Assembly: GCA_015231405.1 (NCBI GenBank)
Contig: JADGBR010000002.1
Span: 4,642 to 68,641, forward strand
Direction: 5' to 3'
Source: Candidatus Omnitrophota bacterium
GTDB taxonomy: Bacteria > Omnitrophota > Gorgyraeia > Tantalellales > Tantalellaceae
Length of the DNA: 64,000 bases
The notes beneath the pieces were generated by a model. The model was given only the letters and a program-made list of their open reading frames with translations, ran no database searches and was not told where the DNA came from. The position numbers were made by a program, and so were the translations under genes. This document shows positions 1-64,000 of this stretch, one piece after another; position 1 is the first letter of the stretch, and each line of letters starts with the position of its first letter.

Positions 1-895
1 TGACAGGCTTATATCTCATTTGTGCTTCGAGGGGCACTATACCGAAATCCTCTTCCCCGGGAAAAATAAGCGCCTTACATCCCGCGTAATAATCTTCAAG
101 CTCAGCGTCATTGACCCACCCCGCGAAATGTATATTCCCCCCGGCCTTTTTTTTCAACTTCTCATACTCAGTGCCGGTCCCAACGATGACTAATTCCTTC
201 TTATTCTTATTGAAAACCTCGACGGCCAGATCCACCCTCTTGTACGGGACTAAGGCGGAAACCACGAGGTAATAAGTCGACCCTTCGGGGACCATAGACC
301 ATGGACCATGGACCATGGTATTTTGGGGATGTGGTTCACTAACGGGCGGATATATCACGGCAGCGTCCCTTCCGTAATACTCTTTTATCCGGTCCTTCAC
401 GGCGTTACTATTGGCTATGAAGTGGTCGACTCCCTCATTCGTTTTCAGGTCCCATTTTTTCATCCAGCTAACTATCCACTTGATCAGCTGCTTCTTCAGA
501 ACGTTCTCACGTGAAAAATACTCGTCAAAAAATTTCCACGCGTACCTGATAGGCGTGTGGCAATAACATATATGCAGCGCCCCTTCCTTCTTTCTCGCTC
601 CCTTAGCCGCGCAGTGGCTCGATGAGATGACCAGATCATACGCCGAAAGGTCGAAGCTTTCTATCGCCCATGGGAAAAATGGCAGAAAACTCCTGTAATT
701 CCTTTCTATGCCTGGTATTCTCATCAGTAAAGACGTTCTTATATCCATTTTTTCCATATCCGCCGCGACACTGCCCTTCTTATGGACCAGGGTGTATATT
801 GTCGATCCCGGGTACAGCTCCAAAAGAGCTTCCAGACATTTCTCCCCACCACGCATGCCGGTCAGCCAGTCATGGACGATCGCTATCTTCCTCAT
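1..895 (-). CDS. Glycosyltransferase family 4 (partial, continues beyond window start)
   Basis: Open reading frame on the minus strand from ATG at 893-895 to the window edge. The N-terminus MRKIAIVHDWLTGMRGGEKCLEAL is a classic GT4 start. The ATGA overlaps the stop of the next gene. It is missing from the ORF track only because no stop codon falls inside the window. Confidence 0.7.
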   Translation of the reverse strand, partial: MRKIAIVHDWLTGMRGGEKCLEALLELYPGSTIYTLVHKKGSVAADMEKMDIRTSLLMRIPGIERNYRSFLPFFPWAIESFDLSAYDLVISSSHCAAKGARKKEGALHICYCHTPIRYAWKFFDEYFSRENVLKKQLIKWIVSWMKKWDLKTNEGVDHFIANSNAVKDRIKEYYGRDAAVIYPPVSEPHPQNTMVHGPWSMVPEGSTYYLVVSALVPYKRVDLAVEVFNKNKKELVIVGTGTEYEKLKKKAGGNIHFAGWVNDAELEDYYAGCKALIFPGEEDFGIVPLEAQMRYKPV

Positions 896-1983
896 AACTT
901 TATCACTTCTTTATAGACGCCGAGCGTTTCAAGCGCGGTCTTTTCCCAGGAGAAACGCTTCACGTTCTCATACCCGGCATCGACCATGCCGGCCCTGAGC
1001 TGCGGGTTAATCAGTATATTATATACCGTGTCCGCTATCTTTTTCGGATCGTTGGGATCAACGTGGAACGCGGCCTTCCCGGCGACCTCCGGCAGGCTTG
1101 AAAGGTCGGAGACCACGACCGGTGTCCCGCATTTCATGGCCTCGAGCACCGTCAGCCCGAACCCCTCGTAAAGCGAAAGATGTACCAGCACCTCCGCAAT
1201 ATTATAAAGCACGACCAGGTCACTGACCGGTATTTCCCCCAGGTACAGGACACTTCTATGGTCGATGTATTTTTTCAGCCTGTCCTCCTTGTTATCCCAC
1301 CGCCCGCAGATAACGAGCTGATGCGGAATGCCCCATGCCTTCAGCTGCTGGAAGACGTCAAGGAGCTTACCCAGGTTCTTGTGAGGCTTCACCGTGCCGA
1401 CATAGAGCAGCACTTTCTCGCCGATCCTGTAACGGCACCTGACGTCGGCAAGCCTAGCCTTATCGGTAACCTTCTTAAAAACATCGTCGACAGCCTCATG
1501 TATGACGGTTATCTTGTCCGCATAGGCAGCCCCGAAGTGTTTAAGTATATCTCTCTTCGTGTAATCGGACACAGCTATTATCCTGTCGGCTCTCTTAAGC
1601 GTCGTCTCGATCATGAACCGCGCGTAATGCCTGGCAAAAGGCGACGGAAGAGACCTCGGGAAAAGAAGATAAATAAGGTCATGAATGGTAACGACCATCT
1701 TACCGCCGTAAAAAAGCGGTATGTTAAAATGTGGTACGTGCAAAAAATCTATCTTTATTTTAGGCAGGCCCATCCACAGATATTCCCACAGAGGATAGAC
1801 CGGCAGTTCCCACGGAACTATATCGACCTTTCCGGCTGCCGCGTATCTGGCAAGTTTTTCAGGATCGCCGAAAAGGGACAGTTTATGATCCTCCGGATAT
1901 TTACAAAACACACCCAGAAGCGCACTGATATAGCGCCCTATTCCCGGGTGATCTATCATTCTCGCGTCAAAGCCTATGCGCAC
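892..1983 (-). CDS. Glycosyltransferase family 4
   Basis: 363 aa. C-terminal GT4 signature LYEGFGLTVLEAMKCGTPVVVSD (EX7E-type) and a GT-B fold pattern. Confidence 0.85.
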   Translation of the reverse strand: MRIGFDARMIDHPGIGRYISALLGVFCKYPEDHKLSLFGDPEKLARYAAAGKVDIVPWELPVYPLWEYLWMGLPKIKIDFLHVPHFNIPLFYGGKMVVTIHDLIYLLFPRSLPSPFARHYARFMIETTLKRADRIIAVSDYTKRDILKHFGAAYADKITVIHEAVDDVFKKVTDKARLADVRCRYRIGEKVLLYVGTVKPHKNLGKLLDVFQQLKAWGIPHQLVICGRWDNKEDRLKKYIDHRSVLYLGEIPVSDLVVLYNIAEVLVHLSLYEGFGLTVLEAMKCGTPVVVSDLSSLPEVAGKAAFHVDPNDPKKIADTVYNILINPQLRAGMVDAGYENVKRFSWEKTALETLGVYKEVIKL

Positions 1984-2011
1984 TCTTTCTCCTCACCGTT
2001 AGGAGCTGATC

Positions 2012-2092
2012 GTAATTCGTGGTTCGTGGATCGTGATTCGCAGTTTGGTAATTAATAGATCCAACCTACAACCCCGAACCACGAATCACGAA
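2012..2092. repeat. Heptamer-periodic intergenic palindrome. Left arm ATTCGTGG TTCGTGG ATCGTGA TTCG, a loop of about 35 nt, right arm CGAACCACGAATCACGAAC.
   Basis: Read directly from the sequence. It fills the 112-bp gap between two minus-strand genes. Confidence 0.8.
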
Positions 2093-2095
2093 CTG

Positions 2096-3313
2096 TCATT
2101 CCTTCGTCAACATCGCCCTGATCCCCTCGTATATCGACGCCGCGGCGACATCGTGTCCTTTTTCCGTAAAATGGCCGTCGAAATCGTAGTAAAGGGACTT
2201 ATCTTCCGATCCGGCGAAGGACGGCCTGCCCTCCGTAGCCTCGGCGAAGGAGGGATATGTATCGATCCTCATTATCCCGTTCTCCGCTGAAAAATCGTTC
2301 AATAGCCCCAGGACGGACGGCCGGGGATATACCGTTCTTTTGAACCCGTATTCGGCGCGACCTTCTTTCCATTCATCCGCGCTGATCTCCAAAGCGTAGG
2401 GATATGTCACTATCACGAACGGTATCCCTTTCTTACGGAGCTCACGGGCCATGAGGGCTATATGTTCCCTGTTCTTCTGCCATAGCCCGGGAATAAGGTC
2501 CGCTTTCTCGGGCCTAAAAGCGACGAACTTGTCTATATCGAGACGCCTGTCATCCTTGTAAAGGTCATGCGACTTTCCGGTAATATTGTCGAGGACATAT
2601 TTTTTGAACCCGATGCCTCTTATCTTGAAAAGGAATTTATTGATGTCTTCCTCCAGATAAAGATAATAGCGCGAATGCCTGACCAGAAATTTTTCTATGG
2701 GATTATCGCTGAACGCCCTTACCCTTTTTTCGGGCGGGCAGCTTAAAGGAACGCCTGCGCCGTCGACAGTGACGGTCTTACCGTAATCGTGATCGTCATA
2801 AAGGTCCCCCGGGTCATAGGCCAGGATGACCATGTCCGGATCCATCCCCAGCCCTTTGTCCTTGAGGAACAGGTACTCGAGAAGAGGGGAATTGCTGGCT
2901 ATACCGCAATTTATCACCTCGAATGTACGTGGGCTCCGGCTTTCACCGTTCAATTTGCTTTCAAGCAGCTTTACGAAACATTTTTCGGCTTCCACCCCGT
3001 ATCCTTCAGTGAAGGAATCGCCTATGAAAAGTATCCTGTATACGCCTTCGCCCTTTTCTACCGGATATTCCCTGTCCCGAAGCCCCCCGGAGTTGATATC
3101 ATAGGAGACGTTCCACTCCCGCATCACTGACCGGCCCTTTCCGCCCGGGATGAACGAATGGTTGAGCTTCATATCGGCCCTCCGGTACGACATCTCCCTG
3201 GACTTGGCTCCAAGAAGCGCGCCGTGTTTCACCCGGGCGTATATCTCCCCGCCTGCCATAGCCAATAGGATCATATCGACGAATATCATCGAATAAAGTA
3301 TTCTCTTTTTCAT
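2096..3313 (-). CDS. Membrane-anchored SGNH/GDSL hydrolase-family protein (probable polysaccharide O-acyl esterase or transferase)
   Basis: N-terminal TM helix. Block I FIGDSFTEGYG. C-terminal DGHFTEKGH (a DGxH-type block V). Confidence 0.5.
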   Translation of the reverse strand: MKKRILYSMIFVDMILLAMAGGEIYARVKHGALLGAKSREMSYRRADMKLNHSFIPGGKGRSVMREWNVSYDINSGGLRDREYPVEKGEGVYRILFIGDSFTEGYGVEAEKCFVKLLESKLNGESRSPRTFEVINCGIASNSPLLEYLFLKDKGLGMDPDMVILAYDPGDLYDDHDYGKTVTVDGAGVPLSCPPEKRVRAFSDNPIEKFLVRHSRYYLYLEEDINKFLFKIRGIGFKKYVLDNITGKSHDLYKDDRRLDIDKFVAFRPEKADLIPGLWQKNREHIALMARELRKKGIPFVIVTYPYALEISADEWKEGRAEYGFKRTVYPRPSVLGLLNDFSAENGIMRIDTYPSFAEATEGRPSFAGSEDKSLYYDFDGHFTEKGHDVAAASIYEGIRAMLTKE

Positions 3314-4404
3314 TTTTGCCCCATAAGTTCGTCCAGGGCGGCTTCTACTTCCCCAGCGTCCAGCCCGGAAACGACCTTACCTTTTGCCGGGATAACGGCT
3401 CTTACTTTATCGCCCTTTGGAAGCCACTGCGCGGGCATGTGTGTCCCGTTCATGAGGACCACCGAAGCCGTCCCGGCGGCCCCGGCCAGATGAGCGGGAG
3501 CCGAATCTACGCCTATAAATATCCTGGCCCTCTTTAAAAGGAAATACAGGGATCCCAGCGTGGTCTTTCCTGAAATATCCATAAAAAAACCGTCAGCCGA
3601 GGTTGGCCGGAATTTCCCGGCGTCAACCTTTCCTCCTGCTATAACGGTCGGGAGGGAATAACGTTCCCACAAATACCCGATGATCCGCATGAACCCTTTA
3701 TCTTCCCACTCTTTCGACATATCACCGGGGAAAGGGTGCATGACCGCGTAATCTCCCGGCAACCCTATCTCCTTCAAGAGAAGGCCGGCCGACACCTTAT
3801 CTCCGTCAGGAAAAGACAGGTCTATTTTTGCTTCTTTAATGTCTATCCCAATTGCTTTTAACAACTCCAAATTCCTCCGTGTCTCATGCATTATCCCTTT
3901 GTATCTCACTTCAAGGTTAAGCAAAAAACCGCATCCTGTTATCCCGTAGCCAACCCGGTACTTCACTCCGCCAAGGAACATCGCTAGAATGTGCCTCGAA
4001 TCCCCCCTTAGGTCTATACAAAGATCATAACCCTCTTTCGATATAAGTTTAACGAGAGGGAGTAGACTCCTCACGTTCTTAAAGAACTTTGAACCGTTCC
4101 GGTCGAACCATGACGGCCGGAACTCGATGACCCGTGAGATATCCCGGTTGCTATTAACGACAGACGCCGCCCATACCGGAGCGAGAAAATGTATCTTCGC
4201 TTCCGGAAAATTTTTTCTCAAGGGGCCTATAACTACGGTCGAGTTCACGACGTCTCCTATATGATCAAGCCTGATGACCAGTATCTTTTTAACTCTTACG
4301 GGCTCGAACCTCGAGACTAACCGTACAGGAAAAAATATGGCTCTCCCGATAGCGTCGAATATTGTAAAGAACAAAACTAAGAAACGCTTCTTGTATACGT
4401 ACAT
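3310..4404 (-). CDS. Glycosyltransferase family 9 (ADP-heptose:LPS heptosyltransferase family)
   Basis: KKILVIRLDHIGDVV near the N-terminus and GVDSAPAHLAGAAGTASVVL near the C-terminus, both typical of RfaF/RfaC-type GT9. Confidence 0.8.
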   Translation of the reverse strand: MYVYKKRFLVLFFTIFDAIGRAIFFPVRLVSRFEPVRVKKILVIRLDHIGDVVNSTVVIGPLRKNFPEAKIHFLAPVWAASVVNSNRDISRVIEFRPSWFDRNGSKFFKNVRSLLPLVKLISKEGYDLCIDLRGDSRHILAMFLGGVKYRVGYGITGCGFLLNLEVRYKGIMHETRRNLELLKAIGIDIKEAKIDLSFPDGDKVSAGLLLKEIGLPGDYAVMHPFPGDMSKEWEDKGFMRIIGYLWERYSLPTVIAGGKVDAGKFRPTSADGFFMDISGKTTLGSLYFLLKRARIFIGVDSAPAHLAGAAGTASVVLMNGTHMPAQWLPKGDKVRAVIPAKGKVVSGLDAGEVEAALDELMGQK

Positions 4405-4423
4405 GAGAACTCCGGTGACTATT

Positions 4424-4470
4424 GGACCATAGACTATGGACCATGGTCTATGGTCTATGGTCTATGGTCC
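4424..4470. repeat. Heptamer palindrome, family A: GGACCAT AGACTAT GGACCAT | GGTCTAT GGTCTAT GGTCTAT GGTCC
   Basis: Read directly from the sequence. It covers the whole 43-bp intergenic gap and extends into the last 7 codons (TIDHRP) of the upstream GT2 gene. Confidence 0.8.
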
Positions 4471-5164
4471 TCTTACTACCCCCCGCTATCCTATATTTAA
4501 ACAGCGCCAACACCGTCGACACCCCGTCCCTCCATGTTATCTTCTTCCCTTCATCATACCCGCGACCGCGGTACGAGATAGGCACTTCACGTATCTTCAC
4601 ACCCCGGAGGAGCAGTTTCGCCGTGACCTCAGGTTCGAATTCGAACCCGTTAGACCTTATATCCATGTCCTTAAGTATATCCGTTCTCACCATTTTATAG
4701 CACGTTTCCATGTCTGTCAGGGACGCTCCAAACATGACATTCGTGAGAAAGGTCAGAAACCAGTTGACCATATAATGCGGAAGCGACGTAGCTTTCCAAG
4801 TCGAAAGGAACCGCGACCCGAATACGGCACTCGCGCCAGTCTTTACGGCGACCGAGACCAGTTTGGTTATTTCCGCGGGAGAATATTCCATATCCGCGTC
4901 CTGGACTATCACATATTCTCCCGTAGCGCGGGAAAGAGCCGTACGTATCGCCCCCCCCTTCCCCTTGTTCACCTCGTGGTAATAGACCGAAATTCCGTTC
5001 TTCCCTCCAGGGAACTTTTTGCCGAGTATTTCCCTGGTTCCGTCCGTGGATCTATCGTCGACGACTATTATCTCTTTTTCGCACGGGAGGTCGACTAGGA
5101 GCTGAAGGACGTCCCCTATTGTTTTTTCCTCGTTATATACGGGAACCAATATCGATATTTTCAT
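4448..5164 (-). CDS. Glycosyltransferase family 2
   Basis: MKISILVPVYNEEKTIGDVL...IIVVDDRSTDGT (GT2 DXD region). The start is placed at the ATG that overlaps the stop of the upstream gene (ATGA at 5161-5164). Confidence 0.8.
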   Translation of the reverse strand: MKISILVPVYNEEKTIGDVLQLLVDLPCEKEIIVVDDRSTDGTREILGKKFPGGKNGISVYYHEVNKGKGGAIRTALSRATGEYVIVQDADMEYSPAEITKLVSVAVKTGASAVFGSRFLSTWKATSLPHYMVNWFLTFLTNVMFGASLTDMETCYKMVRTDILKDMDIRSNGFEFEPEVTAKLLLRGVKIREVPISYRGRGYDEGKKITWRDGVSTVLALFKYRIAGGSKRTIDHRP

Positions 5165-6216
5165 GCAACCGCCAGTGTTTTGTAGACGTGAGCCGTTTTG
5201 AGGGCTATTTTTTCCCACGTAAGATCGCTCATGATATATTGCCGCAACAGATCTGTTTTAGGGGATCGGAACGCCGTTTCTATCTTGTCTCTGATATCGT
5301 CCGGACTATCGGGCCTTAAATATAACGCCATATCCTTAAAATATTCCCTGGTGCTTCCACCGTCCGTGACCGCCAATTTTGCCCCGGCGAGACCGGCCTC
5401 AAGAGCGGCAAGGCCAGGGGTCTCGAACCAGGCGGGAAGGACGAAAACCCCGCATGCGGCGTAAGCCGACCTTAACATACCCGACCCGTGGTCCAGACGC
5501 CCGAGGAACCGGACATTCTCCCCGGCTTCTTTCCTACACGCTTCCATGTACCACTCGTATCCGGAAACCGCCTCGCCTATGAGTACGAGCTCCCGTCCAG
5601 AACCTTTAACCGCCCTTATGAGATTCAGCTGGTTTTTCCTCGGCTCTATGCGCCCTACGGAAAGGATAAAATCACTGATACCGTAACTTTTGATGAATAT
5701 TTCCGGTTCAGCCGCGAAAAAAACTTTATCCACGCCGTTGGCGACTACCCTCATCTTATCCCTGGGTATCCCGAACAACCTGGATATCTGCGCGGCCTCG
5801 CCTTCGGAGTTCGGGATGATGACATCAGCCGTGTCGAACATTTTCTTCCGGCCGGACGGGAATACCGGACAAAGAACCTTGAGCGTATGCCGGATAACCT
5901 CTTCGGCTTTTTTAATGAACGTCCCTTCCTCGCAAAAAGCCCGCCTGTAATCGGACCAGAAAATAGACTCGAGCACGACTTTTACGCCTCTGGAACGCCC
6001 TACCCTCATTAGAGGAAGACACTCCTTGACCGCCCCGAACACATGTAGTATCGAGTAATCCTCGATCTTATCGTTCCAGGTATCGAACCGCCTCACATCG
6101 ACTCCGGCTAATTTGAGATACTTTTCGAGATTCTCCAAGAGTATCTCACCGCCGCCTTTGTTCTGGAAGGCGGAAGGGTATACGAAGAATGCGACCTTTA
6201 GCTCACCTGTAAACAT
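5161..6216 (-). CDS. Glycosyltransferase family 4
   Basis: 351 aa with a GT-B/GT4-like C-terminal domain (RFLGRLDH...GVFVLPAWFETPGLAALEAGLAGAKLAVTDGGSTREY). Confidence 0.75.
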   Translation of the reverse strand: MFTGELKVAFFVYPSAFQNKGGGEILLENLEKYLKLAGVDVRRFDTWNDKIEDYSILHVFGAVKECLPLMRVGRSRGVKVVLESIFWSDYRRAFCEEGTFIKKAEEVIRHTLKVLCPVFPSGRKKMFDTADVIIPNSEGEAAQISRLFGIPRDKMRVVANGVDKVFFAAEPEIFIKSYGISDFILSVGRIEPRKNQLNLIRAVKGSGRELVLIGEAVSGYEWYMEACRKEAGENVRFLGRLDHGSGMLRSAYAACGVFVLPAWFETPGLAALEAGLAGAKLAVTDGGSTREYFKDMALYLRPDSPDDIRDKIETAFRSPKTDLLRQYIMSDLTWEKIALKTAHVYKTLAVA

Positions 6217-6224
6217 ACGTTTCC

Positions 6225-6310
6225 GTGGGACGTGGGACGTGGGACGTGGGACATAAAACGTTAACTATGCTATAACTCGCACGTCCAACGTCCCACGTCC
6301 TACATCCTAC
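6225..6310. repeat. Heptamer palindrome: (GTGGGAC)x4, 30-nt loop, then GTCCAAC GTCCCAC GTCCTAC ATCCTAC
   Basis: Perfect 4x tandem heptamer at 6225-6252. Degenerate reverse-complement copies at 6283-6310. Confidence 0.85.
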
Positions 6311-6342
6311 GGTATAATCCACCAGTTCAATATTGCTCATTG

Positions 6343-7461
6343 CTATTTTTTCCTGCCAAACTGCCTAACAAGCACATCCAAAATCCGTTCCGCCGCGCGG
6401 CCGTCGCCGAAAGGATTTTTCCAATCCCGCTTACGGCTCAGCATCACGCGCGCGCTTTTTACTATGTTGACGGGATCTATTCCGGCTATTATGTTCGCGC
6501 CCACATCGACCGTTTCAGGCCTTTCGGTGGAATCACGGAGCGTTACGCACGGCACTAAGAGAACGCACGCCTCCTCCTGCACTCCTCCGGAATCCGTAAG
6601 TATAAGCGCCGCGTTAGCCTCGAGCGCGATGAATTCGGTGAAGGCGCATGGCTCCATAAGTTCCATCCATCCGGAAACGGATATGCCGAATTCTTCCATC
6701 TTCTTCACGGTACGCGGGTGGGCTGGGAATATGATCGGAAGCTTGTGGTCCACTCCGATCTTCTTGATCGCTTTCAATATCCCGACGAACCTTTTTTTAT
6801 CGTCGACGTTCTCCTGTCTGTGGATAGTGAGAAGAATATATCCGCCCTTATCAGGAGAGCCCGGCAAATTCCCGGACCATTCCGGCCTTTTGAAGTAAAG
6901 CGTGTCGACGAAAGTATTCCCCGTCACAAAAACCTTTTTCCTTTTCACTCCCTCCGATAAGACTATATCCCTCGATTTTACCGTCGGGACAAAAAGCAGG
7001 TCTGACAGATGATCCGCCATTATCCTGTTTATCTCTTCCGGCATGCTCCTGTCGTAGCTCCTGAGCCCGGCCTCTACGTGAGCGAGCTTGATATCGAACC
7101 CGGTGAACGCCTTTGTGGTCGATATTTTTGACGCGGTGAGAGCGCCGGCTAAAGTGGAATTCGTATCCCCGTGGACCACAACAACGCCCGGCAGCTCCTT
7201 AAGAAGTATCTGCTCGAGCCTCATCATCATCCTGCCCGTGTGATCTCCCTGCCTCCATGGGGCCTTGGACCGTATGTTCAGGTTATAGTCCGGCATCGGC
7301 AGGTCAAGCTCCCGAAAAAACCGTCTCGACATCACGGTCGAATAATGCTGGCCGGTATGGATCGTTACGAACGGTATTTTTTCCCTTACGCTCAACCTGA
7401 TGACCGAACTCAATTTAATGATCTCGGGCCTGGTCCCGAATATGAAAGCTATCTTCATCAT
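6343..7461 (-). CDS. wecB: UDP-N-acetylglucosamine 2-epimerase (non-hydrolysing)
   Basis: MKIAFIFGTRPEIIKLSSVI...HTGQHY is the canonical WecB/MnaA N-terminus. Length 372 aa. Confidence 0.85.
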   Translation of the reverse strand: MMKIAFIFGTRPEIIKLSSVIRLSVREKIPFVTIHTGQHYSTVMSRRFFRELDLPMPDYNLNIRSKAPWRQGDHTGRMMMRLEQILLKELPGVVVVHGDTNSTLAGALTASKISTTKAFTGFDIKLAHVEAGLRSYDRSMPEEINRIMADHLSDLLFVPTVKSRDIVLSEGVKRKKVFVTGNTFVDTLYFKRPEWSGNLPGSPDKGGYILLTIHRQENVDDKKRFVGILKAIKKIGVDHKLPIIFPAHPRTVKKMEEFGISVSGWMELMEPCAFTEFIALEANAALILTDSGGVQEEACVLLVPCVTLRDSTERPETVDVGANIIAGIDPVNIVKSARVMLSRKRDWKNPFGDGRAAERILDVLVRQFGRKK

Positions 7462-7464
7462 GCT

Positions 7465-8628
7465 CTAAATGAAAAACTCAAGTATATTCTCTTCCCCCGC
7501 CTTTTTGCCGATCCTTTCAAGCGATATCAACGCCTGCAGCGCGAACATCGTGCACCATGAATTAATATGATCCGTCTTTTTTCCGTCGAGCGTGTATCCG
7601 TAATAGAACCCGCCCTTTTGGTATTCGTCATCGAGGAGCTGGAACGATAGAAGACATTTTTTCGCTTTACCGAGTTTCTCCACATCGCTCTCAGCGAGAT
7701 ATCCCAGCTCACGCTGTAAAGAGCCGAGCCTGATGACCTGGGCAAGCGCGTCCGACCTGTAATAGTTGACGAATTTGTTATCAACGTATTTCTTGGGTAT
7801 CCCTCCGTCCCCGGCCTGGTTATCAAGCGCCCACCGCACCGCTTTTACCGAAGACTCTATGAGATCTTTCCTGTTGAAGCGGACCCCGGCGTAAAAAAGC
7901 CCTTCCCCCGAATACATATGAGGGTGCAAATGCGTACTCCTGTCGGTCCTCGCGGTTATGAACCTGCCGGACGGGTCCTGGAATTTCATGGCGGCCTCGG
8001 ACAATTCGATCACCGTGTCCTTATACTCCCTCGTCTTGGTCGCCTCGTATAGGTCCGTGAACCCGAGCGCCAGCTTCGCGAGATAACTGCCGCTTTGCGT
8101 TGACCATTTCCAGTTGTCGTCAATTTTCTGGTTGGTGCGGGCATTGTAGACGGCGTAAAAAAGGCCGTCGGGACGTTTCATTTTTCGGAGCAGGAACCCG
8201 GCTATTCTTTCCGAAAGCTCGAGGTATTTTTCGTCCCTGAATATCTTATAGAGATTTATGAGCCCGTAAAGCACCATGCCGTTGTCGAAAGCGTAGATGT
8301 TCTCGCTCTCGAAAGAATAATTCTCGGATTCCTTAAGCGCCTTCAGATAATATCTTGTTTTGACGCCGCCGCACGGGTGGAGAGCCTTTCTCTCCAGCCA
8401 CTGGGCCGCTTCGCGCGCCTTGTCCAGATAGTTCCCGTCGAAGAACTTATTGATGAACAAAAGGGTCGTTATCCCGTAGCCCGTGATCTCGGAATAAACG
8501 AACGAGTAATTATCGTCTTTGATATCGTACCAGGCGTTGAACCCTCCTTTTTCGGTCCCACCGGTATTCTGTATCCCCGAGGTCAATATCCAGTCCCGGG
8601 CCATCATCACTTCTTTACTGTATTCCAT
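7465..8628 (-). CDS. Hypothetical protein, likely (alpha/alpha)6-toroid fold (AGE or C5-epimerase-like superfamily)
   Basis: 387 aa, soluble, aromatic-rich repeats; C-terminal NSWCTMFALQAL. Fold assignment is only an impression. Confidence 0.3.
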   Translation of the reverse strand: MEYSKEVMMARDWILTSGIQNTGGTEKGGFNAWYDIKDDNYSFVYSEITGYGITTLLFINKFFDGNYLDKAREAAQWLERKALHPCGGVKTRYYLKALKESENYSFESENIYAFDNGMVLYGLINLYKIFRDEKYLELSERIAGFLLRKMKRPDGLFYAVYNARTNQKIDDNWKWSTQSGSYLAKLALGFTDLYEATKTREYKDTVIELSEAAMKFQDPSGRFITARTDRSTHLHPHMYSGEGLFYAGVRFNRKDLIESSVKAVRWALDNQAGDGGIPKKYVDNKFVNYYRSDALAQVIRLGSLQRELGYLAESDVEKLGKAKKCLLSFQLLDDEYQKGGFYYGYTLDGKKTDHINSWCTMFALQALISLERIGKKAGEENILEFFI

Positions 8629-9173
8629 TATCCCTCCGTGTTCTGTTTCTTTCTCCTAGCTTTCGCCGGGTTCCCATAACACACGGCGCCGGCAGGAACG
8701 TCCCTGGTCACGACCGAACCGGCTCCGATAACGGCGCCGGCCCCTATATTTACATCGGGAAGTATCGTCGAGTTGGCCCCGATGGACGCTCCCTTCCCCA
8801 CTTTCCATGATATCCCCGAAAGGTCCCGCGTCTTCCCGCTTTCGGGATATTTATCGTTCGTAAAAACGACATGCGGTCCTATGAAGACCCCGTCCTCCAC
8901 GATAAGCCCGTCGTATAAACAGCTTTTATTGTGCACGCGGACGTTATCCCCGATACGGACGTTCCTGTCCACATAGACCCCGTTCCCGATGACGCAGCCT
9001 TTCCCGATAACGGCCTTATCCATGATCTGCACGAAAGCCCAAATTACGGTACCTTCTCCTATAACAGCGCTTTCCGAGACAATAGCCGTCGGGTGCGTTC
9101 TCACTAAAGCCGTTCTTTTACCCATTCGATATTTCTCCTCAACCCTTCGTCTATGAACACTTTCGGCTCCCAT
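8628..9173 (-). CDS. Hexapeptide-repeat (left-handed beta-helix) sugar N- or O-acetyltransferase, PglD/WbbJ-like
   Basis: Repeated [LIV]G-x-x-x-x-I hexapeptides (VIGEGTVI, VIGKGCVIGNGVYV, IGANSTILPDVNIGAGAVIGAGSVV). The true start may be the internal Met at 9125. Confidence 0.8.
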   Translation of the reverse strand: MGAESVHRRRVEEKYRMGKRTALVRTHPTAIVSESAVIGEGTVIWAFVQIMDKAVIGKGCVIGNGVYVDRNVRIGDNVRVHNKSCLYDGLIVEDGVFIGPHVVFTNDKYPESGKTRDLSGISWKVGKGASIGANSTILPDVNIGAGAVIGAGSVVTRDVPAGAVCYGNPAKARRKKQNTEG

Positions 9174-10069
9174 CCGAACAGCTTTTTAGCCAGCGAATAA
9201 TCGCATAAAAGTTTCGGCACCTGCGCCAGCCGGTCCTTTGTGTGCACTATCTTGGACTTCGACCGGCAGAGCTCTTTTATTTTTTCGGCAATATAGTTGA
9301 TCGTAATGGCCTCTCCCGTACCGAAATTCACCGATCTCCCGACGGCATCTTTGTGTATCCCCATTAACAGGAAAGCGTCCACCATGTCGTCGACATAGGT
9401 AAAATCCCTCGACTGGTTCCCGTTCCCGTGTACGGTGATGGGCTTATTCCCGAGAGCTAGCTCGATGAATTTTGGTATGACGTCGTATGTGTGTCGCGGC
9501 CCGTAGGTGTTAAATGGCCTTATCACGGCAACGGGAAGCCCGTAGGTATTCCAGTAAGCATAGCAGTATTTATCCGCGGCGACCTTGCTGGCGGCGTAAG
9601 GAGAGGACGGAAAGAACAGGTGGTCCTCATTGATCGAGCCGCCTATCGTCATGCCGTATATTTCGCTCGAGGAAGTGCAGATGATACGTTTTATGCCGGA
9701 CCCTTCCTTCACCGCGTGAAGCATGTTAAGGGTCCCTATGACGTTCGTTTCCATGACCTCCATCGGATGGTCAAAAGAGTTAGGCACATAAGCGTCGGCG
9801 GCCAGGTGGAAAATTATATCGGGTCTAGCCTTTATCGCCAGGTCTTTGGCGTCGGGCGAAGCGATATTGCCGGTAATTATCTCGTCCAAGTCCTTTTCCG
9901 CATGCGATAAATTCTTTAAAGTGTATTTGGTGGTGCCGGTAGTCGAATTCCCTCTTACAAATATCGATACTTTGGCTCCCTCGCCGAGAAGTTTTTCGGT
10001 AAGGTGAGACCCCATGAACCCGTCCGCCCCCGTAACCAGGACTCTTTTTCCTCTGTATTTACCGAACAT
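9104..10069 (-). CDS. NAD-dependent epimerase/dehydratase (extended SDR)
   Basis: VLVTGADGFMGSHL Rossmann motif and a YxxxK region. 321 aa. Confidence 0.8.
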   Translation of the reverse strand: MFGKYRGKRVLVTGADGFMGSHLTEKLLGEGAKVSIFVRGNSTTGTTKYTLKNLSHAEKDLDEIITGNIASPDAKDLAIKARPDIIFHLAADAYVPNSFDHPMEVMETNVIGTLNMLHAVKEGSGIKRIICTSSSEIYGMTIGGSINEDHLFFPSSPYAASKVAADKYCYAYWNTYGLPVAVIRPFNTYGPRHTYDVIPKFIELALGNKPITVHGNGNQSRDFTYVDDMVDAFLLMGIHKDAVGRSVNFGTGEAITINYIAEKIKELCRSKSKIVHTKDRLAQVPKLLCDYSLAKKLFGWEPKVFIDEGLRRNIEWVKERL

Positions 10070-10347
10070 TGTTCCCTCCGGAATATTCGTTGTGATCTTT
10101 TCGGAATAAATGAGATTTGACTGTATGTATAATAATAATGATTTATCAGTATATCATCCTAAATGGGGGGGAACAACTAGAAAAGACGCGTAAACTTGAG
10201 GTTAGGTTAAGATAAAAGGCATCATCCCCGCGAACAGATTTAAAAACGGGGATCAAATGAAAATATTTCACTTTTATGGGGTTCCCGCTTTCGCGGGAAT
10301 GACATTTTTAACTTTCGCTGATATACGGTTACAAGAGAACCCAGACC

Positions 10348-10737
10348 CTAAGCGATTTGAGCCTGCTCTCTCAAAGTCTCGAACTGGTCCTTGATCCTGT
10401 CATAGACGAATTCCGCGATCTGGGTCTTGTTCTCTTTTGACATCTCCAGGAACTTGCCGCCGACCAGAAATTGCTCATCGGTAGGCGATTTATGGATCCA
10501 CATTATTTTGAATATCGTCCTGACATTGTGAGCCACGAGCGGCAGATCGAATTCCAGGATCAATTTGTGGGACATGGCCGTAAAATGGTCCAGATAGAAA
10601 GACATCCCTCCCAAGCTTAAATTCTTGGCCAATACCTCCATGGGTGTTTCTTTCGCCAACAAAAAATCCTTACATTTCAATGCAAGATCAACGCTTATTC
10701 TCGGGTGTTTCCTATTATTGTGTACTAGTCCACTCAT
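10348..10737 (-). CDS. PilZ-domain (c-di-GMP-binding) protein
   Basis: RKHPR (RxxxR) and NLSLGGMSF (D/NxSxGG) motifs at the correct spacing. 129 aa. Confidence 0.7.
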   Translation of the reverse strand: MSGLVHNNRKHPRISVDLALKCKDFLLAKETPMEVLAKNLSLGGMSFYLDHFTAMSHKLILEFDLPLVAHNVRTIFKIMWIHKSPTDEQFLVGGKFLEMSKENKTQIAEFVYDRIKDQFETLREQAQIA

Positions 10738-10969
10738 AATACACCTCCTCTCCTACAATTGCTGTTTCAATTTTTTCCCTTTTTCCATTGTATTATCATA
10801 TCTATTATATCACTTCAGGTGATAGATTCAAGTGTTTTGTTCTAACTATTTCATAGATAACAAAGGCGGGGCATTACCGCAAAAGTGAAGATCAAATAAA
10901 ATATCGTTGTTTTTGTGAAGTCCAAGTTTTTCGGAATGACAATTTTAATTATAAACTTGAACATTCATT

Positions 10970-12697
10970 TCAGATCACTTTCCGACGGGAAATGAATTTT
11001 CTCGCGATCATTTTCAATGTTTTTTTAATGGAACCGCATTTAAGGTCTTCCGAGGGAGTTTCGGGCTCGTAATCCAACGCTAACTTCACCGATATTTTAA
11101 TTTTTTCGGATGCGGACAAACGCGATATTTCACCGTCAAATCCTGGGTCCGGCGGGGGATAATCACCGGACCCGTGGTCATTTGAGCCTTTCCTTTTCAT
11201 CACTCTGTATTTTCCTATTGTCCAGAACTCATGGATATCATTCATAGAGACTTGTTTAAGAGCCCGCCTATTGACGGCGTGGTCAAGTATGGCCGATAGT
11301 ATCGCGGGTACTTCCGGATATTTCGGGCTTGTATGCGCGTAAACTATGACCGGTATGGAATTGGATATCATGTAGTCTATAGCATTTTCATAATACATTA
11401 TGATCGCCTCTATGTTCCCGTACCTCTTATCGAGAAAGAGTTCCGGGGCCACCGGAAATACGGGGATCTGGAGAACACGCGACCAACCGTCCCTAAGACA
11501 TGGATACGACGGATATCCGGAATAATCGTATGCGAAATCGGACGAATATAAATAACCTTCATCCTCCAGCGCCTTCATAAGTGAGGGGACATAGCGCCCT
11601 GTAGGGGCAGCGAACCCGGTCGTCACGATACCGATATTCCTGAAAAACTCTCCGGCTTTTCTTATATTATGCCTGTTGGTGGCGTAATCCCCGTAGGCGG
11701 CGTGATAATATCCGTGCGAACCCACGTCTATCCCGAGACCACGGCATTTTATTATCTCGTCAGGAGCTTTCTCGAACGATCTTACGTTAAAAAATATCGT
11801 TATCGCGCGGCTGTACTTCGAGAAAACCGGATAATACGCGTTGAACGTCCCCTTCTCATACTCGTCAGCGTCTATCCTGAGACAAAAGCTGTCGGAGGGG
11901 AACGTCTGTTCATTTTTTGAACGCCCGAAAGACCTTTCGGAAGCGACCCTTTCCCTGACCCTCATCCCCCGGGGTCCGAAATCCTTGTAAACCGACCGGC
12001 GGGCTTTTTTAAAAAAACCTGTCCCGGCATCCTCCAGGCCCATCCTGTCGGAAGCTTTATAGGACAGGCTGAGTGACCCGTCCTGTGCTATACCGGCGCA
12101 TGCCCCGCCCTCTATCATCCTCGCGGTTTTATCCAGAAGCTCCGCCCCGAGCGAGAGGTTCTTCATCCTTAACGACCGAAGATCATCATGGGGACGCACC
12201 TTAAGGGTTTTCCGCATCAGGATATCGCCCGCGTCCAGATCTTCGCTTATAAAATGAACTGTTACGCCTATCTTATCGATATCGTTATTGCGAAGAGCCC
12301 AGAATTCAGAATCGGCGCCCCTGTAATACGGCAGTATGCCGGAATGGAGATTTATGGCCCCTCGGGAAGCCTTACCGAAAATGTCGGCCGAAAGTTTACG
12401 CGTCCCGACGACAATGATAAGTTCCGGGGATATTTCCCCGAGCGCTTTCCCGGATTCCGGGGAGTTTATGTCTAGGACCCTGACAACTTTCAGGGCGGGG
12501 TATCTTCGCGCGAGCGCCTCATAATTCATTGCAAGTATCGCTCCATTAAGGAGATAAAGGGCTCTCTTGACCCTCGCCTTTAAGGTCACGGGCTTGACCT
12601 CGTAAACGATGGCCCTAATGTCATGACCCCGGGAAAGAAGCTTCCCCGAAACCATAAGGCCGTCAAGAATATCGCTGGTAAGTAACGCTATCCTCAT
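10970..12697 (-). CDS. Fusion protein: N-terminal formyltransferase domain (Fmt/ArnA-N-like) plus C-terminal NodB-type polysaccharide deacetylase/deformylase (ArnD-like)
   Basis: INLHSGILPYYRGADSEFWALRNND matches the formyl_transf core. The C-terminal half has NodB homology (RIDADEYE...GSHGYYH...). Confidence 0.6.
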   Translation of the reverse strand: MRIALLTSDILDGLMVSGKLLSRGHDIRAIVYEVKPVTLKARVKRALYLLNGAILAMNYEALARRYPALKVVRVLDINSPESGKALGEISPELIIVVGTRKLSADIFGKASRGAINLHSGILPYYRGADSEFWALRNNDIDKIGVTVHFISEDLDAGDILMRKTLKVRPHDDLRSLRMKNLSLGAELLDKTARMIEGGACAGIAQDGSLSLSYKASDRMGLEDAGTGFFKKARRSVYKDFGPRGMRVRERVASERSFGRSKNEQTFPSDSFCLRIDADEYEKGTFNAYYPVFSKYSRAITIFFNVRSFEKAPDEIIKCRGLGIDVGSHGYYHAAYGDYATNRHNIRKAGEFFRNIGIVTTGFAAPTGRYVPSLMKALEDEGYLYSSDFAYDYSGYPSYPCLRDGWSRVLQIPVFPVAPELFLDKRYGNIEAIIMYYENAIDYMISNSIPVIVYAHTSPKYPEVPAILSAILDHAVNRRALKQVSMNDIHEFWTIGKYRVMKRKGSNDHGSGDYPPPDPGFDGEISRLSASEKIKISVKLALDYEPETPSEDLKCGSIKKTLKMIARKFISRRKVI

Positions 12698-13605
12698 CCG
12701 ATAAAGTCCTTCAGGTCGTATTTACGTTCAAGGAACTCTGTTTTCATTAGAGCCCTCTTCTTAAGAGCAAGCGGCAGACGTTTCAACGCTCCGATGAACC
12801 CGATAAGCACCGTGTCCTGTCCCTTGAGAAGGAGAACTAATATCCTTGGCAAGGTGAGAAGAATATGCGCGAACAGTATGTCCTTCTCCCTCACGTTCTT
12901 CCAGATAAAGAGGAACATGTTCCTGTGGGCTATCGTCATCTTCCTCTTTTTCCCGTACTCCCTGTGAAAAGTGGTCGACTCGTCATGGAATACCACCGAC
13001 CGCGGCTCGTAAACCCCTTCCCACCCCAGACACATCGCCCTGAAACAAAGGTCGACCTCCTCCCATATGCCGGGAAGGTATAAGTCGTCGAACCCGCCCA
13101 TCGAAACAAAAGCGTCCCTCCGGAAGGCTCCGGTAGCGATCGAATGGGTCTTGCCTCCGGACATGAAATTATCATAATCCACCCTCATTTTTACCGCCCC
13201 CAGAGAGAATCCCAGGAAAGACTTTCCCCCATTGAAAGTGCCGTCGAAGTTCATGAGCCTGGGAGCGGCGAACATTATCTTTTCGTTCGAGAAATGCGCG
13301 ACGAGCGGGTCAATAAAATCCGGCTCCGCCTTCATATCGGTATTGAGTAGTATGACCACGTCGCTGTCGAGGCCCGCGACGAAAGCGTTGTAAGAAAATA
13401 GGACCAGGTTCCGTGGAGCGGGTATGAATCCCACTCCCGGGAAAGACCCTGCGACCAGCTCACGGCTCGAGTCGCTCGAACAATTATCGAGAACGTATAC
13501 CGCTGAATCGTGTACGGATCTTATGGCTGCCGCGCATACGGAGGGAAGGTACTTTTCCAAAAGGTCTCTGCCGTTATAGTTCAGTATGATTATGTCTATT
13601 TTCAC
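12694..13605 (-). CDS. Glycosyltransferase family 2
   Basis: MKIDIIILNYNGRDLL...YVLDNCSSDSS. Confidence 0.8.
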   Translation of the reverse strand: MKIDIIILNYNGRDLLEKYLPSVCAAAIRSVHDSAVYVLDNCSSDSSRELVAGSFPGVGFIPAPRNLVLFSYNAFVAGLDSDVVILLNTDMKAEPDFIDPLVAHFSNEKIMFAAPRLMNFDGTFNGGKSFLGFSLGAVKMRVDYDNFMSGGKTHSIATGAFRRDAFVSMGGFDDLYLPGIWEEVDLCFRAMCLGWEGVYEPRSVVFHDESTTFHREYGKKRKMTIAHRNMFLFIWKNVREKDILFAHILLTLPRILVLLLKGQDTVLIGFIGALKRLPLALKKRALMKTEFLERKYDLKDFIG

Positions 13606-13628
13606 GGAAAATACCTTTCACTTCTTCT

Positions 13629-15197
13629 TTATCGTTCCAACGTCTTTCCGGCGTTTCGGTCAGTCAAACAGAAAATCACGACGAAAAAAGCCGAAACCAG
13701 AAAAATAGCCGCGAGCGCTCCTGTAATGACGTAAACCAGATAAGAGTATTCAGGCGCGAAATGGAGTACTTTTATGGACCAGGCGTCAAACGCGTTATAA
13801 TCTTTCATACTGGCAATGATGGGCTTCGCGAACCAGTAATCGGGATCGTACATGAAAGGCACGTCTCTTCCGGATAACAGATAACTTACCCTGGCCATGA
13901 ACATCTTCCAGGCACCCGATATCGGAGAGAGGTCCGGCACAAAGTTTATTAGGTATTCTTCCTGGCCCAGGCGCTCTTTCACGAAAAAATAGAATTTGGA
14001 CTGATTGATCAGCATGCACGGCGCCATGGCGAGGAATCCGGCCATTGAAAAGAGCGTAATAAGTATCCTGGCGGCTAAACCTTTTGAGCGCGAAAGGTAT
14101 CCCCCGAGTACTAAAGCCATAAAAGGGACCGCGATAAGCAGGTATCTGGGTCCCCACGAGAAAAGCGATCCCCTTCTGAAATGGTTGGAATAAAAGAACA
14201 ATACCCCAAGGAAAAACATGAGGTAAAATATCATTTCCTTATCCTTCTTTCTGAATATATCCCTCACGGCGAAGATCGACAGCGCAAGCGGGATGTTATA
14301 ATAAAGGAACCCTTTGCCCGGGCTGACAAGGTAATAAAAGAGCCCTTTGACGAGATGCTGTCCCCTGAGAAGATGCCCCTTCATGTCCGTAACGCTGTAC
14401 GCCGTTCCCCCCGGAAAAAGATCGGAGTAGCCTTTGTAATAAGCGAACGCGAGAGTTGAGGAGACCGCCAATGACAAAAAGAAAGAGACCGCCGCGATAT
14501 ACTTACTTTTTCGGTCCAGCGGGCTGTCACATATCACCCAAAGGCCGTACAGAGTGAAGAAAGGTATATAAATAAAACTTTGCTGCCTCGCGAACATAGC
14601 GCACGCGCCGGCCAATGCCGCGAGGAACAGGAACCGCAACTTTTGTCCATCCTTATACATCAGGATACAGAGCGCCGACGTCAACAGGAACAGAATTAAC
14701 GTCGGCTCCGAAAAACCCGTGCGCGAGTAGACCGGAGCCATGGTACAGAGGCCATACACGAGCGATATCGCAACCGCGCCGGACCGTCCATGTCCCAGCC
14801 TGAGAGATATCAGGAAAATAAGCAACGCGTTGAAAGTCGATACGGTCGGGTTGAAGAAAGACACCGCCATCATCGTTATAAAATCGTGAGGGATATTCAC
14901 CAAAAAACGCGCCGCGAAATGTCCAAAGGCGTAAAAAGGGGTTATAAGGGCCGGAACTCCTATCCCCGCTCTTGAAGAATATCTTTTCCCGTCATTACCC
15001 ACAATGCCAGCATTCACCTTGTAACCAAGTGCGTTCTTTCCGTCCGGCTTCTCTATAAAAGCCGTTCCTTGCCCCAGCACGATACTTTCGGCGGTAAGGT
15101 AATCCTCGTAACCGTCGCCCCCGAAATGCCCTATCGAGAAAAATACGTAGAAAGATAAAAACAAAAAGAAGACCGCAAATCCTGTTTTATAGTTCAT
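13629..15197 (-). CDS. Polytopic membrane glycosyltransferase, GT-C fold (ArnT/PMT-like, GT39/GT83-like)
   Basis: 522 aa, more than 10 predicted TM helices, with an ArnT/PMT-like N-terminal loop region. Confidence 0.45.
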   Translation of the reverse strand: MNYKTGFAVFFLFLSFYVFFSIGHFGGDGYEDYLTAESIVLGQGTAFIEKPDGKNALGYKVNAGIVGNDGKRYSSRAGIGVPALITPFYAFGHFAARFLVNIPHDFITMMAVSFFNPTVSTFNALLIFLISLRLGHGRSGAVAISLVYGLCTMAPVYSRTGFSEPTLILFLLTSALCILMYKDGQKLRFLFLAALAGACAMFARQQSFIYIPFFTLYGLWVICDSPLDRKSKYIAAVSFFLSLAVSSTLAFAYYKGYSDLFPGGTAYSVTDMKGHLLRGQHLVKGLFYYLVSPGKGFLYYNIPLALSIFAVRDIFRKKDKEMIFYLMFFLGVLFFYSNHFRRGSLFSWGPRYLLIAVPFMALVLGGYLSRSKGLAARILITLFSMAGFLAMAPCMLINQSKFYFFVKERLGQEEYLINFVPDLSPISGAWKMFMARVSYLLSGRDVPFMYDPDYWFAKPIIASMKDYNAFDAWSIKVLHFAPEYSYLVYVITGALAAIFLVSAFFVVIFCLTDRNAGKTLER

Positions 15198-15200
15198 TTC

Positions 15201-16649
15201 TCATCCTTTTAGCACCGCCAGGGGCTTTAGCTTCGCTACCTTCCGGGCAAGCCCGATAGTCGAAAGATAGTCCGCCGCCAGACCGACGTTCTTGAAACAG
15301 CGAGGGTCCTGTCTTACTATTTTTTTGGAATTACCTTTGTAAAGGGTTATTCCCCTCCCCTTGAGAAGATCGACAAGCTCTTCCCTGGTTGACGACACCT
15401 CACCTATCTTATCTTTCCTGATACGGCCTGAACCGTGCCCGGCGGAATTGTAAGTACGGCTATTCCCTTCCATAGCCAGCGAGATATAGGTCGGGTCCCC
15501 CATGGATCCCGGAAGAAAGACAGGAGTTCCGGTATCTTCGAAAGGCGTCCCGGTGGCTTTCCCCGGGGGAAGAGCTCTTACACCACCTGTCCGATGCACC
15601 CACATATCCGACCCGGAATGACGCTCGAGATTGATCGACATATGCGAAAGATCATACAGAGTTCTCACCTCTTTGGTCTCCGGCCCGAATATTCCGCTCA
15701 CAGCCTTTTTAATTTTGTACGATATCAAAGCCCTGTTCGCGTAAGCGAAGTTGGCTCCGCCCATAAGAGCCGAAAGATAGAGCCCGGCGCTCGACGACCC
15801 TGCCTCAAGACCGAAAAGCGGGCATTCGCCGTCACGCGTCCGGAACATCATTTCTCGGAACAGCCCAAGCCTGGACCGGTTAAACGAGGACAACATCCGT
15901 TCGACGGCCACAAAACCCAGCATTAACGGCTCTCTGGCGCCGAGTGTCCTGGGTGAATACAAGTTCGTGAGCATGGCTCCGAAGCCTCCCGAGCCGGAAT
16001 GCGCCAAAATGTAACAACCGTTCTTCTTTATGCCCAATACTCCGGCGTTCTTTTCGTCGAATACTTCCTCCACCGTCTGCAATTCTATGAAATGGTTCCC
16101 GCCCCCCAGGATACCCAGCCTCCGCCTGGACAGCTCCATAACATGTTTCGGTACAGCGTCTTCTAGAAGCGAGTCTGCCCCCGGAACTCCGTTAAAAGCA
16201 TTGCCCCGGAGTTCGACATTATCGAGGTCGTCGGGACAATCCTTATACCTCGCCAGCACCCATCCCGCGCCCTCCCTCATTATGCCCTTTACATCCGAAA
16301 GAGCCAACTTCTCTTCAGTTAGCGAACCAAGACATATGGAATCCGCTAATTTAGAAAACAATTCGTTCATTCTCACGGGAGTGACGCGATCGTTCGTGAA
16401 AGGGAGCTCGAGCATCCTCATGCCGCAGTTCGGACCTGAGACCATAAGCTGCGGGAATATGTGCCCCGGGGAAACAGCCACGGCTCCGGTAGGAAAATCG
16501 TTGTCGAATTTGTCGTGGATATCTATTAGCCCGACAACGGGACTCGCGATCCTTTTGTCGGAAGCTATCAGGGCCAACTGCACTAGCGCCCTCTCAGAAG
16601 GCATAAGCTCATCGGGGGTATAAATGGCCACTTTATCCCGTTTATACAT
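15201..16649 (-). CDS. rtcB: RtcB-family RNA ligase-like protein
   Basis: GGGNHFIELQ, HSGSGGFG, WVHRTGGVRA and YNSAGHGSGR correspond to RtcB metal-ligand and His-GMP motifs. The start is placed at the internal Met that overlaps the upstream stop (ATGTATAA). Confidence 0.65.
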   Translation of the reverse strand: MYKRDKVAIYTPDELMPSERALVQLALIASDKRIASPVVGLIDIHDKFDNDFPTGAVAVSPGHIFPQLMVSGPNCGMRMLELPFTNDRVTPVRMNELFSKLADSICLGSLTEEKLALSDVKGIMREGAGWVLARYKDCPDDLDNVELRGNAFNGVPGADSLLEDAVPKHVMELSRRRLGILGGGNHFIELQTVEEVFDEKNAGVLGIKKNGCYILAHSGSGGFGAMLTNLYSPRTLGAREPLMLGFVAVERMLSSFNRSRLGLFREMMFRTRDGECPLFGLEAGSSSAGLYLSALMGGANFAYANRALISYKIKKAVSGIFGPETKEVRTLYDLSHMSINLERHSGSDMWVHRTGGVRALPPGKATGTPFEDTGTPVFLPGSMGDPTYISLAMEGNSRTYNSAGHGSGRIRKDKIGEVSSTREELVDLLKGRGITLYKGNSKKIVRQDPRCFKNVGLAADYLSTIGLARKVAKLKPLAVLKG

Positions 16650-17607
16650 CTTCACTCTCCGCGCAAACCTCAACGACCTCTTTTTCGGCGAACAGATTGT
16701 GCGAATACCTGAGCCGCACGAAAAAGAACATCCCGGATACGAGTGCCGTAGAGACCACCACAGCCCTGTCGATCGCGGCGACCATAAAGCCTTCCGCAAC
16801 AGAGAACCCTATTAAAAGAGAACTGACAGAGACGACCGTTTCCCTTATGCCCATATTGGAAGGTATCAGATTCACCATGTTCGACAGCTCCGTTATAGGT
16901 ATTATCGCCGCGACATTAAGGAATGAAACCTCGTACGAAAGAGCCGTGAAAACGACATAGTACCGCAAAATGAAAGCAAGATTTATTCCCATCTGGATCG
17001 CCGCCAGGCTATATATGAGCCTTCTGTCCACTTTAACGCTTTTGATGTCTTTTATGGCTTCCGATATCCTGGTGAATACGCCGTATCTATTGAGAAAGCC
17101 GGGTATAGGCACAAAAAAAACGGCCACGGAGACGGCCATGGCGCATACGTAAATGACCACAGGAACCAACAGGACCGGGGTTCCATGCTCGGCCATATAG
17201 ACCAGGCTCCCGGCGAGACCTACCAGACCGCATGTAAAAACGGCGGCGACGCTTCGTATGAGCCCGGTCGACAGGAATTTTGTATAACCGAAACCGTACT
17301 TTGACCTCAGATAAACGGCGTTCGTGACGATACCGGCGTTAGGCAGAAAAAGGTTATAGAACGCCATCATTACGCTCAGCCCGAAACACTCGTTCCTTTT
17401 AATTTTCACATCGTGCCTCCTAAGCAGCACGTGGAGCTTCATCCCGTCAAGATATCTCCCGGCCAGATATATAAACGCGATGAGCAAGAACTCGAGCTTA
17501 TGTTCCAAGAAACTCGCTTTTATGACTTCAAATTTCTTCCCGAGTATAAGAATTATGAATATCAACGTGGCGATAAGGACAATACTGTTAAACTTTTTTT
17601 TCAGCAT
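16642..17607 (-). CDS. Integral membrane protein, LPG-synthase-TM / flippase-like domain family
   Basis: 321 aa with about 8 TM helices. The N-terminus MLKKKFNSIVLIATLIFIILIL...RRH is typical of the UPF0104 family. Confidence 0.45.
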   Translation of the reverse strand: MLKKKFNSIVLIATLIFIILILGKKFEVIKASFLEHKLEFLLIAFIYLAGRYLDGMKLHVLLRRHDVKIKRNECFGLSVMMAFYNLFLPNAGIVTNAVYLRSKYGFGYTKFLSTGLIRSVAAVFTCGLVGLAGSLVYMAEHGTPVLLVPVVIYVCAMAVSVAVFFVPIPGFLNRYGVFTRISEAIKDIKSVKVDRRLIYSLAAIQMGINLAFILRYYVVFTALSYEVSFLNVAAIIPITELSNMVNLIPSNMGIRETVVSVSSLLIGFSVAEGFMVAAIDRAVVVSTALVSGMFFFVRLRYSHNLFAEKEVVEVCAESEDV

Positions 17608-19844
17608 ATCCCCTCAACCATCTTTTTTATGCGGGGAATATCCTTTTGGATATCCGTAACGGCAAGCTCCCGAAATTTGAAAGTGCCCGACAAGTAACCC
17701 GCGAACGCCGTCTCACGCTCCTCGATACCTGCCAGGAGATCTTTCCTTTCACCGACGATGTTATCCATAAGGCTTTGCCTCGTGTCGCAAGTCTCCATCA
17801 TTCTCCTGTACGGATCACGAGACCCTCCGGTGCCAAGGCCGAAAATCCCCGCTATATCCGCGTAGGCGCGTATAACTGCCCCGGGGATGATCTCTTTAAT
17901 GCCGACCCGTGTGCTCAGGTAGAACTTCATTCCTGTGGTCAATTCAAGCGCCGTCCTCGCAATATGCCGGATCTTAGCCCTTAGCATCATCCAGGGAGGC
18001 ACAGTAAGAAAAGGGTTCTTTCCCTTCAGATAGCTGAAAAAATGGACCCGTTTAGGATATGAATACACTTTCCTGTCCTCACCGAGGAATACCAGATCGT
18101 CTCCCAGGAAGGAATAACCGTCACGGACAAGGTTGAACGCTAAAGTCGTTTTTCCGGCGCCCGAAACAGCGGTGAATATATATCCGCCCCCGGCGCCGGC
18201 GACAGCCGACGCGTGTATCATAAGAAGACCCGTTCTTAGAGCGGCGTAATATACCAGCGGCTCGACTATCTCCGTCTGAAGAAAAACGGCCGACATCGAC
18301 GGAAAAAAGACCCTCGCGCATAGGGGAGTATTGAAGTACACATCGATATCGCGGCAGTCTATGCCCCGGATGAGAAATTTGTAGGGATAGATCTTTTTGA
18401 ACACCCCTTCCCTCAAAATATCTTTTTCACGCTTCTCGGGGAATCCGGCGTCGACAATGACGTTTATCCTCAATGATCCGGGAGCTCCCTTGCCGCGCAT
18501 CGCCGGGTCGAATTCTTTCCTGAAATGTTCCGCGTAATGAGCGTCCCTGGATCGGACATTCACCTCTATCCGGGAATGGATGTTCATGGTGAACACATGC
18601 CGCGCGCCGCCGGAAGCTATAGAGCCCACCTCTTCGAAACGGTCGCGGTATCTCCTGGCGACCTCCTCGGTGGAACACATCCTGGACGTTTCAACCGCCA
18701 TTTTACCGAATACTTCGAGCCCCGGCATTGAAAGAGCCTCTTCCATTTTTCCCGCCAGCGCCTTAAAATCACCCGGGTCGAACAACCATCCGTTAACGCC
18801 GTCCTTCACGATATCCGGGATACCGCTGATATCGCTGCCGATAACAGGCACGCCTCCTGCCATGGCCTCGGCTACAACGACCGGCATCCCCTCGGTCTCT
18901 CCTTTTCTATCAAAGACCGAAGGGACCAAAAGCGCGTCGCTCGCCGCGTAGTACCTCGGAAGGTCCGCCTGGGCCACCCATCCCGCGAATTTAAAATATT
19001 CCTCCAGGCGCTTATCTTTTACGGCCTTCTTTATTATGTCCTCAAGCGGGCCTCCGCCTGCCAATACCACGCGAAAATCTTTTTTCCGTCCGGTGAGTAC
19101 CTCCACGGCGCTGACTATATCTTTTATCCCTTTCTTCTCAACGAATTTACCGACAAAAAGGAAAGTAAATCTTTCTTCAAGCCCTAACTTCGCGCGGGCC
19201 CCCGGCCTGTCATTCCCCGGCCTGAACCTTGAGGTGTCGACTCCCATGGGGATAACTTCCGGCGCTTTCTCGTCGAATGATCCGGAAAGATTGACGAGCT
19301 CAGACCTCAAATAATTACTTACTGCCAGGACCATATCCGTATGGGCCGCTATGAATTTCGCCAGGATCCTTCCCGCCGAGCCTAGCCTTTTGAGAAAAAA
19401 GATATCAGCAGCGTGCGTTGTCGAAACGTGTTTTATCCCGGTGGTCATGCTCACAAAAGCCGAGATAAGCCCCTGCGGGACAAGCCAGTGTGAGTTAATA
19501 AGCCGGATGTTCTCCCTCCGGGCGAGGCTGATGACCGCCAGGAATTCCGAAATAAAATAGAACGGGAGCAAAAGCACGGACCACGGGTATTTCCTTATAT
19601 CGTTAAGCATCCCTACGCCGCTGGAGATGACTTCCAGTGATTCAGGAAAAAAATACCTGAATCTCCTTACGGTTACGCCCTCCAGATCCTCTTTCACCCT
19701 CGCTCCGGGCGAATGAGGCGCTACTATATAAACCTTATAGTAAGTTTTCAGCCGGAGGGCAAGATCAAGGACGAACCTGGCGGTCATGATGTCGCTTTTA
19801 TCCCTGGGAAAAGTGCTTGTAACGATAAGTATGCTCTTATTCAT
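17601..19844 (-). CDS. Two-domain protein: N-terminal GT4 glycosyltransferase fused to a C-terminal HPr-kinase-C-like P-loop domain
   Basis: GT4 motifs (GETEGMPVVVAEAMAGGVPVIGSD) in residues 1 to about 400. The C-terminal domain has HASAVAGAGGGYIFTAVSGAGKTTLAFNLVRDGYSFLGDDLVFL, which resembles the HprK/P C-terminal Walker-A region. Confidence 0.55.
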   Translation of the reverse strand: MNKSILIVTSTFPRDKSDIMTARFVLDLALRLKTYYKVYIVAPHSPGARVKEDLEGVTVRRFRYFFPESLEVISSGVGMLNDIRKYPWSVLLLPFYFISEFLAVISLARRENIRLINSHWLVPQGLISAFVSMTTGIKHVSTTHAADIFFLKRLGSAGRILAKFIAAHTDMVLAVSNYLRSELVNLSGSFDEKAPEVIPMGVDTSRFRPGNDRPGARAKLGLEERFTFLFVGKFVEKKGIKDIVSAVEVLTGRKKDFRVVLAGGGPLEDIIKKAVKDKRLEEYFKFAGWVAQADLPRYYAASDALLVPSVFDRKGETEGMPVVVAEAMAGGVPVIGSDISGIPDIVKDGVNGWLFDPGDFKALAGKMEEALSMPGLEVFGKMAVETSRMCSTEEVARRYRDRFEEVGSIASGGARHVFTMNIHSRIEVNVRSRDAHYAEHFRKEFDPAMRGKGAPGSLRINVIVDAGFPEKREKDILREGVFKKIYPYKFLIRGIDCRDIDVYFNTPLCARVFFPSMSAVFLQTEIVEPLVYYAALRTGLLMIHASAVAGAGGGYIFTAVSGAGKTTLAFNLVRDGYSFLGDDLVFLGEDRKVYSYPKRVHFFSYLKGKNPFLTVPPWMMLRAKIRHIARTALELTTGMKFYLSTRVGIKEIIPGAVIRAYADIAGIFGLGTGGSRDPYRRMMETCDTRQSLMDNIVGERKDLLAGIEERETAFAGYLSGTFKFRELAVTDIQKDIPRIKKMVEGIC

Positions 19845-20662
19845 GCTACGCGGCGTTCCACGCCCCCTGAGCCTTTTTTAACCGCTACGACGAGAACGGA
19901 TCCCGCCCCGGCCCATGGCATATATCTCTCCAGAAATCCACCCACCCGAACAGCGGCGGAATTTTCCCTGTCGTAGACTTTTTTATCTCTGAAAAATCCG
20001 GAGAATTCCACAAGGCTGAAAATATGGTCGACAGGCATGGTCCTTTCGATATGGAAACCGCCGTTCGTTATCGCTCTTTCCAGCTCCCCAACATTGAAAT
20101 ATCTCTGGTAGTAATAGTTCTTTTCGGGTTTACCCATAAGACGCCTGAGTGAACGGCTGCGTTTCATAAGGTTGAGCGGAGCCTTGACACCAAGGAACAC
20201 GTTAAAGTACGGCACTGATAAAATAAGCCTCCCGCCGTCCTTTAGGACGCGGTACGCTTCCCGTAACGCCTTATCCGGACCTTCGGCGAAATGTTCGATG
20301 ACCCCGAAGGAAAGGTAGGCGTCGAAAGATCCTGACCCGAAAGGGAGATCCCTTATATCGGCCGTGGACACTTTCTGTGACGGGTCATATTCCCTTATCT
20401 TCCTCATACATTCATCGTCATAGTCGACGCCTGAGATATCATATCCCATTCCCCTCAACTTTATGACCCACGGGCCAAGCCCGCACCCCGCTTCCAGAAC
20501 ACTTCCTCCACGGGGAAGATAGGAAATAACCGTATCCTTGATCTTAATGACCCTGGGATAAGTGAAAATACCCATGATAGTCGCGATGTCTATCTCTTCC
20601 CAGTTTTCCCTCCAGGCTTTTCGTGTGGCTTCATCGGTCCTTACGGCTTTCCCTTGTCTCAT
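19841..20662 (-). CDS. Class I SAM-dependent methyltransferase
   Basis: VLEAGCGLGPWVIKL motif I. 273 aa. Confidence 0.8.
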   Translation of the reverse strand: MRQGKAVRTDEATRKAWRENWEEIDIATIMGIFTYPRVIKIKDTVISYLPRGGSVLEAGCGLGPWVIKLRGMGYDISGVDYDDECMRKIREYDPSQKVSTADIRDLPFGSGSFDAYLSFGVIEHFAEGPDKALREAYRVLKDGGRLILSVPYFNVFLGVKAPLNLMKRSRSLRRLMGKPEKNYYYQRYFNVGELERAITNGGFHIERTMPVDHIFSLVEFSGFFRDKKVYDRENSAAVRVGGFLERYMPWAGAGSVLVVAVKKGSGGVERRVA

Positions 20663-20689
20663 TTTGGGTATATCCTTTTAGCGCGGCGC

Positions 20690-21643
20690 TCAACCTTTCT
20701 TTTTCTTGTCGTAAAAATTTTTCTTTAGCCTGTACAGTATCTCCTCATTGAGCTTCCTGTTGGCGGACATGATATCCCCCAAGAGTCCTATCATGATTAT
20801 CATGAAGCCGGTTATAAGACACGCCGACGCTATTATCAAAGATTGTACATGCCCTCCCTGATGGCGGGTGAAGTGTGCCGCAAGGAAACGCGCGACAAGA
20901 AAAAGGCCGGCGAATATGGGGATAAGGCTTAGTTTGACGAAACTTTTCAAAGGCTCGTACATCATATAGATGCGCAGCATCGTTACAACGCTTCTCTTTA
21001 TGTACGAAGGGACGCTTTTTATCAGCCTGGATTCCCTGAGCTTGGCATTTGTGGAGATGTTCACATAGGTTATCGGAAGCTCTTTCAACCCAGCCTGAAT
21101 TATGCTTTCTATCGTATACGTATAATTCGAAAATATATTAAGCCGCATAGCTGCGTCCCTGGAATACGCCCTGAACCCGCTGGTAGTATCCGGAATGTCC
21201 GTTTTCGAGAACTTTCTCACGACTGAGCTGCCTATTCCCTGGAGCCATTTCTTGACCGGCGAAAAGTGGCTGATAGAAGCGATATCACGGCACCCGATCA
21301 CCATTTCAGCCTTACCTTCAAGGATCGGCTCTATCAGTTTGGGGATATCCGCGCCGCTATACTGGTTATCGCCGTCGATATTCACTATTATGTCCGCTCC
21401 AGCTTCCACGGAGCTATCCAGGCCCCGCCTGAAAGCCTCAGCCAGACCCCTATTAACCGGGAGATCGACGATATGCCTGACGCCCAGCCCCCTCGCTATC
21501 TCGACTGTAGCGTCGGTCGAGCCGTCGTTGACCACCAGAACCTCGATCTCGTCGATGCCCGCGATCTTTTTCGGAAGGTCTCTAAAAGCCTCCGGCAAAG
21601 TTTTTTCCTCGTTGAAACAGGGTATCTGAATGATGAGCTTCAT
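20690..21643 (-). CDS. Polyprenol-phosphate glycosyltransferase (GT2, ArnC/GtrB/DPM1-like with C-terminal TM helices)
   Basis: MKLIIQIPCFNEEKTL...VVNDGSTDAT...NIDGDNQY, plus two C-terminal TM helices. Confidence 0.75.
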   Translation of the reverse strand: MKLIIQIPCFNEEKTLPEAFRDLPKKIAGIDEIEVLVVNDGSTDATVEIARGLGVRHIVDLPVNRGLAEAFRRGLDSSVEAGADIIVNIDGDNQYSGADIPKLIEPILEGKAEMVIGCRDIASISHFSPVKKWLQGIGSSVVRKFSKTDIPDTTSGFRAYSRDAAMRLNIFSNYTYTIESIIQAGLKELPITYVNISTNAKLRESRLIKSVPSYIKRSVVTMLRIYMMYEPLKSFVKLSLIPIFAGLFLVARFLAAHFTRHQGGHVQSLIIASACLITGFMIIMIGLLGDIMSANRKLNEEILYRLKKNFYDKKKKG

Positions 21644-21676
21644 AGGCCACCTCTTTTTAGTCAGACTGTGTTCGTG

Positions 21677-22438
21677 TTATTTCCGTATTGCAACACAGTC
21701 TGACTCTTTACGCAATATCCATATATACGTCGGCACCAGCCAATACAGATGCTCCGAGACGAACACGGCCGCCCTCTGGCCCAATGAGCCTGGGCTGACC
21801 ATATCCGTAGCCCGGAATGTCACAGGATCGTTTATAACTTTAACGGTATAATCTGACACTTTAAAATCCGATACCATCTTTTTCAATCCCGGGAGGCAGA
21901 AAGACCTCACGTCATAAGCCCCGCCCCCGGCCAAACCCAGATATGCGTCGGCGAGAGGCTTGGGAAAATATGAAAGGAACGGAAGTTTGTAATGCGGTTC
22001 TATCGGGATAAGCCGGTTCATAGCCGTGAAATAACACACCCCGCCGGGTTTGAGGACACGCCATATTTCTTTCACAAGCTTTCCCGGGTCATCGACATGT
22101 TCATATATCCCGGCGCATACCGCGGCGTCAAAAGATCCGTCCGGGAAATCCATACGCTCGCCGCTCTGGACCGAGAAACGGATCCCCGGCCATTTAGCGC
22201 GCGCGTAATTGACCGCCTCCTCGTCAGGGTCAATGCCGGTCACATCAAAACCGTCCTTTAGCGACGCCGAGATGATCCCAAGCGAACAGCCTATGTCAAG
22301 AAGCGACCCGGAGCGTTTCCCGGAGTCATGTAACACGGCCTTGATCTTTTCGGCCTTCCTCGTCCTGTCGGCTATGTACGCCTCTTCCGCTTTCTTGTTA
22401 TGTTCCTGAAATAGTTTTTTCCTGAATTCCTTTTTCAT
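21677..22438 (-). CDS. Class I SAM-dependent methyltransferase
   Basis: LLDIGCSLGIISASL motif I, FDAAVCAGIYEHV and VLKPGGVCYF motifs. Confidence 0.8.
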   Translation of the reverse strand: MKKEFRKKLFQEHNKKAEEAYIADRTRKAEKIKAVLHDSGKRSGSLLDIGCSLGIISASLKDGFDVTGIDPDEEAVNYARAKWPGIRFSVQSGERMDFPDGSFDAAVCAGIYEHVDDPGKLVKEIWRVLKPGGVCYFTAMNRLIPIEPHYKLPFLSYFPKPLADAYLGLAGGGAYDVRSFCLPGLKKMVSDFKVSDYTVKVINDPVTFRATDMVSPGSLGQRAAVFVSEHLYWLVPTYIWILRKESDCVAIRK

Positions 22439-22451
22439 ATTATTCCGGGCC

Positions 22452-23267
22452 TCACCCGGAAAAAGAGTTCAACGCCTCGTCCAATTTGGAATACTCGGCG
22501 TCTATTTTGTTTTTTTTGATATATACGGTCACCCTGGACATCCACACAAGTGTCGCGGCGAAAGAGTAAAACACGATCCAAGGAATGAATATCTCGGATC
22601 TGACGAAAAAATTAAGTATCGAGACCGGCAGCATAAAATAAATGATCGCAGGGAAAGTGCATACATAGTGAAGACCGCTGAAACATTTTTTCAGCGGGGA
22701 AGCCGCGTTCTTTTCGTCCCTTGAGCTTTCCATCTTTTTAAAGACCACCGGCTTAGCAGGTTCAAGCAGTCTTCCCCTGAGCCTCTTATACAGGACGCTG
22801 TAGTGGACATCCAGAAAAGCGTCGATCAAATGCGCCGAATACCCGGCGGCTATAGACAATAAAAAGACCCAGAAAATACCGTACCGGAGATATAGCCCAA
22901 AGCCTATCGACATAAAGAACCACGGATGCACGATATAATGGGCCATGTAATCGAAAAATCTTCCGGTCGCGCCCATCTGATCCCTGTATCTGGCTATCTC
23001 ACCGTCGACCATGTCCAGAGTATACCAGAATTGCAGACCTATCGCTCCTATCAGGAAAGCGGGTTTGGTGGCGAAAAGAAATACCCCGCATATGACGAAA
23101 CCCGTGACGATGAACGTTAAAGTAACGCCGTTAGCGCTTATAGGCGTATGGAGAAGAAGCCATGTGATCCTGACGGATACCTTCCTCAGGATATTCATCA
23201 TGTACCAGTCATCGGTATTACGCCGCGGATGCTGGCATCTTATCTCTAATTCCCTTATTGTTTCCAT
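22452..23267 (-). CDS. CDP-alcohol phosphatidyltransferase-family membrane protein
   Basis: DMVDGEIARYRDQMGATGRFFDYMAH fits the DG-x2-AR-x8-G-x3-D signature (last Asp replaced by His). Multi-TM. Confidence 0.6.
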   Translation of the reverse strand: METIRELEIRCQHPRRNTDDWYMMNILRKVSVRITWLLLHTPISANGVTLTFIVTGFVICGVFLFATKPAFLIGAIGLQFWYTLDMVDGEIARYRDQMGATGRFFDYMAHYIVHPWFFMSIGFGLYLRYGIFWVFLLSIAAGYSAHLIDAFLDVHYSVLYKRLRGRLLEPAKPVVFKKMESSRDEKNAASPLKKCFSGLHYVCTFPAIIYFMLPVSILNFFVRSEIFIPWIVFYSFAATLVWMSRVTVYIKKNKIDAEYSKLDEALNSFSG

Positions 23268-23268
23268 C

Positions 23269-24066
23269 CTATCCTTCCAAGGACCGGTCTTTGAAATACC
23301 TGTCCAGAACGCCCTTCTCTTTCCAGTCCATGTACCTGGAATAATCCCTTTCCGAATCGAACTCGAGCCACCCTCCGTTCACCGGGACGGCCTTGACCCT
23401 GTGCCCGAGGTCTATTGCTCTCTGCAGCATATCCGTCATATATCCGTTCTGAAAGTTCTTGGACCTCAGCCATTTTTTATCCCAATATTCCTTTTTATCG
23501 GTGTCGTATATGTTCGAGATAATGTCTATCCCCTTTTTGGAAAATTTTAAAAGCCCTATATACTGGCCTTTCACCCTGGATATATCCGGCCTGGGCTCGC
23601 CTATATCCACGATCTCATTTTTTCCGTTAAAGACCATCGACTCCGTCTCAGAGAGAAAATCCTCACCGAACCGGTCCCTGAAATACCCCGCGCCGTTCAA
23701 GTCGACGACGACGCTTATGTCGTCCTTTGACTCCAAAAGAGCCCTGAGCACTTTGCGTTCATAGACAATATCCCCGTAAGATACCATCACGGCGCCGTCC
23801 CATAAAGGCCTGGTGCAAAAGAACGATTCCACCATGTTCGTCGCGGCAAAACGCTCGTTAATAACCTTTTTGGCCCCGGGGCAATCGAGATTATCGGCCA
23901 TATGCCCGGCGACAACTATTATGTCTTCGATCCCCTCGGCACGCATCGCGCCAAGCTGCCTGTCTATGATCCTTTTTCCAAGGAACTCAAGCATGCACTT
24001 ATGCTTATCACGAGTGAGAGATCCCATCCTGGACCCTGTTCCCGCCGCCAAAATCACCGCTTTCAT
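23269..24066 (-). CDS. Sugar-phosphate or phospho-amide nucleotidyltransferase (Cj1416/LicC-like cytidylyltransferase)
   Basis: MKAVILAAGTGSRMG is the NTP_transferase N-terminal motif. 265 aa. Confidence 0.7.
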   Translation of the reverse strand: MKAVILAAGTGSRMGSLTRDKHKCMLEFLGKRIIDRQLGAMRAEGIEDIIVVAGHMADNLDCPGAKKVINERFAATNMVESFFCTRPLWDGAVMVSYGDIVYERKVLRALLESKDDISVVVDLNGAGYFRDRFGEDFLSETESMVFNGKNEIVDIGEPRPDISRVKGQYIGLLKFSKKGIDIISNIYDTDKKEYWDKKWLRSKNFQNGYMTDMLQRAIDLGHRVKAVPVNGGWLEFDSERDYSRYMDWKEKGVLDRYFKDRSLEG

Positions 24067-24719
24067 ATTTTCCTCCAGAATCCTGTCCTGTTCCTGAACG
24101 CCGTGACCAAGGCGTCGTTCACATAACTGTCAGGGCTTTTCCTCTCAGGGTGCCACTGCACCCCCAGTATCGGATACTTCGTATGACAGAGAGCTTCCAC
24201 GCCGGACGTGATCGAAACAGCGAGAACCTTGAGTTCGGGTGACACCTTCCCGAAAAATACGCCCTGCCTGTGGAATGAATTGACGTTGATCCTTGATCTC
24301 CCCAGGAGCGACTTGAACTCGACATCCGTCACATTGACCTCGTGGCTATCCGTAACATGGGTCTTCAAGTCCAGCCCTTTAAGAGTGAGAGTTTCGGGCA
24401 AGCCTCCCTTAAAGTAGTAATTGATGAACTGCATCCCCCGGCATATCCCCAGGACGGGAAGTGAGCGTTTTACCGCAAGGTCCAGCAGCTTTTTCTCCTG
24501 CTGGTCCCTCACCGGTTCGGACCCTATATCGTTCCCGCCGGAAAGGATCATCCCTCTTATGTCAAAATAGCGCAAATACGACTCTACATCCGCTACCGCG
24601 TTCGATACGGGCAATAACGTTATACCCTTACCCCCGAAGTAGCTGACATAGTCGTTATAAAGAAAATCCGCCGGACTGTCGTATTTCCGCTCTATGCCGC
24701 AAGAAATGGCCAAAAGCAT
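24063..24719 (-). CDS. Class I glutamine-amidotransferase-like hydrolase (PuuD/Cj1417-like)
   Basis: GICRGMQ (nucleophile Cys) and GVQWHPE (His/Glu) motifs. 218 aa. Confidence 0.7.
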   Translation of the reverse strand: MLLAISCGIERKYDSPADFLYNDYVSYFGGKGITLLPVSNAVADVESYLRYFDIRGMILSGGNDIGSEPVRDQQEKKLLDLAVKRSLPVLGICRGMQFINYYFKGGLPETLTLKGLDLKTHVTDSHEVNVTDVEFKSLLGRSRINVNSFHRQGVFFGKVSPELKVLAVSITSGVEALCHTKYPILGVQWHPERKSPDSYVNDALVTAFRNRTGFWRKI

Positions 24720-24722
24720 GTT

Positions 24723-27128
24723 TTATCCCTCCAGGGGTTCCAGCACCTGTTTCGCCCCGTCTATGACCACGAATCTGGAACTCACCAGCCTGTCAAATAT
24801 TGTCGGACCGCATCCGATAGCGGCCGGTATCCCGAACTCAGCGCACCTTATAGCCATATGCGAGGCCACGCCCCCGTATTTCGTCACTATCCCCATGGGT
24901 TTCCTCGAAAATATCCAGTCATAACCGGGATCGGCGTTCTCAAGGAAAATGATGTATTCTCTCATATCCTCTATTTTCATGAACCCAGCTACATCATACA
25001 CAAGAACCGGCCCCTTAGCAATTTTTTCCGTGATAAAATTAGGCCTTGCCTTATAGAAACGCACGATATCGATATCCTTCTCGCTTATTATGACCGGCGG
25101 AAGAATAAGATGATCCGACCACACCTTCTCTTTTTTGTGCCTTTCAAGCGACTGCCTTATTACCCTCCCGGCGTGATCCGAGTCCGAATACTCAGGGTTC
25201 CTGAATTTGAGCAGAGTATTAAGGTCCACCTGGCTGAGATCTTCCCTCGTAAACCCCAGTTTGCCGCCTGCGAGAGCCAGAAACTCTATGGCTTCGCTCA
25301 GCGTTCGCGTGAACTCGAGTTTCGCGTCTTCCCTGAGCTTGATAGCCTTCTCTATGAAAGTCAGGAGCGTCTTCGCGCTGCCGTTGATCTTATCGCGTTC
25401 CATAACGCGGTTAATTGCCGATATCTCCGCGGCGGGAAACGCGAATTTTTCACGGCTGGCCACGCCCTCCTGCCGCGCGTCGCCCTTTTTACTGAAAAAA
25501 CCTTTTTTCATATCGCGATACCTGAGTGCCGTTATGTCGTACGTACCCGGCCTTAAGTGCCCGTAAGAGGAGAAAAAGTCACAAAGGCTCAGTTTACCGC
25601 TCTGCATCCGGGCGAGATCGGCGCTGAAATCCGACGCCACGGTTTGAATGGAATTCAGAAAACCGTGATAGGAATCGCCCGATATTACCCCTTCGTCCCT
25701 CAAACTCATCAATATGCTTTTTCCGATGAACGCCAGTCTGGCCAGGCGCGCGAATGGAAGTATCCCGAATTTTTTACAGTTCTGGAGCAGGTTGTACGCT
25801 ATGTAGAACAATGTCCACGGCGAATCGTCATCGCGGTTCCGAAATGATAATAACCTGGCCTTTCGCTGTGTGAGATGCCGGACAAGCTCCATATCCCTGG
25901 CAAAAAGATATTCCGCGTCGTCCAGGATACCGTTCGTGAGTTTCCGGAGGGCCCTAGTAAAGATCTCTATCTCCCCTCGTTTGAATCCTGATTTTTTCAG
26001 TTCCAGAAGCTGCCGTTCAAGGGAAAAGTTATAACATGACCAGACTATCTCGAACTCTATCTTGTCCTGCCTTTCGGGGTAGCGCTCAAGCTTATCCAAG
26101 TAATGGTCGACTATCTTTCCGGCAAGTTCGTCCGGGACATCTACAGGCAGCAAAGAATTAAAACTCAGCCGTGTATCAATATAAGGCCGTTTGCCGAAGG
26201 ATATCATGAGATCGCCCGGATAAACGTCCCGGTATCCAAGGGAAGACCTTGCCTCGTGCCAGACAGAATCCGTTATTAGAAAACTGTACAGGGAGTAATC
26301 CAGAGTATTCGGCCTGTTACCTATCATCTCAGCCGGGTTCCAGTCCGGCATATCGCCAAAAATAGTGCGGCTTCCCCCCAGGTGCGGTATCGGCCTCGAG
26401 AACCGCGAGTATTTTGCCTTCATGCTCCCTATGAGTTCCCCGATGTGGCCTTCGTCGGGGAAAGCCAGCCCCCTGTTCGCGGCAAGAGGCCTCACCTGGA
26501 AAATGACCACCTTCCCGGCGGAAGTGATAGCGAACTCTATATCTAGCGAGCGTTTGGGAAAATGGCCCTCTATCTCCCTGACCGAGTCCAATAAAGCCGC
26601 CCATTCACCCGCTTCACGGCTTTTAGCTCCGCGGAATATGCACACCAGATCCCCCGATATCCCTCCGGTAACGGTATCCGTCTTACCCGTGATACCATCG
26701 TAATTAATGATGTAATACGGGGCGTTCGTCCCAAGGCCCCTGGTAAAAACGACTCCGCTTATACGCACCGAACGCGTCTGGGTCTGGACAATGACCTGGT
26801 CATCGAAAAGCGGGGCTTTTTTTTCGGCATATGACCCTATAACTCGCTCTATCGAGCTTATCAGGGCTGCGGGGCTAGCGCTATCCACGCCTATCTCGCT
26901 GTGAAAATAACCGGCCTGCGAGGATCTCTCCGTGTCTTCGTTCCGCGATGAGCTTCTGACAGCTACAGGCTTGGGCGAGAATCTGCCCATGATCTTTTTT
27001 ATTACGTCGGGTCTGGCGGACTCCCATTCTTTAACCGTGAATACATAGATATCCTCGACATACCCTTTCTTGATTGTTTCCTTAAGATACGAGAGAACAT
27101 CCGCTTTTGACCTCAGCCTATTTTTCAT
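24723..27128 (-). CDS. PEP-utilising / PEP-synthase-like phosphotransferase (candidate amide kinase, Cj1418-like)
   Basis: N-terminal VAVRSSSRNEDTERSSQAGYFHS matches the PPDK/PpsA ATP-grasp motif. C-terminal GGVASHMAIRCAEFGIPAAIGCG is the phosphohistidine mobile domain. 801 aa. Confidence 0.65.
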   Translation of the reverse strand: MKNRLRSKADVLSYLKETIKKGYVEDIYVFTVKEWESARPDVIKKIMGRFSPKPVAVRSSSRNEDTERSSQAGYFHSEIGVDSASPAALISSIERVIGSYAEKKAPLFDDQVIVQTQTRSVRISGVVFTRGLGTNAPYYIINYDGITGKTDTVTGGISGDLVCIFRGAKSREAGEWAALLDSVREIEGHFPKRSLDIEFAITSAGKVVIFQVRPLAANRGLAFPDEGHIGELIGSMKAKYSRFSRPIPHLGGSRTIFGDMPDWNPAEMIGNRPNTLDYSLYSFLITDSVWHEARSSLGYRDVYPGDLMISFGKRPYIDTRLSFNSLLPVDVPDELAGKIVDHYLDKLERYPERQDKIEFEIVWSCYNFSLERQLLELKKSGFKRGEIEIFTRALRKLTNGILDDAEYLFARDMELVRHLTQRKARLLSFRNRDDDSPWTLFYIAYNLLQNCKKFGILPFARLARLAFIGKSILMSLRDEGVISGDSYHGFLNSIQTVASDFSADLARMQSGKLSLCDFFSSYGHLRPGTYDITALRYRDMKKGFFSKKGDARQEGVASREKFAFPAAEISAINRVMERDKINGSAKTLLTFIEKAIKLREDAKLEFTRTLSEAIEFLALAGGKLGFTREDLSQVDLNTLLKFRNPEYSDSDHAGRVIRQSLERHKKEKVWSDHLILPPVIISEKDIDIVRFYKARPNFITEKIAKGPVLVYDVAGFMKIEDMREYIIFLENADPGYDWIFSRKPMGIVTKYGGVASHMAIRCAEFGIPAAIGCGPTIFDRLVSSRFVVIDGAKQVLEPLEG

Positions 27129-28395
27129 GTTTCCCCGATTGCGGCGTCATTTTTTCACCCTCCGCCGCCATGCTCAGATATCCTTTTTCCCGAAGCGCGT
27201 TCAATACCGTCCTGGCGACAAGTTCATTCCCGAGCTTACTATAATGCCCGCCGTAGACATTGTCATCTGAGTACAACTCGTCCAGGTCTCCCCTTCCCAA
27301 AAGTATTTCCGTCATGTCCACGGTCAGGACCTTATTCGATATATCCCCGATAACCTTCTCGTAATAGTTCCCTCTCTCCCTTATAAAAAGCACGTCATCT
27401 TTTTGCGGCATAAAAAGAAACACAGGCTGTATTCCTTTCTCCTCCGCCGTTCGAGAGAACTTTGATACGAGCGCAGAAAAGATCCCTCTAGAGTATCTTT
27501 CGCCGAATAACCTGACCCTGAGGTCCCTGTTTATTTCCATTATCTTCATCATGGGATATTCATCTATACGGGAGTTCGTTACGCCAAAAGCCCGGTAAAG
27601 TTTGGACATGAGAAGCGCCGTGATTATCGGGATATTACGCCCGGGCTTACGCAGCACGGAATAAAGGTACGGGAACCTCAGCATTTCGTCCCTGAACTTT
27701 GTCCGATAAAAGAAATCATTGCTCCTTATCCCGTCCAGGAATTCTTCGTACCTCCCTAGTTTCGAGGCATCGTCGATGATGTTATCGATCCTTACCAGAA
27801 GGCCATCCCTGAGGTCAAATCTGGGTTTAAACCCGAAGGTATTACCGAATTCGTTATAATGTTTCCAAACGCATAATATCCTCACGATAGTGGACGGGAC
27901 TACCCCCATAATGACTATCTCGGGATCAATGCGCCCAAGCTCCCTCTCCATGCGGATATAAGCTTGATCAAGTCCGTAGTTCCCAACCCCGAAATTAACG
28001 ACCCCCGCCCCTGAGAAGGACGCGAGGAACCACGGCCAGGTCTCGTCATCGTTCGTCTGGCGGCAAAATGTAAAAGAATCCCCGAAACAGGCTATCTTCA
28101 AGGGAAGGGATCCAAGCCCCGGATGGCGGCGCGCCCCGCGATCGTCCATATGGTAACTGGTAGAACCGTGTTTCCCCTTTTCCGGGTGAGACGTGTTAGG
28201 CTTTCTTATCCACCCCAGTTCGGGGTCGTAACCGTGTTCCAGGAACTTCTTTAACCCTTCCGGGTCTAAAACCGGACGCTCATCGCGCGGGGTGATGAGC
28301 CACTGAAAATCCCGCCTTAAACGCCCGACTGTAAAGGCTACCGCCAGCTCGAAAAGGAAAAGTACTGCCAGGATAACTATCGCCGCGATCGGCAT
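27118..28395 (-). CDS. Membrane-anchored SGNH/GDSL hydrolase-family protein
   Basis: N-terminal TM helix and block I CFGDSFTF. 425 aa. Confidence 0.45.
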   Translation of the reverse strand: MPIAAIVILAVLFLFELAVAFTVGRLRRDFQWLITPRDERPVLDPEGLKKFLEHGYDPELGWIRKPNTSHPEKGKHGSTSYHMDDRGARRHPGLGSLPLKIACFGDSFTFCRQTNDDETWPWFLASFSGAGVVNFGVGNYGLDQAYIRMERELGRIDPEIVIMGVVPSTIVRILCVWKHYNEFGNTFGFKPRFDLRDGLLVRIDNIIDDASKLGRYEEFLDGIRSNDFFYRTKFRDEMLRFPYLYSVLRKPGRNIPIITALLMSKLYRAFGVTNSRIDEYPMMKIMEINRDLRVRLFGERYSRGIFSALVSKFSRTAEEKGIQPVFLFMPQKDDVLFIRERGNYYEKVIGDISNKVLTVDMTEILLGRGDLDELYSDDNVYGGHYSKLGNELVARTVLNALREKGYLSMAAEGEKMTPQSGKHEK

Positions 28396-28396
28396 A

Positions 28397-28918
28397 TCAG
28401 CGCCTCAATAAGGGTTTGATGCTCTTTATTATTTTTCCGCCTTCCCTGTACAGGTCATCCAATCCGCGGTCATTCTTTATGGTGAGATCCGGACCTAAGG
28501 GAGGCGGGAACGCTATATCCACTCCGACAACGTTCTTTATTTCGCCGTTAATAGCCTTTTTGTATATGCCTTTAGAGTCCCTCTGCACCAGGACGCCAAG
28601 ATCGGACTCGATATATACCTCGTAATAATCCCTGATGTTCTCCCTCATCCATCTCTGGCTTTCGTGGAACAGGGACAATACGGCGAAGATCACGTTTATT
28701 CCAGACGAATCAAGGTATTTACAGAGCCTTGTTATGCGGCCGGCGTTCTTCTTCCTGTCCTCGATCGTATGGCCGAGATCGTCGCCCATTATCTCCCTGA
28801 GTATATCCCCGTCCAAAAAAACCAGATTAGGGTATCCCGGTTTAAGTTCCTCATATACGCGTTTACCAAGCGCCGTCTTCCCGGAACCCGACATCCCGAT
28901 TATCCATAAGACCATCAA
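28397..28918 (-). CDS. Adenylylsulfate-kinase-fold kinase (CysC paralog; candidate Cj1415-like cytidine diphosphoramidate kinase)
   Basis: P-loop GMSGSGKT, LDGDILRE and RDSKGIYKKAINGEI are APS kinase motifs. 173 aa. Confidence 0.75.
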   Translation of the reverse strand: MMVLWIIGMSGSGKTALGKRVYEELKPGYPNLVFLDGDILREIMGDDLGHTIEDRKKNAGRITRLCKYLDSSGINVIFAVLSLFHESQRWMRENIRDYYEVYIESDLGVLVQRDSKGIYKKAINGEIKNVVGVDIAFPPPLGPDLTIKNDRGLDDLYREGGKIIKSIKPLLRR

Positions 28919-28928
28919 TCACTCCCCT

Positions 28929-29729
28929 TTATTCCATACCCGGTTTATGCGCTATCAATACATAAATATTGCAAAATTGTTCCGGAAATAACCTGATAAG
29001 CGACCTCTGGATCAGGGAGGCGAAAGGCGAAAGCTTGTAGCCTTCCTTTCTCCCAAGATTCTCGTTAAACTCCTTATGCGCTTTATCCCTAAAGAACCTG
29101 AACTTGTAAAACAAAGGCATATTCTCGACCGGATATACTTCTTCGACCCAAAAACCGGCCTTAGTGAACAGTTCGACGAACTCCGCTCGTTTTAAATTTC
29201 GTTTGTGAAATTTATCCGGCGCGGCTTTAACCCCTTTTTTCCTGGCCGATCGCTCGTAAAGCCGGTCAGTTAGCCATGTCTCGACGTTATCCGCGCGAAA
29301 AGACGCGCATACTTTCCCTCCCGGTGATACGATGCGAAAGGTCTCACGTATGGCCACATCCAGGCCATTCTCGAGATTATGATACAAACCGAACGCCAAG
29401 ACATAGCCGAAATACCCGTCGGGGTACCTGAGGCCGGTGATATCCCCAACCTCTGCTTTGAGCTTAGGATCATGCTCTTTAAGCTTTCTGATCACTCCCT
29501 CGATAAAATCTATACCCGTTATATCGTACCCTTTATCGGCAAAATACCTGAGAACCCTTCCCGCGCCGCATCCCGCCTCCAATATCCTTTGGCCCGGGGA
29601 CCCGACCGTCATTTTAGCGTATTTCAGGGGGTATACATCAGGGTTATCCATAGGCTGGTCCACGGGTATATCATCCCATCTTTTAAACCAGTATTCGTTA
29701 TTGTCCTTCCAACGGTAAGTTATTCTCAT
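28929..29729 (-). CDS. Class I SAM-dependent methyltransferase
   Basis: ILEAGCGAGRVLRYF motif I. 266 aa. Confidence 0.75.
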   Translation of the reverse strand: MRITYRWKDNNEYWFKRWDDIPVDQPMDNPDVYPLKYAKMTVGSPGQRILEAGCGAGRVLRYFADKGYDITGIDFIEGVIRKLKEHDPKLKAEVGDITGLRYPDGYFGYVLAFGLYHNLENGLDVAIRETFRIVSPGGKVCASFRADNVETWLTDRLYERSARKKGVKAAPDKFHKRNLKRAEFVELFTKAGFWVEEVYPVENMPLFYKFRFFRDKAHKEFNENLGRKEGYKLSPFASLIQRSLIRLFPEQFCNIYVLIAHKPGME

Positions 29730-29813
29730 ATTATCCTTTCCGGTTCCTCCCTCGTTATGACCGATTATATCAAATACCGGCTCATCGTTCCATACCGCTT
29801 TGGCGGCGGTCCA

Positions 29814-32003
29814 TTATAACGCTATCACTACCCGTTTACCCGCCTTGAGGTATTCCAGTGCGCTGTTTACGTGTAGGTTCAAAGCTTCAACGAATTCATT
29901 TTTCACCGCCAGAGGGACCTCGGCGACGATATTACTCTTTTCTCCCCTGTCCTTTTTGAGATCGTACATCTCAAAGACCTCATTTCTCCGCTCGAAGTTC
30001 GCGAAAGAAGAGCAGTCGAATTCCGTCCTGTAGATGAAAGAATAATTCCTGTCGCGAAGAGATATCGAGCACCTTTTGACGTAGATATCCTCGCTTATCG
30101 CGAATCGCCTTCCGGCTAAGGCCGCCTCATCCAAAAGGCTTTTACCCGAAAAACGCTGGCCTTTCGGGTCTATTCCGGCAAGGTCCAGGACAGTCGGGGC
30201 GATATCGATATTTGCCTCAACGGGTGAATCTTCGAGCCTCGGAACGAGCCCTAAACCCGCCGGGAATTTGACCGACATCCCCACGTTAACGAACTCGCCG
30301 TACAGGTCGAACTTCCCTATCACGCCGTGTTCAGCGAAATTCGTGCCGTGATCACCCATGATGATCACCAGAGAATCGTCATATTTATCCATATCCTTGA
30401 GGTAAGCGACGAATCTGTCGATGTGATGCATGCATAGGTCCAGTTCGGCTTTGTACAGATCGTTAAAATACAGCAATTGTTCATTTGTAAAGTCCAGCGC
30501 TCCCGGGACCTTCCTGTTCGCCTTCACGTCGCGAACTACGTCTTCAGTGGAGATCCTGTTAAGGACCCATTCCCGGTCCCGCGGAGGATAATAAGGCCAA
30601 TGAGCGTCCAGAATATGCAGGTAATAGAACTGGCGGCCTCTCGCCCCTGATTTTCTGTCCGCTTCCATTGCCCACGAGAAGGCCCTCTCCACGGTAGACT
30701 CGTTAAGTTCCTTATCGGTGATCCTGTAGTGATACCTGTCAAAGCCCCGGGAATAACCGTAATTCGGGACAGTCCTCGGCCCGGTCGCGTAGCCGTTAGT
30801 GATATATCCGTTCTCTTTCAGGATCTCCGGCAACAGCCTTATCTCTGAGCCTATCCCTTTCTGCGTCCTCGGATGGTTCACCCCGTGGTAAGATGGAAAA
30901 AGACCGGAGAGGAACGCGCCATAAGTGGGTAATGTCCATGGGCCCTGAGTCCAGGCGTTAGAAAATACGACGCTGTCCTTTATCATGCCGGAAAGGGCAC
31001 CGAACCCGCGCTCTTTCATCCCCTCGGCCGAAAGGAAATGGTCGCTCCTCAAACTGTCAACGACCAGAACGTAAATATTCATGTCTTTTCCGGGAGCACA
31101 CCGGGCACCGCCGAAAAGAGGTAAACTCACATAACACTTCGCGCCTTGGGCCCCTTCCGCCGAAAATCTTATCGATTTGAATTTGTCGTGTTCATGTCCG
31201 TTCCCGAGCGGCACAAGGCAGTCATTCCATACCCTGTCCCTGAAATACCGGTTGGGGTTGATGTCCTTGATGAAAAGATCTTCCTCGCCGCCGGATCCGC
31301 GCACCCCTTTTACCGTGAGCCTCGGAGCCTTAGGGGAAATCTCTTTTACCCCTACTCCCAAAGGCAGGACTTCATTATCGCCGACCGCCACATCGTGGCT
31401 CTGGCCGTTCCTGACCGCGAAACAGTTCCTCAGTTCATCACCTATCTGTACCTTCCCCGTCCCGCTCCTCGGCACTCCGGACGGAAGAGCGTCGTGTACC
31501 GACCTGTCCAGGCCTATGGCTCTGGCCACCGTCATGTCAAAATGCTTTCTTTTAGACAAATAGGCTTTATAAGCGAATAACATGACGGCATTGGCCGCGA
31601 TAAAAGCGGCCAACGCAGGGGCGGTTCCCACTCCCAAAAGACATAAACCCGATACCACGGCGACACAGAGCTGAAAACAGGCATCCCTCACGCAAACTCC
31701 GTAATTCGTCCTATAGATCATGAACCAATATCCCGAAAGAAAGTAGGCCAGATAAAAGAACGAAGCCACGCCAAGAGCGAAAGAAAGGATGACCCGGATA
31801 TCGGCAAGGAACACCGCTCCGCCGCCCAACAAATCCCGAAAGAATATATAATTCCCGGCCACACCAACTGAACATATGATTCCCAGACGCATATCCTTCC
31901 CCGCCATGCGTATAAGCTCAAGCCAGAAAATGAGGAAGCGGCCCGCTCGCGTCCATTCCGAGATCTTCAGCTTAAAAATACTGAAATGGTTATCCACTGG
32001 CAC
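29814..32003 (-). CDS. Membrane-anchored sulfatase / alkaline-phosphatase-superfamily protein (LtaS/EptA-like architecture)
   Basis: N-terminal multi-TM region followed by a sulfatase-type domain (NIYVLVVDSLRSDHF...GPWTLPTYGAFLSG). The canonical C/S-x-P-x-R motif is not intact. Confidence 0.55.
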   Translation of the reverse strand: MPVDNHFSIFKLKISEWTRAGRFLIFWLELIRMAGKDMRLGIICSVGVAGNYIFFRDLLGGGAVFLADIRVILSFALGVASFFYLAYFLSGYWFMIYRTNYGVCVRDACFQLCVAVVSGLCLLGVGTAPALAAFIAANAVMLFAYKAYLSKRKHFDMTVARAIGLDRSVHDALPSGVPRSGTGKVQIGDELRNCFAVRNGQSHDVAVGDNEVLPLGVGVKEISPKAPRLTVKGVRGSGGEEDLFIKDINPNRYFRDRVWNDCLVPLGNGHEHDKFKSIRFSAEGAQGAKCYVSLPLFGGARCAPGKDMNIYVLVVDSLRSDHFLSAEGMKERGFGALSGMIKDSVVFSNAWTQGPWTLPTYGAFLSGLFPSYHGVNHPRTQKGIGSEIRLLPEILKENGYITNGYATGPRTVPNYGYSRGFDRYHYRITDKELNESTVERAFSWAMEADRKSGARGRQFYYLHILDAHWPYYPPRDREWVLNRISTEDVVRDVKANRKVPGALDFTNEQLLYFNDLYKAELDLCMHHIDRFVAYLKDMDKYDDSLVIIMGDHGTNFAEHGVIGKFDLYGEFVNVGMSVKFPAGLGLVPRLEDSPVEANIDIAPTVLDLAGIDPKGQRFSGKSLLDEAALAGRRFAISEDIYVKRCSISLRDRNYSFIYRTEFDCSSFANFERRNEVFEMYDLKKDRGEKSNIVAEVPLAVKNEFVEALNLHVNSALEYLKAGKRVVIAL

Positions 32004-33489
32004 CTCCGGTATCGGATGTTTTTTTCCTTTTGATCTTATCGGAGACCAGCTCCAATAAGATCTTCCCTATGCCCGTATTTTTGTCGATATAGGCGAGTCC
32101 GGCCAGTGTAAAAAGGCCGTACAGGACAGTTTTAACGGCAAGCTCAAGAGCTTCATTCCCGAATTTCACATAGGACCCAATCGCGAATACCACGAGAAAT
32201 ACCAGGATGAACGGCAGGAATGTCCGGGCGAGATATCCGGTAAAAGAGACGCCCTTGACAAGGCCGAAGATATCGACCGATATCACCAGGAACATGAGCA
32301 TCGCCGCGATCGAGCTCGAGACTGCCACTCCCGTGATACCGAACCCGTTCCTGATGGCGAAATAATTGAGGCCCGCGTTCACGGCGATGGCGCCTAAGGT
32401 CGTAAAAAGAAGGAACATTACCCTGTTATTCACTATGAGGTAGTTCTTTATATGCCCGGAGAGAACTATGAAGAAAGTGCATACAAGCATCATTTTCATC
32501 GCACCTATCCCGGGTCCGAAATCGGGCATCGTGTATTTGAAGAACACCGGAAGAAAAATGAAGCCCGCGCCGAGGATAAGCGACATTATGCCTGAAGTTA
32601 TCTCAGTATACCTTATGACATACCTCCCCGTCGCGGAAACATCCTTCGATCTTCCCAGATCCTCGATAAAATACGGGGACAACACCGAAGCGAAGTTCTG
32701 CGAAAGCTCGGTCGTATACGATCTCGCCATAGTGGCGATCGAATAGTACCCAAGAGGGATAAGACCCAGCATCTTAGCTATCATCATGCTGTCGACGCTG
32801 TAAAAAAGAACTATACACGACGCCGAAATGGATATCGGGAACCCGAACTTCACGTATTCCGTTATCTTTTTCCAGTCCAGGACGGGGACCACTTCATACC
32901 TGACGTGGCAGAACACGTAAGCAATATTCAAAACCGGCAGGATGACGCTCAAGGCGTACATCCCGTATATCTTGAACCTCGCGACTAACAGGACTATAAG
33001 CAGGAGATTCATCGCGCTGTCGAATATGTACGAACCGCCAAGGATCTTGAAATCTTTGTGGGCCCTCAGCAGCATGGTATAAAAAGCCATAACTCTTTGA
33101 ATGATAAAAAAGACCGGCAGGACAAGAAAACCTATGAAAAGCTCATGCGCGATCCTGCCTTTCAGAAAGAACGCCGCGATAAGGAACACCAGCGCGACGA
33201 GGGCGTTCATGAGGAACATGAAAGCGAAAACCGTGCCCTGTATCTCGTTCACCTTTCGGATATCCCCGCCGCCTTTAAAATACGGCACCTTAAAATACAG
33301 GAACTGAAGCGCACCGAGGTCGTTATACGACGCGTATCCCATAAATACCCTAATAAGACCCCACATTCCCGTGTAAAGCGGCCCGAGAAAATTTCTCATG
33401 AGAACTGATATGAAAAACCCTATGAACTGGCTGATATATCGGCCGGCGCTGTATGACACTATGTTACCGATTATGTCTTTTTTTCGCAT
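31990..33489 (-). CDS. wzx: Oligosaccharide flippase (Wzx/MOP superfamily)
   Basis: 499 aa with 12-14 TM helices and a polysaccharide-biosynthesis-protein-type N-terminus. Confidence 0.65.
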   Translation of the reverse strand: MRKKDIIGNIVSYSAGRYISQFIGFFISVLMRNFLGPLYTGMWGLIRVFMGYASYNDLGALQFLYFKVPYFKGGGDIRKVNEIQGTVFAFMFLMNALVALVFLIAAFFLKGRIAHELFIGFLVLPVFFIIQRVMAFYTMLLRAHKDFKILGGSYIFDSAMNLLLIVLLVARFKIYGMYALSVILPVLNIAYVFCHVRYEVVPVLDWKKITEYVKFGFPISISASCIVLFYSVDSMMIAKMLGLIPLGYYSIATMARSYTTELSQNFASVLSPYFIEDLGRSKDVSATGRYVIRYTEITSGIMSLILGAGFIFLPVFFKYTMPDFGPGIGAMKMMLVCTFFIVLSGHIKNYLIVNNRVMFLLFTTLGAIAVNAGLNYFAIRNGFGITGVAVSSSIAAMLMFLVISVDIFGLVKGVSFTGYLARTFLPFILVFLVVFAIGSYVKFGNEALELAVKTVLYGLFTLAGLAYIDKNTGIGKILLELVSDKIKRKKTSDTGGASG

Positions 33490-33505
33490 TATCCCCTTGA
33501 TCCCT

Positions 33506-34519
33506 TCAGGTTTTTTCTATCACAAAATGCGGCTTCACGAAGAAATTATCATTGCAATTCGCGCATAACGGGATCATCCCGTATCCGCCGTCGACATGGA
33601 TCTTTCTTACCTCGCGCATCCTTTGGCCGTTCCAGAGCCCTTTAAGGCTGCCTTCCCTGAAAACGTTACCCACATTGTTATCGACGTCGTAATCCCAGCA
33701 GCATATAGGTATATCCCCGTTGACCGCTACGGTTATCATATGGTTCCAGAGCCTGCCGCAAGGCACCTTCACCTGCCTTCCCGCCGAATCGCCCGAATAC
33801 TCTATCCCTGTTAAACCGGCGTAATTTGTGGCGTACAGAAGGGCTATCTCGTCCAGTCCCGATACCAGCCTCTCTTTCCATTTCACGCGGTACTCATCGA
33901 CCTCGTGTTTATTCTTGCCGTAAACAGCCATTTGCATGCGCACCCTTAGATCGGTCCTGCCGAGCTCTTTCCTTACCTTGAGAAATGATACAATGTTATT
34001 CTCCACGGTCTCGAATTCAAGCCCCTTCCTTATCTCCTCATATGTTCCCCTTGTCGCGCCGTCCACGGAGAAGCTGATCGCTTTCCAGGGATACCCCAGC
34101 AAACGGCGCGACGCGGCCTCATCCAGAAGACTCGCGTTGGTCGTTATCGAGACGAGCTCCATGCCCTTGGCTATAGCGTAATCCATTTTGTCGAATATCC
34201 CTTTATCCGTAAAGGGCTCGCCAAGCTGGCCGAGGTATAGCCTCTTTATGTTCTCCGCCGCGGCGATATCTATTATCCGCGCGTAATCCTGAAGGGGCAT
34301 TATCTTTTTATTCCGCTTCATGTCTTTATACGCGCACATCTCGCATCGGGCGTTGCATACGTTCGTGTTCTCGACGGCGATATCCGTCAGAACGACGTTC
34401 CCGGACCTTTCGGACCACAACCGCTTGTAATAAGCGAGGATCAACGCCTTTACGATGTTGTTCGATATCAATCCCGGATTATTGAACAATAGCCTTTTCA
34501 CATTTTCTTTGATGCTCAT
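33506..34519 (-). CDS. Radical SAM protein with C-terminal SPASM/twitch domain
   Basis: CNARCEMCAY (CxxxCxxC). C-terminal Cys cluster CCWDYD...CANCN. Confidence 0.8.
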   Translation of the reverse strand: MSIKENVKRLLFNNPGLISNNIVKALILAYYKRLWSERSGNVVLTDIAVENTNVCNARCEMCAYKDMKRNKKIMPLQDYARIIDIAAAENIKRLYLGQLGEPFTDKGIFDKMDYAIAKGMELVSITTNASLLDEAASRRLLGYPWKAISFSVDGATRGTYEEIRKGLEFETVENNIVSFLKVRKELGRTDLRVRMQMAVYGKNKHEVDEYRVKWKERLVSGLDEIALLYATNYAGLTGIEYSGDSAGRQVKVPCGRLWNHMITVAVNGDIPICCWDYDVDNNVGNVFREGSLKGLWNGQRMREVRKIHVDGGYGMIPLCANCNDNFFVKPHFVIEKT

Positions 34520-34525
34520 GCTACC

Positions 34526-36394
34526 TCACTTACCCAACAGTTCAAATATTTTAGCGACGGTCCTTTCGGTGTTACACCCGTCATTTTTTCCAAGATACCG
34601 TTCAATTTTCTCCCGGCTCATACTTTTCCCGTGAAAGGCGCTATTATCCGGGTGGCACTTCATCACTTTCCCGATAAACCGTCTCAACGCTTCCCTATCC
34701 CCGGCTATCTCGCACAACCCTTCCTTAGCGAACGGGAAACCGTCTTCGATCCCGAAAAAACTGAGGACGAGAGTAGGAATATCCAAAAGCAGCGCCTCAA
34801 CTATCGAAGGGGTCCAGTACCCGATGAACATGGCGTCACATTGTGGCAGGATATCGAAAAAATCGCAGTTTTCAAGACATAATTCGATGCCGCATCGATG
34901 TCCCTTAAAGGGAGCGGTAGCCTCCGTCCAGAGCTGCTTCTCGTTCTTGAACCTGGCCATGTCGGACGGATGGGGGCGCACTATAAGCCTGGCGTCATAG
35001 TCCTTTATCTCAAGAAGAACGGCCCTCAGGTACGCTTTCATATGATCGCCTCTTTCAAATTGCGTCAAACCCATATAAGCCGGATGAGTCAGCTGAAAAT
35101 CGTTCAGAGATGTACCGCAAAATAAAAAAACGGGACGCTCTCCGTTTCTATTTCCGTTACGCTTCTTTTTCCCGAAAAACGCGTCGTTCTTCGGTATCCC
35201 GGTCGGGTGGATATGTTCCCCGTCCCACCCCCTCGCCATGTATAGTTCCTTTTCAAAATCAGAATTGACAAATGTTTCCGTCAGGAAAAATCTCATTTTA
35301 TCACCTGGGACCGAGAATCTCTGCGCACCGTACCCGTGCGAAACACAGAACCTCGGTATGCCCCTCTCCTTGAAAAATGCAGCCATAAAACCGCGTTTCG
35401 GCCCCCAATCCTCGTCGACGAGAAGCGCCTTCACTTTCAGCTTCGCGAGCAGCCTGTCATATATGGCGTAGTCTCTAGCATATGTCCTGATATGCTCCCG
35501 GCATGTCGCCCTTATAGCGCCGGATATTGAGCGCCCGAGGTCTTTTCCCCTGAAATTGAACCATCCCCGCGACTCTAAAGTTCCTAAAACACCCGTGAAA
35601 TATTCGTTGTAAGCCGCTGAAGCCGCCTTCTCCAGCCGGGAAGAACGAAAAGTATCCGGCACTAAATAACCGAACCCGTTCGCTTCCGAGAACCTGTACT
35701 GTTCAAGATGAAAATCAAAATCGTACAAAGACACGTCGTGCCCCGTTTTTTTTATCCCGGCTAGCACCGGACCCAGGTGCCTTAAAGACCCGCATGAGAG
35801 AAAGATCTCCCGTCTACGCCCCACGGGCGGAAGTGCTGAATAACATTTCTGTATGACCTTCCGGAGGGTCTCTTTTACCAGGACAGCCCCGGAGGATACC
35901 CTCCCACGAAAAACATGGATATTGTTCACCTCGTACCCGTATTTAGCGCTCATTTCCCTTAAGGCTGAGCTTAAAAGAACGTTACCGTTAAATCCCGGAA
36001 AGGTTGAGGTATCCGCCTGGTCGAACAGGATCACTTCCTCCGGCCTGAATTTTTCCGACAGGTATTCGGCGTAAAGATAGTTCTTAAGAAAAGCCACAAG
36101 ATAGCACGTTAAAAAAACATAGAGCGCGTTATTGATCTCTATGCCGCGAAAATGACCCGATCGGCCTGTGGCTTCCGTCCAGTTCAGGGCTTTATCGAAC
36201 GCCCAGAGATTTATCTCATTCCATAGGGCCTTCAAAGCGCCTTCTTCGACAACGACATACTCCTGATCATTCGCGTCGAGAAAAGTCCTGAACGGCAGGC
36301 TGTCGCATACCACGACGATATCGCCGGCGTCCGGAACGCTCTCCTTAAAGGCCTTATACTGTTCCTCATTGGATAATACGGCCAACCGCTTCAT
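34526..36394 (-). CDS. TagB/TagF-like CDP-alcohol:glycan phosphotransferase family protein (tentative)
   Basis: 622 aa. IHPTGIPKND resembles the TagF GYPRxD motif and PVFLFCGTS resembles ILYAPTWR. There are conserved His residues. Confidence 0.4.
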   Translation of the reverse strand: MKRLAVLSNEEQYKAFKESVPDAGDIVVVCDSLPFRTFLDANDQEYVVVEEGALKALWNEINLWAFDKALNWTEATGRSGHFRGIEINNALYVFLTCYLVAFLKNYLYAEYLSEKFRPEEVILFDQADTSTFPGFNGNVLLSSALREMSAKYGYEVNNIHVFRGRVSSGAVLVKETLRKVIQKCYSALPPVGRRREIFLSCGSLRHLGPVLAGIKKTGHDVSLYDFDFHLEQYRFSEANGFGYLVPDTFRSSRLEKAASAAYNEYFTGVLGTLESRGWFNFRGKDLGRSISGAIRATCREHIRTYARDYAIYDRLLAKLKVKALLVDEDWGPKRGFMAAFFKERGIPRFCVSHGYGAQRFSVPGDKMRFFLTETFVNSDFEKELYMARGWDGEHIHPTGIPKNDAFFGKKKRNGNRNGERPVFLFCGTSLNDFQLTHPAYMGLTQFERGDHMKAYLRAVLLEIKDYDARLIVRPHPSDMARFKNEKQLWTEATAPFKGHRCGIELCLENCDFFDILPQCDAMFIGYWTPSIVEALLLDIPTLVLSFFGIEDGFPFAKEGLCEIAGDREALRRFIGKVMKCHPDNSAFHGKSMSREKIERYLGKNDGCNTERTVAKIFELLGK

Positions 36395-36410
36395 TCTTCT
36401 CCTCGTTTGA

Positions 36411-37049
36411 TCATAATTTTAAGAATTCTTCCAGTATTTTCAACCCTTCCATCCCGCTTTTTTCCGGATGGAACTGGAAACCGTAAATATTGCCTTTCAT
36501 GACTCCCGAACAGAAAATATTTTCCCCGAATAAAGTCCCCGCTATCCAGCTCTCATCTTCTTCCGGACAAGCGGCATAAGAATGGACAAAATACATGTCT
36601 TTACCTTTTCTCACTTTCTTAAGTATCGATCCATCCCACACCTCTTCTCCTTTATCTCCATAAGGAACGATACTTCCCCATCCTATATGGGGTATCTTTA
36701 CGCCTGGCTGTTCCGGCAATCTTTTAACCCCTCCGGGTATGATCCCAAGGCCCTCATGCCTGCCGAACTCCTCGCTGAAAGAAAATAAAAGCTGCATCCC
36801 GAGACATATCCCCATTAACGGTTTTCCACTCGCCGCGACGTCCCTTATCGGCCCCGACATTCCCCGCTCGTTCAGCCTTCTCATCCCCTCGCCAAAAGCC
36901 CCAACGCCCGGCAGGACTATATGATCCGCGTCCTCCAGTCCCTCCGGGGTATTTACGGTCTTTACGTCACAGCCGAAACTTTCAAAAGCCCTGGCCACGC
37001 TGAAGATGTTACCCAGGTAATAATCTATTATCCTCACCTTTTTCATCAA
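36411..37049 (-). CDS. Imidazole-glycerol-phosphate-synthase HisH-like glutaminase subunit (WbuY/PseA-partner type)
   Basis: GICLGMQLL and FQFHPEKS class-I GATase motifs. 212 aa. Confidence 0.85.
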   Translation of the reverse strand: MMKKVRIIDYYLGNIFSVARAFESFGCDVKTVNTPEGLEDADHIVLPGVGAFGEGMRRLNERGMSGPIRDVAASGKPLMGICLGMQLLFSFSEEFGRHEGLGIIPGGVKRLPEQPGVKIPHIGWGSIVPYGDKGEEVWDGSILKKVRKGKDMYFVHSYAACPEEDESWIAGTLFGENIFCSGVMKGNIYGFQFHPEKSGMEGLKILEEFLKL

Positions 37050-37807
37050 TGCTCAACCACCGGGACGCCTTTTGCCTTAAGAACGTTCTTGATATCCCCT
37101 ACTCTGTACCGTTTGTAATGGATCATGGAAGCCACGGTCACCGCGTCAACACCGGTCTCGAGGACAAGATCGGATATATCTTCCGGGGTCTTGGCCCCTC
37201 CGCCGGCGATAACCGGAATATTTACCGCTTGCACGACAGCCTTGACCAGCTCCGTCTCGAACCCCATCGCCGTGCCGTCGCGGTCGACGGACGTGACCAG
37301 TATCTCACCCGCGCCCAGCGAGGCGGCCCTCTTAGCCCAACCGATAGCGTCGATCCCGGTTGTTTCCCTGCCGTTGTCTATGTAGATCTCCCAGCTTTCC
37401 GGCCCTTTCTTCTTTACCTGAAGCGACGCGACCACTGCCTGCGACCCCAGGGCTTCGGCTATTTCAGTTATCAGCTCCGGCCTTTTTACGGCCGCGGTAT
37501 TCACTGCGACCTTATCGGCTCCGCTTTGTAAAAGGGCCCTGGCGTCCTCCACGCTCCTTATTCCACCGCCTACGGTCATAGGTATAAAAATATGTCCGGC
37601 CGCTTCCCTCACGACCTGTGCGATATTGTCCCTACCGTACAAACTGGCGACAGTATCGATATATAAAAGCTCATCAGCGCCCTGCTCGTAATATCTCATG
37701 GCCAACTCGTCCGGCCGTCCCATGATCCTTAATCCGTCAAACCTTATCCCTTTGATGACATTCGGACCTTTTATATCCAATCTGGCTATGATCCTTATTT
37801 TACTCAT
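37046..37807 (-). CDS. HisF-like cyclase subunit (WbuZ type)
   Basis: IIARLDIKG...GADELLYIDT...MTVGGGIRS TIM-barrel HisF motifs. 253 aa. Confidence 0.85.
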   Translation of the reverse strand: MSKIRIIARLDIKGPNVIKGIRFDGLRIMGRPDELAMRYYEQGADELLYIDTVASLYGRDNIAQVVREAAGHIFIPMTVGGGIRSVEDARALLQSGADKVAVNTAAVKRPELITEIAEALGSQAVVASLQVKKKGPESWEIYIDNGRETTGIDAIGWAKRAASLGAGEILVTSVDRDGTAMGFETELVKAVVQAVNIPVIAGGGAKTPEDISDLVLETGVDAVTVASMIHYKRYRVGDIKNVLKAKGVPVVEH

Positions 37808-37820
37808 TTTCCGGACCTTT

Positions 37821-39581
37821 TCATTTTATAACTTTCCCGTCAAGAAAGAACGAAAGGTTCACCAGCTGCCATATATAAAAAGAATTGTCCTCCCGGGCGC
37901 GCGAGTAAAATTCGTCGCACCGTTGAAAATAGCGGTCCGGAAGGACCTTCTTTTCCTTAAGGAGCGCGACCCTGTCGAATACCCACTTTTTAAGTTTACC
38001 CCTGAACCACAGGGTCTGAGGCGTTACTACGGAACGTTTCGGGACGGAATATACGTCCTTGAGGTATCTTTTAATTATCATCCGGAGCGGGTATTTATTG
38101 AGCCCCAGCTTGAACTTCTCTTCATGCCCGAGCGCGAGCCCGTAGGAAAGCACGTTGTGGTCGAGTAGCGGGAACCTTATTTCCCGGCCGCATGCCATGG
38201 ACGCCCTGTCGTGGAACCTCAGCGTCCGGGGTATCTTGTTCACCATTATGTCGTGGACCTGTATGGTCCGTAACCAGTCCATGAACATCACCGCCGGTTC
38301 GCCGCTCCTTTCCCTGAAATCCGTTAGGTCCATATGCGCGGTGAACCCCGAAGCTATGAGCCGAGTCGCTATATCCTTCACTTTTACAATATCCGTATTA
38401 TTCGCTTTTAAAAGGGCGTCCAGAAGCTCTTTGTTCTCCCCCGACAGGACAAGATCATACATCGCCATATACGCGTGATATAGGTACCCCCCGAAAGTCT
38501 CGTCGCCTCCCTGTCCCTCGATCGAAACTATAAAGCCCGATTCTCTCTCTTGCCTGTTAAGTTTAAGATACGCTATCACCGGTACCCCCGCGTAAGGCTC
38601 GTCCTCATAATACGCGAGTTCGCCCGCGAGAGCGGGCACCTCTTCGGGGCTTAGGATAACACGCCTTGTTTCAACACCTATGCTATCGCAGTATTTCGCA
38701 GCCAGGGATGACTCGTCGACCTCTTCCTCGGAGAACGCCATGGTATAAGCTACTATGGGGTAATCCCATCCCCATACCTCTTTAGTCTTTAGTAGCAGCG
38801 CCGTACTGTCCGTCCCGCCGCTGTAATGGAGGGAAATTGGGACGTCGCTCCTGAGCCTTAACCGGATAGAGTCTGACAGGAGCTCCTCATATCTCTCAGG
38901 GTAAAGAGAGGTACCCGACAACTTCCTGGTTTCTTCGCATATATCGAAGTATCTAGACTCCGTTATGTCCCCGTCTGAGAAGCGGACCATAGTAGAAGCC
39001 TGTACCTGCCTGATATTATCGAAAAACGTCTCTCTCCCCGAGGGGTAGATACCAAGGTCCAGATAATCCGTGACCTTTTCGCTCTTTACAGACAGGCCGG
39101 CTATCCCTTTAAAACTTTTGATTTCGGAAGAAAAGAAAAATGAACCTCCGTCGTGGAAATAATAGAGCGGTTTAACGCCGAACCTGTCCCTTACAAGGGT
39201 CAGCGTCTTATAACGGATATCGTACATAGCGATGGCGAACATGCCGTTAAGCATCTCCAGCCTCTCAAGGCCATATCTGGAGAGGAATTCCGCCAGGACC
39301 CGGGTATCGCCGTGCGCGGACAGCTCCGGATCACCCATATATTCCGCTATTTCCTTGTAGTTGTAGATCTCGCCGTTATAAGCCAAAATGATCCTATTAT
39401 CAAGTGATACCATGGGCTGATGAGCGAACTTCTCCTCGCCGAGTATGGCCAGCCTAAAGTGTTTGATATATATGTTACCGGAGGAATATTCCCCTTCCGA
39501 ATCCGGCCCCCTGTGCGAGAGCCCGCCAGGCCACTTCACCTCACGGGGATCCCTTCCTATAACACCGTAAAATCCGCACAT
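37821..39581 (-). CDS. Asparagine synthase (glutamine-hydrolysing) family amidotransferase
   Basis: N-terminal MCGF Ntn nucleophile. SGGTDS PP-loop at about residue 240. 586 aa. Confidence 0.85.
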   Translation of the reverse strand: MCGFYGVIGRDPREVKWPGGLSHRGPDSEGEYSSGNIYIKHFRLAILGEEKFAHQPMVSLDNRIILAYNGEIYNYKEIAEYMGDPELSAHGDTRVLAEFLSRYGLERLEMLNGMFAIAMYDIRYKTLTLVRDRFGVKPLYYFHDGGSFFFSSEIKSFKGIAGLSVKSEKVTDYLDLGIYPSGRETFFDNIRQVQASTMVRFSDGDITESRYFDICEETRKLSGTSLYPERYEELLSDSIRLRLRSDVPISLHYSGGTDSTALLLKTKEVWGWDYPIVAYTMAFSEEEVDESSLAAKYCDSIGVETRRVILSPEEVPALAGELAYYEDEPYAGVPVIAYLKLNRQERESGFIVSIEGQGGDETFGGYLYHAYMAMYDLVLSGENKELLDALLKANNTDIVKVKDIATRLIASGFTAHMDLTDFRERSGEPAVMFMDWLRTIQVHDIMVNKIPRTLRFHDRASMACGREIRFPLLDHNVLSYGLALGHEEKFKLGLNKYPLRMIIKRYLKDVYSVPKRSVVTPQTLWFRGKLKKWVFDRVALLKEKKVLPDRYFQRCDEFYSRAREDNSFYIWQLVNLSFFLDGKVIK

Positions 39582-39586
39582 ATGTC

Positions 39587-41440
39587 CTATTTTCCTTTAA
39601 AAATATCGTACCATCGCAGGAACACGAATACCCTGAACCAGGACTCTGCCCTTTCGGCGTTCCGGCCGGCCAGGTCGCTCCTAAAAAGCTCACGGGCTCC
39701 TTTCACTAAAAAACCCGGCCCGACCGGCGAGGTAGGATCAAGAATATCCAGAAGCTCGTCTTTCAATACCGTGTACATGAAATGGGAGTTGTTCCCGGGC
39801 CTCGGACTTTTGCTTTTCCTTCCGGTAACGCCCTCAGGCAGATGCCCTGTCATGGCTCTTCTTAGCATTGATTTATTCATCCCGCCGGCCATGAACTCCG
39901 AGTAATCGTATTTGAATACCTCTTCGAGAAGTATATGGTCGAGCATAGGGACCCTCGCCTCTATACCGAAAGCCATAGAGTTCCTGTCTTCCATCCGTAA
40001 CACATACGGGAGGTCCCTGACGAAGAGGTGCTGCCTGAGGTGCTCAACGAAACAATTGCCGCTGTCGCCGGTCCCGGGATAATGGGATATCTTTGCGACT
40101 AGAGAATGCTCAGCCTTGAAATCGGCGTCAAGGATATCATAGGCGGTGGTATTTTCCTGCGCCGTCTGTTTGCTTCTTATCGCCCCTTTGTACTTCAGCA
40201 GATTATCTTCGATAATGTCACGTGGTATACCCATGAACGACACGGCCCCACTCAAAGCAGCGTCGTACTCCGATCTCCGGCCATCCTTCAAAAGGCTGTA
40301 CAAAAAAGGATACAATAACCTCCTGTAGCCTCCAAATACTTCGTCCCCTCCTTCTCCCACTAGTAGGACCTTTATCCCCTTTTCCGACACTTTTTTCCTG
40401 AGCAGATACTGATAGATACAGCTGGAGGACTGGAATGGCTCATCGTGCGTACTAAGCACGTCGCCGAAAACTCCGGAAAGACATTTCAGATCCATATCGA
40501 GATAGCTATGGGTTATCCCCGTATATCGCGCGGTCTCATCGATCCAGAACGACTCATCGATCGTCTCGGGAGGGATCACGCTGAAAGCCCTTATTTGTTC
40601 CGGACTCGCGGCCGATTTCGCGGCTAAAGCTACTATCGAGCTTGAATCCATTCCCCCGCTCAAGGTAGCGGCCAGAGGCACATCCGACCTGAGATGGAGC
40701 GAAACCGCACGCGAAAATATATCAAGAAAACCTTCTCGCTCGAACTTCCTCGCCCCCTCATATTTTAAGGACCAATATTTGACCACGGACCTGGCGTCGA
40801 CGTTTATCTTGACATAGGAAGCGGGTGGCACCTGGACAATATCTTTGAAGAACGTGCGACTGGTATCATCCGCCCACCCTTTGGCTAAATACCGGAAGAC
40901 GGTCTCCTCATCTATCCCCGGGCCGTCTCCCAGATATTCCAGCAGGCATTTAATTTCGGACGCGAAGAGCGTCGTCCCGCCGCCGGAATACAAAAAGAGC
41001 GGTTTTATCCCGACCCTGTCCCGAAAAAGATGCAGTTCTTTTGACGCCCGGTCCCATACCGCGAAAGCGAACATGCCCCTTAATCCCAGAACACCTTCCG
41101 GCCCGTATTCCTGGAAATGTCTCAAAAGAACTTCCGTGTCGGAAGAAGTCCTGAACACGTGGCCCGAAAGAGCCAATCTTTCCCTGAGTTCCGGATGGTT
41201 GTATATCTCGCCGTTGAACACCAGAACATATCTTCCGTCGTCCGAAAGCATTGGCTGATGGCCGTTATAGCTGGTATCGATTATGCTGAGCCTGCGAAAA
41301 TACACAGAGTAGAAACTGTCCGACCAGCATCCCTCGTCGTCAGGACCGCGGTGAATTATTTTTCGACCCGATCTCACGACATCAACCTTTCGGGCTTCCA
41401 TGCCGCCGTCGCGACACATTACGCCGAAAAAACCGCACAT
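39587..41440 (-). CDS. Asparagine synthase (glutamine-hydrolysing) family amidotransferase, second paralog
   Basis: N-terminal MCGFFG and SGGMDSS PP-loop. 617 aa. Confidence 0.85.
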   Translation of the reverse strand: MCGFFGVMCRDGGMEARKVDVVRSGRKIIHRGPDDEGCWSDSFYSVYFRRLSIIDTSYNGHQPMLSDDGRYVLVFNGEIYNHPELRERLALSGHVFRTSSDTEVLLRHFQEYGPEGVLGLRGMFAFAVWDRASKELHLFRDRVGIKPLFLYSGGGTTLFASEIKCLLEYLGDGPGIDEETVFRYLAKGWADDTSRTFFKDIVQVPPASYVKINVDARSVVKYWSLKYEGARKFEREGFLDIFSRAVSLHLRSDVPLAATLSGGMDSSSIVALAAKSAASPEQIRAFSVIPPETIDESFWIDETARYTGITHSYLDMDLKCLSGVFGDVLSTHDEPFQSSSCIYQYLLRKKVSEKGIKVLLVGEGGDEVFGGYRRLLYPFLYSLLKDGRRSEYDAALSGAVSFMGIPRDIIEDNLLKYKGAIRSKQTAQENTTAYDILDADFKAEHSLVAKISHYPGTGDSGNCFVEHLRQHLFVRDLPYVLRMEDRNSMAFGIEARVPMLDHILLEEVFKYDYSEFMAGGMNKSMLRRAMTGHLPEGVTGRKSKSPRPGNNSHFMYTVLKDELLDILDPTSPVGPGFLVKGARELFRSDLAGRNAERAESWFRVFVFLRWYDIFKGK

Positions 41441-42370
41441 TTATTTGGCCCCATGGACCCTGTCCAATTCGTCGTATTTTGCGATAATAACCTGGGGGTC
41501 CTCGCGTTTACCGGACTCTATAATGTCAAGAAATTCACTCCCGGAAGGGATATCCGAGACTTTCCCGATGGAGTATATGCCGCCGGGCCTGGTCGGTCCA
41601 CAAATAGGCTCATCGGTAGTCATAAAAGGCTTCCAACCGTGTTTCATCATGATAAGCTCTATTGAATTAAAGGTGAAATACCTGTGGTGGTTATGGTTAA
41701 AATACACCCGTGAAGCGCTCTGGGGATGACCCCTGCCTTCCAGCAAAAGAAGCCCCTCTCCGGATGAGGCCTTCCGGCATAGTCGAAGCGTCAAGTTGGG
41801 GTCAAAAACATGCTCCAACGACCCGAGTATCATTATAAAATCGTACCTGCCTTCGGAGAGGACCATCTCCTCCGCCCCGACCGCTTCTACCGGCAGACCC
41901 ATTTTTTCCCTTCCGTACCTGACAAAACCGATATCGGGATCCGTACCGTATGCGTCCCATCCGCGTTCAATAAAAGGAATAAGCATCGTCCCTACCGAGC
42001 ACCCCACATCCAGCACCGCCCCGCGCTCGGGAAAATACCTCTCGAGCCTTTTAAAGAGAAGCCGGCCTCTTTCCTTCTGGTCCTCTATAAAGGCCTGGTC
42101 CGGATCGGGGGCTCCTTTCACGACGTTCCGGTAGAACAGAGAGTAATAATCGTCATAGAATTTTTTATTGAACCGCGGACCTTGAAAAAGGTATCCGCAT
42201 CTTTTGCAGCTTACTACCGGCAGTTTACCGAAAGCGTCCTTTCCTATCGATATGATCTCGCGTACCGTAACGAGATCCTTCGATCCGCAGATCTCGCAGG
42301 GAATATTCTCGGCCGTGTATTTCCCCTTCATGCCGAGATGCTCCAGATATTCCGAGAGATATTTCTCCAT
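41441..42370 (-). CDS. SAM-dependent methyltransferase with N-terminal Cys4 zinc ribbon (sugar C- or O-methyltransferase type)
   Basis: CEICGS...CKRCG zinc ribbon followed by VLDVGCSVGTML motif I. Confidence 0.7.
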   Translation of the reverse strand: MEKYLSEYLEHLGMKGKYTAENIPCEICGSKDLVTVREIISIGKDAFGKLPVVSCKRCGYLFQGPRFNKKFYDDYYSLFYRNVVKGAPDPDQAFIEDQKERGRLLFKRLERYFPERGAVLDVGCSVGTMLIPFIERGWDAYGTDPDIGFVRYGREKMGLPVEAVGAEEMVLSEGRYDFIMILGSLEHVFDPNLTLRLCRKASSGEGLLLLEGRGHPQSASRVYFNHNHHRYFTFNSIELIMMKHGWKPFMTTDEPICGPTRPGGIYSIGKVSDIPSGSEFLDIIESGKREDPQVIIAKYDELDRVHGAK

Positions 42371-42379
42371 AACACCCCT

Positions 42380-43108
42380 TTATTTAACGCACAAAAAACC
42401 CTCAAAACTGACATATTTGAACACGGTCATTACGTCGACGAAACCCGCTCTTTTATAGAGATCTAGGTTCCCCTGCGTCGAGAACGGCTCGAGGACCCCC
42501 TTAAGGCTCCTGGATTTGGCTATTATCTCTTCGGGCGAATATTTCTGCTCGAGCTTGAAATCGGTGTAAATGGCGGTCATCATATCCTGGAACCTGGCGT
42601 CCGGGGCCCGGACCTTTTCGAATATAAGAAAAGCGCCTCCCCAGTTAAGCGCTTTATAAATTTTGTCGATCAGGGCCTGGCGCAGCCTGGGAGGTATGAA
42701 CTGTATAGTGTAATAGGATATGATAAGGTCCGCCGGCTGAAATTCGTAAAGGTTCACATCCTCTACAGCCAGCTCGACGTTCTTCATCTTGTTCCCGTTC
42801 GCTCTCATTTCCTCTTTCGCCCGGGAGACCATTTCCCCTTCAGAGTCCAGCCCCACCCATTTGACCGAGGGTTTATGCCTCCTGGAAAGTTTATCTATCA
42901 GGGTTCCAGTGGATACTCCGAGCTCATAGCACACTGATCCGGGCTTGACAAAAAAATCGCTTATTTTGGCCACAAGATCATGTCCCTCGTCGTAAAAAGG
43001 AACCGACCTCCTGACGTGGCCGCTGAACGTTTTTGCCGTATCGCTCCCGAAAGTCCATGAAGCGTTATCGGCTATTATCCCTTCCCCCACGTCCATTTTC
43101 TTTTTCAT
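42380..43108 (-). CDS. CmoA-like SAM-dependent methyltransferase / carboxy-SAM synthase family
   Basis: SWTFGSDTAKTFSGHVRRSVPFYDE and ISYYTIQFIPP align with E. coli CmoA ([33 protein letters not shown]). The start is chosen at the internal Met. Confidence 0.6.
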   Translation of the reverse strand: MKKKMDVGEGIIADNASWTFGSDTAKTFSGHVRRSVPFYDEGHDLVAKISDFFVKPGSVCYELGVSTGTLIDKLSRRHKPSVKWVGLDSEGEMVSRAKEEMRANGNKMKNVELAVEDVNLYEFQPADLIISYYTIQFIPPRLRQALIDKIYKALNWGGAFLIFEKVRAPDARFQDMMTAIYTDFKLEQKYSPEEIIAKSRSLKGVLEPFSTQGNLDLYKRAGFVDVMTVFKYVSFEGFLCVK

Positions 43109-43122
43109 ATTCTCACCCCTCT

Positions 43123-44358
43123 TTAATAGAACACCGCGTGCCTGAGCTTCCACGTCCCCCGGTCCTCAACCCAGAGGTGCGGGGACCGCGCGGAATCTAT
43201 ACGTTCCAGGAACATCTCCTCGCTTATGCCCATGTAATGCAGGAATTCCCCATAGAATTTTGAAGGGAATTCGTGATCGTATTTTCTCACAAGAGCCACG
43301 CCTTCTTCCCTGTTTATCTTGTGGTTCCGTATTTCCTGGGCGGCGTCCATTGTGGCCCTACCCAGTCCGAACTTAATATAGCTTGTGTAATAATGGAACG
43401 GATCGGTCTTGTCGTCTATACTCGCGTATTTGGAATACGTCCCCTCCGTTCTTTCGACGTTCCCCTCGAAACCCGTATTCTCGACGGCATAATAATACGC
43501 CTCCTGCGGGTCCCACTTGATGTAATAACCCAGGAACTTGTATTCCATGGGAAATGAGCCCAGCTCCTTATCCGTTAGAGGCATATACATAGCCAGGTCG
43601 TTCATGTCAAGGCCGTGCTCCTTTACTAGATCTTTTACGCTGACACCGCCTAAATAAATGGAAGCCGGATCGGAACTTTCAGAACAAAAATATTTTTTCC
43701 TGAACCCGCTTTCCTCGGTCTCCTTGAGGCTCGAGCATCCATACTCAAAAGGGCTCTCCCCGTGAAAAATAAGAGGTATATTGAACTTCATAGCTATCCG
43801 AAGGCCGGCGAACCTCTGCCCGAAAACAAAAGGCTGGAACGGATGGAGCAGATTAACAAAGGCCAGCTTCGTGAGAAGACTATGGACCTTTCCGTTAGGC
43901 GTTATGAGTATATTGTCGAACCCGGAATGTATCCAGCTCTGGAAATTCTTCCACCCGATATCGCTGTAGATATGGGGAGCCCAGGTGACCGTAAGAGGAT
44001 GCATTCCGTATTTGTTCTTGAGTATATGGGAAGCGAACCCGCTGTCCTTGCCGCCGCTTCCGGGCACTACGCAATCGTATCTCCCGTCACCGGACCTGTA
44101 CCTGTCGAGAAGATCGATAAGCCCTTTCTCGCGTTTTCCCCAATCTATCGAGCTGTCTTTCATCTCCGCGTACCGGCACGCGGAACAGACCCCTTCCTCG
44201 TCAAAGAAAGTCGTTTCCTGTGGCGTGTTCGGAGTATATTTTATCTCGGGTTTAGGCTGCGGCCTCTGGTTTGACAGCACGCATTTTTTGCAGAATTTCA
44301 CCTCGGCCGGCAGGCCGTACTTGACCAATAATCCATCCTTCGTCATGGTATCGCTCAT
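43123..44358 (-). CDS. N-acetyl-sugar amidotransferase (WbpG/WbuX/PseA family, PP-loop ATPase)
   Basis: CVVPGSGGKDSGFASH (SGGxDS PP-loop). Family-typical length. Adjacent HisH/HisF genes. The start is taken at the Met that gives a 4-nt overlap with the upstream gene. Confidence 0.8.
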   Translation of the reverse strand: MSDTMTKDGLLVKYGLPAEVKFCKKCVLSNQRPQPKPEIKYTPNTPQETTFFDEEGVCSACRYAEMKDSSIDWGKREKGLIDLLDRYRSGDGRYDCVVPGSGGKDSGFASHILKNKYGMHPLTVTWAPHIYSDIGWKNFQSWIHSGFDNILITPNGKVHSLLTKLAFVNLLHPFQPFVFGQRFAGLRIAMKFNIPLIFHGESPFEYGCSSLKETEESGFRKKYFCSESSDPASIYLGGVSVKDLVKEHGLDMNDLAMYMPLTDKELGSFPMEYKFLGYYIKWDPQEAYYYAVENTGFEGNVERTEGTYSKYASIDDKTDPFHYYTSYIKFGLGRATMDAAQEIRNHKINREEGVALVRKYDHEFPSKFYGEFLHYMGISEEMFLERIDSARSPHLWVEDRGTWKLRHAVFY

Positions 44359-45086
44359 ATCGCCCTTTTTCCTTTTTTCCGTATCATGTATTCGGCCTTC
44401 CGCCAATCGTCCATATCGTCTATATTCACGGACCTCTCTTCGGGCATTATATACGCCAGGGTCCTTTTCCCGAATATCGAACCCGTCTTAACGAAAACTT
44501 CCGTCCGGAACGCGTAGACGGCGCCGTTCCTGACATATGTGATCCCAAGGTCCTGCCTTGCCTTGGCGACCTTATCCCACGGGATACCGGTAAAGGGAAC
44601 AATGGATCCGTCTTTATTGACTACCATCTGCCAGGCAGGATTGTATTGCCGCGGTATCGCGGCGACGCTCACGACTGAATCGACAGGAGAGCAAAGAAGC
44701 ATATCGACGCATTTATCTATATCACGGTTTGTTCTGAACGGCGCGGTAGGCTGAAGGATAACGGTTATACCCGGCCGGTATGACCCTCCATCTTCCAGGA
44801 ACTTAAGACAATGAGCTATATATTCCCTTGCGGGAGAGCGGTCACGCGCGAACCTTTTTGGCCTCATAAAAGGCACCTCGACACCAGAACGGCGTCCGAT
44901 ATCGGCTATCTCCATATCATCCGTGCTCAGTATGATCCTGTCCAGCCTGCCGCTTTTTTTAGCTTCGTTAAAAGTGTATCCGATAAGCGGCTTACCGCCC
45001 AAAAGCCGTATGTTCTTCTTCCTGATACCCTTCGACCCTCCCCGGGCCGGAACGATACCAAGCACTTTAACATCCTTTTTTGACAT
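44355..45086 (-). CDS. CMP-nonulosonic acid synthetase (acylneuraminate cytidylyltransferase family)
   Basis: LGIVPARGGSKGIRKKNIRLLGGKPLI is the NeuA/LegF/PseF N-terminal signature. Confidence 0.85.
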   Translation of the reverse strand: MSKKDVKVLGIVPARGGSKGIRKKNIRLLGGKPLIGYTFNEAKKSGRLDRIILSTDDMEIADIGRRSGVEVPFMRPKRFARDRSPAREYIAHCLKFLEDGGSYRPGITVILQPTAPFRTNRDIDKCVDMLLCSPVDSVVSVAAIPRQYNPAWQMVVNKDGSIVPFTGIPWDKVAKARQDLGITYVRNGAVYAFRTEVFVKTGSIFGKRTLAYIMPEERSVNIDDMDDWRKAEYMIRKKGKRAI

Positions 45087-45109
45087 CCCGCACCTTTATT
45101 CTGAATGGT

Positions 45110-46267
45110 TCAATACGTATATTTCTTTTTCAGGTAAAGATCCACTTTTTCAAGATGCCCGGCTATCCTTTTGCCAGCCTGGCCGTCACCGAATATAGTC
45201 TCGGACTCGTAAGGGCCGTGTTTTATCTGGGCTTTGACCTTTGCCCTTATTTCGTGGGCGTCATATCCGGATAAGACTACGTTACGGCCGTGCTCCCTTC
45301 CTTCCTGCCTGTCGCCGACGATCACCGCCGGAGTGCCGAGGAACGAGCCTTCCCTGATAAATGAGCTGCTGTTACCGACGAGACACTCCGCTCCGGCGAG
45401 AAGTTTAGCGTATATTTCAGGTGAAAAATTTATGTGATACGAAAAATCCCCGTTCCGGTGCCGCTCGTGGAACTCCCTGATCATTTTTGAGACGTCGTCG
45501 CTCCCGGCGTCCGCGTTCGGCCAGAGGAGGATCTTCTGCATAGGGATAGACTCAAGAGCCTTCAATGTTTCAGAAACCTGTTCAGCCCCGGCCCCGAATG
45601 ATGTGGTTACGGGATGCTGCACCATCATAATATATTTTTTACGCGGCAGAAAAGGCCTGCCGGTGCCTCTTTCCCTGAAATATTCGTTTGTAAGCGGGTC
45701 ACGGCCCATGTTAGCGAGGATATCTATCGAAGGACATCCCGTCATAAAGACCCTGGACGGGTCTTCGCCCATTTTCATTATCCGCTCGGCGCTTTGTTGA
45801 GTGGACGGAAAATGGTAATGGGCGAGTTTGGTGATAGCGTGCCTCACGGAATCATCTATATTTCCGGATACCTCCCCGCCCTGTACATGCGCGAGGGGAA
45901 TATTAAGATAGCTTGACGCTATCGCCGTTGCCATGGTCTCATACCTGTCGGCGACAGTCAGCACCACGTCCGGCGCCAGCTCCCCAAAGGCGGTCGAAAG
46001 CTCGATTATCCCCATCCCGGTGGACTTCGCCTGCGTCGTCAGGTTCTCTCCCTCGACAAGATAATGTATCCGCCAATCGGGCTTAAACCCGTCGGCCATC
46101 ATTACGTCCACGGCCCTTCCGAACTTGTATAAAAGCGCCGAAGCACCGACTATGAGTTGGAGTTCGAGCCTATCGCTCTCCTTCACGGCCTTAAGAAAAT
46201 ATTTTATCCTGGCGTAATTAGCCCTGGAGGCGACAACTACGCAGATCTTTCTTCGCTTATTTTTCAT
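45110..46267 (-). CDS. UDP-GlcNAc 2-epimerase (hydrolysing), NeuC/LegG family
   Basis: KICVVVASRANYARIK...ADRYETMATAIASSYLNIPLAHVQGGEVSGNIDDSVRHAITKLAHYHF matches the NeuC-type epimerase core. Confidence 0.85.
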   Translation of the reverse strand: MKNKRRKICVVVASRANYARIKYFLKAVKESDRLELQLIVGASALLYKFGRAVDVMMADGFKPDWRIHYLVEGENLTTQAKSTGMGIIELSTAFGELAPDVVLTVADRYETMATAIASSYLNIPLAHVQGGEVSGNIDDSVRHAITKLAHYHFPSTQQSAERIMKMGEDPSRVFMTGCPSIDILANMGRDPLTNEYFRERGTGRPFLPRKKYIMMVQHPVTTSFGAGAEQVSETLKALESIPMQKILLWPNADAGSDDVSKMIREFHERHRNGDFSYHINFSPEIYAKLLAGAECLVGNSSSFIREGSFLGTPAVIVGDRQEGREHGRNVVLSGYDAHEIRAKVKAQIKHGPYESETIFGDGQAGKRIAGHLEKVDLYLKKKYTY

Positions 46268-47336
46268 ACAGCCACTCTTCTTTCAAAAAACTATCCTTTT
46301 TGATATCCTTAGACACGGTCCTTCCTATGACCTTCATCGTATCCCCTGACGGTATCCCTCTACCCCCGGGTTTCCTGTCATCGAGGTCCGCTAACCGGAC
46401 CCTTTCACCTTTTTTCATGTCCCTGTTCACCGAAAGGGACTTGCCGAACATGCTCTTAAGCTCTGAATATACTGAACTATCGTCCTTATCCACGGGATTG
46501 GCCATCATCCTCTCAATGAACCGGATCCCTTTCACAAGTTCCCTGAATTGACCTATGGTAAGAGAAGCCTTCGAATCCGGGCCGAACATGTCCTTGTCGA
46601 ACACGGCGTGGCATTCGATAAGGTCCGCGCCCAGGCTGACCGCCGCAAGGGACGGGTAAACCTCGCCTGAATGGTCCGACAAACCCGTTCTTAAGCCGAA
46701 CCTTTTTTTCATTTCGGGGATGACGTTCAACCCTACCATCTCCGCTTTCACCGGATAAGCGGTAGAACACTGGAACAGCGCCAGTTTCTCGGGCGGATAT
46801 CCTATGAATTCGACGGTTCGGCTAATATCGCCGAAAGAGCTCATTCCCGTCGACAACCATATCTCCTTCCCCGTCCTTTTCACGTAGTCTAGCATTAAAA
46901 AATTCCCGGTTTCGCCCGAAGCTATCTTGTAACGTTTAACGCCAAGCCCTTCCAGCATTTTGACGGCAGATACGGAGAACGGGGATGACAGGAACTCCAT
47001 ACCTTTCTCTTCACAATGCTTCTTGATACCGGCCCACTGGTCCGGCGAAAAGGACATTCTTTTCCAGTAATCATACCTGGTCTTATCGGCATAGCTGAAA
47101 GGCACCCTGAAGACCTCGTATTCCGAACTTTCCTTTTCGGCTATATGCGTCTGGAACTTAACCATATCCACACCCGTCCCGGCGAGAGCGTCTATGTAAG
47201 AATGGAGTATACCCAGGCTCCCGTCATGCGCCTGGGCTATTTCGGCGATTATCAGGATTTTTCCATTTTTATTCGTCAACGCCGTCATGCACCCACCTTC
47301 TAGCCTTATTATAGGCTTTACCGACCGTATCCTCAA
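46257..47336 (-). CDS. Nonulosonic acid synthase (NeuB/LegI/PseI family)
   Basis: KILIIAEIAQAHDGSLG...VDMVKFQTH TIM-barrel signature plus a C-terminal SAF domain. The true start may be the internal Met at 47288. Confidence 0.85.
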   Translation of the reverse strand: MRIRSVKPIIRLEGGCMTALTNKNGKILIIAEIAQAHDGSLGILHSYIDALAGTGVDMVKFQTHIAEKESSEYEVFRVPFSYADKTRYDYWKRMSFSPDQWAGIKKHCEEKGMEFLSSPFSVSAVKMLEGLGVKRYKIASGETGNFLMLDYVKRTGKEIWLSTGMSSFGDISRTVEFIGYPPEKLALFQCSTAYPVKAEMVGLNVIPEMKKRFGLRTGLSDHSGEVYPSLAAVSLGADLIECHAVFDKDMFGPDSKASLTIGQFRELVKGIRFIERMMANPVDKDDSSVYSELKSMFGKSLSVNRDMKKGERVRLADLDDRKPGGRGIPSGDTMKVIGRTVSKDIKKDSFLKEEWLYEK

Positions 47337-47508
47337 GTACCGGAGAAACGACCCTGAGCAATTCCTTCCCCATTATCCTGTACTGCTTGCCGACTTTAGC
47401 GGCCCTTATTATGCCCTTTTTTATGAGACGCATTGTAGTGCTGGGACTGACTTTAAGCAACTTCTGGACTTCCTGCGTCGTATAGACTTCATTTGACTTT
47501 ATTTCCAT
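47269..47508 (-). CDS. Excisionase/MerR-family helix-turn-helix DNA-binding protein
   Basis: YTTQEVQKLLKVSPSTTMRLIKKGIIRAAKVGKQYRI is an HTH_17/excisionase-type motif. 79 aa. Confidence 0.55.
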   Translation of the reverse strand: MEIKSNEVYTTQEVQKLLKVSPSTTMRLIKKGIIRAAKVGKQYRIMGKELLRVVSPVLEDTVGKAYNKARRWVHDGVDE

Positions 47509-47744
47509 ATCGCATACCCCTCTGGATTAAGATACATTATCTTCATACAGCCATTGCCCGTCAATTACGTAAAATAAATTACCGGTCAACACGTAAAAAG
47601 TCTACCCCAAAGGCTAACATATGTCAATACTATTCTTATTCACTCTCTACATATCTATATTAGTCAGTATTAGTCATTGTATGTCATAATTAGTCTTTAG
47701 GGTCTGTTTTAGGGGCTGCCGGGTTTTCCTGTAATTCGCGAACG

Positions 47745-47760
47745 GCATATGCTATAATCT
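47745..47760 (+). promoter_or_regulatory. Extended -10 promoter element TGCTATAAT upstream of the only plus-strand gene
   Basis: TGnTATAAT at 47751-47759, 38 bp upstream of the ATG at 47798. It lies in a 290-bp AT-rich divergent intergenic region. Confidence 0.35.
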
Positions 47761-47797
47761 TGCCGTCATCACCGCTCCTTCACGGCAACGGGATTGT

Positions 47798-49828
47798 ATG
47801 AAATTAAAAATAACTCTGTGCGATCTTTCTCACACGGGCTTCAGAAAAAGCTCCGAAGCTATCCCCCTGGGAATAGGCTACATAGCTTCATATCTGAAAG
47901 AACAGCTGAAAACTTCCCATGACCTGGAAATAAAATTGATCTCTCGGCCTGATGACCTGGAAGATCATTTGGCGACCACTTCTCCCGATATCGTCGGTTT
48001 CAGCAATTTTTTATGGAACACCCGCCTTTCCAGGTATTACGCCGAAAAGGTCAAAGAAATATATCCTTCTTCGCTCATCATTTTCGGAGGGCCCGATTTT
48101 CCTTCCGGCATGGAATTTCGGAAAGAATATTTGCTCGGGGCCAGGGCCGTCGATTTTTATGTTCTAGGCGAAGGCGAATGCGGGACCCTGAACATAGTTT
48201 CGAGATACACCGCTAATAACGGAGATCGTTCCGGGATCATGAGCGCCCCGATAGACGGAGCCGTATTCATTGATAATTGCGGACACCTGGTTGAACCACG
48301 GGAAGAATACCTTTTTGCCGACCTTGGCTCTTTCCCTTCACCGATCTTATCAGGGCTTATGGATAAATTTATCATTGAAGGCTACACCCCGATGATCCAG
48401 TCCGTCAGAGGCTGCCCGTATAAGTGCACATACTGCAATGAAGGCCTCACGGTGCAGGGAAACGTTAGGAGCTATCCCGCGGACAGAGTTCTTGAAGAGC
48501 TGTCATATTTAAAAGATAAAGCAGCCTCCCTCAAAGACCGCGGAAGCAGACATATCATAATCGCCGACGCGAATTTTGGGGTCAATAAAGCGGATACCGG
48601 GATTTGCGAACTGATAAGAAAGGCTAAGGATGAGGATAGCTGGCCGGAGAGCATAGAGTTAACTACCGGCAAAAGCAATAAGGAACTCCTCATTAACAAC
48701 CTTTCCATAATAAGCGACGGACTCCAGCTCACTCTGGCCCTGCAGTCCATGAACGGGCCGACATTAAAAGCGATAGAACGGAAGAACTTTACAGTTGAAG
48801 AGCTCCTCGAAATAATAAAACGCTCTACAGGGAAAGACTTGAGAATAGGTTGTGAGCTTATAGTACCCATGCCGGAGGAGACGTTCAACACCTATCTAAG
48901 CGCTTTGAAATACTGTGTTGATCTCGGCATGAGAGTGTCGACGCATACCCTGGTCATGCTCATGGAGACCGAAATGGCCCAGCCGGAAACGGTCTCAAAA
49001 TATTCCATGACCACAAAATACAGGGTGCTATACCGCGCGATAGGAAGATACGGCGGAAGAACCGTGATCGAGACGGAAAAGATCTGCGTCTCTACGAAAG
49101 ACTACAGTTTTGACGAATATATCGAGACCCGCGTCATAGGATGCGTTAACGGGATCTTCCTGCTCAACGAGATGTTCGCGGAAATACGCGCTTTTCTCGG
49201 CGCTCATGGATTCAGCCTGTACGATTGGCTAATAAATTGTTACAACCACACGAGAAAAAGCGCCGGCGCCCTTCAGTCGGTATTGGAAGATTTCCGGAAT
49301 GAAAGCCGTGATGAGCTCTGGGATAACGAAAACGCTCTTTTCAGACATTTCAGCGATATTGACAACTATAACAGGCTTTTATCGGGCGAGATCGGAAGGA
49401 ACCTGATAACCACGTATCAGGGGATAGTGATATCCATGCACTACCGGGAATCTTTGGAGATCGCTAAACAAAGCATGCTCGACGTCGTGAGCGGGAAAGC
49501 CGAAAAGAATGCCGATCACGCGCTCCAGATAGAAGATCTGGCCAGATATCTCTTCATGCAGAATTCGGGCTGCTTCGAGAAGGACCCCGACGGCAAAAGG
49601 TCCGGCGACTTCTCGTATGACATCGACTGCTGGATAAAAGACAGATTTAAAATGCCGTTATCCTACTACAAAAGCCCGGCAAGATTTACTTTTTCTCATG
49701 ACGAGTACTCCCTCAGGCAGATCAGGTCCTATATACATGAGTACGGCGATAACCCCGAAGGGTACGGGCGTATTCTAGTCCGAATAAATCCCAAGTTCCT
49801 GAAAAGACAAGTGACTAGATCAGTATAG
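47798..49828 (+). CDS. Cobalamin-binding (class B) radical SAM enzyme, probable methyltransferase
   Basis: N-terminal B12-binding-like Rossmann segment (DIVGFSNFLWN). Radical SAM cluster RGCPYKCTYC. 676 aa. Confidence 0.75.
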   Translation: MKLKITLCDLSHTGFRKSSEAIPLGIGYIASYLKEQLKTSHDLEIKLISRPDDLEDHLATTSPDIVGFSNFLWNTRLSRYYAEKVKEIYPSSLIIFGGPDFPSGMEFRKEYLLGARAVDFYVLGEGECGTLNIVSRYTANNGDRSGIMSAPIDGAVFIDNCGHLVEPREEYLFADLGSFPSPILSGLMDKFIIEGYTPMIQSVRGCPYKCTYCNEGLTVQGNVRSYPADRVLEELSYLKDKAASLKDRGSRHIIIADANFGVNKADTGICELIRKAKDEDSWPESIELTTGKSNKELLINNLSIISDGLQLTLALQSMNGPTLKAIERKNFTVEELLEIIKRSTGKDLRIGCELIVPMPEETFNTYLSALKYCVDLGMRVSTHTLVMLMETEMAQPETVSKYSMTTKYRVLYRAIGRYGGRTVIETEKICVSTKDYSFDEYIETRVIGCVNGIFLLNEMFAEIRAFLGAHGFSLYDWLINCYNHTRKSAGALQSVLEDFRNESRDELWDNENALFRHFSDIDNYNRLLSGEIGRNLITTYQGIVISMHYRESLEIAKQSMLDVVSGKAEKNADHALQIEDLARYLFMQNSGCFEKDPDGKRSGDFSYDIDCWIKDRFKMPLSYYKSPARFTFSHDEYSLRQIRSYIHEYGDNPEGYGRILVRINPKFLKRQVTRSV

Positions 49829-51514
49829 GGCTTGGGCCATGTCTTTTCCTGGTTGGCTCCTGAGATCATAGATAAAAATGGAGTATCCGGCCATCGCCGT
49901 CGGATGGTATGAGCGAACCCACCCGGGCTGATCGTAATAATTAACGCTGATCGCGTATACATATTTTCCGGGAGCGATAAATTCACCGGCGCCCATCTTC
50001 AAAGCCTTTATCCCGTAATATGCCGGGTCGGCCATGCCGAAATAATCTAGCTTAACTTCATCGATCCCGTTTTTTTTGAGATATCGCGCCAACTCCGGCA
50101 GGTCCTGCCCCCAGTCGATGTTGGAATCCCTTAGGTATATATATCCTTTCCCGGGCCCGCCTATAAGTTCGTTAAAATAACTGAGATAATGGGGCCATAT
50201 CCATAAGGCGGCTCCTATGTACCATGCCGCCAGTGAATATGTAATATATCTCGCGGCCCTCGGCCTTAAAAGCTCTTCTACTCGCCCGGCGGCAATAAAA
50301 AGTATGGGATAAACCGGCAGTATATATCTTATCCCCAGCTGTAAACTGCTGAGTGAAGCAGCCGCGAAAAGAACGAACCCGGAAACACTAAGGACGGCGT
50401 ACGACGACCTGTTATCTTTCCTCAAACATAGCGCGATACCGGCAATAATAAATATGATAGAGGCGATCGGCGTCTTTATCAGGAATGCCGTAACGAAATA
50501 TAAAATATTCCCGTGAGGACGATACGTTCCTAGAAGATAAGTCCCGTGGCCTAATTGGCCATGTCTCATGACACCCAGTATACCGAGTATGTGCTCACCG
50601 AACGGCAACGGCACCTTGACGAACAGGTCTAAGAGGAGCCCGCCTGTCCTCTGACCCGTCAAATGATCAAGCTTTGCGGATATATCGCCGATGATCTCCA
50701 GTTTTTCCTGGACACGCATCGCGTCTTCCAGTATCGGCCTCGAGCTAAAACCGTATCCCGCCCAAATAACGATCAAAGAGATCAAAATAATTAGCAATAA
50801 ATGCCCCGCCAGTTTTCTTTTCCCGACAGCCTGACCGGAAGGACGCGGGTAAATAAAAACAAAAAAGAGATAAAGCGGGTAAAGAACAACAGCTGTATAT
50901 TTTGAGAGCTGGGCCAATCCCAGCGTAAACCCGGCGAGCATGGCGCTTTCAAGCGAGATATTCCCCAGATATTTCCACAAGGTGTAAAGGGCCAGCAGGA
51001 TAAAACAGGCGGCGGTCATGTCTGTAGTGGCCAGCGATGAATGAGCGATCACTTCGGGCGAAAAACAATACAGAAAAAGCGAAAAGAGCGCCGCCTTGTC
51101 CCCCGCCAGTTCTCTTGCCCACGTAAAAAGTATCACTCCCGAGAAAAGCCCGACGAAAACAACGGCAAGTCTGCTTAAGAACAGGATCCTGTCCGGGCCT
51201 GTTTTGATATTGTATTTGTAAAAGAATTCCCTGCCGAATTCTCCCCTGTCCTCCCTGCGCCATTCAGCTTTATCGGCGGGAAGAACAGGGTTTAGAAAGA
51301 TGTTCGGCAGCAGCGCGGCTATGTACCTTGAAAGAGGCGGGTGTGAAGTGTCCATTTTGAGGTCGAATTTATCTAACAGCACCGTCCCCACGGGTATATG
51401 GTGGGCTATCTCGTCGCATGTCCCGGATTGGCGCCCGGGGAGTATACTTGTCAGCGCCAATAGAAAAAAAACCGAGAGCATGATAGCGGCCGATATGCGT
51501 GTTCTTCTTTTCAT
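49820..51514 (-). CDS. GT-C fold membrane glycosyltransferase (GT39/GT83, ArnT/PMT-like)
   Basis: 564 aa with more than 10 TM helices and an ArnT-like first periplasmic loop. Confidence 0.55.
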   Translation of the reverse strand: MKRRTRISAAIMLSVFFLLALTSILPGRQSGTCDEIAHHIPVGTVLLDKFDLKMDTSHPPLSRYIAALLPNIFLNPVLPADKAEWRREDRGEFGREFFYKYNIKTGPDRILFLSRLAVVFVGLFSGVILFTWARELAGDKAALFSLFLYCFSPEVIAHSSLATTDMTAACFILLALYTLWKYLGNISLESAMLAGFTLGLAQLSKYTAVVLYPLYLFFVFIYPRPSGQAVGKRKLAGHLLLIILISLIVIWAGYGFSSRPILEDAMRVQEKLEIIGDISAKLDHLTGQRTGGLLLDLFVKVPLPFGEHILGILGVMRHGQLGHGTYLLGTYRPHGNILYFVTAFLIKTPIASIIFIIAGIALCLRKDNRSSYAVLSVSGFVLFAAASLSSLQLGIRYILPVYPILFIAAGRVEELLRPRAARYITYSLAAWYIGAALWIWPHYLSYFNELIGGPGKGYIYLRDSNIDWGQDLPELARYLKKNGIDEVKLDYFGMADPAYYGIKALKMGAGEFIAPGKYVYAISVNYYDQPGWVRSYHPTAMAGYSIFIYDLRSQPGKDMAQALY

Positions 51515-51530
51515 GATATATTCGGCACCG

Positions 51531-53237
51531 TTAGAGTTCCAGTTTATATATCGTAATGCACGGGCCTGTCATTTTTCTCGAAAAGAGCTCGCGGGCGCTC
51601 ACCGCCATAAAAGTCGCGTCGGCCATGTCATATGGCGCCCTGTTGCGGCCGTCGTTATATGGGCTGAACGTCTTGACCGGAACCGCCTTTCCACTGAGAG
51701 AGGCCATGAGATTATCCTTCGAAACGCCCACTGTCTGGAGATTTATCACGACGTATTCTATACCGGACCGTTTCAATTCACTGACGTCATAAGCTATCGT
51801 AGGCATGGTAGATAGGAACTGTCCTCCGGTCTTCCCTTCGGGGATGAAGAAATACACATTGTAAGTTCGTTTATTCTCCGCGCTTTTCAGCATATACCCG
51901 AGTTTTTTCTTTTTGGCGGCCCCAAGGCCGAACTGCCTGTCTGTTATAGCGGATTTATCTTCGAGCTGTTCTTTTGTCTGGTATATTTGCGGCCGAAAAG
52001 ATGTATTATCCACCGCTATCCGTGTCCCTTCCGGAATATTTTCCTCGATCCATTTGGCGGATACCACCCTTGTATCAGGCCCGGAAAATAAAATATCGGC
52101 TTTTACGGACATGACGGCGGTGGGAACCAGCGCGGCCAAAGCGAGCGCTATAACTAAAAACCGTCCGGGCCCATTCTCTCCTCTCCTTCCGGGAAAAACA
52201 AAAAGCAAATACGCCGCCGCCATAGCGAAAAAGGGCAAAAGCGGCAATCCATAACGAGCATACCTCTGGCTCGCGAAGACCAGATGTACATAGAACATGA
52301 CCGGGAACGAAAGGAACAGAAGGGAGGTCCTGAAATTCGTCCTGAACAATATAGCGGCAAACCCGGTCAGTCCCAAAACCACCGGCAGTATCCCTATCCC
52401 TTCAACCATGGAATACCTAAGGTGATAATCCCACCCCATGCGGCCATGCCTTATTCCTCCGAAAACCGTACGCAGAAAATGCTCGCGATCTAACACCGAA
52501 AAAGGGTTAACGCCTATGAACACGACAGTAAATACCGCGGCCGCGGCCAGGAACATTAACCACAAATGTCCGTTTTTTCGGCCTCTTCGCCCCAGTAACA
52601 CGGCGCAATGAGCCCAAGCTAATGACACCGCTAAAACAGCCGCATTATATTTCGTTCCGACAGCTAATCCGATAAATACCCCGGAAAGAACGTAATTTAC
52701 GGGACAAGGGCTCTTTACCAGGCGATACAGGTACAAAACGGCTAGGAGAACGAACATTACCATCAGATTATCCGTATACCCGTAATGCGCGTTAACAACC
52801 CCGATGAAAGAGACAGACGTAAAAAAGGAAGCGAATATGGCCCCTATTTCTGACCCGAAAAAGTCCTTAAAGAGCCTATAGACAAGGAATATCCCCATTA
52901 CCGCGGGAAGAATTCCAAGAAAGACCCTGGCTATGATAAAGAACGCCGTCGGATCGTTCACATAGAGATACGCGAAATCGTCGATTCCATGAAAAAGTCC
53001 GGTAACCATGCCGACCACATAAAAAAAACCATACAGGATAAAAAGGATATACGAACACAACGGCGGAATTATGAAAAAATGCGGGTTCAGGTCGCCGGTG
53101 CCATAAGCCAGCGCGTGATTTATGACTATCGGCTCATCCTGGTGCAGGATATGCGGAAGGCCGAAATCCAAACCGATCGCCCGAAACATCGCTCCGGACA
53201 AAAGGATAAGGAACAGCGGCAAAAAACTTCTTGGCAT
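51531..53237 (-). CDS. GT-C fold membrane glycosyltransferase (GT39/GT83-like), second copy
   Basis: Multi-TM protein. The start is chosen at the internal Met (MPRSFLPLFLILL) to avoid a 95-nt overlap. Confidence 0.5.
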   Translation of the reverse strand: MPRSFLPLFLILLSGAMFRAIGLDFGLPHILHQDEPIVINHALAYGTGDLNPHFFIIPPLCSYILFILYGFFYVVGMVTGLFHGIDDFAYLYVNDPTAFFIIARVFLGILPAVMGIFLVYRLFKDFFGSEIGAIFASFFTSVSFIGVVNAHYGYTDNLMVMFVLLAVLYLYRLVKSPCPVNYVLSGVFIGLAVGTKYNAAVLAVSLAWAHCAVLLGRRGRKNGHLWLMFLAAAAVFTVVFIGVNPFSVLDREHFLRTVFGGIRHGRMGWDYHLRYSMVEGIGILPVVLGLTGFAAILFRTNFRTSLLFLSFPVMFYVHLVFASQRYARYGLPLLPFFAMAAAYLLFVFPGRRGENGPGRFLVIALALAALVPTAVMSVKADILFSGPDTRVVSAKWIEENIPEGTRIAVDNTSFRPQIYQTKEQLEDKSAITDRQFGLGAAKKKKLGYMLKSAENKRTYNVYFFIPEGKTGGQFLSTMPTIAYDVSELKRSGIEYVVINLQTVGVSKDNLMASLSGKAVPVKTFSPYNDGRNRAPYDMADATFMAVSARELFSRKMTGPCITIYKLEL

Positions 53238-53244
53238 AGATCTC

Positions 53245-54000
53245 TCATTCCTTTTTAAGAATGAACGCGGCGGCGGGGACGAGTATTTCCCGCAAAACTG
53301 GTATCTTTGTGAGGAAATGCAACCTGAAATGCGTATCAAGAGTATCCTTTATCTCGAACCCGCTCTTTTTAAGCATATTCCTGGCCCTCCGGAAAGTTAT
53401 CGGGAACAATCTTTTCTCGGCAAATGAGTTACCTTTCACCTTCTTCCTGAAAAAGAATTCCCTTAGCCTCTTGGCTACAGGGAACGGAAGAGTATGAAAA
53501 GGTTTCAAGCCATGTCCGGCAAAAGGGTTATACCATGGAGGTATCATTATATAAGCGTACCCGCCCTTCCTCAGAACGCGGTATATCTCATCGATCGTAA
53601 GCTGCTGCCTGTCACGCGGAATATGCTCAAGAACACCTCTGGACATTGCCAGATCGAACTGCCCGTCACGGAAAGGGATCCTGTCCCCTACCGCCGTGAC
53701 CGTATCGGGCCATACGGATTCGCCGGGAACAGGATCGAGGTTGACCACCTTACATCCCCTTTTTTCATTGATCATCCTGGAAAACTCACCTCGCGCTCCG
53801 CCTACATCCAGCACCGTCATTTTATCGGTAAGCTTCAGGAAACCTTCGACCTCGGAAATGAATATCCCCGCGAAATACTCCCTCATCAACCTGTAATTGT
53901 CTCCCCTGAACCGGTTGAAAGCGAAATGAACAAGATTGTAATAGTGGCTAAGTATGTTCACTGAGGTTATTTCGCTATTTTTTCGAGGCCGCGGCCTCAT
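53245..54000 (-). CDS. Class I SAM-dependent methyltransferase
   Basis: VLDVGGARGEFS motif I and LRKGGYAYIM motifs. 251 aa. Confidence 0.75.
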   Translation of the reverse strand: MRPRPRKNSEITSVNILSHYYNLVHFAFNRFRGDNYRLMREYFAGIFISEVEGFLKLTDKMTVLDVGGARGEFSRMINEKRGCKVVNLDPVPGESVWPDTVTAVGDRIPFRDGQFDLAMSRGVLEHIPRDRQQLTIDEIYRVLRKGGYAYIMIPPWYNPFAGHGLKPFHTLPFPVAKRLREFFFRKKVKGNSFAEKRLFPITFRRARNMLKKSGFEIKDTLDTHFRLHFLTKIPVLREILVPAAAFILKKE

Positions 54001-54271
54001 CCTCGGCTATCTTCGTGTATTTCTCCGGTTCAGCATTGAATTTATTGATACACCCCGGGCAGCAAAGCCCGTAACTCTTCCCGTTATATTCAACTGTCTC
54101 GGGCGTCATCCCCGACGCGATGTCGATCTTTTCACCCGATACCGGACAGACCTTATTCCCGACGGGAACTGATTTTACGACCCCGGCCCCGGTTTTTTCC
54201 GCGGCGCAACCAGTGAGCGGAACACTCGCGAGCACGACCATGATTCCCAGAACAAACGTCGCTAACTTCAT
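53975..54271 (-). CDS. YHS-domain lipoprotein (putative metal-binding)
   Basis: Signal peptide with lipobox LTGC. The CPVSG...YNGKSYGLCCPGC...PEKY pattern matches the YHS/TRASH domain. Confidence 0.6.
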   Translation of the reverse strand: MKLATFVLGIMVVLASVPLTGCAAEKTGAGVVKSVPVGNKVCPVSGEKIDIASGMTPETVEYNGKSYGLCCPGCINKFNAEPEKYTKIAEDEAAASKK

Positions 54272-54412
54272 AAGCCCTCCTTTTCGCCGGCAATGTGCTA
54301 TTCTTTATTTACAATACTTTTCCGTACCATTATACCACATCCAGCGGCTAAATCTATTGCCAGCGAGTGATGTTTGTCTCTCCGGTAGATGGCACCCGAA
54401 AGCATAGCGGTT

Positions 54413-54591
54413 TCATTTTTTGAATATCCCGAAAACGGTCATCAGTAACCCTGCTATCACCGTAAGCCTGGCAAGCTCGCGTATAAGCCCGCCAAAATGC
54501 AAAGAGACAAGAACAGCGTTAACGATGAACCCGCCGGCAAAGAGAATAAGCCCGGTCCTTAACAATTTCTTCCTACCTAGTATATTCGTCA
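54413..54591 (-). CDS. Small hydrophobic membrane peptide (about 59 aa), not in the ORF track. Coordinates approximate (plus or minus 3 nt).
   Basis: ATG at 54589-54591 through TGA near 54413. The predicted product has two TM segments (LILFAGGFIVNAVLVSL...LTVIAGLLMTVFGIF). Confidence 0.25.
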
Positions 54592-54646
54592 TTCAACTCC
54601 TTAGTACTTTACCGCAACCGGTCTTTATTAAGTGCAACCCATTGCC

Positions 54647-56941
54647 CTATCGTCTGATCAGGAACACGATACAAGCGAAGAAGATCAAAACGGAAATGAT
54701 CATGAGGATTTTGATAAGAACCGGGTCGAACTTGAATATCACCCTGTGTTCGCCAGGGGATAGCCTGATGGACTGCAGGATATCCTGGTCCTTCTCGATC
54801 TTCACTTTTTTGCCGTCGACAAAAGCGACCCAGCCAGGATAACATTTCTCGGCGAAGATCAATTTACCCTCTACCCCTGATGAGACCGTGGCTTCAACAC
54901 GACCGGAATCGTATCCGGTAATAACCGAGCGATCGTTGCCTTTAATACCCTGCAGGTCCAAAGGCTCGAACCTGATACGCGGAAGGAACGTATCCAAGAT
55001 ATAAAGGTGCAGTCCGTTCTCATTGGCAACCTCTTTCAGGAATGCTTCGTCAAGGTTTACGGAAGATAACACATATTTGACGTTCAATTCGCCGAGTAAC
55101 TCCCTATAAATTTCAAGCGCCTTAACAATAGGTGGTACGGTTCCTATAGAATCGTCGACTATCCCAAGGTCTCGCATTTTGAGATAATAGTCGCGGTTCA
55201 TTAAAGGCGTGTATATGCCTATGCTATCTATCCCCCAAGCCGTGTTAGTATTGAAATATATCCATTCGGGAAGTTCCTTCTGAGGACCGAAAGTCGCGAT
55301 ACGGTACAGCGACTGGTCGGCTTTAAGTAGATCGTATATCTTCTCTTCGCGCGGAGCGAGAGAGTCATACGGAGCGAGGTTTTTGAAAGGACCCTGGAAA
55401 GAGGACCAGGCGGCCACGAGGTCGATGATGACAAGGGTCGCAAAACAATTCACGAGGAACTTCTTCCGGGAGGACTCCCTTTGAAGAACATATACAAGGA
55501 TAGACGCCGTCGCCACACTAATAAGCGAGTACAAGATATCCGGCGAAGCGAGGGATAGCGCCCGTACCGTTTCGTTCATCAAGAGGTCAAGCTTGGCCAT
55601 GTAGTGGTCAAGGCTATACCGGTGGAACTCTTTCCCGTATATCCCGGTCTCTACATATTTTTGCAGCGTCTCTCTTATCTCAGGCATAAAGAATTTAAAA
55701 GCCACCTTCAACGAGGCAAAAACGGACAGACTTATCCCGGTGATCAGAAAGAATGCCATACTCGCCTTTTTTATACCGTCGTTCCGGCGCTCCTCGAAAA
55801 GATACCCGAACCCTTTACCCGCCGCCGCGGCCAGAAAGAAAGAGACGAAATACATCAACCTGGCCGGTGCCCTGAAAGAATAGAGCTCAACCGCTTTGAG
55901 CAGAAACACATACAGCGGATTGTATTTCCCCAGAGCGAAAAACAGGGCCGCTATAACGGTACCAAGAAAAACTCTTTTCCGGACATCGTTTTCACGCGAA
56001 AAAAAATAAACCAGGGCTAAAAAAAGTCCCGACATTCCCATGTAAACCGAATTACTCTTTACGAAGATCCCCCCCAGCGAAGGGAGAACGAGAGCTATTG
56101 CGGCGAGCGGAGAGAATGAGTTCCAGAGGGCGAAATCTAAAGTTCGGGAAGCCCTCATCGAAAGCCCTGCAAGTTCAGCTGTAGCTGCAAGCTGGGGGGC
56201 CGATATCGATACGGCGACCGCCGCGCTTATAATTATCCCGCCGGCCGTCCTTATCGCGTTCCCCGGTCCAAAAGGATACCTTCTGGCGAAGAAATAAAGC
56301 ATCCCGAAGAGGACGCTGTATGCCGTCATCTGAAAAGATCCGGCTAGAAGCTGGATCCCCCAGACAAACCCAAGAGCGGCGTAAATCTTCGTGCCGGGCT
56401 TTTCCCGACCGGCGCATCTCTCGGCGATCATAAGGGTCAAAGGAAAATACGCCAATGACTGGAGATTGGCGATATTGATGAACGCGCCGGCGTATGTACT
56501 CCCGAGACAGAGGATGAGTGCCGCAATGGCCGAGCCGTACCTGGCCGCGCCTATCGTCCTCATGTAGAAGAACATGGCCGCACCGGCGCCGAGCAAATGA
56601 AAGAGAAATGAATAGTTATACGCCGCTTTGAAAGGCAAAAGAAAATATAAAACAAGATTCAGAGGGTACAACGGCCCTATCTGCCCTTCGGCGAAAAGCG
56701 GGAACCCGCATTGAACGTACCTGGTCCAGAACGGGAGCGTGAAATGTTTTACGCTCTCCGAATAGACCATGAGCCACGGATAGAACTGAGAAAGATAATC
56801 GCCTTTAAGTAGCGCGGACTTGAGCGTAACTACGGGCCAGAAAAGAACAAGGATCATGACCGAAACCGCCGATAACGCAATTAGATCCCTTATTTCTATC
56901 CGTGGAGGTCTCATCTTAATTCCCGGTATCAACCGTACCAC
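54647..56941 (-). CDS. yfhO: YfhO-family polytopic membrane protein (GT-C-like glycan transferase)
   Basis: 764 aa, about 13 TM helices plus a C-terminal extracytoplasmic domain. It sits immediately upstream of a CsbB-like GT2, as in the B. subtilis csbB-yfhO arrangement. Confidence 0.5.
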   Translation of the reverse strand: MVRLIPGIKMRPPRIEIRDLIALSAVSVMILVLFWPVVTLKSALLKGDYLSQFYPWLMVYSESVKHFTLPFWTRYVQCGFPLFAEGQIGPLYPLNLVLYFLLPFKAAYNYSFLFHLLGAGAAMFFYMRTIGAARYGSAIAALILCLGSTYAGAFINIANLQSLAYFPLTLMIAERCAGREKPGTKIYAALGFVWGIQLLAGSFQMTAYSVLFGMLYFFARRYPFGPGNAIRTAGGIIISAAVAVSISAPQLAATAELAGLSMRASRTLDFALWNSFSPLAAIALVLPSLGGIFVKSNSVYMGMSGLFLALVYFFSRENDVRKRVFLGTVIAALFFALGKYNPLYVFLLKAVELYSFRAPARLMYFVSFFLAAAAGKGFGYLFEERRNDGIKKASMAFFLITGISLSVFASLKVAFKFFMPEIRETLQKYVETGIYGKEFHRYSLDHYMAKLDLLMNETVRALSLASPDILYSLISVATASILVYVLQRESSRKKFLVNCFATLVIIDLVAAWSSFQGPFKNLAPYDSLAPREEKIYDLLKADQSLYRIATFGPQKELPEWIYFNTNTAWGIDSIGIYTPLMNRDYYLKMRDLGIVDDSIGTVPPIVKALEIYRELLGELNVKYVLSSVNLDEAFLKEVANENGLHLYILDTFLPRIRFEPLDLQGIKGNDRSVITGYDSGRVEATVSSGVEGKLIFAEKCYPGWVAFVDGKKVKIEKDQDILQSIRLSPGEHRVIFKFDPVLIKILMIISVLIFFACIVFLIRR

Positions 56942-57633
56942 ATCTTTATCCTAAAAAGGTCCATGAACATGCTGAAGGAACTGTTAAAGACCTTGACCTT
57001 GGTGTGAGGGTCATTTTCCCATACAACGCCGGCTTCTTTTATCTTGTACCCTTTTCGCCTGAGCAGGTACAGCATCTCAACGTCGTAACAAAACCCGTCA
57101 ATTTTCATTATTTTTGCGGTTTCCCTGGCGGAAGCGCCCTTAAAAAGCTTGAAACCGCATTGGGTGTCGTTGAAATCCCCGATCAGCAGGGCTTTTACGA
57201 AGAGATTGAAGGTCTTACCCATCGTTTCCCTCAGCAATGGCTGGTGTTTAACCACTTTGGAATCACTGACATCGCGCGAACCTATTACGACGTCAAACCC
57301 CTTATCCATGAACGCTATTAACTTGTCGACCTCAGATATCGGCGTCGAAAGGTCAGCGTCGGTAACAAGCACCAGATCCCCTTTCGCGGCGAGGACACCT
57401 CTCCTCACCGAAAAACCCTTGCCCATATTCTTCTCGTTACTGATAACGATAAGTTTCCCTGGAGCGAACGGGCTTTTCTTCGCTATATCCGCCGTAGCGT
57501 CCTTACTTCCGTCGTCGACGACAATGACCTCATGGTCATATTTTTTCGAGGAAAGGAACTTATGAACAGCCGAAAGCGTCCCCCCCAGGCTCCGCTCCTC
57601 GTTATACGCAGGTATCACTACAGACAACAACAT
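56929..57633 (-). CDS. csbB: Polyprenol-phosphate sugar synthase (GT2, DPM1/CsbB-like, soluble)
   Basis: LSVVIPAYNEERSL...VIVVDDGSKDAT...TDADLSTP. Confidence 0.75.
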   Translation of the reverse strand: MLLSVVIPAYNEERSLGGTLSAVHKFLSSKKYDHEVIVVDDGSKDATADIAKKSPFAPGKLIVISNEKNMGKGFSVRRGVLAAKGDLVLVTDADLSTPISEVDKLIAFMDKGFDVVIGSRDVSDSKVVKHQPLLRETMGKTFNLFVKALLIGDFNDTQCGFKLFKGASARETAKIMKIDGFCYDVEMLYLLRRKGYKIKEAGVVWENDPHTKVKVFNSSFSMFMDLFRIKMWYG

Positions 57634-57654
57634 GAGATCTCCCTATTCAGCTAT

Positions 57655-57757
57655 CCGCATAGCGCATAGAGCAAAGCGCATAGCGTATTTGTATTCTATA
57701 TGTGGCTGGTCCCTCTTGCAATTCGTGCGCCATGCGCTCTGCGCTTTGCGCTATGCC
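57655..57757. repeat. Heptamer palindrome: CGCATAG CGCATAG AGCAAAG CGCATAG, 42-nt loop, then reverse-complement copies
   Basis: Left arm 57655-57685 and right arm 57728-57757 are reverse complements. The element fills the gap between two CsbB-like genes and supplies the last 2 codons of the upstream gene. Confidence 0.8.
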
Positions 57758-58476
57758 GAATACTCCCCCCGCAAATCCGCCATCTTGATCATTACAAGGC
57801 TCTTGAACGATCTTATCCCATCCCTAAGGGGCTTAACCTTCGACGTCAGTTTATGTTCCCACTTGACCGGAACTTCCGTCACCCTCAGCTTGAATTTTTC
57901 AGCCAGGAAAAGGACTTCCGTATCGAAAGACCAATCGTCCATTTTCTGCGCCGAAAAGAGTTTTTTCGCCGCTTCGCTCCTAAAGAGCTTGAAGCCGCAA
58001 TTAAGGTCCCGAACGGAACAGCCGAATATTATCCTCGAAAGCAATATATATACCTGCCCCATCATCACCCTCGATAACGGTTCCGGAACAATGATCTGCG
58101 AACCCCTCTCGCGCCTTGTCCCGATGGCTATGTCGGAATGTTTAATGACCCCGAGAAATTTGTCTATTTCCGATATCGACGTCGAATTGTCGGCGTCCAT
58201 GAAAAGGACGACATCGCCCCTCGACGCCATGATACCCTTACGGACGGTATACCCCTTGCCTTTATTGACCTCGTTCCTGAGGACCTTGAACTCCTTGAAA
58301 AGACGGCGGCCCGAACATGCTTCACCAAAAGTCCCGTCGCCCGAACCGTCATCGACGACTATCACTTCGCTTGAATAGTCTTTTTTTGAAAGAAAGCCCG
58401 ATATCTCCCGAAGAGTATCCCCGATATTTTTTTCCTCGTTATACGCAGGTATGACCACTGAGAGATAAATATCCAC
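57751..58476 (-). CDS. Polyprenol-phosphate sugar synthase (GT2, DPM1/CsbB-like), second copy
   Basis: LSVVIPAYNEEKNI...VIVVDDGSGDGT...MDADNST. Confidence 0.75.
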   Translation of the reverse strand: MDIYLSVVIPAYNEEKNIGDTLREISGFLSKKDYSSEVIVVDDGSGDGTFGEACSGRRLFKEFKVLRNEVNKGKGYTVRKGIMASRGDVVLFMDADNSTSISEIDKFLGVIKHSDIAIGTRRERGSQIIVPEPLSRVMMGQVYILLSRIIFGCSVRDLNCGFKLFRSEAAKKLFSAQKMDDWSFDTEVLFLAEKFKLRVTEVPVKWEHKLTSKVKPLRDGIRSFKSLVMIKMADLRGEYSA

Positions 58477-59636
58477 TATGCCCCTTTTTTAATGAATTCC
58501 GTGACCTTCTCTATGACATACGCTATTGCTTCTCCGGAAAGCTCAGGATAGACCGGCAGGGATATTATCTCATCCGATAATTTCTCCGATACCGGATAAT
58601 CTTTTTTATCGTAACCGCATGAAGCGTAACATTTCTGGCTGTATAACGGTACCGGATAATACACCCTGGCCCCTATCCCGTTCGCTTCCAGAAAATCCTT
58701 AAGTCCTTCCCGGTCCTTGACCGCTATGGTGTATTGGTGATAAGTGTGTACGTTCCCCGGCGCCACTTTAGGCGTCCTTATCGGCAGACCTTTAAATGCG
58801 GAGTCGTATTTAGCGGCTACACTTCGCCTCGCTTCGAGCCATTTGTCAAGATATCTGAGTTTCACTCTGAGAACAGCCGCCTGCAGGCTGTCCAGTCTTG
58901 AGTTATACCCCAATTCTTCATGTATGTATTGCGTCTTGCTCCCGTGAACTCTTAACGACTTTACATGGTCGATGAGATCCTTATTATCGGATATCACCAT
59001 ACCCCCGTCGCCGAAACCGCCGAGATTTTTACTCGGGAAAAAACTTAAACAGCCCGAATCACCCAAAGATCCGGCCTTTTTACCCCTATAGGTAGCCCCT
59101 ATAGCCTGGGCCGTATCCTCTATTACCTTAAGCCCGTATTCCCCGGCGATATCGAGTATCCGCGTCATATCCGCGCATTGCCCGTACAGGTGCACCGGAA
59201 TTATGGCCTTGACTTTGCCCTGCTGACCATGGCCCATGGACGATGGACCATGGACCTTGGCGTTGTGGTTCTTCAAATACTCTTCCACCTTATTTACGTC
59301 GATGTTATACGTTTCCGGATCTACGTCCACGAATACCGGCCGGGCTCCGACGATAGATATAGCTTCGGCCGTAGCCATAAAAGTGAACGGCGTAGTTATC
59401 ACCTCGTCTGCCCGGCCTATTCCGAGCGCGACGAGCGACAATATCAAAGCGTCTGTCCCCGAAGCGACTCCGGAAGCGTATTTCGTCCCGGAATAAGCGG
59501 CCACCTCATCCTCGAGCGCTTTGACCTCTTCAGATAAGATGAACTTCTGGCTGCCGATGACCCGGAGAACCGTCTCATCTATTTCTTTCTTAATGCTTTT
59601 ATACTGCGCTTCGAGATCTAGTAATGGTACTTTCAT
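58476..59636 (-). CDS. DegT/DnrJ/EryC1/StrS-family PLP-dependent sugar aminotransferase
   Basis: 386 aa. GSQKFILSEEVKALEDEVAAY, GTDAL, AIIPVHLYG and SFFPSKNLGGFGDGG motifs. It contains an in-frame heptamer-repeat insertion (HGPSSMGHGQQ). Confidence 0.85.
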   Translation of the reverse strand: MKVPLLDLEAQYKSIKKEIDETVLRVIGSQKFILSEEVKALEDEVAAYSGTKYASGVASGTDALILSLVALGIGRADEVITTPFTFMATAEAISIVGARPVFVDVDPETYNIDVNKVEEYLKNHNAKVHGPSSMGHGQQGKVKAIIPVHLYGQCADMTRILDIAGEYGLKVIEDTAQAIGATYRGKKAGSLGDSGCLSFFPSKNLGGFGDGGMVISDNKDLIDHVKSLRVHGSKTQYIHEELGYNSRLDSLQAAVLRVKLRYLDKWLEARRSVAAKYDSAFKGLPIRTPKVAPGNVHTYHQYTIAVKDREGLKDFLEANGIGARVYYPVPLYSQKCYASCGYDKKDYPVSEKLSDEIISLPVYPELSGEAIAYVIEKVTEFIKKGA

Positions 59637-59749
59637 TATTTTCCTCTCTGTTCTTTGGTTGGTTTTTATTCACCATTTTCGGGCGCGATAAATCGCGCCC
59701 CTACATCACCCTAAACTCGCTAACGAGCTCGGGCCGGGGGACCCCGCCC

Positions 59750-61561
59750 CTACTCTTCATCATACTCAAGGGCGTTCTTCTCCGCAAGATGCCGCCTGAT
59801 CTTGCCGACTGAATTCTCGACATCCTCTGGCCGTTCTATTACCAGATCCGGCTCGATATCGGTCGTGACCTTATTACCTACCCAGATAACCGTAATATTA
59901 TCGGACTCGACCGACGTCCGTATCAGATCTATGTCTTCCCGCGAGAATTCTATGGCCGTCACGATGAGTATCATCCCAGCGTCTATCATTATATGCGAAA
60001 CTTCGGCCAGACGCCTTATATGTTCTTCTTTATCGTTCCCTGCCCCCTTTATATCGGCGTCCACGCCGTAAAGCACGTTGACCATACCCAGAAAATAAAC
60101 GATCTTCCCTTCGCTGAATAGGTCTTCCTCAAGCTTCTTAGCTATCGTTTTTCTCGCCGCGTCCTTTTCTCCGGTAACGACAATGAGCCAGGGCTTCTGG
60201 CCATATCGCCTGTGCCTTAGGCGATATGGTATCGCGCTTTTCTCCCATTTAATGTCCCTCTGTATGACCTTGTCCCTTGACCATGATTGCTTATCTTTCA
60301 GCGGTTCAAGAATTATCCCCCCGCCGGCTATGTTGTTGTCCGACACCAGAACGAACCTGGATGTTTCCCGGATATCGGAGACAATGTCAAAGGACATCGG
60401 TCTCTTAAGTTTGATCACACATTCCCCTACTTTGTTCCTTAAAAGAGAATTTTCGCCTGTATCCTTATCCAAGTCTTCCGGGTCAAAGATCTTATCGATA
60501 CTCTCAAGGACCGCGCTTCCCCTGGCCGTTCCAAGCTTGAGCGTGTATTCCTTATCCTTTACCATTGGCGACTCTGACAACCAGAAAACGCTGGCCCGGA
60601 GTCGCGAAGTTACATTCGGTCTAGGGCCTTCTTTCTTAACGGCTATCTCACCCCTTTTGACGTATATTTCCTCCGCTAACGTAAACCCCGGAGAATCTCC
60701 TGCCGAAGCTTCCAGCTTCGGCGCTGAATTGAACGTCTCTATGGACTTTAGCCTGGCACATTTTCCTGAAGGCAAAAAAACGATCTCATCGCCCGCCTTT
60801 ACGCTTCCAGAAACGACCCTGCCCGCGACTATCCTTCTGGAATCACCGAATTTTGTGAATTTATAAACATCCTGCACCGGCATCCTGAAAGGCCCTTCCG
60901 TTAATACGGGGATACCATCGAAACCGTCAAGCGACTCCAAGACCGTCCGCCCGCCATACCAGGGGGTCTTTTCGCTTCTTACCGTAACGTTATCCCCCAT
61001 AAGTCCGCTTGCGGGTATGAAGGAAACCGGAACTAACCCGACTTTGTCGAGAAACCCGGAAAATTCCGATTTCACGGCTTCGAATCTGGAACGGTCGAAA
61101 GATACAAGGTCCATCTTATTTACGATGACAACGATAGTTTTTATCCCGAGAACACCTAGGAGATACCCGTGCCTTTTCGAGTTCTCCCTTACGCCTTCCA
61201 AAGCGTCAATGACAAGGAACGCCGCGTCGGCGCGAGAGGCTCCTGTCACCATATTGCGGATGAACTCCACATGCCCCGGCGCGTCGATCACTATATAATC
61301 CCTTTTTTTTGTCTTGAAGAACACCCTTGCCGAATCAATCGTTATACCCTGAGATTGTTCATCCTTGAGGGCGTCTATCAAAAAAGCGTATTCGAAAGGC
61401 CTGGAATTCAAACGGCACGTCTCCCTGACGCTTTCTAGCTTCCCCTGAGGAAGTGCCCCCGAATCGGCTAGAAGCCTCCCCAGCACGGTACTCTTCCCGT
61501 GATCCACATGCCCTGTGAACACCACGCTGAATGTGTCTCTGTCCTTTACTGCCAACTCCAT
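59750..61561 (-). CDS. cysN: Sulfate adenylyltransferase subunit 1 (CysN GTPase) with a degenerate C-terminal APS-kinase-like domain
   Basis: [14 protein letters not shown] and NKMD GTPase motifs. The C-terminal 170 aa is homologous to APS kinase but the P-loop is replaced ([11 protein letters not shown]). Confidence 0.8.
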
Positions 61562-61573
61562 CGCTCCTCGTTG

Positions 61574-61666
61574 CTTTCAGCTATCGGCTTTCAGCTATCA
61601 GCTATCAGCTTTTAATGTAGGCTAAACACAATAAAACTGAAGGCTGAAAGCTGGAGGCTGATAGCT
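61574..61666. repeat. Heptamer palindrome, family E copy 1: (CTTTCAG/CTATCAG)x5, loop TAATGTAGGCTAAACACAAT, then CTGAAAG-type copies
   Basis: Read directly from the sequence. It lies in the cysN-cysD gap. Confidence 0.8.
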
Positions 61667-62546
61667 ACATATACCCCTCACGCCTAAGCGTCTCAAGCCC
61701 CCCACCGTCCTCACGATCCTGTGCCCTTCCCGAACGCTCGGCGATATTCGAGAATTTACCGGTCCTAAGCTCTTCGACTATTTCAGCCGGATCTTTTGCG
61801 TCGGACTCCACCGGGAAAGTGCATGGGTAGCAGCCAAGCGACCTGTATCTTTTACCGCCACCTTTACTGTAATACAATGAGACAGTAGGTATCTTTTCCC
61901 TGTCTATGTATTCCCACACATTAAGTTCGGTCCAGTCAAGAAGCGGGTGGATCCGGAGATGCGCTCCCGGGGGGAAATCGGTATTGTAATAGTTCCAGAA
62001 TTCAGGCGGCTGTTCCCCTATATCCCAGGCGTTCTCTTTATCCCTGGAAGAGAAATATCTTTCCTTGGAACGGGACCCCTCCTCGTCAGCTCTTATCCCG
62101 GCTATTATGCCCGTAAAAGGATCGCCGTTCGGATCTTGAACATACTTGCCCTTACCATGGTCAAACCTGTAACGTACACCTTCGGCGCTCAAAACCTCTT
62201 TCAGTGCCTGTGTCTTTAAAAGTCCGCAGCATGTGATACGGTCGGTTTTGCCTGCGGGATAGGAATTTCCTGACCCGATAGCAGTCTCATTCTTGCCATA
62301 GACCATATTAAGATGCCACTCACGCGTAATCTTATCGCGGTATTCGATCATTTCGGGTATTTTGTAAGAAGTGTCTATATGTATGAGCGTAAAGGGGACA
62401 TGCCCGAAAAAAGCCTTTCTCGCGAGCCAGAGAAGCACGGTCGAATCCTTCCCGATTGACCAAAGCATCCCCAAATTCTTAAAATTGGCATAAGCCTCCC
62501 GTAGAATATATACACTCTTATTTTCTAAGATATCTAAATGATTCAT
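61665..62546 (-). CDS. cysD: Sulfate adenylyltransferase subunit 2
   Basis: [40 protein letters not shown] and ETLRREGYM align with E. coli CysD. Confidence 0.85.
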
Positions 62547-62549
62547 TTT

Positions 62550-62641
62550 TTTCAGCTTTCAGCTATCAGCTTTCAGCCTTCAGCTTTATTGGGGTTAGCT
62601 TACATTAAAAGCTGACAGCTGATAGCTGAAAGCTGAAGGCT
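62550..62641. repeat. Heptamer palindrome, family E copy 2 (inverted relative to copy 1, judged from the loop sequence)
   Basis: Arms TTCAGCT TTCAGCT ATCAGCT... The loop ATTGGGGTTAGCTTACATTA is the reverse complement of a near-copy of the copy-1 loop. Confidence 0.8.
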
Positions 62642-62647
62642 AAGAGC

Positions 62648-63160
62648 TTACAAGTATCTCTGAATATACTCTATCACTTTCCGAACCGACTCCTCAACAC
62701 TCTCCACGCCAGTATCAACGACCAGCTCCGGCCGTTCGGGCGCTTCATAAGGATCGCTTATGCCGGTGAACCTGTCTATCTCGCCGCACCGCGCCTTCTT
62801 ATACAACCCCTTGGCATCTCTTTTTTCGCACTCCCCGACAGAGGCCGAGACATAGACCTCAATAAAAGTCGAACATCTTTTCCTCGCGAATTCCCTGGAG
62901 GCTTTATAGGGGCTAATGAACGAAGCCAGGACGATGACGCCGTGTTTCTCCAATAACGATGCTATGAAACCGATCCTTTTTATATGCTCATTACGCTCTT
63001 TTTCCGTGAACCCCGTGCCCGGAAAAATATCTCTGACCGCGTCCCCGTCGAGCGTCTCGACCTCATATCCCTTTCCGGACAAATACTTCGCGATCTCTCG
63101 GGCAAGGGTGCTCTTTCCCGATCCGGAAAGACCGGTAAACCATAAAACGAACGGTGTCAT
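62648..63160 (-). CDS. cysC: Adenylylsulfate kinase
   Basis: WFTGLSGSGKSTLA P-loop, LDGDAVR and RDAKGLYKKARCGEI motifs. 170 aa. Confidence 0.85.
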   Translation of the reverse strand: MTPFVLWFTGLSGSGKSTLAREIAKYLSGKGYEVETLDGDAVRDIFPGTGFTEKERNEHIKRIGFIASLLEKHGVIVLASFISPYKASREFARKRCSTFIEVYVSASVGECEKRDAKGLYKKARCGEIDRFTGISDPYEAPERPELVVDTGVESVEESVRKVIEYIQRYL

Positions 63161-63177
63161 TGCCTTTTGCCACCCCC

Positions 63178-63342
63178 ATTTAGTGATGGGTGATGATATC
63201 TGTGGGATAACTTGCAGTGATGTATGACGGGTGAATGTTCATGCTGAAAACTGTCGAATATTCAGGATGACCATTGACCCCTCACTCATCACCACAGATT
63301 GCCAACTCACAACGTCACCCATCACTACAAATCACCCCTATT
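63178..63342. repeat. Long imperfect intergenic palindrome (GTGATGG-rich arms of about 60 nt)
   Basis: The left arm ...TTAGTGATGGGTGATGATATCTGTGG... matches the reverse complement of the right arm ...CCACAGATTGCC...TCACCCATCACTACAA... Confidence 0.6.
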
Positions 63343-63343
63343 A

Positions 63344-64000
63344 TTACTGACGATTCTCCCTAAACCACTCGATAGTCCGCCCGAGACTCTCCTCGATAGA
63401 CACTTTCGGCTCCCAACCGAGCTTCTCCCTGGCCTTGGTGATATCCGGCCTTCTCACCTTGGGATCGTTCTCGGGGAGAGCTTTGAATACTATCTTGCTC
63501 GATGACCCGGTCATCTTCCTTATAAGCTCCGCCATTTCAATGAGCGTCATTTCCCTGGGGTTACCGATATTGCAGGGTTCGTTAAGGTTTGAGTTCATAA
63601 GCCTTATTATTCCCTCAACAAGGTCCGATATGTAACAAAAACTTCTCGTCTGGTTCCCGTCACCGTAAACTGTCATGGGCTCGCCCTTCAGCGCCTGGTC
63701 TATGAAATTCGGCACGGCGCGTCCGTCATTGTGTCTCATGCGTTCCCCAAATGTATTGAATATCCTTATGATCTTCGTGTCTATCCCATGGGCCCTGTGA
63801 TACGCGAGGGTTAGGGCCTCGCTAAAACGTTTCGCCTCGTCATATACCCCGCGCGGCCCTACCGGGTTAACGTTGCCCCAGTACGTTTCGGGCTGGGGGT
63901 TAACGAGAGGATCGCCGTACACCTCCGAAGTCGATGCCAGGAAGAATTTGGCCTTATATTTTTTCGCTACTCCGAGAGCGTTATGCGTCCCGAGAGACCC
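63344..64000 (-). CDS. UDP-glucuronate decarboxylase / UXS-like SDR (partial; N-terminus beyond window end)
   Basis: [12 protein letters not shown] and [19 protein letters not shown] are typical of UDP-xylose synthase and the ArnA C-terminal domain. The ORF is open to the window edge. Confidence 0.75.

What the first reader, a model, noticed from the sequence alone, without database searches (positions are those of the whole stretch)
22452..29729. Complete Cj1415-Cj1418-like phosphoramidate (MeOPN-type) biosynthesis gene set inside a non-Campylobacter-looking glycan locus
Four contiguous or near-contiguous genes match the four enzymes of the C. jejuni O-methyl phosphoramidate pathway. That pathway is established knowledge from the Raushel-lab characterisation of Cj1415-Cj1418.

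The matches are:
- an 801-aa PEP-synthase/PPDK-like protein with both the N-terminal VAVRSSSRNED nucleotide-binding motif and a C-terminal phosphohistidine domain (GGVASHMAI), resembling the L-glutamine kinase Cj1418;
- a class-I GATase hydrolase with GICRGMQ and WHPE, resembling the gamma-glutamyl-CDP-amidate hydrolase Cj1417;
- a roughly 260-aa nucleotidyltransferase (MKAVILAAGTGSRMG), resembling the CTP:phosphoglutamine cytidylyltransferase Cj1416;
- a 173-aa APS-kinase-fold kinase with an intact P-loop, resembling the cytidine diphosphoramidate 3-prime kinase Cj1415.

Three class-I SAM methyltransferases flank the set and would fit the O-methylation step.

The novel element is a CDP-alcohol phosphotransferase gene that abuts the nucleotidyltransferase. 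This enzyme family transfers a substituted phosphate from CDP-X to a hydroxyl and releases CMP. That is exactly the chemistry needed to move phosphoramidate from CDP-amidate onto a sugar. So it is a plausible, undescribed alternative to the Campylobacter Cj1421/1422 transferases.
Basis: partly seen in the sequence, partly recalled or inferred. Interest (0 to 1): 0.85.

Follow-up and report, generated by a model that had tools for sequence, protein, structure and literature searches.

The report
Phosphoramidate glycan pathway, new transferase candidate
An uncultured Omnitrophota bacterium carries the four-enzyme pathway that Campylobacter uses to build its rare nitrogen-phosphorus sugar decoration, here joined to an unusual membrane CDP-alcohol phosphotransferase that may attach the group by a route nobody has described.

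Summary

The four core genes are the Cj1415-Cj1418 type by curated HMMs, source names and synteny. Kinase, GATase and NT are contiguous in 58 of 64 metagenomic loci. I could not obtain the Campylobacter proteins, so no direct comparison was made.

The PT idea is plausible but unproven. The PT belongs to a separate, AF2299-like subfamily in which the fourth signature Asp, the putative catalytic base, is His. It sits beside the glutamine-kinase set in nine loci, in at least four PT lineages, including archaeal ones. In homologous cassettes a phosphonate module takes the place of the phosphoramidate module. Family members occur fused to a Wzx flippase and to a methyltransferase.

Against this, PT accompanies only 2 of 80 randomly sampled glutamine-kinase loci. 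Most PT loci lack the kinase. The operon also encodes rival transferase candidates: a membrane alkaline-phosphatase-superfamily protein and the SGNH-like protein.

Verdict: a new variant of a known pathway, with a testable transferase hypothesis.

The parts
28929..29729 (-). Class-I SAM methyltransferase (266 aa). It is the conserved upstream partner of the module and a candidate for the O-methylation step.
   Evidence: Pfam Methyltransf_11/25/23. Orthologues lie directly upstream of the kinase-like gene in L001 (60% identity) and L005 (67%), and upstream of the glutamine kinase in L159.
28397..28918 (-). APS-kinase-fold kinase (173 aa) of the Cj1415 type. Putative cytidine diphosphoramidate 3'-kinase.
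   Evidence: PF01583, 115 bits. NF004041/PRK05541 is the best family at 164.5 bits (cut-off 127). TIGR00455 apsK scores 126.9, below its cut-off of 138.7. It is only 31% identical to the canonical CysC at 62648-63160, which scores 205 bits on apsK. Where canonical enzymes have ISPY it has LSLF, and the 27 glutamine-kinase-linked kinases share S.F at this site. Orthologues lie next to the glutamine kinase in 22 of 80 loci and are fused to it in P0086 and P0089.
27118..28395 (-). 425-aa membrane-anchored SGNH/GDSL-like protein of unknown role. It is an accessory partner of both the glutamine-kinase set and the PT family.
   Evidence: Weak PF13472 match and a PDB GDSL hit at E=0.004. There is one N-terminal TM helix, followed by RLRR. 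Orthologues: L006 64%, L007 54%, L002 41%. It is present in 16 of 80 glutamine-kinase loci. Distant homologues directly follow the PT in L021, L039 and L040, which lack the glutamine kinase.
24723..27128 (-). L-glutamine kinase homologue (801 aa) of the Cj1418 type. It has an ATP-grasp/PPDK_N domain and a phosphohistidine swivel domain.
   Evidence: NF004508, 791.7 bits against a cut-off of 501. PEP synthase scores 45 bits and rifampin phosphotransferase 22 bits. JGI names P0015 (53% identity) and P0098 (40%) 'glutamine kinase'. His757 in GGVASHMAI is invariant across 22 homologues.
24063..24719 (-). Class-I GATase/Peptidase_C26 (218 aa) of the Cj1417 type. Putative gamma-glutamyl-CDP-amidate hydrolase.
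   Evidence: PF07722, 100 bits. The best NCBIfam is NF045546 at 81 bits, below the cut-off of 250; PuuD scores 54. It lies directly downstream of the glutamine kinase in 58 of 64 loci. The Cys (GICRGMQ) and His-x-Glu (WHPE) motifs are present.
23269..24066 (-). Cytidylyltransferase (265 aa) of the Cj1416 type. Putative CTP:phosphoglutamine cytidylyltransferase.
   Evidence: PF12804/PF00483. JGI names P0237 (58% identity), P0251 and P0255 (44% each) and P0266 (42%) 'L-glutamine-phosphate cytidylyltransferase'. The AlphaFold2 model has pLDDT 95. The nearest solved folds are PntC, inositol-1-phosphate cytidylyltransferase and LicC. It is the third gene of the conserved triad.
22452..23267 (-). 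CDP-alcohol phosphotransferase (271 aa) of an AF2299-like subfamily in which the fourth signature Asp is His (H110). Candidate phosphoramidate transferase.
   Evidence: PF01066, 32.4 bits against a cut-off of 22. The family profile matches AF2299 at E=6e-25, with H110 aligned to D4. The AlphaFold2 model has pLDDT 89, and Foldseek's best PDB hit is AF2299. The motif is D85xxD88GxxAR-x8-G102xxxD106xxxH110. His occupies the D4 position in 84 of 98 motif hits.
21677..22438 (-). Class-I SAM methyltransferase (253 aa) that travels with the PT-GT2 cassette.
   Evidence: Pfam. Orthologues: L007 57%, and L014 51% in a phosphonate context. A methyltransferase follows the PT in L008, L009 and L013. A PT-FkbM methyltransferase fusion exists (P0365).
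20690..21643 (-). GT2 polyprenyl-phosphate sugar synthase-like protein (317 aa, two C-terminal TM helices). Part of the conserved cassette downstream of the PT.
   Evidence: PF00535. The best NCBIfam hits are AglJ, PpgS, PgfS and ArnC-like, all below their cut-offs. It is 63-69% identical in L006, L007, L013, L014 and L037, always next to the PT.
19841..20662 (-). Third class-I SAM methyltransferase (273 aa).
   Evidence: Pfam Methyltransf_11/25/23. Only weak homologues occur in related loci.
16642..17607 (-). LPG_synthase_TM (MprF-flippase-like) membrane protein. Part of the cassette.
   Evidence: PF03706, 88.6 bits. Orthologues occur in L006, L007, L013 and L014.
29814..32003 (-). 729-aa membrane protein with an N-terminal TM region and an alkaline-phosphatase-superfamily ('Sulfatase') domain. 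Rival candidate for the phospho-group transferase.
   Evidence: PF00884, 76 bits. There are about four or five N-terminal TM segments. Where sulfatases carry C/S-x-P-x-R, it reads T-L-P-T-Y. Orthologue in L007 at 34% identity. Soluble relatives follow the NT in 24 of 80 glutamine-kinase loci.
31990..33489 (-). Wzx-type flippase (499 aa).
   Evidence: PF13440/PF01943. A flippase lies directly upstream of the PT in L011 and L049. A flippase-PT fusion exists (P0467).

Best explanation
The operon encodes a MeOPN-type phosphoramidate donor pathway inside a Wzx-dependent surface-glycan locus that also makes a nonulosonic acid. The host is an Omnitrophota bacterium.

Proposed steps:
1. [quoted passage not shown]
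2. The NT joins the product to CMP, giving CDP-L-glutamine.
3. The GATase hydrolyses it to cytidine diphosphoramidate.
4. The APS-kinase-like enzyme can phosphorylate the 3' position of the ribose.

These four assignments are inferred from homology and from very strong synteny.

The next step is inferred from context only. The translationally coupled membrane PT attacks the beta-phosphorus of the CDP-linked phosphoramidate with a hydroxyl of the lipid-linked glycan repeat unit, at the cytoplasmic face of the membrane. This releases CMP, or 3'-phospho-CMP. One of the adjacent SAM methyltransferases then O-methylates the group, before Wzx flips the unit across the membrane.
For: Donor pathway:
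- Curated HMMs and source names support all four assignments.
- Kinase, GATase and NT are contiguous in 58 of 64 loci, and the kinase-like gene is adjacent in 22 of 80.
- Fusions of the glutamine kinase with cytidylyltransferase-like and APS-kinase domains exist.
- A separate canonical CysN/D/C set in the same window shows that the module kinase is a distinct paralogue.

PT step:
- There is a 1-nt gap between the NT and PT genes.
- NT and PT together hit the two halves of the bifunctional IPCT/DIPPS model NF041135. The closest solved relatives, AF2299 and IPCT-DIPPS, use small soluble CDP-alcohol donors.
- Seven of the eight signature residues and the cytosine-binding N-x-x-T are kept.
- The PT lies beside the glutamine-kinase set in the window, L004/L005, L006, L007, L015, L049, L095 and L097. 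These fall in at least four separate PT lineages, three of the loci archaeal-type.
- In L014 the same PT-GT2-methyltransferase-flippase-like cassette follows a PepM-NT/Ppd phosphonate module instead. L011, L059 and L069 are similar. So the PT takes whatever small CMP-activated phospho-group the neighbouring module supplies.
- A Wzx-PT fusion (P0467) and a PT-FkbM methyltransferase fusion (P0365) point to a lipid-linked glycan acceptor and to coupled methylation.
- The archaeal-type PT loci show no APS-kinase-like gene within the flanks. That is consistent with direct use of CDP-amidate.
Against: - PT is present in only 2 of 80 randomly sampled glutamine-kinase loci.
- Only 2 of the 80 PT-family loci from genomes have the glutamine kinase nearby.
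- The PT tree is not congruent with the association. The window PT is closer to L010's PT (45% identity; ATP-sulfurylase context, no glutamine kinase) than to L007's (38% by BLASTP).
- The window keeps the 3'-kinase. In C. jejuni the proposed donor is the 3'-phosphorylated form (PMC11800397). No CDP-alcohol phosphotransferase is known to accept such a donor.
- The putative catalytic base D4 is His. In a PIP synthase a D4-to-Asn change abolishes activity (PMC4634129).
- Other transferase candidates share the operon: the AP-superfamily 729-aa protein and the 425-aa SGNH-like protein.
- No biochemical data exist, and the organism is uncultured.
- The Cj1415-Cj1418 and Cj1421/Cj1422 sequences could not be compared directly.
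Confidence: 0.45

Rival explanations
1. The four-gene set makes (3'-phospho-)cytidine diphosphoramidate, but the PT has nothing to do with it. On this view the PT belongs to the downstream PT-methyltransferase-GT2-flippase-like-GT-C cassette and uses some other CDP-alcohol or CMP-activated group. The real phosphoramidate transferase is then the membrane alkaline-phosphatase-superfamily protein (29814-32003), the 425-aa SGNH-like protein, or an unrecognised protein.
For: - AP-superfamily 'sulfatase-like' proteins are the commonest partner of glutamine-kinase loci. They occur in 24 of 80, usually right after the NT. They carry Thr where sulfatases have the formylglycine Cys or Ser.
- The window and L007 encode a TM-anchored version.
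- PT-GT2-LPG_synthase_TM cassettes exist without any glutamine kinase (L013, L037), and most PT loci lack a recognisable donor module.
- The 425-aa protein occurs in 16 of 80 glutamine-kinase loci, 14 of them without a PT.
Against: - The window contains no other gene that could make a CDP-alcohol. The only other cytidylyltransferase is the CMP-nonulosonate synthetase.
- NT and PT are translationally coupled.
- The independent recurrence of the PT next to glutamine-kinase sets in bacterial and archaeal-type loci, and next to phosphonate cytidylyltransferase modules, is hard to explain if the PT ignores its neighbours.
- In the 80-locus sample the AP-superfamily partner and the APS-kinase-like gene never co-occur, yet the window has both. 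So the window's arrangement is not the common one either.
Confidence: 0.3
2. The PT does use the CDP-linked phosphoramidate, but its acceptor is a lipid alcohol (diacylglycerol or a polyprenol-type carrier). The product would be a phosphoramidate lipid. This lipid is either an end product, analogous to predicted phosphonolipids, or a carrier. As a carrier it would be flipped by the MprF-like LPG_synthase_TM protein and used outside the membrane by the LtaS/EptA-like 729-aa enzyme to decorate the glycan.
For: - The classical role of the family is lipid head-group transfer.
- The phosphonate literature already predicts phosphonolipids for ppm clusters that combine PntC cytidylyltransferases with CDP-OH transferases: the 'Burkholderiales_CDP-OH' family (PMC8942020).
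- The window and L007 combine a PT, an MprF-flippase-like protein and a TM-anchored AP-superfamily protein with a Thr nucleophile. That architecture matches enzymes which take phospho-head groups from lipids.
Against: - The nearest solved relatives, AF2299 and IPCT-DIPPS, have small hydrophilic donor pockets and soluble acceptors (PMC4634129).
- The Wzx-PT fusion and the frequent flippase-PT adjacency favour a lipid-linked glycan acceptor.
- The topology of the 729-aa protein was not established.
- LPG_synthase_TM also pairs generally with the GT2.
Confidence: 0.15
3. The set does not make a phosphoramidate at all. The 801-aa enzyme phosphorylates a different substrate, the small kinase is an ordinary APS kinase serving glycan sulfation, and NT plus PT form an IPCT/DIPPS-like CDP-alcohol pair.
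For: - Only homology is available.
- The GATase scores far below the NF045546 cut-off (81 against 250).
- NCBI names the NT 'phosphocholine cytidylyltransferase family'.
- Sulfation genes (CysN/D/C) are present in the window.
Against: - The 801-aa protein scores 792 bits on the Cj1418-type equivalog, against 45 bits or less on every other PEP-utiliser model.
- A canonical CysC already exists in the window. The module kinase fails the apsK cut-off, as does the Leptospira kinase that sits in a glutamine-kinase locus.
- The kinase-GATase-NT order is almost invariant.
Confidence: 0.05

Closest known systems
Campylobacter jejuni O-methyl phosphoramidate (MeOPN) pathway, Cj1415-Cj1418 (Raushel laboratory)
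   Same: The same four enzyme types are present, and kinase, GATase and NT lie in the same gene order as Cj1418c, Cj1417c and Cj1416c. That C. jejuni order is my own recollection. SAM methyltransferases are adjacent, and the set is embedded in a surface-polysaccharide locus. PMC11800397 summarises that Cj1415-Cj1418 make CDP-phosphoramidate 3'-phosphate.
   Different: The host is a different phylum (Omnitrophota). The glycan is Wzx-dependent and contains a nonulosonic acid, rather than being a Kps capsule. No Cj1421/Cj1422-type transferase could be identified or tested. The module carries extra conserved genes: a 425-aa SGNH-like protein, a CDP-alcohol phosphotransferase and an AP-superfamily membrane protein. 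The GATase falls below the Cj1417 equivalog cut-off.
AF2299 and IPCT/DIPPS of Archaeoglobus fulgidus (CDP-alcohol phosphotransferases that use soluble CDP-alcohol donors)
   Same: These are the best sequence and fold matches for the PT. The fold is the six-TM type. The NT-next-to-PT arrangement mirrors the IPCT-DIPPS fusion, and both window proteins hit NF041135.
   Different: The PT has no cytosolic N-terminal domain. The D4 catalytic Asp is replaced by His throughout the subfamily. The context is a glycan locus rather than compatible-solute synthesis. The presumed donor carries P-N rather than an alcohol.
Phosphonate tailoring (Pnt) clusters: PepM/Ppd plus a PntC cytidylyltransferase, with LicD-like or CDP-OH transferases (PMC6697681; PMC8942020)
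   Same: The logic is the same: a small phosphorus head group is CMP-activated by a LicC/PntC-like NT and then handed to a transferase. The window NT's nearest solved fold is PntC. PT-subfamily members sit directly after PepM/Ppd modules in L011, L014, L059 and L069.
   Different: The head group here is made from glutamine by a kinase and an amidohydrolase, giving P-N rather than P-C. The literature reads the CDP-OH transferases of phosphonate clusters as lipid-forming enzymes.
Cobalt Borg gene cluster (bioRxiv 10.1101/2024.11.05.622173)
   Same: That preprint reports Cj1416-Cj1418-like genes (308-311) and, nearby, a CDP-alcohol phosphotransferase lacking the cytosolic domain (gene 320). Locus L049, from a Methanosarcinales MAG, shows the same combination.
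   Different: The preprint treats the phosphotransferase as a phospholipid enzyme and does not link it to the phosphoramidate genes. Its glutamine kinase is of the archaeal fused type.
LtaS/EptA/OpgB-type membrane phospho-group transferases (alkaline phosphatase superfamily, PF00884)
   Same: The 729-aa protein has an N-terminal multi-TM region and a PF00884 domain, with Thr in the nucleophile position.
   Different: No family-specific model is matched. The best hits are weak arylsulfatase and choline-sulfatase hits. Neither the topology nor the donor is known.

Membership tests
L-glutamine kinase (Cj1418 type, EC 2.7.3.13) | PEP-utiliser architecture: an N-terminal nucleotide-binding (PPDK_N/ATP-grasp) domain and a C-terminal swivel domain with the catalytic His | tested here: met
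   PF01326 and PF00391 are both above their cut-offs. His757 in GGVASHMAI is invariant in 22 homologues.
L-glutamine kinase (Cj1418 type, EC 2.7.3.13) | Scores above the curated cut-off of the family-specific model and far above sister PEP-utiliser models | tested here: met
   NF004508/PRK05849 scores 791.7 bits against a cut-off of 501. PEP synthase scores 45.4, PigC 41.3 and rifampin phosphotransferase 21.7. That this model represents Cj1418 rests on my recollection. JGI's 'glutamine kinase' names on P0015 (53% identity) and P0098 give independent support.
L-glutamine kinase (Cj1418 type, EC 2.7.3.13) | Direct similarity to Cj1418, and ATP-dependent N-phosphorylation of L-glutamine | not testable with these tools
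   The C. jejuni sequence could not be obtained and no Cj structure is in the PDB. The activity needs an assay.
gamma-Glutamyl-CDP-amidate hydrolase (Cj1417 type) | Class-I GATase fold with the Cys-His-Glu triad | tested here: met
   PF07722 at 100 bits and PF00117 at 56 bits. The GICRGMQ and WHPE motifs are present.
gamma-Glutamyl-CDP-amidate hydrolase (Cj1417 type) | Reaches the NCBIfam equivalog cut-off (NF045546, 250 bits) | tested here: not met
   The score is 81.2 bits. This is the best-scoring family; PuuD scores 53.8. GATases from other glutamine-kinase loci score 108-117 bits, also below the cut-off.
gamma-Glutamyl-CDP-amidate hydrolase (Cj1417 type) | Encoded between the glutamine kinase and the cytidylyltransferase | tested here: met
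   The three genes are contiguous in that order in 58 of 64 metagenomic loci and in L001-L007.
CTP:phosphoglutamine cytidylyltransferase (Cj1416 type) | LicC/PntC-like small-molecule cytidylyltransferase fold with the G-x-G-(T/S)-R loop | tested here: met
   PF12804 at 54 bits. The model has pLDDT 95 and matches PntC (E=5e-17), IPCT and LicC.
CTP:phosphoglutamine cytidylyltransferase (Cj1416 type) | Groups with enzymes assigned to this function rather than with choline or phosphonate enzymes | tested here: inconclusive
   JGI names the closest named relatives (58%, 44% and 42% identity) L-glutamine-phosphate cytidylyltransferase. At about 40% identity the hits also include 'phosphocholine cytidylyltransferase family', 'choline kinase' and PepM-fusion names. 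NCBIfam has no specific model. Context is what discriminates.
Cytidine diphosphoramidate kinase (Cj1415 type) | APS-kinase fold with an intact P-loop, but distinct from true APS kinase | tested here: met
   PF01583 at 115 bits. NF004041 is the best family at 164.5 bits (cut-off 127), and apsK TIGR00455 scores 126.9, below 138.7. The window's canonical CysC scores 205 bits on apsK and is 31% identical. The ISPY motif is replaced.
Cytidine diphosphoramidate kinase (Cj1415 type) | Genomic linkage to the glutamine kinase | tested here: met
   It is adjacent in L001-L003 and L005-L007 and in 22 of 80 metagenomic loci. It is fused in P0086 and P0089.
CDP-alcohol phosphotransferase (PF01066) | Pfam score above the gathering cut-off and the six-TM fold | tested here: met
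   32.4 bits against a cut-off of 22. The profile matches AF2299 at E=6e-25. Foldseek matches AF2299 at E=2e-6 with TM-score 0.57.
CDP-alcohol phosphotransferase (PF01066) | All eight 'absolutely conserved' signature residues, D1xxD2GxxAR...GxxxD3xxxD4 (PMC4634129) | tested here: not met
   Seven of the eight are present. D4 is His110, in at least 90% of the subfamily and in 84 of 98 motif hits.
CDP-alcohol phosphotransferase (PF01066) | Cytosine-binding (P)(D/N)xx(T/S) motif at the start of TM1 | tested here: met
   A45-N46-x-x-T49 aligns with P-N-Q-I-T of AF2299.
MeOPN transferases Cj1421/Cj1422 | Sequence similarity to Cj1421/Cj1422 | not testable with these tools
   No sequence, model or structure of these proteins was reachable. 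No NCBIfam or Pfam family of that name matched any unassigned protein of the window or of related loci.
Formylglycine-dependent sulfatase | C/S-x-P-x-R signature at the nucleophile position | tested here: not met
   The 729-aa protein reads W-T-L-P-T-Y-G-A-F-L-S-G, and soluble relatives read Y-T-F-A-A-L. The alignment to the canonical signature was made by eye against the established motif.

The most novel reading that the evidence does not exclude
The D4-to-His CDP-alcohol phosphotransferases, about 650 clusters at 50% identity, are a general family of head-group transferases. On this reading they decorate Wzx-dependent, lipid-linked glycans with small CMP-activated phosphorus groups supplied by interchangeable neighbouring modules: P-N from the glutamine-kinase pathway and P-C from PepM pathways. 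The window's enzyme would then be the first CDP-alcohol phosphotransferase shown to use a phosphoramidate donor. It would also be a second route to (O-methyl) phosphoramidate glycans, independent of Cj1421/Cj1422. That would imply such decorations are spread through Omnitrophota and archaeal (Borg-type) elements.
Probability: 0.35. Interest if true: 0.8.

Novelty: new variant of a known kind. Interest (0 to 1): 0.6.

Why it matters
Reviews still describe MeOPN and its glutamine kinase as specific to Campylobacter (PMC6429109, PMC9561416). How the phosphoramidate is moved onto sugars has not been shown biochemically even in C. jejuni.

This locus and its relatives show that the donor pathway is widespread: more than 4,400 protein clusters, in Omnitrophota, Leptospira, DPANN archaea and Methanosarcinales. 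It is coupled to several different candidate transferases. One of them is a compact membrane enzyme of a well-understood fold that can be tested directly with a known substrate.

If confirmed, this would add P-N donors to the chemistry of CDP-alcohol phosphotransferases. It would assign a role to the His variant of the catalytic base. It would also link phosphoramidate and phosphonate decoration of cell surfaces through a shared transferase.

Tried and rejected
- Raushel laboratory papers. I tried to read PMC5938747, PMC5938751, PMC5629633 and PMC6643271. None is held.
- Cj1415-Cj1418 sequences. I looked in the PDB by sequence and found no Campylobacter entries. The AlphaFold database was not installed. 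I spent the single genome scan on the PT family, so no Campylobacter locus was fetched.
- Source names for neighbours. I looked them up for neighbours of JGI contigs and found none recorded. The locus of the JGI-named 'glutamine kinase' P0098 came back without DNA.
- Cj1421/Cj1422 equivalents. I asked whether the 622-aa no-Pfam protein (34526-36394) or the 588/655-aa proteins of L003 and L002 could be the equivalent. They are not homologous to each other. Two of them weakly hit a BFO_1060-type glycosyltransferase model. I rejected them as shared transferase candidates.
- Sulfotransferase-fold proteins. I searched the window for proteins like those that accompany the kinase in L002, L003, L096 and L131, and found none.
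- The small kinase as an ordinary CysC. I rejected this because a canonical CysN/D/C set lies at 59750-63160.
- Context of the PT subfamily in cultured Agromyces and Aquisphaera. I abandoned this because ORF calls in those high-GC loci were ambiguous.
- Rfam found nothing in the window.

Full report
**What is there**

Window 10-47 kb is one long minus-strand operon-like array. The stated interval 22452-29729 holds seven intact, tightly packed ORFs:
- methyltransferase, 28929-29729
- APS-kinase-like protein, 28397-28918
- an 801-aa PEP-utiliser, 24723-27128
- a class-I GATase, 24063-24719
- a nucleotidyltransferase (NT), 23269-24066
- a CDP-alcohol phosphotransferase (PT), 22452-23267

The GATase stop overlaps the NT start, and one base separates the NT stop from the PT start. 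Pfam confirms each domain. The 801-aa protein is 100% identical to a protein of a Candidatus Omnitrophica MAG.

**Surroundings**

Upstream lie:
- NeuB, a NeuC-like epimerase and a CMP-nonulosonate synthetase
- WbuX with HisH/HisF-like amidotransferase genes
- two AsnB-like genes, methyltransferases and a radical-SAM/SPASM enzyme
- a Wzx-type flippase
- a 729-aa membrane protein with an alkaline-phosphatase-superfamily ('Sulfatase') domain

Downstream of the PT lie a methyltransferase, a GT2 resembling polyprenyl-phosphate sugar synthases, a third methyltransferase and a GT4. After these come an LPG_synthase_TM protein, an RtcB homologue and a GT-C-like membrane protein. The module therefore sits in a Wzx-dependent surface-glycan locus that makes a nonulosonic acid. 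A canonical CysN/CysD/CysC set lies at 59750-63160.

**Are the four genes the Cj1415-Cj1418 type?**

- 801-aa protein. It scores 792 bits on NCBIfam NF004508/PRK05849 (cut-off 501). It scores 45 bits or less on PEP synthase, PigC and rifampin phosphotransferase models. JGI names homologues of 53% and 40% identity 'glutamine kinase'.
- GATase. Its best family is NF045546, gamma-glutamyl-CDP-amidate hydrolase. The score is 81 bits against a cut-off of 250. GATases from other glutamine-kinase loci behave the same way, at 108-117 bits.
- NT. Its closest named relatives are 'L-glutamine-phosphate cytidylyltransferase' at 58%, 44% and 42% identity. One of them (P0266) lies in the same locus as a JGI-named glutamine kinase, with a GATase between the two. 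Its model (pLDDT 95) is closest to PntC, inositol-1-phosphate cytidylyltransferase and LicC. These are all cytidylyltransferases for small phospho-compounds. At about 40% identity this family merges with LicC/PntC-like enzymes. Context does.
- Small kinase. It best-matches NF004041 (164.5 bits; cut-off 127) and fails the apsK equivalog cut-off (126.9 against 138.7). The window's other APS kinase, next to CysN/D, scores 205 bits on apsK and is only 31% identical. The kinase of the Leptospira glutamine-kinase locus shows the same pattern as the module kinase. The canonical ISPY motif is replaced in the 27 linked kinases examined.

I could not obtain the Campylobacter sequences, so direct comparison remains undone.

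**Synteny**

Homologues of the 801-aa protein are numerous: 4,498 clusters with E ≤ 1e-10 among the 8,000 candidates that were scored. They occur in Omnitrophota, Leptospira and DPANN archaea. Many archaeal forms are fused to a PF01467 cytidylyltransferase-like domain, and some to an APS-kinase domain.

In six looked-up loci (L001-L007) the kinase-like gene, glutamine kinase, GATase and NT are orthologous to the window's. Identities are 54-73%, 45-63%, 31-52% and 37-61% respectively.

In 80 metagenomic loci sampled with a family profile, 68 have the GATase and 67 the NT. In 58 of the 64 loci with both, the order kinase-GATase-NT is contiguous. The APS-kinase-like gene is nearby in 22. This is strong evidence for one conserved pathway.

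Reviews still call the pathway Campylobacter-specific (PMC6429109; PMC9561416). A 2024 preprint noted it in a Borg.

**The phosphotransferase**

The PT belongs to a distinct subfamily. A word-indexed search found 110 members, and an exhaustive profile search found 649 clusters at E ≤ 1e-30.

Its profile matches AF2299 at E=6e-25 and then IPCT-DIPPS. The model (pLDDT 89) has the same fold.

Seven of the eight signature residues and the cytosine-binding N-x-x-T are kept. The fourth Asp is His110. That Asp is the putative catalytic base, and changing it to Asn abolishes PIP synthase activity (PMC4634129). His occupies this position in at least 90% of the subfamily and in 84 of 98 motif hits. The hits span Omnitrophota, Planctomycetota, Agromyces, Patescibacteria and archaea.

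NT and PT together hit the two halves of the bifunctional IPCT/DIPPS model. The gene pair therefore looks like a split version of an enzyme in which the NT makes the CDP-linked donor that the PT consumes.

**Evidence linking the PT to the phosphoramidate genes**

- The close relatives of the window (L004/L005, L006, L007; kinase identity 55-65%) all have the PT directly after the NT. In L004 the array ends there, followed by convergent ClpP and trigger-factor genes.
- The PT also lies near glutamine-kinase sets in L015 and in three archaeal-type loci (L049, a Methanosarcinales MAG; L095; L097). No APS-kinase-like gene is detectable in the flanks of these three archaeal-type loci.
- On a PT tree these cases fall in at least four separate places.
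- In L014 the same cassette (PT, a GT2 63% identical to the window's, a methyltransferase 51% identical, LPG_synthase_TM) follows a PepM-NT fusion and a phosphonopyruvate decarboxylase instead of the glutamine-kinase set. L011, L059 and L069 also place the PT after phosphonate modules. Phosphonates are CMP-activated by PntC-type enzymes (PMC6697681). So the PT appears to take whatever small CMP-linked phosphorus group its neighbours make.
- Family members occur fused to a Wzx-like flippase (P0467) and to an FkbM methyltransferase (P0365). Both keep the His. This points to a lipid-linked glycan acceptor and to coupled methylation.

**Evidence against**

- Only 2 of the 80 sampled glutamine-kinase loci have a PT. 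Only 2 of 80 PT loci from genomes have the kinase.
- The window PT is closer to a PT in an ATP-sulfurylase context (45% identity, L010) than to L007's (38%).
- The commonest partner of the triad is an alkaline-phosphatase-superfamily protein. It occurs in 24 of 80 loci and is usually a soluble protein of about 380 aa directly after the NT. It carries Thr where sulfatases have the formylglycine residue. The window has a TM-anchored relative (729 aa; T-L-P-T-Y in place of C-x-P-x-R).
- The 425-aa SGNH-like protein is another recurrent partner (16 of 80). It also follows the PT in three loci that lack the kinase.
- In the sample the APS-kinase-like gene and the AP-superfamily gene never co-occur (22 and 24 loci, overlap 0). 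Sulfotransferase-fold proteins accompany the kinase in L002, L003, L096 and L131. This suggests two donor flavours: a PAPS-like 3'-phosphorylated donor with sulfotransferase-fold transferases, and plain CDP-amidate with AP-superfamily transferases.
- The window combines the 3'-kinase with the AP-superfamily protein and the PT. It has no sulfotransferase-like gene. The consumer of a 3'-phosphorylated donor in this organism is therefore unexplained.

**Mechanism I consider most likely (confidence 0.45)**

Glutamine is N-phosphorylated, cytidylylated and deamidated to cytidine diphosphoramidate, which may then be 3'-phosphorylated. These steps are inferred from homology and synteny.

The PT then transfers the phosphoramidate to a hydroxyl of the lipid-linked repeat unit at the cytoplasmic membrane face and releases CMP. 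An adjacent methyltransferase O-methylates the group before Wzx flipping. These steps are inferred from context only.

Rival explanations:
- The PT is unrelated, and the AP-superfamily or SGNH-like protein is the transferase (0.3).
- The PT makes a phosphoramidate lipid. This could be an end product, as predicted for 'CDP-OH' phosphonolipid clusters (PMC8942020). Or it could be a carrier for an LtaS/EptA-like transfer outside the membrane (0.15).
- No phosphoramidate is made at all (0.05).

**Novelty and verdict**

The donor pathway is known chemistry, and database annotation already recognises it outside Campylobacter. Its breadth and its variable partners are hardly described in the literature.

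I found no paper in the held library that contains both 'phosphoramidate' and 'CDP-alcohol phosphatidyltransferase'. The Borg preprint lists both gene types side by side without connecting them.

I rate this a new variant of a known kind, carrying a concrete and testable transferase hypothesis. Interest is 0.6.

Noticed in passing
window 59750-63160 (-): A canonical sulfate-activation set lies about 30 kb from the module. It comprises a CysN-like protein (603 aa, with a partial APS-kinase tail), a CysD-like protein (293 aa) and a true CysC (170 aa; apsK 205 bits). I found no sulfotransferase-like gene in the window.
   Followed up: partly
window 15201-16799 (-); L007 20409-21863: An RtcB RNA-ligase homologue sits inside the glycan operon, between the LPG_synthase_TM gene and a GT-C-like gene. 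It has the same placement in L007 (47% identity). It has no obvious role in glycan synthesis.
   Followed up: no
loci L092-L171 (metagenomic glutamine-kinase loci); L002, L003, L096, L131: Among 80 loci, the APS-kinase-like gene (22) and the soluble alkaline-phosphatase-superfamily 'sulfatase-like' gene (24) never co-occur. Sulfotransferase-fold proteins accompany the kinase. This suggests two donor/transferase flavours of the phosphoramidate pathway.
   Followed up: partly
L049 9788-12691 (-); proteins P0052-P0119, P0086, P0089: Archaeal and DPANN glutamine kinases are fused N-terminally to a PF01467 cytidylyltransferase-like domain, and some also to an APS-kinase domain. Yet L049 and the P0098 locus still keep a separate Cj1416-type NT. 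The role of the fused domain is unclear.
   Followed up: partly
proteins P0467, P0365, P0410: The PT subfamily shows fusions: a Wzx-like flippase with PT (808 aa), PT with an FkbM methyltransferase (534 aa), and a tandem PT-PT (598 aa). I confirmed His at the D4 position in the first two.
   Followed up: partly
loci L057, L065, L066, L068, L070, L073, L074: The D4-to-His PT subfamily also occurs in cultured bacteria: Agromyces species and Aquisphaera insulae. These could serve as experimental hosts. I did not resolve their gene contexts.
   Followed up: no
window 17601-19844 (-): The GT4 glycosyltransferase carries a C-terminal extension of about 350 aa with a P-loop (SGAGKTT). The L007 homologue has a faint ScmC match. 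Its function is unknown.
   Followed up: no
window 10348-10737 (-): A 129-aa ORF lies in a low-GC (0.44) gap of the operon. By eye it looks PilZ-like (RKHPR ... NLSLGG). I did not test this.
   Followed up: no
L001 13883-15306; L003 8728-10004; L049 6813-8289; about 11 metagenomic loci: A pair of genes recurs beside glutamine-kinase sets that lack the 425-aa protein. One is a formyltransferase-N-like protein of about 225-250 aa. The other is an uncharacterised protein of about 200-260 aa. This may be yet another accessory or transferase module.
   Followed up: partly

Follow-up and report, generated by a model that had tools for sequence, protein, structure and literature searches.

Heptanucleotide-repeat hairpins in the two gaps flanking cysD of a Candidatus Omnitrophota operon

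For decades heptanucleotide repeats have ranked as the most frequent long simple repeats of bacterial genomes, with no known role. The STRR heptamers CCCCAGT, TTGGTCA and CAACAGT are found in heterocystous cyanobacteria; REP elements are co-transcribed and stabilise upstream mRNA, as in malE-malF; and in rRNA operons the complementary flanks of 16S and 23S form stems that RNase III cleaves. Among the long simple sequence repeats (SSRs) of prokaryotes the heptanucleotide class is the most abundant, and some of these repeats are found as inverted pairs (PMC4679880, PMC4692102). In Neisseria, the RNA stems of Correia elements (CREE/NEMIS) bind RNase III and are either cleaved or protected, altering the expression of neighbouring genes (PMC2649163), and upstream of H. 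influenzae hmw1A and hmw2A the copy number of a heptanucleotide differs between strains and modulates expression (PMC2651432). Here we describe two long hairpins of about 95 nt, W1 and W2, with arms of CAGCTWT heptamers, in a minus-strand cysC-cysD-cysN operon that lies within a glycan-biosynthesis locus of Candidatus Omnitrophota; the 64-kb stretch of DNA that was analysed is called the window. They belong to a widespread and little-studied class of period-7 arrays, often with inverted arms, that take up nearly the whole of short co-directional gaps in this genome and in many bacteria.

The hairpins W1 and W2

The genes and the parts of the two elements are listed below. L201 is the closest relative (cysD 85% identical at the nucleotide level), L202 has the cysC-cysD-cysN core in common with the window, and L203 is syntenic with it.

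59750-61561, minus strand: cysN, GTPase subunit; C-terminal APS-kinase-like domain (weak match)
61570-61667, minus strand: W1, heptamer-arm hairpin occupying the cysD-cysN gap; ortholog in L201
61573-61612: W1 left arm, GCTTTCA/GCTATCA units
about 61613-61632: W1 loop
61633-61667: W1 right arm
61665-62546, minus strand: cysD, sulfate adenylyltransferase subunit 2 (PF01507), between W1 and W2
62550-62650, minus strand: W2, inverted paralog of W1 occupying the cysC-cysD gap; not in L201, L202 or L203
62550-62587: W2 left arm
about 62588-62607: W2 loop
62608-62647: W2 right arm
62648-63160, minus strand: cysC, APS kinase

W1 extends from the cysD stop codon (61665-61667), the triplet with which the stem opens on the mRNA strand, to 11 nt short of the cysN ATG, and the cysN SD (GAGGAG) lies downstream of the stem on the mRNA. 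W2 adjoins the cysC stop codon (62648-62650), begins immediately past it and reaches to 7 nt short of the cysD ATG, the mRNA order being W2, AAAAAAA and then the ATG. The sequence that follows the W1 stem on the mRNA is GAAAGCAACGAGGAG, and the U tract of an intrinsic terminator is present after neither stem; scans for terminators and promoters found none at W1 or W2, with no excess over shuffles. TRF detects period-7 arrays at 61573-61610, 61633-61666, 62550-62587 and 62608-62641 (4.9-5.4 copies each), and all four arms carry the three or more head-to-tail 7-nt units that define a heptanucleotide SSR. The arrays are degenerate: runs of identical units are no longer than 2-3.

A sequence-only reading of this DNA had recognised two inverted copies of one heptamer hairpin in the gaps between cysN, cysD and cysC, and both the gene assignments and the placement are borne out: the inverted-repeat arms at 61573-61666 and 62554-62647 span 94 nt and are 85% complementary, and 19 of the 22 loop bases are reverse-complementary. 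The likeness of the loops also exceeds chance. The 22-nt loop TAATGTAGGCTAAACACAATAA has a single further match in the window at three or fewer mismatches, which is the loop of W2 (62586-62607, opposite strand), and such a match appeared in 0/100 dinucleotide shuffles. Allowing one mismatch, CAGCTWTCAGCT occurs 14 times against an expected 0.33, with 12 of the 14 occurrences inside W1 and W2. On the mRNA (minus) strand W1 folds at -41.2 kcal/mol (z -5.2) and W2 at -51.6 kcal/mol (z -8.2), and in neither case was any shuffle as stable; the antisense strand of W1 folds better than its mRNA strand by 10 kcal/mol.

Heptamer arrays in the window, in relatives and at other cysD junctions

The window contains 13 period-7 segments, compared with 0-1 for periods 5-12. 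At least five further heptamer-arm hairpins, built from different heptamers, occupy gaps that separate glycan-biosynthesis genes (z -4.2 to -6.7), and two more arrays accompany them.

290-318, no strand assigned: direct array GGACCAT x4, almost self-complementary via CCATGG
2016-2092, minus strand: hairpin, TTCGTGG / CCACGAA arms, gap from a GT4 gene to an unassigned 405-aa ORF (-46.2 kcal/mol, z -6.3)
4417-4471, minus strand: loopless palindromic array (GACCATA...GTCTATG), GT9/GT2 gap (-30.4 kcal/mol, z -5.0)
6224-6310, minus strand: hairpin, CGTGGGA x4 / TCCCACG arms, gap between GT4 and UDP-GlcNAc 2-epimerase genes (-55.4 kcal/mol, z -6.7)
57650-57760, minus strand: hairpin, CGCATAG / CTATGCG arms, GT2/GT2 gap (-55.1 kcal/mol, z -4.2)
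59227-59260, minus strand: GGACCAT-type heptamer array inside a DegT aminotransferase ORF
63175-63320, minus strand: long degenerate hairpin, GTGATGA/GTGAGGG/GTCAATG units, UXS-like/cysC gap (-55.4 kcal/mol, z -4.9)

The unit sequence differs between each hairpin site of the window. W1 and W2 had been taken for its only homologous pair; they are indeed the only pair with a unique loop in common, but a GGACCAT-type heptamer is also shared, among the arrays at 290-318, 4425-4469 and 59227-59260. In the array at 4417-4471 the orientation switches at the CCATGG core. The array within the DegT gene coincides with a 17-residue in-frame insertion relative to solved homologs, an example of how heptamer arrays can invade coding regions and a caution for annotation.

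The closest relative offers an instructive comparison. L201 carries an ortholog of W1 in the same orientation (75/91 bases identical) that differs in length by one 7-nt unit. Its cysC-cysD spacer is unrelated to W2, the second copy is missing, and gene order and the orientation of cysD are unchanged. The synteny comparison that the earlier reading had proposed, in search of a cysD that is absent or inverted between the two copies, thus finds W1 kept in L201 but opposite an unrelated spacer, and cysD never inverted. Divergence between W1 and its ortholog is 18%, whereas the third codon positions of cysD have diverged by 31%, which suggests some constraint on W1; the changed columns number 10/64 in the stem and 9/~27 elsewhere. 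On the other hand, three lineage-specific substitutions in W1 disrupt pairs on the mRNA strand and are uncompensated, and together with the better antisense fold they argue against strong selection at the RNA level. Covariation amounts to one compensatory pair in 32, from three sequences, which are too few for power. The bracket formed by W1 and W2 is present in none of L201, L202 and L203. In L203, the UXS-cysC, cysC-cysD and GT2-GT2 gaps measure 20-27 nt where the window has 101-183 nt and hairpins; the cysC-cysD gap of L202 is 24 nt, and such tight cysC-cysD junctions (23-24 nt) are the state in the more distant syntenic relatives. Bearing in mind these tight junctions and the unrelated spacer of L201, the bracket is lineage-specific.

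Another key observation came from comparing cysD loci across bacteria. Period-7 arrays are present in 13/33 (39%) of the cysD-cysN gaps that have opened to at least 25 nt, in loci from about eight phyla, and the figure for other gaps is about 2%. They are some 15-20 times commoner at cysD-cysN than elsewhere, also when only gaps of the same loci are compared. In 81 loci, 29 gaps score for period 7, and at most 2 for any other period from 4 to 11. Gene order is well kept: in 66/80 loci cysN follows cysD immediately and on the same strand, and in 53 of 80 cysC immediately precedes cysD; 31 of those 66 cysD-cysN gaps are shorter than 25 nt. Since arrays follow cysN in only 2/53 loci, the hot spot is cysD-cysN and, more weakly, cysC-cysD. 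What recurs is the period and not the sequence: heptamers vary freely among sites and lineages (GGGAATC-type units adjoin cysD in L034, for example), and by inspection the cysD-cysN arrays share neither a sequence nor a stop-codon content, an SD-likeness or a bias in bases. Several of the cysD-adjacent arrays are direct repeats without structure, and a hairpin function therefore cannot be the common denominator. We also considered whether cysD gaps are generally selected for structure and rejected this, since their MFE z-scores equal those of other co-directional gaps. The enrichment of period-7 arrays at cysD-cysN is a new result; the papers on heptamer repeats (PMC4692102, PMC4679880) make no mention of cysD, and a literature text search for the heptamer strings returned unrelated primer sequences only.

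Arrays of the same heptamer also occur in metagenomes. Of 70 metagenomic CAGCTNT arrays, 27 are of hairpin type, with strands that flip at CAGCTG (e.g., L141, L159 and L129). CAGCTWT arrays lie between co-directional genes in 25 cases, convergent genes in 20 and divergent genes in 3, a placement that is typical of 3'-end or intercistronic elements. They do not travel with cys genes, as CysD, CysN and CysC are encoded on 0/80 of the array-carrying metagenomic contigs. Because the loops of the metagenomic arrays are unrelated to those of W1 and W2, the shared heptamer is convergent.

Proposed origin and possible function

With moderate confidence, we hold that W1 and W2 are heptanucleotide-repeat palindromes that filled once-tight gene junctions and now persist as weakly constrained intercistronic RNA stem-loops. 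In this account 7-nt units would expand through replication slippage, and the palindromic cores of the units (AGCT/CAGCTG here; CCATGG, ACGT and GCGC in neighbouring elements) would promote a strand switch that yields a hairpin, so that arrays and hairpins would build up at junctions that were originally tight. Such a mutational process is indicated by the DegT insertion of 17 aa and by the single 7-nt unit in which W1 and its L201 ortholog differ, and the filling of tight junctions by the short gaps of L203 and L202 and the many cysD-cysN gaps below 25 nt. W1, having an ortholog in L201, would be the older copy, and W2 a reversed copy in the adjacent gap that was either gained in the window lineage or lost in L201. 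Both are presumably transcribed within the cysC-cysD-cysN mRNA, where they may form very stable local stem-loops or, in predicted structures, a joint long-range duplex of about 96 bp around cysD. By analogy to REP or Correia elements, the stems would act as barriers to 3' exonucleases and/or as RNase III substrates, and would partition the polycistronic transcript and release its three cistrons from translational coupling. Selection on W1 and W2 appears weak, and the arrangement does not appear to be a conserved cysD-specific device. Generic gap filling nevertheless leaves two facts unexplained, namely the cysD-cysN excess and the inverted bracket in a second phylum that is described below.

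The same mutational events could also have produced nothing of use. That the arrays and hairpins are functionless, neutral or selfish DNA arising from 7-nt slippage and template switching, and tolerated at stretchable junctions, is in our judgement unlikely but a serious alternative. It accords with heptamers that change freely between sites and lineages, with an array that sits even within coding DNA (DegT), with the uncompensated changes in the W1 stem, with the bracket missing from L201, and with cysD-adjacent gaps that are no more structured than others. Yet W1 has diverged less than the third positions of cysD, stems of -41 to -55 kcal/mol in operons are most unlikely to leave the mRNA unaffected, and an enrichment that is specific to the cysD junction in about eight phyla is hard to derive from position-blind mutation.

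The pairing between the two copies deserves separate attention. Because W1 and W2 are inverted, their RNAs are complementary, and a 96-bp long-range stem around cysD is thermodynamically favoured: the W2:W1 RNA duplex is predicted at -134.3 kcal/mol versus -92 kcal/mol for two separate hairpins, the loop-loop duplex at -14.3 kcal/mol, and the MFE structure of the 1131-nt RNA contains 96 long-range W2-W1 pairs that enclose cysD. By predicted energies, then, the flanking segments pair more stably than the local folds, as expected of a long-range stalk; the other mark of a stalk, a bracket conserved in relatives, is lacking in L201, L202 and L203. When 98 blocks of genes with a gap on either side are ranked, the most complementary brackets are those of cysD in L005 (z -20.9) and of cysD in the window (z -20.0). 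L005 is a Muiribacterium, from a second phylum, in which cysD is independently bracketed by inverted copies of a hairpin of unrelated sequence; around cysD and cysN the orientation of the copies alternates (+ - +), and inverted CTTTACG/CGTAAAG arrays lie on both sides of cysC.

These observations, together with the enrichment, allow a speculation to which we give a low probability: that cysC-cysD-cysN is the cross-phylum target of an unrecognised intercistronic element defined by its 7-nt period and not by its sequence, whose inverted copies, where it is most elaborate (window, L005), may enclose single cistrons in long-range RNA stems, so that mRNA forms that are processed by RNase III, protected at their ends or mutually exclusive would set the CysC:CysD:CysN ratio for PAPS, and the concentration at cysD-cysN would be functional. 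The sequence-only reading had likewise raised a cysD-specific attenuation or mRNA-processing structure. The favoured W2:W1 duplex, the L005 bracket and the enrichment at cysD junctions speak for it; the absence of the bracket from L201, the similar hairpins that flank glycosyltransferase genes, the uncompensated W1 substitutions and the non-terminator-like sequence speak against it.

A related proposal is of a dedicated stem around the cistron, in which the inversion itself would be selected, W2-W1 pairing would start from a loop-loop kiss with cysD as the loop of the stem, and RNase III would free a cysD mRNA with protected ends and split off cysC and cysN. The energies and the two top-ranking brackets, with the alternating orientations and the cysC arrays of L005, point that way, but we regard this model as improbable: two copies of a palindrome duplex strongly in either orientation, the orientations would agree by chance with a probability of about one in eight, the W1-specific substitutions disrupt pairing with W2 as well as pairing within W1, and folding during transcription as well as the passage of ribosomes would work in favour of the local hairpins. 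The missing bracket in L201, L202 and L203 counts against it as well.

Less probable again is a mobile, MITE- or REPIN-like element, a palindrome of about 95 nt that was moved in trans (e.g., by a RAYT) and hopped to the adjacent gap. The unique loop common to two opposite-oriented copies would suit it, the size and hairpin shape resemble those of REPINs and Correia elements (PMC3116915, PMC2649163), and sites downstream of genes are typical of such elements. However, copies with the W1/W2 sequence number 2 in the 64-kb window and, among 201 other loci, the W1 ortholog only; all other hairpins of the window differ in sequence, which fits better with a local origin. No target-site duplication was found (flanks CGTT|...|ACAT for W1 and TTTTTT|...|TTAC for W2), and no empty site is definable because the L201 cysC-cysD spacer has no sequence in common with the W2 gap. 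The 5' GTAG/CGTC tag of REPs (PMC3733652) is not conserved, as W2 and the L201 ortholog have no GTAG and that of W1 alone is the ATG+TAG of cysD. A Pfam scan of 52 window proteins yielded no transposase, integrase or RAYT, and direct reading of W1 and W2 yielded no integron attC boxes (R'' RYYYAAC ... R' GTTRRRY). In Rfam 15, the window has no matches at the gathering threshold; at a permissive threshold there are only sub-threshold eukaryotic miRNA-precursor hairpins, which are generic look-alikes of long hairpins.

We consider it very improbable that W1 and W2 are a contingency repeat, in which unit number tunes spacing or structure before cysN and cysD, or a landing pad for a protein that covers about 7 nt per domain (cold-shock, S1-type OB fold), which would explain a period without sequence conservation. 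PAPS synthesis inside a surface-glycan cluster is a classic setting for phase variation, the one-unit indel between W1 and L201 and the recurrence of period rather than sequence at cysD-cysN are as expected, hmw1A/hmw2A provide a heptanucleotide precedent (PMC2651432), and a CspB-heptamer idea has been put forward (PMC4679880). There is no known protein partner, and the degeneracy of the units means that slippage rates in W1 and W2 should be low.

Finally, a DNA-level switch, in which the 94-bp inverted repeats invert cysD (on/off) or mark an exchangeable, recombination-prone cassette as the earlier reading had suggested, is largely refuted and barely credible: a gene between inverted repeats does have the geometry of an invertible segment, but cysD runs in the direction of cysC and cysN here, and in that of cysN in all 66 loci where the two adjoin, the order cysC-cysD-cysN is conserved across phyla and identical in L201, which has no W2, the arms are only 85% identical, the 52 window proteins scanned include no recombinase, and reading of the sequence showed no target-site duplications, attC R'/R'' motifs or REP ends.

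Relation to described repeat systems

The locus is a concrete, testable case in which repeat-built hairpins form entire intercistronic gaps of a three-gene operon, with L201, lacking one copy, as a natural control. If the enrichment holds, it would point either to a general rule by which intergenic DNA arises between genes that were formerly coupled, or to a mode of tuning sulfate activation that has gone unrecognised.

Several known systems share features with W1 and W2. In rRNA processing stalks, as in the W2-W1 pairing, distant complementary segments enclose a unit in a long double-stranded stem; those stalks are conserved and experimentally demonstrated, whereas the cysD stem is a thermodynamic prediction that competes with two local hairpins and with translation, and it is not in L201. 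REP/BIME elements and REPINs (PMC3116915, PMC3733652) are likewise imperfect extragenic palindromes of about 100 nt, often in operons or 3' of genes, and REPINs are inverted doublets that fold as a single long hairpin. In contrast to REPs, W1 and W2 have arms with a 7-nt periodicity, and they come without a conserved GTAG/CGTC tag, a high-copy family (within the window) or a RAYT (among the 52 proteins). CREE, comparable as co-transcribed hairpins of 100-150 nt between genes (PMC2649163), constitute a single, conserved mobile family that has defined terminal repeats and a TA target duplication, whereas the window elements are diverse in sequence, built of repeats and without target duplication. 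The hmw1A/hmw2A repeats also consist of 7-nt units just upstream of genes with surface-related functions; they are long, perfect, direct arrays in promoters, and W1 and W2 are degenerate, inverted arrays within an operon.

Heptanucleotide SSRs, of which the cyanobacterial STRR, the GGGAATC and GGGGAYT repeats of Xanthomonas/Nostoc and the TAACTGA repeat of Beggiatoaceae are examples (PMC4692102, PMC4679880), resemble W1 and W2 in their tandem 7-nt units, their mostly intergenic location and their preference for period 7. As in the window class, their length varies between relatives, and occasional inverted pairs are able to form stem-loops. W1 and W2 are nevertheless not cyanobacterial STRR, given their CAGCTWT units and a host in Candidatus Omnitrophota. 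In the known families a given genome uses a single heptamer or a small number of them, and the arrays are mostly direct; in the window each site has its own heptamer, mostly arranged as a hairpin with a unique loop, and, unlike those families, the arrays make up whole gaps within an operon.

Inverted hairpins on either side of cysD

Every gene around cysD lies on the minus strand, and the gaps on both sides of cysD are filled, practically in their entirety, by two hairpins with arms of CAGCTWT units:

59750..61561, minus strand, cysN
61570-61667, W1, hairpin in the cysD-cysN gap
61665..62546, minus strand, cysD
62550-62650, W2, inverted paralog of W1 in the cysC-cysD gap
62648..63160, minus strand, cysC

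W1 runs from the cysD stop codon to 11 nt short of the cysN ATG, with the cysN Shine-Dalgarno sequence GAGGAG immediately outside its stem; W2 extends from directly after the cysC stop to 7 nt short of the cysD ATG. Tandem Repeats Finder places period-7 arrays of 4.9-5.4 copies each at 61573-61610, 61633-61666, 62550-62587 and 62608-62641, and a repeat finder aligns 61573-61666 with 62554-62647 at 85% reverse complementarity over 94 nt. The W1 loop, TAATGTAGGCTAAACACAATAA, has a single further match in the window at ≤3 mismatches (62586-62607, opposite strand), and such a second match arose in 0 of 100 shuffles; because this loop is non-repetitive and matched, the homology of W1 and W2 is settled. 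On the mRNA strand the hairpins fold at -41.2 kcal/mol (W1, z -5.2) and -51.6 kcal/mol (W2, z -8.2), values unequalled by any shuffle. The inverted hairpins around cysD are real: the description in the sequence-only reading, of two homologous, gap-filling elements in opposite orientation, is borne out, and the loop likeness it reported withstands shuffling. CysN also has an additional APS-kinase-like domain at its C-terminus (a weak match).

Lineage history and constraint

The next relatives of CysN are just ~60% identical. The closest relative for CysD is L201, a 2.4-kb JGI contig carrying its cluster mate (91% amino-acid identity; cysD 85% identical in nucleotides, 69% at third codon positions), with cysC, cysD and cysN in the window's order and orientation. 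Between its cysD and cysN is a W1 ortholog in unchanged orientation (75/91 bases and 18/21 loop bases identical), with a 3' arm shorter by one 7-nt unit; the 58 nt between its cysC and cysD carry a repeat of the GTGCACG type that is unrelated. The sequence-only reading had named unrelated spacers in related genomes as grounds against it, and L201 supplies these in part: unrelated on the cysC side of cysD, orthologous on the cysN side. W1, W2 and the L201 element are roughly equidistant (85, 82 and 85% identity), so gain of W2 in the window lineage and its loss in L201 are indistinguishable in these alignments; by either route, the bracket around cysD is not conserved. In two more distant relatives, L203, which is syntenic with the window, and L202, an Omnitrophota genome with the cysC-cysD-cysN core, the cysC-cysD junction is tight (23-24 nt). 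L203 has 20 nt between UXS and cysC and 27 nt between its GT2 genes, against 183 and 117 nt of hairpin in the window. The inverted pair is best filed as a lineage-specific duplication, not a conserved cysD device.

We also noted in L203 a REP-like short palindrome of the GGGACAGTCCC type, dispersed over several gaps (1645-1843, 7771-8000, 11144-11340), among them the 230-nt cysD-cysN gap.

Divergence between W1 and its L201 ortholog (18%) is below that of cysD third positions (31%), and changes affect 10/64 stem columns versus 9/~27 other columns; this lower divergence and these steadier stems suggest some constraint or homogenisation. Selection on exact pairing appears weak, since only one pair shows compensatory changes, three lineage-specific substitutions in W1 turn mRNA-strand pairs into C·A mismatches, and its antisense strand folds better than the mRNA strand by 10 kcal/mol.

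Heptamer arrays in the window and in other bacteria

The window belongs to a 205,400-nt contig of a Candidatus Omnitrophota MAG (its proteins include MBF0215791-3) and is devoted almost throughout to glycan biosynthesis, with genes for GT2, GT4 and GT9 transferases, epimerases, DegT, NeuB, PMT-like proteins, methyltransferases, a sulfatase-like protein and a second APS kinase. Period-7 segments number 13 here, against 0-1 at periods 5-12, and other co-directional gene gaps also hold long heptamer-arm hairpins, each with its own heptamer:

2016-2092, TTCGTGG, -46 kcal/mol, z -6.3
4417-4471, GACCATA, flipping at CCATGG, -30 kcal/mol, z -5.0
6224-6310, CGTGGGA, -55 kcal/mol, z -6.7
57650-57760, CGCATAG, -55 kcal/mol, z -4.2
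63175-63320, between the UXS-like gene and cysC, degenerate GTGATGA, -55 kcal/mol, z -4.9

In this genome, heptamer hairpins are not peculiar to cysD. The last of those listed is very long and imperfect (~60 pairs, with regular single mismatches at every fifth position), and looks like an ancient, decayed member of the class. A further array, of the GGACCAT type (59227-59260), lies within the DegT ORF (58476..59636, minus strand), where it coincides with an insertion of 17 residues (about NHNAKVHGPSSMGHGQQ) compared with the solved DegT-family homologs 7b0d and 3frk; the process behind heptamer arrays is therefore mutational and blind to coding status.

The GGACCAT/GACCATA unit, nearly self-complementary via CCATGG, is common to three window sites (290-318, 4425-4469, 59227-59260), and these alternate along the DNA with the hairpins at 2016-2092 and 6224-6310, which share a CGTGG core. 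Window positions 1-891, downstream of the first GT4 gene, include a GGACCAT array and lack any ORF >96 codons on both strands; this stretch could be the remnant of a gene or a lengthy piece of non-coding DNA. Three G+C-rich hairpins without heptamer periodicity occupy the cysN-DegT gap (59637-59749; -42.9 kcal/mol, z -3.2); after one of them, GGGCGCGATAAATCGCGCCC, comes GAAAAUGG instead of a U tract. The second, stand-alone APS kinase (28397-28918) and the sulfatase-family protein (29814-32003), together with a sulfotransferase in L202 (1463-2401, 4.7 kb upstream of cysD), suggest that PAPS from these cys genes serves glycan sulfation, not cysteine synthesis.

Exact CAGCTWT x3 arrays occur in >120 metagenomic contigs of 37-73% G+C. 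Hairpins make up 27 of the 70 classifiable arrays, and the settings (25 between co-directional genes, 20 convergent, 3 divergent) are the pattern of mRNA 3'-end and intra-operon elements. Their loops are unrelated to those of W1/W2 and none lies near cys genes, so the shared heptamer is convergent. In several arrays (L141, L159, L129) the orientation switches precisely at a CAGCTG core, comparable to the reversal at CCATGG in window element 4417-4471. Such reversals exactly at palindromic cores support an origin in which slippage would make a 7-nt array and strand switching at its palindromic core would turn it into a hairpin. Among the long SSRs of prokaryotes, heptanucleotide repeats are the most abundant, and polymerase slippage has been offered as the cause; they are on record for cyanobacteria, Xanthomonas and Beggiatoaceae, inverted pairs among them (PMC4679880, PMC4692102). 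Among metagenome contigs L081-L160 (37-73% G+C), CAGCTNT/GGCTGAN arrays are common, some exceeding 10 perfect units; L088, L127 and L141 are examples with serial blocks of differing unit variants. Across the contigs, most variants share a GCTGA core.

An unexpected observation came from 80 species-level loci of many phyla, found via CysD at 71-79% identity, in which 29 gaps had arrays at period 7 and ≤2 at any other period. Heptamer arrays occupied 17/60 cysD-adjacent gaps versus 12/469 others (Fisher p = 1.7e-10); with the window left out and co-directional gaps alone considered, the counts were 14/50 versus 6/301 (p = 5e-9).

Heptamer arrays by gap position (window included)
Gap just downstream of cysD (cysD-cysN): 13/33
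Gap just upstream of cysD: 4/27
All remaining distance bins: 0-4.5%

Independently of gene calls, array density was 0.68 per kb within 300 nt past cysD versus 0.026 per kb elsewhere; an array followed cysN in only 2/53 loci. The hosts are Omnitrophota, Muiribacteriota, Calditrichota, Planctomycetota, Fibrobacterota, Ignavibacteriota/Bacteroidota, Gemmatimonadota and a deltaproteobacterial MAG. The heptamers next to cysD all differ (TAGTCGA, TGGTCGC, AATGTTG, AATTATT, GGGAATC, AAGGTTT, CAAAGTG, GTGAATA, GTGACGA), the arrays mix hairpins with unstructured direct arrays, and cysD-adjacent gaps overall are no more structured than others. The cysD-cysN junction is <25 nt in 31/66 loci; if it is ancestrally tight, any gap there would be young DNA made by 7-nt slippage, a partial explanation of the enrichment.

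Other hairpins occupy these spacers. One, conserved directly 3' of the cysD stop codon (L001 ~1775-1830, L003 ~6805-6870, L203/L204 ~7775-7860, L205 ~1-60), combines loop GGAAnnnAGTGAAC with a covarying stem, TTAYG...CRTAA; a second hairpin, CATCCC(C)...GGGGAT, comes after it. Across the 1.9 Mb of DNA retrieved, the loop motif is confined to these places, three of them independent, and the conserved hairpin has no Rfam match, making it a candidate new cis-acting RNA of the cysD-cysN spacer. Three Phycisphaerae/Sedimentisphaerales loci (L016, L018, L022) share a small hairpin, AATCTCGACnTTGnCGAGAT, in the first ~70 nt past cysD (AATCCCGAC...GGGAT in L018), preceded by degenerate heptamers in L018 and L022. 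In L079, an Ignavibacteriales MAG with 13 period-7 arrays in its 13-kb locus, cysD is flanked by a 322-nt direct repeat (~6470-6790, ~7830-8150; 83% identity, small ORF inside) and by reverse-complementary heptamer arrays (CTATTCA upstream, GTGAATA downstream).

Predicted long-range pairing and classification

Of 82 loci, just two have inverted homologous elements on both sides of cysD, the window and L005 (Candidatus Muiribacterium halophilum), and these are the most complementary brackets among 98 two-gap gene blocks (z -20.9 for L005, -20.0 for the window). L005 has three copies of a ~98-nt hairpin of GGGRTTT units, unrelated in sequence to W1/W2, alternating in orientation (+ - +) and placed upstream of cysD, in the cysD-cysN gap and downstream of cysN; complementarity is 91% and 84%, and the middle one could form a duplex with the copy on either side. 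Its cysC lies between inverted CTTTACG/CGTAAAG arrays, and inverted repeats flank every cys-operon gene in L005 9072-13023. This independent bracket and the cross-phylum concentration of period 7 at cysD-cysN are of above-ordinary interest; the literature searched held no explanation for either.

The sequence-only reading had proposed an mRNA-processing structure for cysD. As reverse complements, W2 and W1 can pair with each other in the RNA from end to end: the predicted duplex reaches -134.3 kcal/mol versus -92 for two separate hairpins (-14.3 for the loops alone), and the MFE structure of a 1131-nt RNA has 96 W2:W1 pairs around cysD. A processing stem enclosing cysD is thus physically plausible, on the model of rRNA processing stalks and antisense kissing complexes, but weighty arguments stand against it. 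Two copies of any palindrome give high scores in either orientation, the agreement in orientation has a probability of ~1/8 by chance, local hairpins come first during transcription, and the bracket is missing from the nearest relative.

The other proposal, a recombination-prone cassette, is not supported, and neither is an invertible or exchangeable cysD: cysD is co-oriented with cysN in 66/66 adjacent loci and gene order is conserved. A Pfam scan of the 52 window proteins found no transposase, RAYT or integrase.

The elements match no known RNA family and, without a U tract, are not intrinsic terminators. They lack the R'/R'' boxes of attC (gene order, again, is conserved), the conserved GTAG or CGTC tag of REP and the target duplication of a MITE, and their heptamer units are too degenerate for a typical contingency locus. 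W1 and W2 are best filed as palindromes built of heptanucleotide repeats that probably act as intercistronic stem-loops, much like REP or Correia elements.
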